Assembly (NCBI GenBank): GCA_002269645.1
Contig: NIVC01003290.1
Coordinates: 1 to 49,622, forward strand
Source: Macrostomum lignano
Taxonomy: Eukaryota
DNA length: 49,622 bases
Direction of reading: 5' to 3'
Below the pieces are notes generated by a model. The model did not search any database. It saw only the letters and a list, made by a program, of their open reading frames with translations, and was not told the DNA's origin. Of the stretch, positions 1-49,622 are shown piece after piece. Numbering within the stretch: the stretch's first letter is position 1; each line of letters opens with the position of its first letter. The translations under genes were made by a program, and so were the position numbers.

Positions 1-3000
1 GGTCTGGTGCTCGCGCGAGGGCCGTGGACTCGCGTGCGGCAGGCACTGGCTGTGGGGTCCAGCAGGGCCTCCGGCCTGCACGCCACCGTCCGCCTGGTTG
101 AGAACAGCCGGCGCAGGCCGCCGACACGGATGCCGCGGCACGAACTGACCGCCGCGGTGCGGGACCTCACCTACCAGTTTGGGGTGCCGGCCCACTGGGA
201 AATCGATCCTACGCCCTTCACCGCCGTCACCTTTCCCTTCCTGTTTGCCATCATGTTTGGCTGACTGGGGCCACGGCTTGTGCTCATGGCGCTGGCGCTG
301 GCGCTGTTCTGCCGCCGGACGCTTCCTCCACCCGGACGTGGCCCGCCAGCCTGGCGCCGCTGCGGCCGGGGCGCCACCTCCTTCTCATGTGCGCCGTTTT
401 TGCGGTGTACTGCGGCGCCGTCCTCAACGACGGCTTCGGCGCTGACCGGCGGCTGGCGCGCCGACACTCACAGTTCTCCATGGGCAACCTCACCTCACCT
501 ATGGGACTTTCGTTAACCAGTGAGTGGGTGCGGGACTGTGCTGGCAACCTCACCTATGGGACTTTCGTTAACCAGTGAGTGGGTGCGGGACTGTGCTGGC
601 AACCTCACCTATGGGACTTTCGTTAACCAGTGAGTGGGTGCGGGACTGTGCTGGCAACCTCACCTATGGGACTTTCGTTAACCAGTGAGTGGGTGCGGGA
701 CTGTGCTGGCAACCTCACCTATGGACTTTCGTTAACCAGTGAGTGGGTGCGGGACTGTGCTGGCAACCTCACCTATGGGACTTTCGTTAACCAGTGAGTG
801 GGTGCGGGACTGTGCTGGCAACCTCACCTATGGGACTTTCGTTAACCAGTGAGTGGGTGCGGGACTGTGCTGGCAACCTCACCTATGGGACTTTCGTTAA
901 CCAGTGAGTGGGTGCGGGACTGTGCTGGCAACCTCACCTATGGGACTTTCGTTAACCAGTGAGTGGGTGCGGGACTGTGCTGGCAACCTCACTTATGAAC
1001 GAGGAATCTTCCAGAGACTTTTTCGTTGACAGTGACGGACTATTAATATTTTCTTATTCGCACAACCTTATAGGTCGATATCACAGCTGCAGCTCGCACC
1101 AAAGGAGGATGGTCACGTGATGAGCTGGGTACCGACAGCATGTGGGCAGCGCGGCTAATCAGGTGAGATTTTGTGGATTTTAAATCCCGCCGTGTAAAAA
1201 TTGCTAGATTTGGTTAGGGTGGCACAAGGGTAGCGCTCAGATAGTGCACTGATATATTCCACGTTCATTTGGTGCACACGTACTGGTTTTCGCTGACGAG
1301 AGCCAAGGCACAAGGCGTAGCGGAAATCGCCTCTTCGCTGGCTGCAGGTCGACTGGATCGCCAGAAGTTTCTGCAAAATTACAAAAAGATTCACAATTTA
1401 AAATCCAGAAATATGCAGGGCTGCCGCTACAAAATTATTATATATTCATCACGTGACCCAACTGCAGGTGAAATTTCTCAACTCCGCGCGCATGAAGCTG
1501 AGCATCATTTTCGGCACCTGCATTTGGGCCTCGGCCTCGCCCTCCAACTCGTCAACGACATCCGAGCTGGCCGGACCGCCCGCGTGTGGCTGTTCAGCTC
1601 CGCCAAGATGGCCTTCCACTGCCTGCTGACGGGCTACCCCGTGGCCCTCATCCTGCGCAAGTGGCTGGCCGTGCTGCCCCGCGATGCCGCCTGCGCTCCC
1701 GCCCTGCTGCCCATGCTGATCGCCATGTACCGCCTGGAGTACACGGAGACACCTTGCTACCTGGCCACCTACTATTCCGGACAGGTGGGTGAGCTCTGCA
1801 CTAATATTGGGGACGCTGATCCATAATGGTCTATTGGGGATGCTGATCCCATCATGGTCTGTTGGGGATGCTGATCCCATCATGGTCTATTGGGGATGCT
1901 GGTCCCATCATGGTCTATTGAGGATGCTGATCCCATCATGGTCTGTTGGGATGCTGATCCCATCATGGTCTGTTGGGGATGCTGATCCCATCATGGTCTG
2001 TTGGGGATGCTGGTCCCATCATGGTCTGTTGGGGATGCTGGTCCCATCATGGTCTATTGGGGATGCTGATCCCACATGGTCTATTGGGGATGCTGGTCCC
2101 ATCATGGTCTGTTGGGGATGCTGATCCCATCATGGTCTATTGAGGAATGCTGATTCCACATGGTCTATTGGGGATGCTGGTCCCATCATGGTCTGTTGGG
2201 GATGCTGATCCCATCATGGTCTATTGAGGAATGCTGATTCCACATGGTCTATTGGGATGCTGGTCCCATCATGGTCTGTTGGGGATGCTGATCCCATCAT
2301 GGTCTATTGAGGAATGCTGATCCCACATGGTCTATTGGGGATGCTGGTCCCATCATGGTCTATTGGGGATGCTGGTCCCATCATGGTCTATTGGGGATGC
2401 TGATCCCATCATGGTCTATTGGGGATGCTGGTCCCATCATGGTCCATGGGGGGGATGCTAGCCCCATCATGGTCTTTTGGGTACACAGATCCCACGGTCA
2501 CTCTAAGCGACCAGTCTGCATTCAGAAGCCACGAGCCCTCCCAACCCAATGCCCGCCCGCCCGCAGCGCTACGTGGAGCACGCCATTGTAGCCGGCGTAG
2601 CGGCCAGCGCTCTGCTCGCCATCTTCGGGTTGCCGATCCACCATGCGCTGACCAGTAGAGGCAGTAGCAGCTCCAAGGCGAAGGCGGAACAGAAACTGAC
2701 GGCTGCAGCCACCGACGTCCCCGGAGACCGCGAAGAAGAGGAGATTGGCAGGGGCAAGTCTGACTCGGCGATGCCGCTGACGCCCCTGTCATCGTCCAGC
2801 AACTCCGGCAGTCGAGGAAAGTCGCTGCCGAAGCTCGAGCCGGAGCCGCTGGACTGTGCTCACGGGAGAAGCAGTTCGACCTGCTTGAGCACTGCCTGGC
2901 CTGCTTTGAGTTCTTGCTCAGCTCGCTGTCGCATTCGGCCTCCTACCTGCGACTGTGGGCCATCGGACTTGCGCACGGAGGTGACGGCTGCCAGACTAAC

Positions 3001-4508
3001 AGCTTTGGAATAAATAGAAGCAGGAAAGCTTCTGTTTCTATGCCATACTGTGCACTGGAGTTTGTGTTTATGCCATACTGTGCATTGGAGTTTGTGTTTA
3101 TGCCATACTGTGCACTGGAGTTTGTGTTTATGCCATGATGTGCACTGGAGTTTGTGTTTATGCCATACTGTGCACTGGAGTTTGTGTTTATGCCATGCTG
3201 TGCACTGGAGTTTGTGTTTATGCCATACTGTGCATTGGAGTTTGTGTTTATGCCATACTGTGCACTGGAGTTTGTGTTTATGCCATGCTGTGCACTGGAG
3301 TTTGTGTTTATGCCATGATGTGCACTGGAGTTTGTGTTTATGCCATACTGTGCACTGGAGTTTGTGTTTATGCCATGCTGTGCACTGGAGTTTGTGTTTA
3401 TGCCATGATGTGCACTGGAGTTTGTGTTTGTGCCATGCCGTGCCCTGTGATTCCGCCTCAAGCACTTATCTCTCAAGTCCTCTTCACCCGCCGGCAGAGC
3501 TGACGGCGATCATGTGGCCGATGCTGCTGATGCCGCCCACCCGCCTGGCGGATCTGCTGGCTGCCAGTCCCACAGCCGCCCTGCTGCTGGGTGGCCTTAC
3601 CCTGGCGGCCAGCTTCTGCCTGTGGGCCTGCATCACAGTGTGCATCCTGGTTGGCATGGAGGGCATGACGGCCCTGCTGCACTCGCTGCGGTTGCACTGG
3701 TGAGTCTGGTGGAGGGGCTTCTAGCGAGCTGCATTGCGTCTGACTTTCACTAAAGTCTTTGGGTTCGATTCCGCTCGCAGCCACATTCCCTTCATTCACG
3801 GAGAGTGTGTGCCTGCGTACGTAGCCGAGTGCCATTCCGTATAGGTGTGCGGCTAAAGTAATCTGCAGGAGTGTGACTGCAATTGGCTCCTCGCTGGCTG
3901 CGGGGTCGCCTTGCGGCAACGCCTGCAAAAGCCCCTGTGAGCGCCCGAAAGCCCCTGTGAGAGCTCCAAAGCCCGTGTGAGCGCCCTAAAGCCCATGTGA
4001 GAGCCCTAAATAAAGCCCATGTGACCGCCCTAAAGCTTATGTGAGAGCCCTAAAGGCCATGTGAGCGCCCCAAAGCCCCTGTGAGAGCCCTAAAGCCCAT
4101 CCATGTAAGCCCATCCATGTGAGCGCCCCATGCAAAGCCCTTGTGAGTGCCCTAAAGTCCATGTGAGCGCCCTAAAGCCCATGTGAGCGGTCAAAAGCCC
4201 CTGTGAGCGCCCAGAAGCCCCTGTGAGAGCCCTAATTAAAGCTCATGTGAGATGACCGCAAGCGACAGGGGAACCCAGCTCAGCCAAACTCAGCGGTCTG
4301 GCTGTAGTGTGTGGCTCAGTTTGGCTGAACTCTACAGAGAATAGGCTGCTCACTGCCTTGCACCCCGCCCTTCACAGGATTGAGTTCCAGTCCAAGTTCT
4401 ACTCGGGGGGCCGGCTACATGTTCCGACCTTTCTCCCTCAAAGCGGAGGTCAGGCAGGCCATGGACAGCTGCGCGGATTTCGCGGCCTCTGGTGAGGAAT
4501 TCCACTGA
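1..4508 (+). CDS. ATP6V0A: V-type H+-ATPase V0 subunit a (ATP6V0A/Vph1 family), 5'-partial, 6 visible exons, several apparent frameshifts
   Basis: Exons approx. <1-519 (or 574), 1074-1162, 1468-1784, 2567-2980, 3498-3699, 4378-4508, all with GT-AG ends. Family motifs: FGVPAHWEIDPTPFTAVTFPFLFAIMFG(D)WGHG, GRHLLLMCAVFAVYCGAVLND, GTDSMW, KFLNSARMKLSIIFG, APALL..YSGQ, LSHSASYLRLWAIGLAHG, MEGMTALLHSLRLHW|IEFQSKFYSG. Frame switches are needed to join these motifs. Confidence 0.93.
484..993 (+). repeat. 55-bp tandem array, about 9 copies, each containing the exon end plus 5' splice site (AACCA|GTGAGT)
   Basis: Unit aacctcacctatgggactttcgttaaccagtgagtgggtgcgggactgtgctggc. GT positions at 520, 575, 630, 685, 739, 794, 849, 904, 959. 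Confidence 0.97.
1805..2475. repeat. ~28-bp intronic minisatellite (about 23 imperfect copies)
   Basis: Unit ggggatgctgatcccatcatggtctatt, inside V-ATPase intron 1785-2566. Confidence 0.95.
3037..3437. repeat. 30-bp intronic minisatellite (about 13 copies)
   Basis: Unit atgccatactgtgcactggagtttgtgttt, inside intron 2981-3497. It generates the spurious ORFs 2860-3465, 2943-3476, 3050-3703 and 3135-3503. Confidence 0.97.
3708..3905 (+). mobile_element. possible tRNA-derived SINE in V-ATPase intron
   Basis: Pol III B-box GGTTCGATTCC at about 3762-3772, preceded by hairpin gacttt-cact-aaagtc and flanked by gcgagc/gctcgc. No complete cloverleaf. Confidence 0.35.
3910..4240. repeat. ~20-bp degenerate minisatellite
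   Basis: Repeated aaagcccctgtgagcgccct variants in intron 3700-4377. Confidence 0.9.
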
Positions 4509-6354
4509 GCTACATGTACATCAGGAAGTCTAGCTGGAACTTTGCTACTGTACAAACTGTTTCGGATCGTTATTGTGAACGCATTGTTGAATTTACTATG
4601 CCAGCATGCGATGCTGTAATACTCTAAAGTTTTACTACTTTAGCGATTACCTCCTGTCAAATTCTCACAAAACAACAAAATTTCCGTAGTGCTTCAACTG
4701 GTCGGATCATGGACCACTGATGCCACATTCATGTCGGAACTCTTCGAATTTATAAACAAACATTTTGAAGGCCATGTTACGGTTCGAAACGCGTTAGCAA
4801 GATTGTTTAGTTTTTAGCGCTCAATTGCAACTCGTCTGATCTTCCAACATGCAAGAAATTTGGCCTGTTCGCTTTGATCGGAGTCGCTTCACAAAATTGC
4901 CGATTTTAAGTTTTGAAAAGATACTGTAGGACACAGCAGAGGCTTTATCTAGACGTACTTAAACGGCTTTGCTCATACGATACATGGTCAGTCATCAGCA
5001 TTAGAGATTCAAGCAGAGAGAAAGAGGGTTTCTGCTATGCCGACTGCAGATGCGGATAAACTGAAAAACTGCTACTGCTACAAAGGCCTTAAGTTGCAGC
5101 ATTGTTTGCGTCGCAATATGAGAGCATCCGGGATCGCTCGTTGTTCTTTAGAATTGCTGCATTTTCCAGTCTGCTACCTGCGCATACCTTTTTAAATGCA
5201 CGATTTAATCCGAGCTGATCTCTTAACCGTCTTCATTATATACCTATTTGAGATTGTCAAAACTGCAATAAATTTCGCCCACAGAAACTCATGCACATCC
5301 ATGTCCCGTTATGACTCAAGACGGGGGCTTGCGGACAAACAAATTCATTAAAACGTTGGGAGTTTCTGCAATTGGGTGCATTTTGCAGAAAGCAGCCAAG
5401 TCAAAGAGCCTACATGTATTACGCAAAGACTTCAAAATCGACTGCAGCTTGAAATTTCTCCATGGTATTTGAGGACTGTTCTCAGTGAGCAGGTATTTGA
5501 TAAACGGTTTGCCACGCTCATTGCCGGTCCAATTGTGGAATTCGGCAGGTAATCCGTCGCTCTGATAATCCGCTCTCATTAAGAGGCAGAGTTAACACAA
5601 TATCCTTATTTTCTCACTGGGGCAGCGCGAGTCGCAGAGGGAGAATCGGCATTCTTTCAAATCGTAATTAATCAACATAGTTTATAATAACAAAAACAAA
5701 AACAAAAAAAATAATAATAAATAATACTAATAATGATAACCAACAACGCCCTCTCCGCAGTGTCAATAGCAATTCAGAGACAAACAGTGGCGGGCATTTC
5801 GCATCAAGCCGCACTCGATATGATGGCGCAGGCCCGCAAAGCAGATCAAACTGACTATTTCAATGCAGACATTTCCAATTACGTGTATTTCAATAAAAAC
5901 TCAAAAAGGCAAATGGTAAAAACCTGCGAGAGAAAAAAGCAAATTTCAAACACAAACTGTGATTGCTGGCAAATTAAGCCAAAAGCAAAGTCATCTAAAA
6001 CTAAAATGAGATTCGATGACGAAGGTTCCAGTGAAATGATAAGATATTATACTATATTAATCAGATATGATTGGCAGCAAAAAAGCAAAAAGGTAAAACG
6101 GTGAACGAATGATGCCCAGAAATTTTTAAATCGAAAAAGAATTCGCGTGTGGACAAGCGTTAAAAATGAGCTTCAAGTGAAATTGTGACTAGATAAGGTG
6201 GCTCAGGTAGCAGAGCATTGCAGTGACCGTCAGAATCAAGCAGAGCATACGCAGATAATAAGCGAATCACAGCGACAACAGGAGCGGCAAGAGGCCGCCA
6301 GACTCCAGAACCCAGTAGCCTCCGCAACTTCCCCGGCATTCGCCACCGCTGCTA

Positions 6355-9300
6355 CTAATAGTAGGAGGCGTTGCGCCAGTAGGCGGGGTTGGGCCGGCCG
6401 TAGCGGGGCGGCAGCCGCTCCGTGTCGTAGCCGAGGCCCTCCAGCATTGGCGCCAGGCGGGGCGCGGCCAGGGCGAACTCTGGCGACATGCCACGCGCCC
6501 AGGCCGCCAGGCTGGCCAGGTACAGCGGCTGGCGCACCTGATCGGAGCTGCGCTCGGTGTCTGAGAGGCGCACCTGGCGTCCGACCTCCAGCCAGGGCGA
6601 CAGCATCGCCGGCTCCGATGGCAGGCCGAGGAATTCGGACACCCGGCCGACCCAGAGCGGCGGGTCCAAGACCAGGTCCTCGTAGCGGACCGCCAGACAG
6701 CGGGACCCCAGCTCCTGACACTGCCGGTACATCACCGACACCTGAGGGTCAGAGAAAAATGTCAGAAACGTTTTGACAGCCAATTTGCATTGTCGGCAAC
6801 TACTGACACAATTGACACGATCATACATTGCGAGCTAATACCCTACAGCTACTGACACAATTGACACGATCATACATTGCGAGCGAATACCCTACAGCTA
6901 CTGACACAATTGACACGATCATACATTGCGAGCGAATACCCTACAGCTACTGACACAATTGACACGATCATACATTGCGAGCTAATACCCTACAGCTACT
7001 GACACAATCGACACGATCATACATTGCGAGCGAATACCCTACAGCTACTGACACAATTGACACGATCATACATTGCGAGCTAATACCCTACAGCTACTGA
7101 CACAATTGACACGATCATACATTGCGAGCTAATACCCTACAGCTACTGACACAATTGACACGATCATACATTGCGAGCGAATACCCTACAGCTACTGACA
7201 CAATTGACACGATCATACATTGCGAGCGAATACCCTACAGCTACTGACACAATTGACACGATCATACATTGCGAGCTAATACCCTACAGCTACTGACACA
7301 ATTGACACGATCATACATTGCGAGCTAATACCCTACAGCTACTGACACAATCGACACGATCATACATTGCGAGCTAATACCCTACAGCTACTGACACAAT
7401 TGACACGATCATACATTGCGAGCTAATACCCTACAGCTACTGACACAATTGACACGATCATACATTGCGAGCTAATACCCTACAGCTACTGACACAATCG
7501 ACACGATCATACATTGCGAGCTAATACCCTACAGCTACTGACACAATCGACACGATCATACATTGCGAGCTAATACCCTACAGCTACTGACACAATTGAC
7601 ACGATCATACATTGCGAGCTAATACCCTACAGCTACTGACACAATTGACACGATCATACATTGCGAGCTAATACCCTACAGCTACTGACACAATTGACAC
7701 GATCATACATTGCGAGCTAATACCCTACAGCTACTGACACAATTGACACGATCATACATTGCGAGCTAATACCCTACAGCTACTGACACAATTGACACGA
7801 TCATACATTGCGAGCTAATACCCTACAGCTACTGACACAATTGACACGATCATACATTGCGAGCTAATACCCTACAGCTACTGACACAATTGACACGATC
7901 ATACATTGCGAGCTAATACCCTACAGCTACTGACACAATTGACACGATCATACATTGCGAGCTAATACCCTACAGCTACTGACACAATTGACACGATCAT
8001 ACATTGCGAGCTAATACCCTACAGCTACTGACACAATTGACACGATCATACATTGCGAGCGAATACCCTACAGCTACTGACACAATTGACACGATCATAC
8101 ATTGCGAGCTAATACCCTACAGCTACTGACACAATTGACACGATCATACATTGCGAGCGAATACCCTACAGCTACTGACACAATTGACACGATCATACAT
8201 TGCGAGCTAATACCCTACAGCTACTGACACAATTGACACGATCATACATTGCGAGCGAATACCCTACAGCTACTGACACAATTGACACGATCATACATTG
8301 CGAGCTAATACCCTACAGCTACTGACACAATTGACACGATCATACATTGCGAGCTAATACCCTACAGCTACTGACACAATTGACACGATCATACATTGCG
8401 AGCTAATACCCTACAGCTACTGACACAATTGACACGATCATACATTGCGAGCGAATACCCTACAGCTACTGACACAATTGACACGATCATACATTGCGAG
8501 CTAATACCCTACAGCTACTGACACAATCGACACGATCATACATTGCGAGCTAATACCCTACAGCTACTGACACAATTGACACGATCATACATTGCGAGCT
8601 AATACCCTACAGCTACTGACACAATTGACACGATCATACATTGCGAGCTAATACCCTACAGCTACTGACACAATTGACACGATCATACATTGCGAGCTAA
8701 TACCCTACAGCTACTGACACAATTGACACGATCATACATTGCGAGCTAATACCCTACAGCTACTGACACAATTGACACGATCATACATTGCGAGCTAATA
8801 CCCTACAGTTTTGGCTCAGCACCCCATCGGGCACTTCAACAAACCTGGGCATTCCACCTGGCCAGGCAGTCCATGGGCCGGTTGAGATCAAACCCGGTGA
8901 TGCGGATCTTCCTGCTGATAGCCGAGTGAACGAAGGCGCGTCCATCCCGCAGCATGAGGATGAACTTAGCGCTGGGAAACAGTCGGCCGAGCAGGCGCGA
9001 GTGGGCCATGATGTAGGGGTCCTTGGCGCAGAGGCGGCGTGACGGCGGCCCATTGCGCATGAGAATCTGCACGGCGAGTTTTGGTGGTCGAAGACCCGTT
9101 TTCATAACAATGCACAAGCGAGATAAGAACACCCCCCTCCCCTACTACGTGTTTGGCACCTCTATCCAAAGCGAATTCACAAGTCAATTCAGCCAAAAAA
9201 CCTTGAAAAGTCCTCTAAATTCTGGCTCTGTGCCCTCCTAAGGGACGGGAAGCAGCAAGTGTTAGAGGCCGATCTCGAATTCTTGAAAAGCATGAATTGG

Positions 9301-10893
9301 ATAAATAGGTTTGCTTTTTACCACAGACAAAAACTCTGTGGTAAAGCCTCCAGCTTTTGTCGTTTCATGACCCAGTATTAAAGTAGTCCCTGGCACCCCG
9401 CCAGCTGAATTTTTGCCATTGGAAAGGTGCCTTACTTAGTCTGTTCCCGCCGCAGCCTCACCTGCATGATGAAGGCGGCAGTGGCGGCCTCCAGAGGGCG
9501 GCCCAAAATGCCGGCCGCCCTCAGCCGCTGCGACTCGAGCTTCTCGGTCTCCCACCGGGTCAGCAGTTGCAGCAGGCGCGGCACAACGCGAGTCTCCACG
9601 CCGCAGCGCACAGCGGAGTGCGCGTCAAGGATGGTCCGCATGAGGGTGGTCCCGCTGCGGGGCATGCCGCCTATGAAGACGAACGGGTGATCCGCGGTCA
9701 CCGAGTAAACCACCTGGCATGGGGGAGCGCTGACAGTCACTGCATGCTGGCAAATGAGCAAATGTATCAAAATATGGCACAGCTCAGTCAGCAGGGACAC
9801 AGCTCGGTCAGTAGGGACACAGCTCAGTCAGCAGGGACACAGCTCAGTCAGCAGGGACACAGCTCGGTCAGTAGGGACACAGCTCAGTCAGCAGGGACAC
9901 AGCTCAGTCAGCAGGGACACAGCTCAGGCAGCAGGGACACAGCTCAGTCAGCAGGGACACAGCTTGGTCAGCAGGTACACAGCTCAGTCAGCAGGTACAC
10001 AGCTCAGTCAGCAGGTACACAGCTCGGTCAGTAGGGACACAGCTCGGTCAGTAGGGACACAGCTCAGTCAGCAGGGACACAGCTCAGTCAGCAGGGACAC
10101 AGCTCAGTCAGCAGGACACAGCTCGGTCAGTAGGGACACAGCTCAGTCAGCAGGGACACAGCTCAGTCAGCAGGGACACAGCTCAGGCAGCAGGGACACA
10201 GCTCAGTCAGCAGGGACACAGCTTGGTCAGCAGGTACACAGCTCAGTCAGCAGGTACACAGCTCAGTCAGCAGGGACACAGCTCAGTCAGCAGGGACACA
10301 GCTTGGTCAGCAGGGACACAGCTTGGTCAGCAGGTACACAGCTCAGTCAGCAGGGACACAGCTTGGTCAGCAGGGACACAGCTTGGTCAGCAGGTACACA
10401 GCTTGGTCAGCAGGGACACAGCTTGGTCAGCAGGTACACAGCTTGGTCAGCAGGGACACAGCTCAGTCAGCAGGGACACAGCTTGGTCAGCAGGTACACA
10501 GCTTGGTCAGCAGGTACACAGCTTGGTCAGCAGGGACACAGCTCAGTCAGCAGGTACACAGCTTGGTCAGCAGGGACACAGCTTGGTCAGCAGGTACACA
10601 GCTTGGTCAGCAGGGACACAGCTCAGTCAGCAGGTACACAGCTTGGTCAGCAGGGACACAGCTCAGCCTACACAACAATAGTGTGAATCGCAACAATTAT
10701 AGAAGAGTCTCACAGTCTGGTTGGCGTCTTGCAGCTGCTCGGTGATGGAGAGACTGGGCTGGCAGGGGGCAAAGGGTCCCCAGCCCAGCCAGTACATGGT
10801 CAAGGCGCACAGGCCGCTCAGACAGGCCACGACTGATCCCCTGCGCTTCGGCCGATGCCAGAAACAGCGGAGCCAGTGGCAGTGGGTTGTCAT
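6355..10893 (-). CDS. TPST: Protein-tyrosine sulfotransferase, complete, 4 coding exons, 346 aa
   Basis: Exons 10893-10714, 9713-9462, 9066-8845, 6741-6355, all phase 0 and GT-AG. N-terminal signal anchor (SVVACLSGLCALTMYWLGW), 5'-PSB motif FIGGMPRSGTTLMR, CGVETRVVPRLL, LCAKDP, FPSAKFILMLRDGRAFVHSAISRK (3'-PB), YEDLVLDP, SSDQVRQPLY. Confidence 0.97.
6806..8807. repeat. 49-bp intronic minisatellite, about 41 near-identical copies
   Basis: Unit ctacagctactgacacaattgacacgatcatacattgcgagctaatacc. It fills TPST intron 6742-8844. Confidence 0.99.
9779..10667. repeat. 20-bp intronic minisatellite, about 44 copies
   Basis: Unit cagctcagtcagcagggaca with variants (cttgg, ggta). It fills TPST intron 9714-10713. 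Confidence 0.97.
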
Positions 10894-11901
10894 GGCAACC
10901 TGTCTGAACGGATCAACGCGCCGCCAGAAGAAAGAAACAAAGAAAAGGGATTTGAAAGACTTGACTCTGTTTCAGTCTAAATGACTGCATTGGCCGGGGG
11001 TCCCGGGTTTCGATTCGGCATCAATGTGGGGAGAGCTTGTGAATCTGGTACGAATGATGGCCAGTGTCAAAGGACACAGCATAGAAGCGCAAATACCTAC
11101 ATGAAAATGGGAGTCATGACAGCTGCACATCCGGTGTGCCGAGAAGAGTCAGTGGAATAAGGAGAAAAGCATCGGCCGAAGGCGTCACACACCCTGCATT
11201 GGGGTCCAGCTCATCGAAAAAAGTATAACAAAGTCCAGTTCAAAGTGCCAGCTTCAGGCTGTTTATTTAAGAAGTAAATTGGCATGATTAGCGGGCTTCA
11301 ATAAAAATCGAAATCGTCATTATTGTTCCACGCGAAATGTCTGGGTTATGACTGGCCAGAGGTGGCAGAAGACGCGATAAAATTTACTGTGTTAAAAAGA
11401 CACCGAAAACCGGAAGGTACAGGTTGAGTCAATGGAAAGTCGAGTAGGTCAAATATCTGTACAGCAGGCATAAACTGAGCGCTCGCCTGGCTGGGAGGGG
11501 CTGCTTGCGCCTAGCTGGCCTTGAACTGATCGAGAGCGCGGGCGCCAATGTGGTGCACATGGCATGGTGGAAGCAGGCACAGACTGAATACGGTAAATTG
11601 TCTTGAGCTTCAAATTCAAGATTCAAGATTTTCAAATTTGAGTTGGATGTAACACGAAATTTAAATCATTGACATTGCTTCCTCGCTACTTTTACGCACT
11701 AACATTCGAGCGTATTGATAATGTTGTCCTAAAGAATCCCCGAAAAGAGATTCAAGATCAAGATCGATTGAGAGCATAAGGAAAAAACAGTGGCTTTCTA
11801 ATAGAAAAAAAATCAAAATGACTGCGGCGAATGGGTTTCTACCGGAGGGCAAACAGGAATGCATGCACCCAACCCTTGATTGAGCCGATTCGATTGCTAC
11901 T

Positions 11902-12318
11902 TACTCACTCAGCCAATTTGATTGCAGGCACCTCACCATGGGACACCTCAGCTACTCACTCAGCCAATTTGATTGCAGGTACCTCACCATGGGACACCTC
12001 AGCTACTCACTCAGCTAATTTGATTGCAGGCACCTCACCATGGGACACACCTCAGCTACTCACTCAGCCAATTTGATTGCAGGCACCTCACCATGGGACA
12101 CCTCAGCTACTCACTCAGCTAATTTGATTGCAGGCACCTCACCATGGGACACCTCAGCTACTCACTCAGCCAATTTGATTGCAGGCACCTCATCATGGGA
12201 CACCTCAGCTACTCACTCAGCCAATTTGATTGCAGGCACCTCACCATGGGACACCTCAGCTACTCACTCAGCCAATTTGATTGCAGGCACCTCACCATGG
12301 GACACCTCAGCTACTCGC
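11902..12318. repeat. 51-bp minisatellite, about 8 copies, between the ENPP stop and the TPST start
   Basis: Unit ctcactcagccaatttgattgcaggcacctcaccatgggacacctcagcta. Confidence 0.96.
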
Positions 12319-12452
12319 TCAACAAGTGGCTCAGAGACCAGCATACAGTTGCGCTTCATGCAAGCAGCATATATCTAGGTGGCAGGTGTCAATCAAGCGG
12401 TCAAATGGAAAATAACTAACTAAAAATCTGGCTCAATCTCCGAGCCAGTTAG

Positions 12453-15400
12453 TCAGGACCCAAGCTCTCCCCTGACAGTCTTGACGGGCTGTCGCGAAGT
12501 GATGACGGCGGTGACGATCAGAATGGCGCCGAAGAAGGAGAACAGCAGCAGCACGCCGGCGAAGGTGGCCAGGAATCCCTCGCCGCCGATGTAGCGAGTT
12601 AGCAGCGGGGAGATGCGCGCCAGCGAGCCGTTGTTGGGCTTCGGCTGCAGGCCCAGCAGCTGGCAGGCCAGCGGGTAAAAGTCCACCGACTCCAGAGGCA
12701 GGTCCACCACAGCTCCGGCGGCCTTAAAGTCGGGGCCCCTGGCCACCCAGAGCGGCCGCATGTCTTCGGTATCGGCCGAGTAGCCGCTGACGCCCAGGGG
12801 CAGCGGGGCGCCGGCGCTGAGCCGCAGCAGCCAGGGCGGATTGGCGCGCGCATAGACAGGTGGGAGGCGCCTGCGGCAGCCGGAAAGGCGCAGCTCTGAA
12901 GGCAGGTGGGTGACGTCCCAAACGCTGAGTTCGGTCTTGGATTTGGCCAGGCGGTTTATCAGGTCGGCTGGCTGGTGACCAGCCTTTGGCCACAGCTGTG
13001 CCTGCGCACCAGGGGGCAAGTTCAGCCGGTGCTCGAACCAGTCAGCTGGGAGCAGCGAGTTAAGCTCGAGCACCTGAGATAAGATTTCAGCAAAGCGAGT
13101 ATAAAAACTAAGTAAACTCAAGGCAATTCGGCCTTTAATGTGCATAGGCAGTGTACCCCGTTCCCGATTATCATTCCCCGAGGAAAGATGCTGATGGGGA
13201 ATGATGCTGAGGGGGAATGATGCTGGGGGAATGATGCTGGGGGAATGATGCTGAGGGGAATGGTGCTATAATGGCACTCAGCTCAGACACTGACTTGGAT
13301 ATTGGTGAAGTCAGGGGCAAGGCTGTAATGGCACTCAGCTCAGACACTGCATGGACTGGGAGGCTGATTTCGAGGATCCCAGAGACTGTGAAGTTTCAAT
13401 GTGTGAGATACCGAACAGTGCCAAAAATGAAGCCAGTCGGGATGCGCTCGATGCAGGTGCTCACCTTGGAGGAGTCCACAGCGGCCATGCCGTGATCAGC
13501 CATGACCACCAGATTGACGGAGTCCAGCATCCCGAGCTGTCGAAGGCCGCTTAGCAGCCGGCCCAGATGCCCGTCCAGCTCCACCAGTTTTTCGCCTACT
13601 TCCTTGCTGACTGGGCCGTGAGCTCTCGCGGTGTCACCGGGCTCGGTAAAGTACATCAGGGCGAAGCTGATCTTGCCATGTGTGCCCGGCTTCGCCATCA
13701 GGTCAATCAGAAGCTGCACCTGGGCGGCCGGGTTGCTTGATGTGCCAATCTGGAGGCCGGCGGGGATCGGGAATGACTCAGTACTCAAATCTATACCAGC
13801 ATCTGTGCGCTTCTTTCAGAAGTCTAAGAAGCTGCAGAGCCGGGAAACAGTTTTGCTTTGCGATCGAAGGCTGCTTGAAACTTAGGCCAATCTACTTCTA
13901 CATGTACCGGCAGTGACAGACCAATAAAACAATGACAAGCATCACAGAACTTTCTCAGATTGGTGAGTCATCCCTTTTACGAAAATATTTTGCAGTGCAA
14001 TAAAATCCCCTGTGTATATATATAACTAAATTACCCTAACCCAAACTGTGAATAAAGACTACATTTTTAGCCTTATGTTTACCGTATTCTTCCAAATTGT
14101 TCGAATGGATCATTTAGGCTCTTTCAAAATAAGCCTTTATTCAATTCAAACTAATTATTAAGTTCCTATCAGTAGTAGTGTATGAGCATTTAAACATAAC
14201 TCACAACAGAGATAATCCATCATTCTTCGAATATTCTGTACTGGCACTGCCCAGTCTGCAATCAGACACTAACAGCACTGCCCAGTCTGCAATCAGACAC
14301 TCACAGCACTGTCCAGTCTGCAATCAGACACTCACAGCACTGCCCAGTCTGCAATCAGACACTCGCTATCGGCTCAGCACTGTCCAGTCTGCAATCAGAC
14401 ACTCACAGCACTGCCCAGTCTGCAATCAGACACTCACAGCACTGCCCAGTCTGCAATCAGACACTCACAGCACTGTCCAGTCTGCAATCAGACACTCACA
14501 GCACTGTCCAGTCTGCAATCAGACACTCGCTATCAGCTCAGCACTGCCCAGTCTGCAATCAGACACTCACAGCACTGTCCAGTCTGCAATCAGACACTCA
14601 CAGCACTGCCCAGTCTGCAATCAGACACTCACAGCACTGCCCAGTCTGCAATCAGACACTCACAGCACTGTCCAGTCTGCAATCAGACACTCACAGCACT
14701 GTCGAGTCTGCAATCAGACACTCGCTATCAGCTCAGCACTGCCCAGTCTGCAATCAGACACTCACTATCGGCTCAGCACTGCCCAGTCTGCAATCAGACA
14801 CTCGCTATCAGCTCAGCACTGCCCAGTCTGCAATCAGACACTCACTATCGGCTCAGCACTGCCCAGTCTGCAATCAGACACTCACAGCACTGTCCAGTCC
14901 GCAATCAGACACTCACAGCACTGTCCAGTCTGCAATCAGACACTCGCTATCAGCTCAGCACTGCCCAGTCTGCAATCAGACACTCACTATCGGCTCAGCA
15001 CTGCCCAGTCTGCAATCAGACACTCACAGCACTGTCCAGTCTGCAATCAGACACTCACAGCACTGCCCAGTCTGCAATCAGACACTCGCTATCGGCTCAG
15101 CACTGTCCAGTCTGCAATCAGACACTCACAGCACTGCCCAGTCTGCAATCAGACACTCACAGCACTGTCCAGTCTGCAATCAGACACTCACAGCACTGCC
15201 CAGTCTGCAATCAGACACTCACAGCACTGTCCAGTCTGCAATCAGACACTCACAGCACTGTCCAGTCTGCAATCAGACACTCGCTATCAGCTCAGCACTG
15301 CCCAGTCTGCAATCAGACACTCACAGCACTGTCCAGTCTGCAATCAGACACTCGCTATCAGCTCAGCACTGCCCAGTCTGCAATCAGACACTCACTATCG

Positions 15401-16864
15401 GCTCAGCACTGCCCAGTCTGCAATCAGACACTCACAGCACTGCCCAGTCTGCAATCAGACACTCACAGCACTGCCCAGTCTGCAATCAGACACTCGCTAT
15501 CGGCTCAGCACTGTCCAGTCTGCAATCAGACACTCACAGCACTGCCCAGTCTGCAATCAGACACTCACAGCACTGCCCAGTCTGCAATCAGACACTCACA
15601 GCACTGCCCAGTCTGCAATCAGACACTCACTATCGGCTCAGCACTGCCCAGTCTGCAATCAGACACTCACAGCACTGTCCAGTCTGCAATCAGACACTCA
15701 CAGCACTGCCCAGTCTGCAATCAGACACTCACAGCACTGTCCAGTCTGCAATCAGACACTCACAGCACTGTCCAGTCTGCAATCAGACACTCGCTATCAG
15801 CTCAGCACTGCCCAGTCTGCAATCAGACACTCACTATCGGCTCAGCACTGCCCAGTCTGCAATCAGACACTCGCTATCAGCTCAGCACTGCTCAGTCTGC
15901 AATCAGACACTCACTATCAGCTCAGCACTGTCCAGTCTGCAATCAGACACTCGCTATCGGCTCAGCACTGTCCAGTCTGCAATCAGACACTCGCTATCAG
16001 CTCAGCACTGCCCAGTCTGCAATCAGACACTCGCTATCGGCTCAGCACTGTCCAGTCTGCAATCAGACACTCACTATCAGCTCAGCACTGTCCAGTCTGC
16101 AATCAGACACTCACTATCAGCTAAGCACTGTCCAGTCTGCAATCAGACACTCGCTATCAGCTCAGCACTGTCCAGTCTGCAATCAGACACTCACAGCACT
16201 GCCCAGTCTGCAATCAGACACTCACAGCACTGCCCAGTCTGCAATCAGACACTGATTATCTGTTTGAGCCCACCTGTTGCGGGGAGCCAGAGGAGCCGCC
16301 GAACAGCAGGGCTTTGCCGGGCAACAGCAAAAGCGACTTGCCGCCTTGCCGCTGGTTGGCGAGCCACAGAGGCTCCGGGAAGCCCTTGTAGAACCAAGCG
16401 GCATCGCTGAGGCTGGTGAGGTTTGTCTTGTGAAAGACCACGCCAGGCCTGTCGCTGTCCAGAAAGGAGTCGAAGGGGATGCAGTGGCTCTCCGGATACA
16501 AGCCAGTCAGCATGCTCCAGTAGTTTGGCATGGAGTCAGTTGGGTTCACGCTGCGCATTTTGCTGGCTCGAACTCCCTGCTTGAGCAGCGTTTCAAAACT
16601 AGACAAATTGACGCCGCGAGACTTGTACACATCGGGGAGGTCATAGCGGAGTCCATTGAAAATGAGCACGATTAGGGGCGATGTTGAACCGCTTTCGTGC
16701 TCCATGGAATGGTCATGGTGCATGGAGTGGCCGTCATGCTGGACACCTGGGTCAGCAGGAACATGCATATTATGTTGCATGTGATCATGCATGTCTTCTG
16801 CTTGGCTTCCAGGACATGCAGAGACGACAAGCAGTGCCAGCAGCCACCAAATCCAGCTAGTCAT
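12453..16864 (-). CDS. ENPP4/5-like (nucleotide pyrophosphatase/phosphodiesterase family) type I membrane protein, probably a pseudo-enzyme
   Basis: Exons 16864-16274, candidate 14235-14205, 13790 (or 13802)-13465, 13073-12453. Signal peptide MTSWIWWLLALLVVSACPGSQA. Motifs: LIFNGLRYD, PTDSMPNYWSMLTGLYPESH, EPLWLANQRQG, YFTEP..HGP, VVMADHGM, DMRPLWVARGPDFK, ESVDFYPLACQLLGLQPKPNNGSL. C-terminal TM segment FLATFAGVLLLFSFFGAILIVTAVI. Confidence 0.92.
13188..13350. repeat. short intronic repeats: (ggggaatgatgct)-type run plus a 24-bp direct repeat
   Basis: About 5-6 copies of ggggaatgatgctg at 13188-13265, and taatggcactcagctcagacactg at about 13269 and 13327. Confidence 0.8.
14244..16252. repeat. 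31/40-bp two-variant intronic minisatellite, about 2 kb
   Basis: Units cactgcccagtctgcaatcagacactcacag (31) and cactgcccagtctgcaatcagacactcgctatcggctcag (40), interspersed, in ENPP intron 1. Confidence 0.98.
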
Positions 16865-18706
16865 TGTCTGGCCCTAACACAATACACCATGCAGTGAATT
16901 GTTAAAAATATTGAAATCTAAGTGTAAGTTTAGTCTAGTCTAGTACAACATGGACAATAGAGGACAAGAAGATAGGGCTGCTTTTGATAAGTGCAAATAT
17001 TTGTCTTAAGAGCAGCTAATAGACCTTGTTGCCAGTTATGAATAGCTTAAGTATATATAGCTTTAGCAATAGTATATGGTCTACTACACAGTGATTGAAC
17101 AGTTTGAATAATGAACAGGTATTCCTATGACAAAGGCAGCAAAAAACAAATGTCTAATGTCTAAATTCATAAGTCTATTTGATATCTATACATAGTTTAT
17201 GCTAAGGATGACTCACCAATGGCCTTAAAAAGCATTATATATTGTGTGATATAACTTATTGGCTATAAAAATAATAAGCTATTTAAAAAGATATATTTTC
17301 AATTAAACTTGCAATCTTTAATAGCAAATACAATTTCCTTACAATTTAATCTTCTTACAATCTCTTTACAATTTAATTATGCATTTTCTTGTTATTTCTA
17401 ATGCCTCTTGCTTTCATTTGTTATTCTCTAACCTTTAAAATCAATGAATAATAAATCTTTAAAATGAGATACATTTAATGTTTGAGAGACATCAAAGATT
17501 AAAAAAGGAAAAAAACTCTTTGAATAAACTATATATAGTTTTTGGCATTATATTTTTGTTATTGCTTAAGGAAATGATATATAATTAAAGCAAAAAGCCT
17601 TAAATAAAAGCTAGTTATCTAGCCTAAAAAGATAATAGCATCCCCTTTATCCTTTGAGCTTAGTATCAAAGCTTTTATTTAAATTAGAAAAGCTTCAAAA
17701 TAAGCATTGACATTAAAAAGAAATAAGAAGTATGCAACAATTATACAAAAAAAGCTTTTAACTAAGTTGGGTCTATAAAGAATAAAGATTTCAATATATA
17801 TTTTCTAAGACTAAGAGTTCTAATCTAAGAGTTATTTCTATATACTAGACTATTTCTAAAAATCAAATAAATTTTAAAATTCTAGCAACAAAACTCGTCT
17901 TTTTGCATTGTGTCCTAGTAATACCATATTTTCTATCTTAGAAGATATTAGTAAATTGAAACTTTGAAAGTAATACTAGGCCCCTATCTTTTAAAGGTTA
18001 AAGCATATAATATTTTTATATTGCTTTGCACTAGATAACAACAAAACAACAACAGAACAAAAACAACAACAAAATACGGTGTCAGGGTGCTTAGAATACT
18101 GACAGGGCGCGCCTTTAGGACAGAAAATATAAATGATCTATCCTCGACGACCACACATTAGATAAGATAAAGTCAAGAAAAAATATTCCAAGTTCTGTTG
18201 ATTATCCAATTAACATGTAAGGCTGCCCGGTCATGCTACATCTACGCAGGCCTACACATAACGCAAATATATATTAATTTTAGAGCTGTTCTATCTAATC
18301 TATTTCGTCACATGTTAAATCATGTGTAAACTATGTCTATGATATCATATTATCATGTTAATCAATTTGTAGTTTAATTAAAAAGAAGCCTTTGATGCGA
18401 AATGGTGGTTAGACTCATAATAGTAAATAAATTTCACTATTTACTATAGCACTCAAGATATTATTTATAAGCTTTTCTCGTCTTTTGCATTTATCAATGA
18501 ATTTAACATCTTTTTGGAGCATTTTTACGTTTTTATTTATTTTACTTCTTGAACACAAGAGTCCGTAGTTGCAAACTTTCAATTCTGCGAGCTTGGTTCT
18601 TTTTATCGAAAAAATACAAGGGCGAAATTCTTTCTTTATTCTCCATTAATTCAAAACCTTGTTAACTATTTCAAGTAAAATCAACTTTCGAGTTTAAAAT
18701 CCTAAA

Positions 18707-20082
18707 ATGGCCACGCCTGCTCCGGTTAAAAAGGTTTTTAAGATTCGCATGTCTCGGGGAGAAACTGACGACTCTGACATTGATTTAGAGAGAGTTGAGG
18801 ATTATGTTTTATTTGATGAGCGTGAGAATGCAATCCGCTTTGGTGAAATATATAAGATGAAGAAAACAATTTTTATTTTTCTTCGTGTAAGTATTTCAAC
18901 TTTCTGAATATTTTAAAGTGTTTTTTTAAATGTTTGTGATCTAGCATCTAACACTAATATATAATAGATGGCGCAACATTTCAATTGACTTACAAACTAC
19001 TCTGTAAATACTACATTGAGAATAATAAAATGTTTACTTTATCATGCTTGCTATCTGTGAGGATTTGTATTTGTATCATATTTTTGTTAGTGAAGATTAT
19101 AAGTCAATAATATAGGGAATTTTATAATTAGTTAGATAGCAAGTTAATAATTGGTTTTGGTATATGAAAATAAGATGTAGGATTTTTATATATTTATCAT
19201 GCTTTGAACTTCATTTTAGCATCCGCAGTGCTTCACTGTGAAGGAGTACATGGATGATTTGTGTCGTGTTTCTACCGAAATGCTGGAGGAAGTAAATGTT
19301 CAGTTGGCTATAATTCTGCCATCCAAATCGGAAACAGCATTTGTAAGTTTGTGCCACAATAATAACGGCCTATTGGCTGCTGTTAAAATTTCAGCTGCTC
19401 GTTAGTACCCGAGAGTCTCTCGTGCTAATGTATATTTATACTCGTAGATAATGTCAAATGTAAATTCAACTAAAATAAAACCATATATAGCTCATAGTTT
19501 GCTGATCTCAGGGATGTACTCTTTTGATGGCCCACTAAAAGCTTTTGGAGGTAAAACATTTCAATAATATGAATGAAAATTATTGAACTACCACAAATAA
19601 CTGTAGACATTTCGCACCGAGTTCATGCTTGGCCACTCTGTCTACTGTGATCCTGAGATGGCATTGTACAAGGAGCTGGGCTTCACTCTGGTGACCAGCA
19701 CTGGAGGTAAGTGTTTCCCTTAGAATTACCATGGGAAGTCTTCATAAAATAGAATTCATTCTCTTTTAATTGCTATTTGGCTAAATGCTTTGCTGATATT
19801 TGGTGCTTTCTCTCCACAGAGACCCTTGCAAGCAGCAAGCACGTGAAGTCAGGCTGGGTGTCTGGTGTCCTGCAGAGCACCTACCGCGCAATGTGGTACC
19901 AGGATTTCTCGGCCGATATGTACCAAAACGGTGGCTGTCTGGTGGCTGGTCCTGGCCGCCTGCTGCACTTTTTCCACCGGGACAAGTGCCTCTTTGACCA
20001 GGTATCCATCAACAAGGTGCTCGAGTTCGTAGGCGCTGGAGTCATCAGCTTTCCCAAGGATGCGCGGGTCATCACTGTGTGA
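18707..20082 (+). CDS. PRXL2C: Peroxiredoxin-like 2C / AAED1-like (AhpC-TSA_2 domain), complete, 221 aa
   Basis: Exons 18707-18886, 19220-19342, 19607-19706, 19820-20082, phases consistent. Motifs: IFIFLRHPQCFTVKEYMDDL, VYCDPEMALYKELG, SKHVKS..GVLQS..RA, QNGGCLVAGPG, HRDK..DQVSINKVL. Confidence 0.93.
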
Positions 20083-22249
20083 TGCGTGCCTGTTATGGAG
20101 ACTCAGCATGAAGGCGTGCGTAGCTCAAAGCTTAGCTGAGCACTTTTAATTAGAGCTCCTGGCACAGTCTGTAATCTACTGCTGTTGGGATATAAAATAA
20201 GTGCGAGAAAAATGCTAAAATATTTTGTCAACTTGAAGAAATCATAGCAGGTATAGTAGATAGTTCTGCCAGCATACGAGCATAGCCTTTTCAGCTTTAT
20301 TACGCTCGTACTATAGCGATTTATTTACATGTACAGCAGCTGTTTCACCCCTTCCACTATTTTTCGTGCTTGCAATTCGTTGCCGCGCTTCCCTCAAACG
20401 AAGCTGCTCTGTTCCACTGCTCAGACTTGATTTTTTCTCCACTCGATTATTTGATGAGTTTTTGTAAGCCCTCGCACCTGTTTGTGTTCCGATGCTTCAA
20501 TAGCACTTTGCACCCGTTTTATATAAATTTTTCAATACAGCTGACGCGGAATGATTTTTTTGATAAGGAAACAACGGTCAACATTTATTTTTCATCTGCA
20601 ATAATTGTTTGATCCAAAAATTGGAACAAAACGATGCTAAAACCAGTTAATTTTCTGCGCATATAATAAAGATTACATTTAACACGAATTTGAGACTATC
20701 TGCGGCACAAGACAAAATGGCAGCTTCAAGGTCTTCAAGGTATTGCAACAGCACATTTCTCGTACAGAGGCTGGGTAGCCTTCTACACAGGTATAAGCAT
20801 GTCTATCGCCACTTCTTCTGAACTAGGTCGTATACTAATAATTACGTATATACGTAATTATTAGGAGACCTGCACGAAGCAAACTTGCCTCTTGCAGTAT
20901 ACTGTGTCAATGCACCAAATGATGCCTCAATTTACCATATAATTGTCAGCAATCACTTCTATCCTTATCTACTTAAATACCAGCATTAAGGTGGCTCTCG
21001 ATGGCTGCAGTCTCTGATTACACTACATAAAAGACAGACCGTTGTAAACTGAAAAGTTTGTTACAAACAAAATATATCACAACATTAATACACAATTGCA
21101 GGTAAAAAAAGCTATGAAAGTGAGAGTTTTATCGAGAACATTGAGTATTAATGAATAAAATTTATTGTATTTGGCTTTAGCTTTTCCATCAGTTTGTGTA
21201 ATTAACTATGAAAGTACATTACCTAGCGTTACAGTCCTAACATACACTTGTGTACGGAAATACGACTATCACCAATGAACGCTCTGCAGCAGAAACTAAA
21301 AATCTGTGTTAAAACAGGACATAAAATTATTTTGATAGAATTTCTCTGAGTGTGCTGGAAGTTTTGGAATTTTTTTCGCCATACTGTAGACCTAATTTAC
21401 ATTAAGGAATCGCTACTGCAGTGGGATCTGTACTTTATGAATTGCTTGTACTTAACTGATAAAATTAATGTTCGCTGGTGCTTGGAGTCGAAGAAACTTT
21501 GAGGTGAGATGATATTCTGTGGTGAGATTGAAAACACTGAATACAACTGACGAAAACAAAAGCAAAAATTTAATAACAATTTTGCTTTACATCGTTCTCC
21601 AGCTCACAGTCGGTAGAAGCAAATTCGATGCTCAAACCAAAATCATGAATATTAACCCTAACCCAAGTCAATGACGGCCTGAACGAGATGTTTTCGATCG
21701 TCTTCTCGATAAACCTGAAAAAGCCGGACCTGCTGTGAGCTGTCAAGATCGAGTGAAAAGTCAGTAAAAATGACCACGCACAATCAGCTGACAAAAATTA
21801 ACAAAGGACACAAAACCAAAGCGTGAACTTTCTGAGCACAAACAGAAAAAATCCAGTATTGAGAAGCACGAGTAGGCAAGCCGGAACAAGAAGTGCATGG
21901 CAGCTGAGAGTGGGCTGAGTTGCAATCAGACAATGATAGCTTTGTAAAACTGATCCCAGAGACTTGGGAGGATCGGAAATGAGATGCAAAAGAATCTGAA
22001 AGGGGATTGTGTGGCGCTTGCAAAATAGTGAATTTTAATTGATCATGGTGGAGTAAAGAAAGCCTAAATGACTTTATTAGCGATGCATAGATGTGCTTGC
22101 TGAAGATACAGGTAGCTGAAGACTGTCGGAAAGAAAGATTGCAAAACTGTTTTAGGTTCCTTTATTATTTTCAGGAGCTCACTGAAGGTCCCACTGCAGC
22201 GCTATACTGATTCCGTCTCGGTGCCCAGGCAGATCTCGGAGCCCGGCCA

Positions 22250-25200
22250 TCAGGACCTTACAACCTGAGGGAGTTGCAGGGCCGACTGCTGGTGTAACAG
22301 CGAAGGAGGCGGCGGGTCAGGCGGTCGCACGGGAGGCGGCTGGGCAACAAGCAGTAGGGCTCGAAGTACGGAGCTCGGGGGCAGCCCGAGTATGGCGGAG
22401 TACAGACGGATGAATTCGCCGACCTCGGTCTGTGAGCGGCTGGCCAGCCAGCGCAACGAGCGGTGCCGACCTCCTGCTGCGGCTTCGGCGGCTGCGGCAG
22501 CTGCTGGAGCATCATGGGCGACGGCGGCCTCCACGGCGGCAGTCTCGGCTGCCTCCGACGGGAGACGGTCGGCGTTGCAGAATGCACAGTAAAAGGCCAG
22601 CGCCATCAGCAGGTCCGGGCTGCGGCCCACCAGCACAGCCAAGTCGGCGGCAGCGCCCTGCTGAGGCCCCACGGCGGCGTCGCTTCGTCGCAGAAAGGCG
22701 AGGGCGCCAAACGCGAGCGCCAGACCGCGGCTGTTAAGGCGCAGCAGGGCGAGGCGGTGGCGCGGGCTGAGCAGGCAGATGCTGGGCAGGGCGGACAGCA
22801 AACTGCCTGCCAGTTGTAGGCCGCCGGTGCTGCCATTGTAGAGCCCGGTGATGTCCCTGGTACCGCCAGCGTCGCTGTCCTCGGCAGCGCAGAGTCGGTA
22901 AAAATCGGCCAGGGCCTCACGCACGAAGCCGAGCATCTCCTCGGAGGACATTGGAAGCTGCTGCTGTTGTGGGGGGCCGCCGTCTTCACTGCCGGTGCCG
23001 CTGATCCAGTAGGTGAAGCTGGCCGGCGGGTGCCGGGGCCTATTTGAGGGAGAGGTCTAAATATCCTGAATTTGAGCAAAATTGCTAAAACTTGCAGTGT
23101 TGGCAAAGTGCAAAACGGGGGGTGAAAGAGATGGCCCTTGTAGTTCAGCCTATCACAGCATGCACAGAGGAACTCAAATCCATTTGCAAATTGCTCTATA
23201 AGGCTGCCGCAAGCCTATTTCTTAGCCGTGGCAAACTCTGCTTAACTCTCAGGATTGGGCTTAGCTCCAGTCGATTTCAGCATTCAGTGGTTCAAAATTT
23301 TAAAAAAGATCTGCGATCTACTTGGGCATCGGTTTTTACAGTTGCACATGAGTGAGTTAGGGCTGCATGAGAGAATAAATGCTAAGCGCAATGTGTCCAG
23401 TATTTACCCAATCGCTGGCAAGCAGCCTGGAAGCGGGGGCCTCTGATTGGTCAGCTCAGTCAGCTGACAGCCGGCACCCAGCCAGAGGCTGCTTGTGGCA
23501 ACCGCTGCAACTGCGGAAACGGTAGCAGTCGATGGAGGCGGTGGTGGCGGCGGCGGCGGAGGCAGCTGCGGCGGCGGCAGCGGCTGCATCAGCGGTGGCT
23601 TGGGCTGCCAGTAAAGAAATCCGGGCCGGTTCTCCTTGCGCCCTCGGTAATTGGCCCGGGTCACCAGCTTGCTGAGCGCTGCGGGCGGGGATACGGCATC
23701 GGGCATCGGGACTCAGGGTGAAATGAGGGGCTATTAGCGCCTCTAGTCGATTCCAGACTGAAAAGAGCAGCTCTGTCTTTCTCCAGAATTCCCCAGCTTA
23801 GAGTGAAGTTTCTCCACTTGAACGCCAGCGATAGGCAAAAATCGGGAGCCTGAGTGGCGTTAAAGCAAAGTATTTTTGACTAGTTTTATGTGTTCGGATA
23901 AAGTTGGTAAAAGCAATTATTGCACAAAAGTATTAACTGCCCGACTGTGTTCCTCGAAAAATTACTGCCACTTTCACTTCCCATTTTCATTAGTTTGATG
24001 AGTTAATTATTCCATGTTTTTAAGACGCTACTTGCCTAATTACCCAGAGCGCACATGAGGCAATGGGGCAGGGACTCTATACTGTCGGAACTTTCTGCTC
24101 GTATATCAGACTGGAGGTGGCCATGAGCGACTGAGATGCTCATCAGCCAGCTACGTACGCGTGATGAGCTCCGGCTTCATCCCTGCGGCAAGGCAGCGCT
24201 TCAGCCGACAGGCGGGGCAGCGCTTGCGCAGCCGGCCGGTGGTTGGACAGTTGCCCGCCATCCTGCAGAGTCGCAGCTGCCACGGCGTGGTTGGGTGGGG
24301 CGGAGATGTGCGGATTGCACGGCTTGTTCTGATCCAAGGAGAACGGATGAGGCGAGGTTTCATTGCATTTAATGGAGCTGTGCAAAATTAGTGGCGTTTT
24401 CAGTTAAAACTGGCAGGGCCAGTGCGAAGGTACTTGAGGAGCTGGTTGTATCAGTGCGAAGGTACTTGAGGAGCTGGTTGTATCAGTGCGGAAGGTGCTT
24501 GAGGAACTGCATGGTTGTATCAGTGCGAAGGTGCTTGAGGAACTGCATGGTTGTATCAGTGCGAAGGTGCTTGAGGAACTGCATGGTTGTATCAGTGCGA
24601 AGGTGCTTGAGGAACTGCATGGTTGTATCAGTGCGAAGGTGCTTGAGGAACTGCATGGTTGTATTAGTGCGGAAGGTGCTTGAGGAACTGCATGGTTGTA
24701 TCAGTGCGAAGGTGCTTGAGGAACTGCATGGTTGTATCAGTGCGAAGGTGCTTGAGGAACTGCATGGTTGTATTAGTGCGAAAGGTGCTTGAGGAACTGG
24801 TTGTCGGTGCAAAGGTACTTGAGGAGCTGGTTGTATCGGTGCGTAGGTGCTTGAGGAAGTGGTTAGTTCAAAGGTGCTTGAGGAACTGCATGGTTGTATC
24901 AGTGCGAAGGTGCTTGAGGAACGGGTTGTATCAGTGCGAAGGTGCCTGAGGAACGGGTTGTATCGGTGCGAAGGTGCTTGAGGAACTGGTTGTCAGTGCA
25001 AAGGTACTTGAGGAACTGCATTATTGTATCAGTGCGAAGGTGCTTGAGGAACTGGTTGTGTCAGTTCGAAGGTGCTTGAGGAACTGGTTGTCGGTGCAAA
25101 GGTACTTGAGGAACTGCATTATTGTATCAGTGCGAAGGTGCTTGAGGAACTGGTTGTGTCAGTTCGAAGGTGCTTGAGGAACTGGTTGTCGGTGCAAAGG

Positions 25201-26350
25201 TACTTGAGGAACTGCATTATTGTATCAGTGCGAAGGTGCTTGAGGAACTGGTTGTGTCAGTTCGAAGGTGCTTGAGGAACTGGTTGTCGGTGCAAAGGTA
25301 CTTGAGGAACTGCATTATTGTATCATTGCGAAGGTGCTTGAGGAACTGGTTGTGTCAGTTCGAAGGTGCTTGAGGAACTGGTTGTATCAGTGCGAAGTTG
25401 CTTAGGGAACTGGTTGTATCAGTGCAAAGTTGCTTAGGGAACTGGTTGTATCAGTGCAAAGTTGCTTAGGGAACTGGTTGTATCAGTGCGAAGTTGCTTA
25501 GGGAACTGGTTGTATCAGTGCAAAGTTGCTTAGGGAACTGGTTGTATCAGTGCAAAGTTGCTTAGGGAACTGGTTGTATCAGTGCAAAGTTGCTTAGGGA
25601 ACTTGTTGTATCAGTGCGAAGTTGCTTAGGGAACTGGTTGTATCAGTGCGAAGTTGCTTAGGGAACTGGTTGTATCAGTGCGAAGTTGCTTAGGGAACTG
25701 GTTGTATCAGTGCAAAGTTGCTTAGGGAACTGGTTGTATCAGTGCGAAGTTGCTTAGGGAACTGGTTGTACAACAAGTGGGGTTAAAAGTGCTGTGCCAA
25801 CCCTCGAATCGAACTGCAGTCGCCAGGCACTGCGTCGGAAAAAAGCTTTGCAGCTCTCGCAGCTGAGCACGTCAAAGTTGTACCCTGAGGCGTGTGACTG
25901 GCAGATGGCGCACAGCGGGGTTCCCCCGTTGTTGGCCAGCTTCCTGCGGCGACGCTGAACGGCGGCAATTGTGTGAGACGGCAGTGCCAGAGGCTCCGGC
26001 TTGCCCGACAGAGGCAACAGCGGCAGCGGGGGTGGCAGAGGCGGCTTCGGCCGATGATGCTGATGATGCTGGTGCTGGTGCTGGTGGTGGCCGGGCAGCT
26101 GGCTGTGCTGGTGCGGCCCACTGTAGATCGAATTCTGCGGCGTGGCGACACTGCCGTCTCCGATTCCTGCGCTTCCGCCTCTACGGGACATTCCTGGCCA
26201 AGCAAATACCGTAGCCGCCGCGGCCTGGTGCAGAGAAGACACCGCCGTCGTGAACCGGTGCATCTGCAACTGGGATGGAATTGCCAGACAGCTTTCCTGC
26301 GAAACTTGCCCTCCGGCGGCTTTCACCGGCAGCCTTTGACCAGGGTGCAT
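22250..26350 (-). CDS. Nuclear hormone receptor, NR1J (HR96/DAF-12)-like DNA-binding domain with a divergent ligand-binding domain; 5' end uncertain
   Basis: Exons ~26350?-25802, 24276-24159, 23678-23408, 23039-~22250, with phases 0/1/2 that join correctly. ZF1 CAICQSHASGYNFDVLSCESCKAFFRR (P-box ESCKA). ZF2 CRMAGNCPTTGRLRKRCPACRLKRCLAAGM. LBD-like segment LLSALPSICLLSPRHRLALLR. Confidence 0.9.
24419..25770. repeat. compound 30/32/36-bp minisatellite in the intron between the two zinc fingers
   Basis: 36-mer tatcagtgcgaaggtgcttgaggaactgcatggttg, then a 98-bp three-unit higher-order block, then 32-mer tatcagtgcgaagttgcttagggaactggttg. Confidence 0.97.
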
Positions 26351-26706
26351 GGGATTGGACTCAGAGGATGCTGAGTCCAGGGTGCATGGGATTGGACTCA
26401 GAGGATGCTGAGTCCAGTGTGGATGGAAGCGGACTCAGAGGATGCTGAGACCAGGGTGCATGGGATTGGACTCAGAGGATGCTGAGTCCAGTGTGGATGG
26501 AAGCGGACTCAGAGGATGCTGAGTCCAGTGTGGATGGGAGCGGACTCAGAGGATGCTGAGACCAGGGTGCATGGGATTGGACTCAGAGGATGCTGAGTCC
26601 AGTGTGGATGGAAGCGGACTCAGAGGATGCTGAGTCCAGTGTGGATGGGAGCGGACTCAGAGGATGCTGAGTCCAGTGTGGATGGAAGCGGACTCAGAGG
26701 GAGCTG
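26340..26706. repeat. 37-bp minisatellite, about 10 copies, two variants
   Basis: ggactcagaggatgctgagtccag followed by ggtgcatgggatt or tgtggatggaagc. Confidence 0.95.
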
Positions 26707-26822
26707 ACTTCGATATTTTATAAGTGTGACCCTCTTGCACCAGTGAACTTTTTCGGGTTAAACGTAATGGTTGCGCACTCAGGACTTAAGTAGGATTATG
26801 CATTCAAAAAATTTAATGAGTT

Positions 26823-27130
26823 TGGTGTGCATCCAGGACTGAAGTGGTGTGCATCCAGGACTGAAGTGGTGTGCATTCAGGACTGAAGTGCTGTGCATTC
26901 AGGAGTGAAGTGGGTGAGCATTCATGACTGAAGTGGGTGTGCATTCAAGAAAGTGGGTTTGCATTCAGGACTGAAGTGCTGTGCATTCAGGATTGAAGTG
27001 GGTGTGCATTCATAACTGAAGTGGGTGTGCATTTAGGAGTGAAGTGGGTGTGCATTCAGGAGTGAAGTGGGTGTGCATTCAGGAGTGAAGTGGATGTGCA
27101 TTCAGGAGTGAAGTGGGTGTGCATTCAGGT
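26823..27130. repeat. ~22-23-bp degenerate minisatellite
   Basis: gtgtgcattcaggagtgaagtgg variants. Confidence 0.9.
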
Positions 27131-27595
27131 AAATACTGAAACAGGCAGTATGGTAGTGCAAGTTTACAATTCGAAGTGAAGTTTTTATGAATATCGTGCA
27201 GCTTTGAGAGAAATCTGTTTGATGTGACAGAGACTGGTGCTGAGCTTAGGAGAGGTTCAGTGTTCCCTATTTTCCCTGAAGTAAGCTAACTAACACGTAA
27301 GTGAGCTAAGTAAGGTAAAGCAAAGCAACAAAAATGTGAAAAGGCGCCGTGAAATTGGCTACATTACCTTTTGCCGTAACTTACGAAGTTGGTTTGCGAA
27401 CTTGGATGAGTTGAAGCTTTGCTTGCTGACTGCAAGGTGTAACCGACAAAGAGAGATTCAGGAAGTCAAACAAGCCGATGTGAGTCAGCAATCAGCCACA
27501 GCTGACTCACTCTCGAGAGCTCTAAAAATTTCTGCGACCTTCCCGAGAAAATTTCCTCTTCAGCTATGGTTTTTCCAGTGCGGGGTTTTCCCCCG

Positions 27596-27620
<25 letters not shown>
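27596..27620. repeat. (CT)n microsatellite
   Basis: ctctctctctctctctctctctc run. Confidence 0.9.
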
Positions 27621-27626
<6 letters not shown>

Positions 27627-28610
27627 CTTTCTCCAGTTCCCCTCCTTGGACAGGCCGGGTGCTTGAAACAGCATGGAAAAATGCAAAATGAGTTGGGCAA
27701 AGGTCAAGGTGATTTGACATGCAAGGCACAGATACCAAATCTGGGGGTCCAGCAGCCCCCTCTTTCTGACAGGGCAGGCGATCGCTGGAGAATTCAGCGG
27801 TTGAAATTAATTTACATAGCTCGTACCTAGTGCTAAAAGTAGGTCGAATAAATGAGCTGCAAAACTAAACTGATCAGGCATAGGAATGGAAATTGGTCAG
27901 GTGTGCATATATGGCTCGCACTATGAGATGCCGGATTTTCTTCCTACGAGTAAAATTAACGTGGTTTGATTAAAAAAAGAAAGAAGAAAGAGATGGTCAG
28001 CTGTTAGAGAGCAACCCTGAGTCAGACCTTTGGGCTGCAGTGACAGCAGAATCAGAGGACCAGCACAGCACAACAGAGCAACTGGGCGTAACACCTCGGG
28101 AATTTATTAGGTAAGGCCATCAAAATGCCGAGCTTCAGGGACTTGTGGACAGGTGCAGGGTCTCTTGGCCTGTTGGGATCACTCGTCTGTTTGGGACGCT
28201 TCTGAATAAAAATTCGAGAATATTTACTCGAAAAATCTGTATCACGTATCAGTAATAGATGAAAGGCAGTAGCAAGCACTAGGTGCGAAAATATGGAGCC
28301 AGAAAAGTGTCTTCTCAATCAAGCATGTGTTACACTACCTCGGTTTTGGCGGACCAAAGCTTGCAGTGAGTCCTCCAAGTACTGCAGATCTCCTGAGCAC
28401 TGACTCAAAACAGCTCATGGAACCGACAACGGGAGAGACAGAGAGAGGGATAAAAACAGAGGGAAAGTCAGCGATACTGCATCCTGAAATGCTTAACAAA
28501 CAACTTTTATAGTTAAAAAGGAAAAAGTGACAACATGAGAAATTTTGTCATTTTATACATACACAAAACCAGCAGTTCAAGCGCGCATAAAAGTGCATTC
28601 AGTGCATTCA

Positions 28611-29918
28611 GTCAGGCTGAGACTGTGGGCCAAGCTCTCTGTCCCTGCAACGTCTCTGCACCCAGGCGCTGAGCTGCCACAGGTCAGGCTGAGACTGTGG
28701 GCCAAGCTCTCTGTCCCTGCAACGTCTCTGCACCCAGGCGCTGAGCTGCCACAGGTCAGGCTGAGACTGTGGGCCAAGCTCTCTGTCCCTGCAACGTCTC
28801 TGCACCCAGGCGCTGAGCTGCCACAGGTCAGGCTGAGACTGTGGGCCAAGCTCTCTGTCCCTGCAACGTCTCTGCACCCAGGCGCTGAGCTGCCACAGGT
28901 CAGGCTGAGACTGTGGGCCAAGCTCTCTGTCCCTGCAACGTCTCTGCACCCAGGCGCTGAGCTGCCACAGGTCAGGCTGAGACTGTGGGCCAAGCTCTCT
29001 GTCCCTGCAACGTCTCTGCATCCAGGCGCTGAGCTGTCACAGGTCAGGCTGAGACTGTGAGCCAAGCTCTCTGTCCCTGCAACGTCTCTGCATCCAGGCG
29101 CTGAGCTGTCACAGGTCAGGCTGAGACTGTGAGCCAAGCTCTCTGTCCCTGCAACGTCTCTGCATCCAGGCGCTGAGCTGTCACAGGTCAGGCTGAGACT
29201 GTGAGCCAAGCTCTCTGTCCCTGCAACGTCTCTGCACCCAGGCGCTGAGCTGCCACAGGTCAGGCTGAGACTGTGGGCCAAGCTCTCTGTCCCTGCAACG
29301 TCTCTGCACCCAGGCGCTGAGCTGCCACAGGTCAGGCTGAGACTGTGGGCCAAGCTCTCTGTCCCTGCAACGTCTCTGCACCCAGGCGCTGAGCTGCCAC
29401 AGGTCAGGCTGAGACTGTGGGCCAAGCTCTCTGTCCCTGCAACGTCTCTGCACCCAGGCGCTGAGCTGCCACAGGTCAGGCTGAGACTGTGGGCCAAGCT
29501 CTCTGTCCCTGCAACGTCTCTGCACCCAGGCGCTGAGCTGCCACAGGTCAGGCTGAGACTGTGGGCCAAGCTCTCTGTCCCTGCAACGTCTCTGCACCAA
29601 TGCGCTGAGCTGCCACAGGTCAGGCTGAGACTGTGGGCCAAGCTCTCTGTCCCTGCAACGTCTCTGCATCCAGGCGCTGAGCTGTCACAGGTCAGGCTGA
29701 GACTGTGAGCCAAGCTCTCTGTCCCTGCAACGTCTCTGCATCCAGGCGCTGAGCTGTCACAGGTCAGGCTGAGACTGTGAGCCAAGCTCTCTGTCCCTGC
29801 AACGTCTCTGCATCCAGGCGCTGAGCTGCCACAGGTCAGGCTGAGACTGTGGGCCAAGCTCTCTGTCCCTGCAACGTCTCTGCATCCAGGCGCTGAGCTG
29901 TCACCTGTGGGCCAAGCT
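28611..29918. repeat. 72-bp tandem array, 18 copies
   Basis: Unit gtcaggctgagactgtgggccaagctctctgtccctgcaacgtctctgcacccaggcgctgagctgccacag. Copies start at 28611, 28683 ... 29835. Confidence 0.99.
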
Positions 29919-31334
29919 CTTAAATCAAGCGCTGAAGGCTCCCGAAACCGTCCCGACAGAAAGAGGGGGCTTAGAGTGTGTGAACCTGTGAGGGTCTGAA
30001 CCCCAAATTGAAGCCTAGTCCTGAACATGCCGGGCCTGGCCATGGACACGCAGTCAAGGGGTTCCGCAGTCAAGGGGTGAATACAAGATCCATCGTCTTT
30101 TCTACTGTAACTCTACCAGTAACTCTGTCCCTACATTTTCCCTTTGATTTTTGCTACATGCCGGTAAATGATTATTGAGATTCTCAGGAAGGCCAGTGCA
30201 GCCAACTGATAGGGGTTGGGCCGCGTTCGCGTGCCAAAACTTACCGAGAGTTTGACGAAGCACAGGCTCGGGCCCGGGGGCTGAGAGCTGGTATCCTAGT
30301 TCCAGCAGGTGAGGAAGACAGTTTTGGGGCCGGAGCCTGCCCTGGGAGATTTTATAGCCGCTCGGCCAGGCGCCCGAACGGGAGAGCAAAGGCAAAGAAG
30401 AGAAATCCCTAATCGCTTCGCCAATCAAAATTGGGAGAAAATTGGCGACTGCCGTCATGGCCGGTCCGCTAATCGGCGGCCCGAAATCCAGACCCGATAG
30501 GGGGCAAAAATGGGTGCTAAAATTTCCCCTTATCTTAACTCTCCGGATAGAAAATTGCGCAGATAAATGGAACCACGGCCTGTATTGAAAAGACACCTGC
30601 AGCCTTGTTGGCTCAATTAAAACAATTTGGGCGGGATTTGCAGACATGATTGCCTCTGATTATCCGATTCTGGGGCCGATGGCTTGATCTCAGCAATTGC
30701 CCCATTTTGGCTTTTGCCACTCCGATTGCAGTTATTTTTCTTTTTCGTCGATGGGGGCAAAGGGCGTTTAATTTGATTGCTTCATAGGGGAAAATGTTCT
30801 TGACGCATTTTAGAATAATCTGTTTTTCTGCCCACGAGTAGTTTATTTATTTTTTAAAAGCCACCAAAGCCGACAAATTGCAAAATTATTGGAAGGCTCG
30901 GGGACGGAGCCGGACCAGAAAACTGCATAAAATTGGTTCTTAACAAACTCCTTGCCAAGATAAGAACTCTGCCTTCCTATGCATGCACGATATGCACGAT
31001 ACTCGCTCTAACTGATCTCATATGTTTTTGGCTAGATCCATGATAATAAGCTAGATGTGATCTTGAGTCCCTGGCATCTTCAGATGCTTTATCTGGCATC
31101 GTCAAATACCTTATCGGGAATCTTTAGATACATCATCTGGTATCTTTAGATGCTCCATCTGGCATATTCAAATATTTATTGTACCTGGCATCTTCAGCTG
31201 ATACTTCTTCACCTGGTTTCTTCAAGTACTTAGCACGAGAATATGGCATCTTCAGATAGTTCATCAGGCATGGTTTGAAGAGAACAGGTTTTTTATTGTT
31301 TTTCGTTTTGTGAACGTCTGTACTATTACTCACT

Positions 31335-32560
31335 CGAAATCACCTATATTGCACCTGCCTGCACTCGCACCTGATCGTGGACGCGGGATCGACCTGCCTG
31401 GGCGCCATCGTGGCGCAGGTGCAGCGTGACGGCAGCTCGAGGCCGGTTGCATGCGCCAGCCGGACCCTCTCCGGCGTCGAGCGGCGATACTCACAGACCG
31501 AGAAGGAGCCGCTCGCTGTGAAGCTCCGCTGCCTGAAGTTCGAGTACAACCTGCATGGATCGCCCGAGTTCTCAGTGCTCTCCGATCACAAGCCGCTGAC
31601 GGCCTTGGGTCCGCGGCCGTCTTCCACGAGTCGAGCGAATGGTGCTGAGGATCCAGCACTTAGTGTTCAAGGTCGAGTACCAGCCGGGAGCCTCCAATGC
31701 TGCAGACGTACTCAGCAGGCAGCCCCTAAGCGCGCACAACAGAAACTTTGGATGGGAGGCCTACTTCAATGAGGTGGCGCGCAGACGGCTGTGTCGATAG
31801 CGCTGACGCTCGAGGACATCTGCAAGAGCTCTGCCAGCGACCGTCGAATTCAGACGGCGATAGCGGCGACGCAAAGCGGCCAGTGGGATCGCTCCAACGT
31901 GGAGATACGGTTGCTCCACGCGCTGCGAGAGGATCTCGAGCTGTCTGCGGTGGACGGAGTCCTCCTTTGGCATCAGCGAATCGTAGTGCTAGCTGGTCTG
32001 CGGCAGCAGATGCTCGAACTGGCGCACCAAGGGCACCAGTGATCGCAGAAGACAATCACCAGACTCGGCACGAAGGTCTGGTGGCCGAGGATGGCAACTC
32101 AAGCGGAGGAGTTCGTCAGTCGATGCCGCAGCTGTGCCGTCACGTCGCACAAGCTAGTCATCCGGGCCACACCTCTGCAGTCGACGCCGATATCCGCGAG
32201 CGTCTGGCTGTCGATCGGCGCCGACTTCGTGGGACCCATCAACATGCTGCTGGTGTGCGTGGACCGCTACTCGAGATTCCCGGAGGTGCAGCTTATGCAG
32301 ACGTACCGGCCGAGGCAGATTCCCCGCCTACGAGAGATGTTCGCTATCTGCTGGATCACGCAGGAGCTCGTGACAGACAATGAGCCGCTCTTCTCGTCCA
32401 AGGAGTTTGGCCGATTTCTGGCAAGCTACGGGATAAAGCACCGCCTCATCACGCCCTATTACCCTATCCTGCAGCCAACGGCATGACAGAGCGACTCAAC
32501 CGCTCCATCCACAAAGTCGTGCGAGCAGCCAGCCGTCTATGGCACAGACTGGGGGCAGAC
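31335..32560 (+). mobile_element. degenerate Ty3/gypsy LTR-retrotransposon pol fragment (RT-RNase H, integrase)
   Basis: DA..CLGAIVAQ..RPVACASRTLSGVERRYSQTEKEPLA, VLSDHKPL, LAHQGHQ, KVWWPRM..FVSRCRSC (integrase zinc finger), GADFVGP, VDRYSRFPEV, ELVTDNEPLFSSKEF, TPYYP, ERLNRSI. Contains stops and frameshifts; no LTRs seen. Confidence 0.93.
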
Positions 32561-32574
32561 CAGCAAGCAGTTCT

Positions 32575-33688
32575 AACCATGGAGGAAAGAATAGAATGGA
32601 GTGCTAATCTGAGCCAGTTATTTTTGTCTCACTCGATCTTCACTTTTAACATCCCTTTCCCCCCGTTCTTTCCTATTGGCTCGTGACTGCCATAGACAAA
32701 GTATTTTTCGTCTCGTTTTCGTTTTCGTTCCCCTCTGAAAGGTAGACTTAGACTTAGCTGCAGGGCTGTCCCGGAGGGGACACAGCGGGAAGGCGCGGGC
32801 GCCCATTCCGCTAATCCCTGAACGGCCGACGCGTCGCTATGGACGGAGGGTTGGCGCCGCCCAGGGAGGTCCCCCAGTGTCGCCAGCAGCTATGGTGCTC
32901 TCTGGAAAGGAGAGTTCAGCCCTGCGGGTGGCCCGGAGGTAGCGCATGAGCTGGTAAAAATTTTCGGGTTTGCACGCTTTGTAGCCCGAGGTAAGTGAGT
33001 CTGGCCCGCGTAAAGGCCGGGACAGATGCTGACGAAATGCTCAGCGGTTTCGTCACCTGAGTTTCAGAAACTGCAGATGGCCTTGGTGGCGTTGCCCTGC
33101 AGGTACTGGTGCCTAAGGAAGCAGCCGTGACCTGAGAGGGTCATGGTGGCAGCCCGGATGTCTCTACGCGAGAGGCGCAAGAGGAGCTTCTGGAGCTGGT
33201 AAGAGGGTTGAGGGACAGCGCCTCTGGATTGCCTGCAGTTAGTGCGGTTCGCCTAAGTCGAGCGGTGCTGAGTCCTGATCCACGCTTTGATGCGCGAGTC
33301 GATGACACAGCCGGGAATCGGGACAAGAGGTTCGGGACCGAGAGAGGAGCCGGAGGCACCAACTTTTGCAAGGGTGTTAACTCATTCCCTCGGATCCCCA
33401 CATGCCCCGGAACCCACTTAAGGGTAATTTTGTTGGTGGAACCCAACATGTTGAGGAGTCTGATACAATCGAGGACTGTAGCAGAATTGGTGCTGCAGCC
33501 ACTGATGGCGTGCAAGGCAGCTTGGCTGTCCGACCTCTGAAAGGTCTGTCCCAGCATAGTACGAGCTCGCATCAAAATATGCTTTCAGCCAATAGGAAGG
33601 AACGGGGGGAAAGGGATGTTAAAAGTGAAGATCGAGCGAGATACAAATAACTGGCTCAGATTAGCATTCTATTCTTTCCTCCATGGTT
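32575..33688. mobile_element. MITE-like element with ~105-bp terminal inverted repeats (about 310 bp once the LINE insert is removed)
   Basis: 32575-32681 (aaccatggaggaaagaatagaatg...ccccccgttctttcctattggct) is the near-perfect reverse complement of 33587-33688. No clear TSD. Confidence 0.8.
32744..33533 (-). mobile_element. 5'-truncated non-LTR retrotransposon 3' end (RNase H plus CCHC-type knuckle) with 12-bp TSD
   Basis: Minus strand SDSQAAL..LKWVPGHVGIRGNE (RNase H), then [26 protein letters not shown]. Short ctaagt tail. Direct repeat CCTCTGAAAGGT at 32732-32743 and 33534-33545. Confidence 0.92.
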
Positions 33689-35371
33689 TTAACAATTTTG
33701 ACAACGCGCACACAATGCCACACATTCAAATACTTCATGGTTTATGAGCAATGGCTTACAGCTGAGATTAGTTAGTCCCGCAGTCAAATTTTCTGGACTC
33801 AGATGCCAATCCAGGCAGGCTAATTAGCTGCTCTTTTGACTGCCTTAGTTGGGGCTGCCCAGGAAATTGCTGATTCCCATCGACGCCGTAAATTCCCTAA
33901 AAAGAACTCAGTCTATGGGAAGAACTGTTTTAAAAGCTACATCCATTTTTCTTATTTCAGTTGCTCCGAACTTGCGTCACTCAAAAAAGCCGGTGTCTGG
34001 ACGGAGAACTGGCATGTTTCCTTGCCTGTTCGATTCCAAGGTCAGATTTAGTGTTCGGACAAAAAGGCCATTAAAGGGTGAATTTCGGTCGATGGACAGT
34101 GCCAGAAATAAATTCAATATCTTTACATGTACTGCAGCAGTGTTTGCACCAGGAATATATACGACGTAGATCCTTAATTCAGGCTTTCTAGAGAGGAAAT
34201 ACACAAGTGTATATATTGTAAAAGATAATCATAATAATGGATACCCAGCCTACTGCAAGTGTTTACAGTTCCGAAGTGTTAATATAGTTCATTACAGTAC
34301 ATGTTGGGAATACCGATTTTCCACTTCCTCGAAACCGCCCTCCGGCTCGTACCAGCTTTCTACTGTGGCTGAAGGTCAGAGTTAGCACTCGCAAGAATAC
34401 ACCCACCAATATTGACAGTCTGCTCGGGCTGAAACGAGCAGAAGCCATCTTCCTTTTAGCCGCTTCTTCGCTTGGGCATCGGTGTCAGGGATCGTGTCTC
34501 GAGTTGATGGCGGCTCTCCGCGCACTACCGCCCGTTGCTGATAACTATGGCTTCTGTACTGTAAATTTGAGCTCTCTGGAGACAGTTATCCATCAATATC
34601 CCTACCGAAAATGGGCGTGAAGAGTATCAAGCACCCCTTTTCACTCCCTCTGGTTGCTCGCGAACTGCCAGCTGTCACCTCTTGTCGAATGGGCTTCGCA
34701 CCTGTCAGCCAGAATTCTTTTCTACACAGGAATTCCTCCCTCCCTGGCACGTGGCCCCGAAGCCAAATTCCCAGAAATCGATATCGCAATGCGCTGAAAA
34801 TTTGCGAAAATGCTGAATCAGGGATAACAGACGGCGAATTTAGTTCTGAGATAGGAATCGAATTAAACAGAAGTAAGGATATCGGAGAGTGTATTGTATT
34901 GATAGCATAGAACAGAAAAGGCAGACGGCTTAGTATATGCTTTGGCACAGCAAAAATATCAGAGGACAACTGCTGACAAGAGATATACGGACAGGGAGGG
35001 AAGACTAGAGAAAAATAAGGAAAGGGCAACAAATGTTTAACAAGTAAAGTACGCTGCTGAAGCCAGCCAGGTGATCAGCTGACTGACAGCTAGGCAAATA
35101 GAAAAAACCAGTCCATTGGTTAAATAGACAGAGTACAATTACCCTGTGGCTAAATATGTTCGATTTATCTCCAACCCTTTTGAATAGACAGAAACATTGG
35201 ACTCTAAAAATGATAAGATGCGAACGCATCTCCCTAAACTCTTGTTGCTAGAAAGCTATTTTTACACAGAAAGTGTTCAGTTAGCAAACCGTTGGCAAAA
35301 AATACAGCTGGATTTGGATCACAAAATCTGATCAAAACACAGAGAAGTTTAGCTGCAGTAGGACACAACCT

Positions 35372-37705
35372 TCAGAGCTCGCTCCGCTGCTCCTTGCTGC
35401 GCAGACCGATGGCTGTCCTCAGGAAGTCAGACAGGGCTGCGAGGTCGCGGAGGCCGCGGAAGCTGTCCACCAGGTGACCCTGCTGGTAAAGCAGCAGACT
35501 AGGATAGGCGCGAACCCCCTGCTGATTGCACAGGCCGGCTTCCTCGGTGCAGTCCACACGGCCCAGCACCAGCTGCTGGCGGTCTGGGAACTCCTGCGCC
35601 AAATCCTGTGCCAGCCGCTCCCAGACCGGCGCCAGTCGCTGACAGTGCGAGCACCTGCGGCAGACAGTCAAGTGAATGCGTCAGCGGAACAGCATCTCTG
35701 ACTCATCCCACTCCTTCGACTCTGACCCAGTTCTATTCAGACTCTGACTCATCTTACTCCTTCGACTCTGACCCAGTTCTATTCAGACTCTGACCCAGTT
35801 CTATTCAGACTCTGACCCAGTTCTATTCAGATTCTGACCCAGTTCTATTCATACTCTGACCCACTCCTACCCCAGGTCTGACTGCTTCAAACCGAGCACA
35901 GAAACTCACCAGGGAGCGAAAAATTTGACAAACAGGAATTCTGTCGACCGAGCAGTTTTGTCAAAGGAGCTCCAAGTCAGGGAAACCGGCTTGACAATCT
36001 GAAAAGAATGAAAAGCAAAAACTTTGCAGACAAATCCAACTCCAAGATCCAACAGCAGGGGTTAATCCTGCTTCCTGCCGAATAGATGGGGCTTTCGAGC
36101 CAGCTTTCACGAAAAAAATAGCAGCCAGACTCAATTATGACTAGCATTCCACCACCAATGAGCACAGTAGAAGCATTTGCATTCCACACACTTTCCTAGA
36201 AATATCAGCCTTTGACCAGAACTTGAACAGCAAAGCCAGCAGCTGTTGGTAAAGTGTCTCAAAAGCGAAAACTTGACCAGCCATTCAGTAGTAAGTCAAA
36301 CTCTCAGTCATCTCCTCTTGACCTTGGCAGTGCGCACACAGTGAAGCAGACAGTTAAAAAGGAACCAAACAAGTAAAGAAGCCTACAGACTATTGCATAA
36401 AAATAATAAAAATAAAATAGGTCAGATATAATTAGGATACAATAATCCTGATGGCAAAATCCTCACCGAATACCAGTTCTCAAGGACTCCCTCAGAGACA
36501 GCCGCAGCTCTGTCGGCAACCAGCTCCTGTAGTTTCAGCTGCAGGAACTGCTGCCAATTTTCGATGGTGTTGTCGGCCTCGTGAACACCCAGACGACGGC
36601 CGTGGCCGAACAGCGCCATGTAGGGATAATGCGGCACTGCCTGCTTGCTGCAAGTGTCCGGCTGGCTTTCGCAGTTCACCTGGCCCAGCGCCACGCCCAG
36701 CCGCTTGGCCAGCGGAGCCAGCTGAGGGAACAGCGGCTTCAGCAGTTTGCAATGCGGGCACCAGTCTGTGAAGAATTTCACAAATACCGGCCCGCCAGCA
36801 GTGAACGAGTCGAAGTTCGCGTCCGTCAGCTCCATCACGCCATCCAGCATTAGTGGTGGGGATGCGGCAGTATCGCCAAGGGCTTCTGCCTCGACAGCGG
36901 GTACCGTGGAGCCGAGCATCGCCTTGCCCAGGAAGCTCAGCAGCGTACCGGCAGTTCGGCGACCACGAAACACCTGCGGCTGATGCGAGCCATGCTGGTG
37001 GAATCTGATGCTGCGGGATCAGGTAACTGGGCTGGTGGAATCTGATGCTGCGGGATCAGAGATCAGGTAACTGGGCTGGTGGAATCTGATGCTGCGGGAT
37101 CAGGTAACTGGGCTGGTGGAATCTGATGCCGCGGGATCAGAGATCAGGTAACTGGGCTGGTGGAATCTGATGCTGCGGGATCAGGTAACTGGGCTGGTGG
37201 AATCTGATGCTGCGGGATCAGAGATCAGGTAACTGGGCTGGTGGAATCTGATGCTGCGGGATCAGGTAATTGGGCTGGTGGAATCTGATGCTGCGGGATC
37301 AGGTAACTGGGCTGGTGGAATCTGATGCTGCAGGATCAGGTAACTGGGCTGGTGGAATCTGATGCTGCAGGATCAGGTAACTGGGCACAGGTTCTGGTGC
37401 TGCAGGATCAGGGGTCAGACAGCTTGGGTCAGCAAAGGGCTTCACAAATTATTAACACTCACCTTGGGTAATACTTTATCTTATGTTTGGCACACAGTTC
37501 TGTTTCAGCTTCACAATCAATCTGAAATAGATTAAAAGGAACGATATTTATTACAGATAGGACTAACTGGAATGCCCTTATAGAGCTACCAATTAAAATA
37601 TTTATTCTACTTACCAAATGACTAGCAAAACCGCTGCCAACAGTTGGCAGGCTGTGCACATCAATGCCTTTCCACAATTTCAGGAACTGTTGGCTGAATG
37701 GGCAT
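35372..37705 (-). CDS. TXNDC5: TXNDC5/ERp46-like protein disulfide isomerase with three thioredoxin domains; N-terminal exon(s) not resolved
   Basis: Exons 37705-37615, 37521-37463, 37010-36467, 35998-35910, 35654-35372 with consistent phases. Active sites CPFS, WCPHC and WCSHC. Each domain has a VDC/VNC/IDC..C..YP motif. C-terminus RSEL (KDEL-like). Confidence 0.88.
35720..35865. repeat. 22-bp intronic minisatellite
   Basis: ttctattcagactctgacccag, about 5-6 copies, in intron 35655-35909. Confidence 0.88.
36995..37385 (-). repeat. 37/43-bp tandem array, 10 copies, each containing the 3' splice site and the first 16 exon bases
   Basis: Minus-strand unit cccagttacctgatcccgcag|catcagattccaccag. 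The copy at 36995-37031 supplies the in-frame acceptor (YP-S-IRFHQ). Confidence 0.95.
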
Positions 37706-38309
37706 CTGTGAAAAATTTCAAGTCTTATTATTAAGTTGCAAAAAATTAAAACTTAAATAAGTGAAGTAATGCAAAAGCTAACTAAAAGCTAAAGCATTTG
37801 TATGCCAGCAAAAGCATTTGTACACTGGAATTTTCTAGCATATACTACACCTTTTGCAATATGGGCTATGGCATAGAAAAGCTGGTGTTGAATGTGGCCC
37901 AGCATGATATTAGACATGCTTTGTTAAGACAAAAGTTTGTGAAAAGACATGGTGTTGTGAAGACAAGAATTCATACTTATTTTTATTGCAAAATGATAAG
38001 TAAATTTTAATGTGCAAAAAAGAAACATTATATATTTGCATACTACAAAAGTTTTAAAAAAATGTTAAACACTTGGGGTTTTTTGAAGTGCATTTTTAAA
38101 TGTAAAAAGTTGTATGTTTTTTCTGTAACATATTAGTTTGGCATGCATTTGCTGATGTGCATCTACCTGGCACTGGCATTAAAATAATTTATTGAACAAG
38201 TGTAGGATTTCCTAGGGCCTATCTATATTTAATATAGATAAAATGCATTTATTCTTACAACTTTATCTTTAGATATAAAACTGGCAATTTAAGCCCCCCG
38301 TTGGGGAGC

Positions 38310-38735
38310 AAAGAAAGACAGCAAGCATCCCCCAGACAGCAAGCATTCCCCAGACAGCAAGCATTTCCTAGACAGCAGGCATCCCCTAGACAGCAGGCAT
38401 CCTCCAGACAGCAGGCATCCACCAGATAGCAAACAATCCCCTAGACAGCAAGCAATCCCCCAGACAGCAAGCATCCCCCAGATAGCAAGCATCCTCCAGA
38501 CAGCAAGCATTCCCCAGACAGCAAGCATTCCCTAGACAGCAAGCATCCCCCAGACAGCAGGCATCCTCCAGACAGCAGGCATCCACCAGATAGCAAACAA
38601 TCCCCTAGACAGCAAGCAATCCCCCAGACAGCAAGCATCCCCCAGATCTAGACAGCAAGCATTCCCCAGATGGCAAATATCCTTAAGACAGCAAGCATCC
38701 CCCAGATGGCAAGTATCCCTAAGACAGCAAGCATC
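38310..38735. repeat. 18-bp minisatellite with a ~164-bp block duplication
   Basis: ccagacagcaagcatccc variants. The distinctive catccaccagatagcaaacaatcc recurs at 38416 and 38580. Confidence 0.92.
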
Positions 38736-38895
38736 TAACAGACGTAGCAAGCACCCAAGACCCGGGGCAAACATAGACAGACCATTTTTAGCATCAGCCA
38801 TATATGCTTTGGCACTGCAATCAAATACATAGCAGTGATAGTCCGCTCAGTGTGCGAGCAGAGCCAATGCACTGTTGAGTGAAATCTAAAAATAG

Positions 38896-39631
38896 CAGTG
38901 TTGGGCACCATTAATGAAAATCTTAACTTCCATTAATAGCAAAAGCGTTAAAACAAAAAAATCTTAACTTTTTAACTCCTAATTTCGTTAAGTTAACTGA
39001 AAGCTAACTGATAATCGTTAGTAAGCGTTAATCCATTAAAGTTAACATAGAAAATACGGAAATCTTGCACATTTTTTCCAAAACAGACTTTGTAATGCAC
39101 ATCTATGCTATTCCATCTTTTTAGCAAAACACAGGGGTCATCTAAGCAATTTGAAAGCTAAAAAAGTAATAAATAATCATTTTAAAAACTTGGGATTGGG
39201 ACAAAGATTGGGACAAAAGTGAATCAAATCAATTGATGCTCACGCGCAAGAAATAAAGTTTCACACTATTTTAATTCATTATTTTAAAGTTTATTTGTAA
39301 GAAGTTGTTAATTACATGTACGTCTGTATGATCATCGTCATAAATAAAGAGATTATATTTAGGCATATAGGTAAACTCAAATACGTTCGTAATGTTTAAA
39401 CTTCTTGTAAGACTTCTATTTTTTGTTCCTTCTTTGCGTCTTTGGTCATAGACATAGACACTACCATTAATGATGAATTTATTGTTAATTCACAAAATTT
39501 TTAACACAATTTTGTTAATCCATTAGTTCAAAAAATCTTAATGACAGTCCATTAGTGTTAATGAAAAATCTTAACACTTATTAACGCTTATTAACGGATT
39601 AACGCTTTTTAATAGACTGGTGCCCCTATTG
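38896..39631. mobile_element. possible hAT-like non-autonomous relic
   Basis: Imperfect inverted ends cagtgttgggcacca / tggtgcccctattg, with subterminal gcgttaa/ttaacgc and aatcttaac repeats at both ends. No TSD found. Confidence 0.35.
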
Positions 39632-39639
39632 CAGCCAAG

Positions 39640-39950
39640 GTCTGAACCGCGCCGGACGCCCCCCTTTCCCGCGCCAGACATCTACCCGTACTGCGCCAGG
39701 GCCAGTCCCCAGGATCAGTGATTTGGTTCAATTAGTCAGTCAATGGCTCGCCGCGCGCTGCGCGCCGCCGCCACACACCACGCCACCGCGCGCCGCCGCC
39801 ACGCGCCGCGCCGCCGCCGCGCGCCGCGCCGCCACCAGTCCAATCCGCGCCGGACGCCGTCCACGAAAATGGCCATTGGCTGCAATAGGGACTGGTGCCA
39901 GGTGCCTAACACTGAAAATAGCAATTCTCTATGCAGTTTGCCAATCAACC
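39640..39950. promoter_or_regulatory. CpG-rich island with CCAAT-type motifs, candidate promoter (possibly for the TXNDC5-like gene)
   Basis: (GCGCC)-rich CpG cluster inside AT-rich DNA; ccaat/attgg at about 39840, 39875 and 39941. Confidence 0.35.
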
Positions 39951-41809
39951 AGGGTCAGAACACAGAAACTGAGCATCTCCCTTTCATATATTAAAGATGT
40001 TGAATATTTAATTATTTATAGCTCCTAGTATCCAAGCTAAAAGAAATTGGAGTTTAGTCTATGGCCATAGACATATTGAGCTCTCACTGCGAGAGAAATA
40101 CACTAATTAGATAGGGAAAATACAGTTTTTTTAATATTTAACCAACTTCTATTCAAATTTTTCAATGCAATTAACCCACACAATCTCACAAGAATTTTGA
40201 GTTGAATAAAGCAAGTTTGAAAAAAATCGGTTTAGGCATTCAGGCTGTGGACTGGAATACTAATCAGACAAACAGATCTTAGAGATTTAGTATATTGTGA
40301 TTATATTTGAATAGAAAATTATTCAATATAAACCTTAGATAAAAAAATGTTGTGTAAGTAGTGCAATCTATTAGTATATTTTTCCTATAAAGTATAAACT
40401 ATGTCTAGGGGGGCTATATTAATAATTAATTTGTGAAATTCTTTTATTGACTTTTAAATGTATATTTTTGCAATATAATTACTTACTTAGCAGAATAATA
40501 AGTAACTAGTACATTCCTCTCTTTGATGTCATTCATCAATGATATGTGTGTTGATGATTTTGCATATACAAATGATATTAGGCCTAAACCAATAAAAGAT
40601 AACTTCCATGCTAATCTATAATACAGACTATACATCCTCCGATGTTGCGGCTGCAACCGCTCTTGGACTTAGGGCAAATATGTCACAAATTACTTTTAAA
40701 TTCCTGAATAAACTTGCGTTGTAGCTACTTCAATTTGGACTCTTAAGAAGTTAAATGACAGTCCACGCACGCAACAGGGTCTCCCTAAAACACGTATCGC
40801 ACCACCCGCAGCGCTACACATTATAACATTTTTGTCAATGCAGTATTTGATTACAGAAAAAACTATTTCTTATAAGATTAACGGAATAAATACCTTAAAT
40901 TGTTATATTAAATATTCTTTTTTTTCTTATTCTCGTTTTCTTGATGAAAATTATATTATCATTATTTTATTATTATTATTACTAAAAACTTATTATTCAC
41001 AGAATTTTATGTTTTGAAGTAAAAAACTTTACTTTGAAGTGAAAAAAATTAATAAAAACTTAAAACTTAACAGACAACGTATTCTGAAATGTCTTCAGTT
41101 ATAGTCCAATTTGTTTACCGCTGCGGGACGGTACACGTGTTTTAAGGATCGAGCCCTAACAACAACAATAACTTTAAAGTCGTTGAAAAGATAAACAAAA
41201 TTTAAAAGCCACTAACAGCTAACCATCTATCTGAAACTAAGCTAATCGGATTATAGCATAAAGAATAGTAACTATTTTCTATACTTCTGCGCTTTTCAGC
41301 CATATCTCGTTGCTATTGATCTTCAGATAAACGGACGATATCTGTTGCTTTCTATATAAAAAAAGAAAAATAGTTTGGGGATGAAGTGAAAATGAAAAAA
41401 ACAAAAGAAATTTCTGTGCATTTTTAGCTTCAGCTTCGAGTTACATGTATATACACATGTAGATCTCCAGACTCCAGTTTGAAATGGACGTGAACATGTA
41501 CATGTGTACACGTTGTACGACTTAAAAAATTAAAGCTGTTTTAGTTTAATCTTGCGAGACAAATTTGTGGGCTGTTTCATCTATTACATCTACACTGTGT
41601 GAACTATTCACATGGCAAAAGAGGTTGGGTAGCATTTTTAGCTAAGCTATAGATTTACATGTACATGTACAATTTGAGATGCTGGAGGCCCTAATAATAA
41701 AAAGAAATCTGATGAAATTCATAAGCTGCTTTAATTACTCGATCGTTCAGTGCGTAAATGTTTCGAAGACAGACTGACGCACAAATACACAATATCTCGA
41801 AACAGCTAG

Positions 41810-42610
41810 TTATTCTGCAGAGTTGCATGTCGACAGGCCGTGAAATGTTCGGAGTCTTCTGAGACCGCTGGTCACAGGATGAGGGTCCCAAGCAGGTTGT
41901 GTCTGATTTGTTAGCCGCCCACGCTGCCTCTGTCGCAAAGCCGTAGCCCCAGAGCGTTCTACCGGATCTGCAGGGGTCGGGCAGCCCGGCGGGGAGAACC
42001 GAAGTCCCAACCCGGCCACCGCAGCCGTTTTACCGCAGCCAGCTACAGTGGACGATTCCCCACCGGGTTTCATTAGGCCGATGGAGAAGTCCGGAAGCTG
42101 TGACCGCCATCTCCAGACCGCTTCGCTGAAGCTGCTTCCGTCAACGCCACGGCGGAGGCGCCGGCTGTGACGCGAACGCACTGTGACTGATGCTGCGGCG
42201 GCCTCATTGCTTGCTTCGTGTAGCTCTATCAGTTTCTTCTCTGTCTCACCAAGACAGTCGCAACCGGCAATGTCTTTGCCTGGTGCAAGTCGCTGAAGCG
42301 CTGGCAGCCGCTGCTGTCTCATCATTGCTGCCGCAGCTATCTCCGCTGACGCCGGCGGCTGCAGAAATGGACTCGGATGGAGATGCCGTCGCTTAGGCTT
42401 CGGTGGCGGTGGTGGTGGCGGCTGAGGCGGCCTGGTGTCCTCGAAAAGGGGGCACAAAACGCCGCGGAGATCGGCGAAGCTGGTGGTGGCCTCCCTGCGG
42501 AACTGTAGCAGCTGTAGCTCGTTGCAGGCTGAATTCAGCTCGCGCAGGTGAAGGCAGTTCAGCTGCCGCCGTTTCACGAGCTGCCGCACCGAGTCCTTCT
42601 CGGTGTGCAT
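41810..42610 (-). CDS. uncharacterised protein (ORF/exon of about 266 codons), Pro-rich middle
   Basis: Long GC-rich open frame in AT-rich surroundings, starting MHTEKDSVRQL, with an amphipathic LHLRELNSACNELQ segment. No family confidently recognised. Confidence 0.5.
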   Translation of the reverse strand: MHTEKDSVRQLVKRRQLNCLHLRELNSACNELQLLQFRREATTSFADLRGVLCPLFEDTRPPQPPPPPPPKPKRRHLHPSPFLQPPASAEIAAAAMMRQQRLPALQRLAPGKDIAGCDCLGETEKKLIELHEASNEAAAASVTVRSRHSRRLRRGVDGSSFSEAVWRWRSQLPDFSIGLMKPGGESSTVAGCGKTAAVAGLGLRFSPPGCPTPADPVERSGATALRQRQRGRLTNQTQPAWDPHPVTSGLRRLRTFHGLSTCNSAE

Positions 42611-43659
42611 TGCACTGCAGCACTTTAGCTTGCTATGCGTCTGTAGGTCTCTGAGGCCGCTCGGAATAATCTGAATAAATCTTCTGTGCACTAACCCGTC
42701 TTATTTAGCCACTCTTGCTAGCTCAACTGCCACACAATTGAGGTGCATGGGTGTGCGGTGGTTTGCCAACCCCGCTGCGCAGCTCACACTTATTATTATA
42801 CCCTCGCATCTACACCCAGACCGGAACAGCAACAAAAGGTTGGAAGAGCAGCGGCCTCACCCATAAAGCTTAAATCATACCATCACCCCTCCTGCAAAGC
42901 AGACAATTACTGATGAGGTTGGCTCCAGCAGTGCTATATTATGCTCATGCTCATTTCCAGCCTGCACTGGTCTCCATAAATACTGACACGGACTGCGTCT
43001 TTTAACCAGTGCACGACGTGTACTGGATTAATACCCACAATAATACCACTGTAGCAGCTATGATTATTATACAAAAAATGAAAATATGAACATTGAATAT
43101 CAATGAATATCAAAATATGAACATTGGGCCTGCCTCCTATTGAAAGCAATTACATTTTTTGTGCTGAAGAAATGAAAACTTCGAATTCCTATCTCCGTAG
43201 TGTACTTTTCAAAAAATCCTGCCTCCCAAAAATTTCCAAGAAACGAGGTTTCCTGTCTTTCTATTTGAGTCGTACTTACATTAACTGAAAGATTAAGAGA
43301 AATTGAAGCTGAGGGAGAAAAGATTTGGTATTTGACGAAACGCCGTTTCTCGATCGTTGTAGTGCATCCGTGAATGAACAGCGTCAGCAGCACATGTACC
43401 GAAGTTGGGTACTGTTAGAACTGTACACAGGTTGGGGAAGGCAGACAGACAATTTGGAGGGTTCGATGCGCGTGACTTTTCTCACTACGTGAGCCCCAAA
43501 CCCGATCACAGCAGGTACAATCCGACACTCGACGCGAAATAAATGGCCGGTCACTGGAGTTGGCGCATCAGGTCACTAAGACGGCCACGCCGTGGTGATA
43601 AATAGTAGTGCCCGCGATCTCGAACGCGCTGCAGGCCGGGAGCACGAGAGATGCCCGCC

Positions 43660-44010
43660 GAGCTTTTCCCACCGAGATTTACCTGCCGAGTACTTGCCGA
43701 GTATTTTCCCGCCGAGTAAATTACCCGCGAGCGAGTTGCCCGCGGAGTTTTTTCCCTGCCCCCCCCCCCCCAAAAAAATATGCAGTTAATATGCAGTTAC
43801 TATTAAAACGTTTTTATCGTGTAAATCTATTTATTAAGATTTACATGTACTAAGCATTGGGAACGCAATGCAGACAAAATCTGCCGCGTGGCTAAATGCG
43901 CTGCAGTAAAAAAGCACTGCGGGCAAACCTCGACGGGAAAAAACTCGGCGGGCAACTCGCTCGCGGGCAAATTGCACTGCGGGCAAATCTCCACGGGAAA
44001 ATTCACTCAC
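43660..44010. repeat. inverted pair of gcgggcaa-rich repeat blocks (MITE-like); related copy at 45985-46060
   Basis: The reverse complement of 43725-43760 matches gggaaaaaactcggcgggcaactcgctcgcggg at about 43935-43970. The ~15-bp motif actgcgggcaaatct recurs at 44.0 and 46.0 kb. Confidence 0.7.
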
Positions 44011-45279
44011 GTGATGGGTTTCGACCTTTCAGGCCCCTTGTGAGGAAGCCTTCGGGCCTCAGGCCTCAGAAATAAATCAATTAGAGTCCTGGCCCCCCAC
44101 TCCTGTCAGATGGTCAGCCCCATGGTAGCTTGATCGTGTGGCGAGCAGTCTAGGTCCTATAGCTAAGAGAGGGACAGCGAGAGACAAGCAGGGAGAATTT
44201 TGAAGGTAGAAATTAGCTAATCCGCAGACTAAGCTAACTCGCTGCCACCAGCCCGTACGTCCTGGCTCACCACACCGGGACTCTCGAAATCGGGCTTCCG
44301 ACTAGAAGGGGCTTTGCACTTACCTGCCAACTAGTGTCTTTTTGCTGTCAATCTCGAAGTCATAGCCGATGATAAGGGACACTGCTGGGACTAGATCGCA
44401 TTGGCCATGCAGGTACAGAGGGGACTTGTGCAGGGGATTCTTGCAGTGGCGAGTCTATGGGGTAGCTACATGTACTATTACATTGCTAAATACGAAGATA
44501 TGTACTTTTGGCCTTCAACGCGCCAACTAGCCTCTCATAGCGCTGATGATAGACTAACTCGAACTTCAGAGACCTCGCATGATTCATTACCCGAGCCGCT
44601 TGGCTAACCTAGAGTGCACAAAGTACATCTCTGGCGCCGATTCTGCACTTCTGGCAGTTTTGCTCACTGATTTGATTGATTGATCGACTGAGAACCGCTT
44701 TGCCATTGGTCCACTGTGACCGGCGCCTACTAGCTTAGCTACTCATCTGAGCCATCGGCGAACAAAGAAATAAAACCGATAAAAATAACTGTCAGATTTA
44801 ACCTCCTCCTTAGATCACTTCACACCTCAGATTGAATTGGAGTTTCAGACTACTAGCAGTATTATTAAGTGATTTCTGCCTCAGTAACAGCACTACTGAA
44901 CAAAATGAGCAAAAGTGTGCGCCTAATCCAGCTACTGAAACAGGGGACAGATAGGGGATCACCCAATCAAGCAAGTCTAGGTAGCCTCTCACCCAACCAA
45001 TCAGAAACTCAACAGCCGGAGACCAGGTAATCCACAGTGACCGAATCGGCTCGATGCTCTGTAGCTGTAGACTCGGGATGATGCTGACACAATCTTCGCT
45101 GATAGCTAGCAGGTGATGATCTTCGCTTGATGTTCGCTGCTGACGACCGGGGGATTCGTCCTTGATGATGATGGGGGGAAGTCGCAATCCGGGCATCAAG
45201 AAACGACGGTCGCGCTCCGGGAACCAGAAGTTGCGTGCTGGGCCCGAGCAGGTTGGAGTCTAGTCCGAGCGGGCCAAAA

Positions 45280-45420
45280 ACTCCGGTTTAAATAGCCGCC
45301 AACTGGACCGCAGTTTGTTATAATGTGAGCCGTTTTGTTAAAATGAGCGCCGAATTTTCTGATTGGCTAAGCTTGTTGCTACCCAGAATCACGTGACCGA
45401 GAGATCCTATCAGTTCTCAC
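45280..45420. promoter_or_regulatory. candidate core promoter (CCAAT box plus TCACGTGAC E-box)
   Basis: ctgattggct at about 45358-45367 and aatcacgtgacc at about 45387-45398, next to a CpG-rich stretch. Target gene unknown. Confidence 0.3.
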
Positions 45421-46962
45421 AGGGTCGTAAAAAGATGACAGGTGCGGCCATAAATCACTCAAAATCGCAACAAAATGATTTATGACTTTTCGCGTAGGAT
45501 TGACAGAAATTAATGAAAAAATATACATTAGAAAGCTCTTATTAAATAGAAAGTGAAGATAATGAAGAGAAATTGCTAATCGCTAATCCCAAAGTACTTT
45601 TAGGGGTAAAACGCATAGCTGTCAAAGCTGTCACACGCTTGAGTGAATCCGAACAATAGGCTCTGACCTCATAAATCTTGATGGCCTGTCAAAATGATGA
45701 GAAAAAAGCTACCGCCCGCATCCTCTCAGACCATCTGGCGCCCGCCTCAACACTGAGTGAGGCGCAGGTGGCTGTCAGACCAGCTTCGAAAGCGATGATT
45801 TATGATCCAAAAAGCAATGCCTATGTTATTATGACTACTAGTATGACCAGACATTATATCTAGTATAGATTCTATGACTATTCGCAGAAAAAAAATAAAA
45901 ATGCCCATTGCCCACTGTTAGTAGGCTAGTAAGTTTAGAGCCCATGTGCTAGCGCGGGGTTTGGAAAAAAGTGCGTCCTCATCACACGGGCAAAATGCAC
46001 TGCGGGCAAATCTCGGCGGGAAAAGCTCGGCGGGCAATTCGTCTGCGGGCATTTCTCATGGACCCCTGCAGGCCAGCGTGCGCCACGTCGATTTGCTGTT
46101 CCAGCGAAGTGTCCAAAGTCTCGAGTACCTTTACAAAAGGAAGACGGTCTTTACCTTTGCCTGAACTTGCCAGCACGAAATAAGTAAGACATCGTAAGCT
46201 CATCGTACAAGTACGGACATGTACAACAGTGTTGCTTACTCCAAACGGAAGCAAGTCATTGCAGGCAAGTACGCGGCAAACCAAACAACCGAGATAAACT
46301 ACGCTCGTACTGACGTGGAATACAATAATTGTGAGGGGATTGTCGAGTGACGTCGCTACAATTTTACCCACAGCGTTAAAACCTACATGCATCATCACAA
46401 TGATATTCTTTATTCTTAGGAAGGATTCAGAAAACTATTAGACGCAGTCACAATTCGTAACAAACTCCAAGAAATCTCGGTTCCTTTGGAGCACCCAGAG
46501 AGCTGTTATGAGACAATTGTGCTCAAACCAGCCAGAATAGATTCCTGGACTCACTAATCTAGCTGAAATGAGTTTACAGGAAGAAAGCACGGATATGAAT
46601 CCGGATTAAGACGCTGCCTTAGCGCAGTGCAATCAGAGCAACACAATTTAGAAAACGCAATGCACTTTTATTTTTGCCTTCGGGCTGCAATAGTAACACA
46701 AGATTAAAAACACTGTACAGATTCGCTGCCACAGTGAGCAGCAGCCCAGTCCATTAACTGTACTCAGATACACAACCAGACTAAGAAACCGCGGGCTTAA
46801 GATTGCTACATTTCATACCAGTTAACAAACCCGCTCTGGCCGTTGACTGTTTCTGTCTTGGTGGCTTCGAATGACAGAATGTCGGACAGCAAGTCAGGTG
46901 AAAATTAAACCAATCAGAGCACACAAAGATGCAGTTAATGAACAGGGAGAAAGGCATGTCAG

Positions 46963-49622
46963 TCACTGGGTGAGGTCACCGGCTTCCCACAGCTCCTGCT
47001 CGTACAGATCTGCCCGAACCTCCCTGCCGCCGAAGAAGCGACCAGCCATGGCACGGCAGGCAGCCTCAGCCCCAGCCGAGTCCTCGAACTCAACGAACAC
47101 CCGCACGGAGTCCGCCTGCTCAAGGATGACCACCCGCTGGACGCTGCCAAACTTGGCGCACTCGGCGGACACTTCGGACTCCAGGTCTTCGTCCAAATCC
47201 TGCGGCGTGACCATGTTGCGCAGCAGGAGCACCCTGGGTGGTGCGGCCCGCATCATCAGCTTCCGCATCACCAGCCGCCTAGCCTCCTGGCCCCTGATGA
47301 AGTCGTTCTCGTGCTCAACGCTCTCCGGTTGTTGGCCCAGCATCGCATCATCCTCCATTAGCTGCTGCTGCTGCCTCTCAGTCATCCCCGCCGCTGCCGC
47401 AGCCGCCATTGCAGCTGCGACAGGCGGAGGAGGCGCCAGAGCTGCAGCTGCCTGCGACACCTGCGGCTGTTCCGATTGCTGCTGCGATACCTGCGGCTGC
47501 TGATTCTGGGTCTGCTGCTGTTGCTGCTGCTGTTGTTGCTGTTGCTGGGGGGCCGAAGGTGCAGATGAACTGAGCTCTGCCGGACCCACAGCCCGCTGTG
47601 CCATGAGCTGGGCAGTGATGTTGGCAGCTGCAACGGCAGCCGCCGCGGGCAGGGCGGATGGAGGGGCGGAAACCGGCACAACGGGCGGAGTGATGGCCCT
47701 GGTGGATCGAGTAGGTGGTTTAATTAAATAGTCGACTAAGCTGCAGCACAAGTTTTCTTTCAGCACCAAAACATAAATTGCGCTAAATGACACCGACTTT
47801 AAATTGGATATGGAATAAACAAGCTTTTGCATCGATTTTAGGCTGGCTGAAAGGAAGGAACTCAAGGAAGGTTTGGAAGGCTGGCTTTACGCTCGAATTT
47901 TAGGAATTTTTGAGCAAATTTTGCAGCTTACTTGTGAACTAAGCGGTATTTCACAATTGCCAACAATGCCATATATTCTACTACAGTTTCCCCTATTCTA
48001 GAGTAGAACAGAGCTGGGTAGTTAGCCATTTCCCCACGACTCTTCCAATTGAAATGCTTATGCACATACAGGTAGATATAATGGATAAGAATGAAATGCG
48101 GAATATCGAAGCATCGAACCGGCAAGTCTCAGACTGACCTGCCAACCTTGAGCAGCTGCCCGCCAAGGTCAAATCCATGCATCGCACTGATGGCCTCGAT
48201 CGCAGACTCCGGGGTGGAATACTCTATGAAGCCGAAGCCGCAGTGAACGCCGGGCACGGTGGGGTCGGGCTCCAGCTTGCAGCTCACCAGCGAGCCGAAA
48301 GCCTCAAACACGGAGCGCAGCTCGAACTCGGTGAGTTGCGGGTGCACGTTGGCCACGTAAACGCGGCTGTACAGCGACCCCTCGCGCACTAGCTCGTCAA
48401 TCACCGGGTTTGGATTCGAAATGTTTGATGGCCGACTCACTTTTAGGTTGCGACCTCCTGCGGGATGAGTACCGAAGGAACAGGTAAAATTGGATTTAAT
48501 TTAACATCAACAGTGTATGCACTCATGACACAGTGCACTCTGACTCCTCACCAAATAAACTCATGACACAGTGCACTCCGACTCCTCACCAAATAAACTC
48601 ATGACACAGTGCACTCTGACTCCTCACCAAATAAACTCATGACACAGTGCACTCCGACTCCTCACCAAATAAACTCATGACACAGTGCACTCCGACTCCT
48701 CACCAAATAAACTCATGACACAGTGCACTCTGACTCCTCACCAAATAAACTCATGACACAGTGCACTCCGACTCCTCACCAAATAAACTCATGACACAGT
48801 GCACTCTGACTCCTCACCAAATAAACTCATGACACAGTGCACTCCGACTCCTCACCAATGGTATATCCATTCATGCCGTCAATGGCCAGTGTGGCTGCCT
48901 CGGCCAGCTCGAACTCAACAAATGCATAGCCTTTGTGTTTGCGGGTGGCGTTGTCGAAACCCATGTTGCAGGCCTTTACTGTGCCGTAGGTTTGGAAGGC
49001 GGCAGTCAGCATCTCCTCTGTGACGTCAGCGGCAATGCTGCCCACGTAAATTCTGCTGAGCAGCAACAGAGCCTGAGCTCGCTTCACTTGCTGAACTTGC
49101 TGCAAGGGGAAGTGTTGCTCATTCAATAATTATTGATCAATGACGATTGTGACAAAGCGGGATAGAATTCAGGTGTGGTCATATCTATCTGGGGTAGCAA
49201 TACTCAGTCACAGCATGGGGTTTTCTCGTACAACACGAGGACCGAACCCGGACACCCTAAATTGTAAAAGTGTATATGGCCTGACTTTGAATAATTCAGA
49301 CACCTGTGAATGTGCGCATGTATACCCGCGCTAGTGTGTCTGCCACAATTGCCTTCCCACCGGCTGTGGGACGATGTCACAGAATGCATTTTCCACAGCA
49401 CTTGAATAGTACAAACTAACAAATCCTAATTTTAAACGGCTTTTTAATCAAATTTCACTCATGAATTGAATGCAGTAATGAAGCAAACACTCTACCCACG
49501 CGCGGTGGTGCTTCTCCTGCATCTGGTGCATGATGAACTTGACACTTTGCTCCTTGGCGAATCGTTTGGCTCGCCGGACATAGTCTTCACGCCGGCGCGA
49601 CTGCAGCTCCGGAATGATGCAC
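46963..49622 (-). CDS. PUF60: Poly(U)-binding splicing factor PUF60 / half pint, 5'-partial
   Basis: Exons >49622-~49500, 49099-48856, 48457-48139, 47698-46963. RRAKRFAKEQSVK, RRM1 RIYVGSI..KHKGYAFVEFE, GGRNLKVSRPSNI, RRM2 RVYVANVH..GFGFIEY..FDLGGQLLKVGRAITPP, poly-Q, UHM VLLLRNMV..VRVFVEF..GRFFGGREVRA. Confidence 0.97.
48521..48857 (-). repeat. 38-bp tandem array, 9 copies, each containing the 5' splice site TG|GTGAGGAGT of PUF60
   Basis: Plus-strand unit actcatgacacagtgcactccgactcctcaccaaataa. It fills most of intron 48458-48855. Confidence 0.97.

What the first reader, a model, noticed from the sequence alone, without database searches (positions are those of the whole stretch)
12453..16864. 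ENPP-family pseudo-enzyme: four of six metal ligands replaced
Established ENPP motifs are SFDGFR, TKT*FPNH, EPDxxGH, SDHG and GxHGYD. Seen here: IFNGLR (D to N), TDSMPNY (nucleophile T to S), EPGDTAR (D to G, H to R), GVSGYS (H to S), and HGIVxN to HCIPFD. Only ADHG is intact, so all three ligands of one zinc site are gone. The fold-level motifs, signal peptide and TM anchor are preserved and the ORF is open. Inference: a catalytically dead cell-surface NPP repurposed for binding or scaffolding.
Basis: partly seen in the sequence, partly recalled or inferred. Interest (0 to 1): 0.72.

Follow-up and report, generated by a model that had tools for sequence, protein, structure and literature searches.

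The report
Zinc-site-degenerate ENPP5-like flatworm membrane protein
A flatworm (Macrostomum lignano) gene encodes a cell-surface-type relative of the ENPP4/5 phosphodiesterases that has lost one of its two catalytic zinc sites yet is transcribed and kept by selection, so it is most likely a non-catalytic or re-tooled "pseudo-enzyme"; this is interesting but not unusual for enzyme families.

Summary
The window is a complete 49,622-bp contig of Macrostomum lignano. On the minus strand, three exons (16864-16274, 13749-13465, 13073-12453) encode a 498-aa protein identical to GenBank PAA52164.1, a "hypothetical protein".

It is a clear ENPP phosphodiesterase domain: Pfam PF01663 at 4e-45, and an AF2 model (pLDDT 88) that matches ENPP5/ENPP4 with TM 0.87-0.89. 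It has a signal peptide, a disordered His/Met-rich stretch, a C-terminal TM helix and a short tail.

At the seven catalytic positions it reads N-S-G-R-D-H-S, where canonical enzymes read D-T-D-H-D-H-H. All three Zn1 ligands are gone. The Zn2 site is kept in altered form (Asn, Ser, Asp, His).

All four M. lignano copies carry the same seven residues, and so does a 69%-identical transcript from another, unidentified species. dN/dS against that transcript is 0.25 overall and 0.09 in the active-site motifs. The changes are therefore neither sequencing errors nor decay.

The best reading is a selectively maintained, non-canonical ENPP ectodomain, probably a non-hydrolytic binder. A mono-metal, Arg-assisted enzyme is not excluded.

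Similar degenerate ENPPs turned up in ticks, corals, a sea urchin and flukes. My literature searches found no description of any of them.

The parts
16274..16864 (-). Exon 1 (codons 1-197): start codon, signal peptide, His/Met-rich stretch and the first half of the PDE domain, including IFNGLR (N70 = 16655-16657), TDSMPNY (S111 = 16532-16534) and ESHCIPFD.
   Evidence: Read directly. Donor is CAG|gtgggc. The spliced product is identical to PAA52164.1.
16799..16864 (-). Signal peptide (residues 1-22, MTSWIWWLLALLVVSACPGSQA).
   Evidence: Hydrophobic N-terminus read from the sequence; AF2 helix 4-15. The cleavage site is inferred, not predicted with a dedicated tool.
16691..16798 (-). His/Met-rich acidic stretch (residues 23-58: 10 His, 5 Met and 8 Asp/Glu in 36 residues), predicted to be disordered.
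   Evidence: Composition. pLDDT is below 50 for residues 19-57. Partly conserved in the orthologue transcript (GHSMHEGHSMEHE). Absent from the canonical M. lignano paralogue P0128.
13750..16273 (-). Intron 1 (2,524 bp, GT...AG), holding a 31-nt (102-nt higher-order) minisatellite at 14244-16253.
   Evidence: The 648-aa plus-strand 'ORF' at 14178-16124 is an artefact of this repeat.
13465..13749 (-). Exon 2 (codons 198-292): EPGDTARAHGP (G235 = 13636-13638, R239 = 13624-13626) and ADHGM (D282 = 13495-13497, H283 = 13492-13494).
   Evidence: Acceptor is ccggcctccag|ATT and donor is AAG|gtgagc. The acceptor agrees with the GenBank models and with the intron-less transcript L001.
13074..13464 (-). 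Intron 2 (391 bp, GT...AG).
12453..13073 (-). Exon 3 (codons 293-498 plus the stop codon): the rest of the PDE domain with GVSGYS (S388 = 12786-12788), the PNNGS sequon, the TM helix and a 13-residue tail.
12495..12584 (-). C-terminal transmembrane helix (residues about 456-485), followed by the conserved tail RQPVKTVRGELGS.
   Evidence: Kyte-Doolittle 19-residue windows reach 2.67. AF2 helix 456-485. TM plus tail omega is 0.21 against the orthologue.

Best explanation
The gene (Mlig020893.g2) is a transcribed, selectively maintained paralogue of the flatworm ENPP4/5-like ecto-phosphodiesterases. It is made as a type I membrane glycoprotein with these parts: signal peptide, disordered His/Met-rich segment, PDE-fold ectodomain, one TM helix and a short cytosolic tail.

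Shown:
- The fold is kept.
- The Zn1 site is abolished (D235G, H239R, H388S).
- The Zn2 half-site is altered (D70N, T111S; D282 and H283 kept).
- These replacement residues are themselves conserved through synonymous change.
- The former active-site motifs are the most constrained part of the protein.

Inferred:
- The canonical two-zinc in-line phosphodiester hydrolysis of ENPPs cannot operate.
- The groove is retained as a binding pocket, probably for a phosphate-bearing or anionic ligand. Candidate contacts are R239, N114 and the residual N/S/D/H cluster.
- The ligand is held rather than hydrolysed. The conserved TM helix and tail couple the ectodomain to membrane partners or to trafficking.

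The gene arose by duplication of a canonical ENPP within the macrostomid lineage. A phase of accelerated change was followed by renewed purifying selection.
For: Family and fold:
- PF01663 at 3.9e-45.
- ENPP5 5ven at 7e-36 and ENPP4 4lqy at 3e-35.
- AF2 pLDDT 87.9 and pTM 0.82.
- Foldseek top hits are ENPP5/3/6/4 with TMt 0.84-0.89.

Ligand loss:
- Pattern NSGRDHS against DTDHDHH in 242 of 284 aligned domains.
- Ligand definitions come from PMC8808174.

Not errors or decay:
- Four M. lignano copies share the pattern.
- The GenBank model is RNA-seq-derived and identical to my model.
- The intron-less contig L001 from another species has the same seven residues.

Selection:
- NG86 omega is 0.25 at dS 0.88.
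- Omega is 0.087 in the five active-site motif windows and 0.315 in the rest of the PDE domain.
- N70 (AAT/AAC), G235 (GGT/GGA), R239 (AGA/CGC) and D282 (GAT/GAC) are kept through synonymous differences.

No conserved substitute Asp: D236 is Ala in the orthologue.

Origin:
- A canonical paralogue, P0128 (M. lignano A0A1I8INJ6, 42% identity, DTDHDH-), exists.
- The degenerate clade has a longer branch: mean distance 1.71-1.75 against 1.23-1.60 for canonical flatworm ENPPs.
Against: - No activity, metal-content or localisation data exist.
- The Zn2-type half-site plus a Ser nucleophile could still support chemistry.
- Strong conservation of the motifs could reflect their structural role in the fold rather than ligand binding.
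- Selection was measured on one divergent pair, with dS near 0.9, or 1.5 in the motif subset, which is close to saturation.
- The species of the orthologue contig is unknown.
- The binding partner is entirely hypothetical.
Confidence: 0.6

Rival explanations
1. It is a re-tooled mono-metal enzyme. The protein keeps one metal at the Zn2-equivalent site (N70, S111, D282, H283) with Ser111 as nucleophile. The guanidinium of R239 takes over the charge and leaving-group stabilisation normally given by Zn1. It would then still catalyse a phosphoryl, sulfuryl or phosphonate transfer, perhaps on a new substrate. Mono-metal members of the alkaline-phosphatase superfamily, such as sulfatases and phosphoethanolamine transferases, work this way (my own knowledge of that superfamily, not tested here).
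For: - D282 and H283 are invariant, and N114, the phosphate-contacting Asn, is kept.
- Ser is the natural nucleophile of ENPP6.
- Seven canonical-looking relatives have the DSDHDHH pattern.
- The replacement residues and the active-site motifs are under the strongest constraint (omega 0.087).
- The pair Gly/Ala plus Arg at the Zn1 Asp/His positions appears in three lineages that never group together in 200 NJ bootstraps: Macrostomum, ticks and Diadema.
Against: - Asn is a weaker ligand than Asp.
- The second-shell residues also changed (G128C, N132D, H115Y).
- The tick lineage with the same G/A-R pair has also lost the nucleophile (Pro) and the first Asp (Gln). There the pair goes with a plainly dead site.
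- D to G, D to N and H to R are each a single transition, so recurrence may reflect mutational ease.
- Only PF01663 was hit, with no sulfatase-type model.
Confidence: 0.25
2. It is a metal-handling surface protein. The main function lies in the extracellular His/Met-rich, acidic N-terminal segment, which would bind Zn, Cu or Ni for sensing, buffering or uptake. The degenerate PDE domain would serve only as a stable stalk.
For: - The segment has 10 His and 5 Met in 36 residues, against 9 His in the other 462.
- The GHSMH...HSMEHE repeat is conserved in the orthologue.
- The segment is absent from the canonical paralogue and is predicted to be disordered and exposed.
- His/Met-rich ectodomains bind copper in Ctr1-type transporters (my own knowledge, a resemblance only).
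Against: - Only about 14 residues of the segment are covered by the orthologue contig, so its conservation is poorly sampled.
- This does not explain why the former active-site motifs are the most constrained part of the protein.
- No transporter or partner is known.
Confidence: 0.1
3. It is a decaying pseudogene or an annotation or assembly artefact. The substitutions would then be neutral decay of a redundant duplicate in a highly duplicated genome.
For: - The M. lignano DV1 genome is highly redundant.
- One of the four copies (P0335, Mlig026797.g4) has a frame-shifted C-terminus.
- Omega between near-identical copies is 0.43, based on only 16 differences.
Against: - Three copies have intact 495-505-aa frames with proper GT-AG splicing.
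- The gene model is transcript-derived.
- The orthologue transcript at dS 0.88 has an intact frame and omega 0.25.
- The AF2 model is confident.
Confidence: 0.03

Closest known systems
Vertebrate ENPP5 and ENPP4 (PDB 5ven/5veo/5vem, 4lqy): single-PDE-domain type I membrane ecto-phosphodiesterases
   Same: They are the best sequence and fold matches. The architecture is the same: signal peptide, PDE domain alone, C-terminal TM anchor and short tail. The GxxGY, DHG, PN and PNNGS motif framework is shared.
   Different: Identity is 23-27%. Canonical ENPP4/5 have all seven catalytic residues and two (ENPP5: three) zinc ions. Here only D282 and H283 are unchanged, the nucleophile is Ser, and Zn1 has no ligands. 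The flatworm protein has an extra His/Met-rich N-terminal segment.
Flatworm ENPP5-like ectoenzymes, e.g. Schistosoma mansoni SmNPP5 (PMC7549896), and the canonical flatworm relatives P0126, P0166 (Cichlidogyrus), P0129 (Paragonimus) and P0128 (M. lignano)
   Same: The NJ tree places the Macrostomum protein with flatworm ENPP4/5-like sequences (weak support of 64/200). They share a Met/Leu after the nucleophile (T-x-[TS]-[ML]-PN).
   Different: Those proteins keep DTDHDHH, and SmNPP5 is an active tegumental enzyme according to that paper's title and abstract. The Macrostomum gene is a faster-evolving, ligand-deficient paralogue. I did not align SmNPP5 itself.
Other ligand-deficient ENPP-like proteins found here: tick 'ENPP6-like' (P0081/P0262, QP[AG]RDHH), Acropora 'ENPP4/5-like' (P0158, NSYQDHH), Diadema (P0125, DTGRDHD), Paragonimus (P0124, DTAHDHD), Saccoglossus (P0188, GTDHDHD)
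   Same: All have an ENPP PDE domain with D-H of the DHG motif kept and other ligands lost. Gly/Ala plus Arg at the Zn1 Asp/His positions is shared with ticks and Diadema. Asn plus Ser at the first two positions is shared with Acropora. Each is conserved within its own lineage: hard against soft ticks at 67% identity, and several Acropora species.
   Different: They are not orthologues. The Arg-bearing lineages were never monophyletic in 200 bootstraps, and ticks group with Ser-nucleophile ENPP6-like enzymes in 149/200. Each lineage has lost a different subset of ligands. All are database entries named automatically after active ENPPs, and I found no published study of them.
The nuclease-like (NUC) domain of ENPP1-3
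   Same: It is a precedent, within the same family, for a catalytically inactive enzyme-derived domain retained for a structural role (abstract of PMC8808174).
   Different: It has a different fold and position. In ENPP1-3 it is the accessory domain that is dead. Here the PDE domain itself is degenerate, and no SMB or NUC domains are present.

Membership tests
ENPP / type I phosphodiesterase-nucleotide pyrophosphatase (Pfam PF01663) | Significant full-length match to the PDE-domain profile | tested here: met
   PF01663 at E 3.9e-45 and 155 bits (cut-off 23), covering residues 64-398 and profile positions 1-340 of 342.
ENPP / type I phosphodiesterase-nucleotide pyrophosphatase (Pfam PF01663) | Alkaline-phosphatase-like PDE fold superposable on solved ENPPs | tested here: met
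   AF2 pLDDT 87.9. Foldseek E 2e-34 with TMt 0.87-0.89 to ENPP5 and ENPP4, and 0.85-0.87 to Xac NPP.
ENPP / type I phosphodiesterase-nucleotide pyrophosphatase (Pfam PF01663) | Seven conserved catalytic residues: Zn1 = Asp + 2 His; Zn2 = 2 Asp + His + Thr/Ser nucleophile (PMC8808174) | tested here: not met
   The pattern is N70, S111, G235, R239, D282, H283, S388. Only D282 and H283 are unchanged, plus an acceptable Ser nucleophile. All three Zn1 ligands are absent.
ENPP / type I phosphodiesterase-nucleotide pyrophosphatase (Pfam PF01663) | Zn-dependent phosphodiesterase/pyrophosphatase activity | not testable with these tools
   This needs a recombinant ectodomain, activity assays and a metal analysis.
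ENPP4/5 subgroup | PDE domain only, with an N-terminal signal peptide and a C-terminal single TM anchor (type I) | tested here: met
   No other Pfam domain was found. A hydrophobic N-terminus and a TM helix at 456-485 are present. The best hits are ENPP5 and ENPP4. Subgroup placement by tree is weak.
ENPP1-3 subgroup | Two SMB domains plus a C-terminal nuclease-like domain | tested here: not met
   Only PF01663 was detected in the 498-aa protein.
Pseudoenzyme (operational definition) | Clear homologue of an enzyme family that lacks residues essential for the family's catalysis | tested here: met
Pseudoenzyme (operational definition) | Expressed and retained under purifying selection (not a pseudogene) | tested here: met
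   The gene model is transcript-derived. An intron-less orthologue transcript exists. Omega is 0.25 overall and 0.087 in the motifs.
Pseudoenzyme (operational definition) | Demonstrated absence of catalytic activity | not testable with these tools
   No assay was possible, and a mono-metal activity remains possible.
Mono-metal alkaline-phosphatase-superfamily enzymes (sulfatases, PEtN transferases) | Match to a sulfatase-type profile (PF00884) | tested here: not met
   The window protein shows no PF00884 hit at E <= 0.01. Many canonical relatives do carry a secondary PF00884 annotation.

The most novel reading that the evidence does not exclude
ENPP-derived ectodomains without a Zn1 site may form a recurrent, unrecognised functional class in invertebrates. 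It would have arisen independently in macrostomid flatworms, ticks and sea urchins, with further variants in corals, flukes and hemichordates. An Arg at the former Zn1 histidine, with a Gly/Ala at the former Asp, would occupy the metal's place. The hydrolase would then become either a non-hydrolytic phospho-ligand receptor or a mono-metal enzyme with new chemistry.
Probability: 0.3. Interest if true: 0.6.

Novelty: new variant of a known kind. Interest (0 to 1): 0.42.

Why it matters
ENPPs are treated as a uniformly catalytic family of seven active members. Automatic annotation names these degenerate proteins "ENPP4/5/6-like" enzymes.

This work shows that a PDE domain lacking a whole zinc site is transcribed and conserved. 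It also shows that several animal lineages have made similar proteins. That flags a set of mis-annotated genes and offers a natural experiment on how the alkaline-phosphatase fold tolerates loss of one metal.

M. lignano has RNAi and transgenesis, so the function can be tested. The impact is moderate. Pseudoenzymes are common, and this one is lineage-restricted with no known partner or phenotype.

Tried and rejected
- **First gene model.** My first model used acceptor gag|TCA at 13776, giving an extra SFPIPAGLQ. I rejected it for the pyrimidine-rich acceptor at 13749, which matches the GenBank models and the orthologue transcript.
- **Bacterial-style ORFs.** The 648-aa plus-strand ORF at 14178-16124 and similar ORFs are minisatellite artefacts.
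- **Alternative Zn1 ligands.** D236 is next to G235 but is Ala in the orthologue. H241 is conserved, but His is also common at that column in active enzymes (16/99). No His lies near S388.
- **Metal-site geometry.** The structure tool returns no coordinates, so distances and the orientation of R239 could not be examined.
- **More orthologues.** The word-indexed search and the exhaustive representative search found only P0001/P0332-type copies and P0002 above 43% identity. The age of the loss could not be bracketed, and branch-site tests were not possible.
- **Species of run SRR28338165.** It could not be identified.
- **Literature.** Searches for ENPP or alkaline-phosphatase-superfamily pseudoenzymes and for the Mlig gene ids returned nothing relevant.
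- **A single ancient origin of the Arg-bearing degenerate ENPPs.** Rejected by the NJ bootstrap (0/200). Macrostomum plus ticks grouped in 21/200, which is probably long-branch attraction.
Full report
**What the window is.** The 49,622-bp window is a complete contig of the free-living flatworm Macrostomum lignano (assembly Mlig_3_7). The protein I assembled from it is identical, residue for residue, to GenBank PAA52164.1, "hypothetical protein BOX15_Mlig020893g2". The longest contig recorded for that entry is 49,622 bp. The sequence has the look of that genome: strongly varying G+C and many minisatellite arrays. Those arrays create long spurious ORFs in a bacterial-style ORF list.

**Anatomy of the gene.**
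- The feature is a three-exon gene on the minus strand: 16864-16274, 13749-13465 and 13073-12453.
- Both introns are GT-AG and all junctions are phase 0.
- Intron 1 (2,524 bp) is mostly a 31-nt minisatellite at 14244-16253.
- My first choice of acceptor for exon 2 was replaced by the pyrimidine-rich site at 13749. That site agrees with the deposited models and with an intron-less transcript from a related species.
- The GenBank annotation of this assembly was built from RNA-seq-guided transcript assemblies (PMC5730564). The exact match therefore also shows that the gene is transcribed and spliced as modelled.

**The protein (498 aa).**
- Hydrophobic signal peptide, residues 1-22.
- An acidic His/Met-rich stretch, residues 23-58, with 10 His and 5 Met in 36 residues. 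AF2 predicts it to be disordered.
- A PDE-type domain, residues about 62-450.
- A TM helix, residues about 456-485, and a 13-residue tail.
- Three N-x-S/T sequons (86, 148, 440) lie in the predicted ectodomain.

**Checking the observation.**
- Pfam gives one domain, PF01663 (type I phosphodiesterase/nucleotide pyrophosphatase), at 3.9e-45.
- The best solved relatives are ENPP5 (7e-36), ENPP4 and then ENPP3/1/7, the bacterial Xac NPP, ENPP2 and ENPP6.
- An AlphaFold2 model built on a 102-sequence alignment is confident (pLDDT 87.9, pTM 0.82). It matches ENPP5/ENPP4 with target-normalised TM-scores of 0.87-0.89.
- The ENPP review (PMC8808174) defines seven conserved catalytic residues. Zn1 is held by an Asp and two His. 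Zn2 is held by two Asp, a His and the nucleophile, which is Thr in all ENPPs except ENPP6, where it is Ser.
- At these seven columns the flatworm protein reads N70, S111, G235, R239, D282, H283, S388. The canonical pattern is D, T, D, H, D, H, H.
- Among the 99 other sequences in the alignment, the canonical residue is present in 96-99 at each column.
- Second-shell positions are also changed: H115Y, G128C and N132D.
Four of six non-nucleophile ligands are replaced and all three ligands of one zinc site are lost.

**Errors or decay?** Neither.
- M. lignano DV1 has a highly redundant genome. Four copies of this gene are deposited, and all read NSGRDHS. One of them (Mlig026797.g4) has a frame-shifted C-terminus.
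- A syntenic copy (L002) differs from the window gene by 16 substitutions.
- A 1,420-nt intron-less contig assembled from run SRR28338165 (L001; species not identifiable) encodes a 69%-identical orthologue. It carries the same seven residues, the same HC[IV]PFD motif, the same TM helix and tail, and the end of the His/Met-rich segment.
- Nei-Gojobori dN/dS against that orthologue is 0.25 at dS 0.88.
- Partitioned, the five active-site motif windows (87 codons) give omega 0.087. The rest of the PDE domain gives 0.315, and the TM plus tail gives 0.21.
- The replacement residues themselves are kept through synonymous differences: N70 AAT/AAC, G235 GGT/GGA, R239 AGA/CGC.
- The possible substitute ligand D236 is Ala in the orthologue.
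- Caveats: this is one divergent pair, the synonymous distance in the motif subset is near saturation, and those motifs are also structural elements of the fold.

**Origin.**
- An exhaustive HMMER scan of 1.84 billion representatives found 3,266 relatives. Only one 50%-identity cluster belongs with this gene. The next hits are 28-43% identical.
- Among those next hits is a canonical M. lignano ENPP fragment (P0128, UniRef A0A1I8INJ6, 42% identity). It has D, T, D, H, D, H in place and no His-rich stretch.
- In an NJ tree the degenerate pair sits on a long branch among flatworm ENPP4/5-like sequences from Paragonimus and Cichlidogyrus, with weak support (64/200).
- Its mean distance to canonical non-flatworm ENPP4/5-like proteins is 1.71-1.75. 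Canonical flatworm members lie at 1.23-1.60.
- The simplest history is duplication of a canonical ENPP in the macrostomid lineage, rapid change including loss of the zinc site and gain of the His/Met-rich segment, and then renewed constraint.

**How it most likely works.**
- Shown: an ENPP fold with no Zn1 site, an altered Zn2 half-site, and strong constraint on the former active-site region and on the TM/tail.
- Inferred: the canonical two-metal mechanism cannot run. The protein is most likely a membrane-anchored, non-hydrolytic ectodomain. Its groove would still bind something, plausibly a phosphate-bearing ligand contacted by R239, N114 and the residual N/S/D/H cluster. The conserved TM and tail would couple it to partners or trafficking. 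I put this at about 0.6.
- Main rival (about 0.25): a mono-metal, Arg-assisted enzyme. The Zn2-equivalent site and a Ser nucleophile survive, and ENPP6 uses Ser.
- A role centred on metal binding by the His/Met-rich segment is possible and is not exclusive of the others (about 0.1).
- A decaying pseudogene is essentially excluded (about 0.03).
- I could not inspect the pocket, because model coordinates are not exposed.

**Wider context found on the way.** I aligned 284 ENPP domains from the two searches to one profile. Of these, 242 are fully canonical and 7 more differ only by a Ser nucleophile. A dozen are degenerate:

| Lineage | Protein(s) | Pattern | Note |
|---|---|---|---|
| Ticks, "ENPP6-like" | P0081, P0262 | QPARDHH / QPGRDHH | Hard and soft ticks, 67% identical to each other |
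| Acropora, "ENPP4/5-like" | P0158 | NSYQDHH | 60 member sequences from several species |
| Diadema | P0125 | DTGRDHD | |
| Paragonimus | P0124 | DTAHDHD | |
| Saccoglossus | P0188 | GTDHDHD | |
| Unnamed | P0011 | GTDHDHN | |

(Sources.)

- All of them keep the Asp-His of the DHG motif.
- Three lineages (Macrostomum, ticks, Diadema) share Gly/Ala at the Zn1 Asp and Arg at the Zn1 His.
- These three never form a clade in 200 NJ bootstraps. Ticks group with Ser-nucleophile ENPP6-like enzymes (149/200), and the Diadema protein is sister to a canonical sequence.
- This may mean that Arg can stand in for Zn1. However, D to G and H to R are single transitions, so mutational ease is an equally simple explanation. 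The tick proteins have also lost the nucleophile.
- Full-text searches found no paper on ENPP PDE-domain pseudoenzymes or on these genes. The library is incomplete, so this is only absence of evidence.

**Verdict.** It is a new variant within a well-known family and a well-known phenomenon. It is of moderate interest, raised somewhat by the recurrence across phyla and by the tractability of M. lignano.

Noticed in passing
window 6355-9800 (minus strand): A sulfotransferase gene lies immediately downstream of the ENPP-like gene on the same strand. It hits Pfam Sulfotransfer_3/Sulfotransfer_1, and a UniRef entry names it protein-tyrosine sulfotransferase. One UniRef model (P0336, 883 aa) fuses the two genes, and in a sister copy they carry ids from one transcriptional unit (Mlig026797.g6 and g8). 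This suggests co-transcription, possibly as a trans-spliced precursor. The same arrangement is present in the syntenic copy L002.
   Followed up: partly
P0081, P0262, P0158, P0125, P0124, P0188, P0011: Other animal lineages carry ENPP-like proteins with degenerate metal ligands: ticks, Acropora corals, Diadema sea urchin, Paragonimus flukes and Saccoglossus. All are auto-annotated as active ENPP4/5/6-like enzymes. Gly/Ala plus Arg at the Zn1 Asp/His positions recurs in three lineages that do not group together in the tree.
   Followed up: partly
window 16691-16798 (residues 23-58): A His/Met-rich acidic segment (HDHMQHNMH...HDGHSMHHDHSMEHE) is predicted to be disordered. It is absent from the canonical M. 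lignano paralogue and partly conserved in the orthologue. It is reminiscent of extracellular metal-binding tails.
   Followed up: partly
P0335 (M. lignano Mlig026797.g4): One of the four genomic copies has a frame-shifted C-terminus starting after about residue 430 and loses the TM anchor. It is either a decaying duplicate or an assembly error.
   Followed up: no
window 14244-16253, 6800-8808, 9778-10666, 24420-25770, 28611-29904 and others: Large minisatellite arrays (periods of 20-72 nt, up to 58 copies) lie in introns and between genes. They generate long fake ORFs of up to 648 aa in a six-frame scan.
   Followed up: yes
window 31377-32486 (plus strand): A fragment of an LTR-retrotransposon pol gene (RT-RNase H and integrase core domains), split over several frames and therefore probably degraded.
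   Followed up: partly
window 25754-26350 (-), 36422-36973 (-), 46963-47865 (-): These are exons of other host genes: a nuclear-receptor C4 zinc finger, a thioredoxin-domain protein and an RRM protein with a poly-Gln tract.
   Followed up: partly
window 17001-19000 and 40001-41000: Blocks of very low G+C (25-31%) stand against a background of 45-60%. Their cause was not examined.
   Followed up: no
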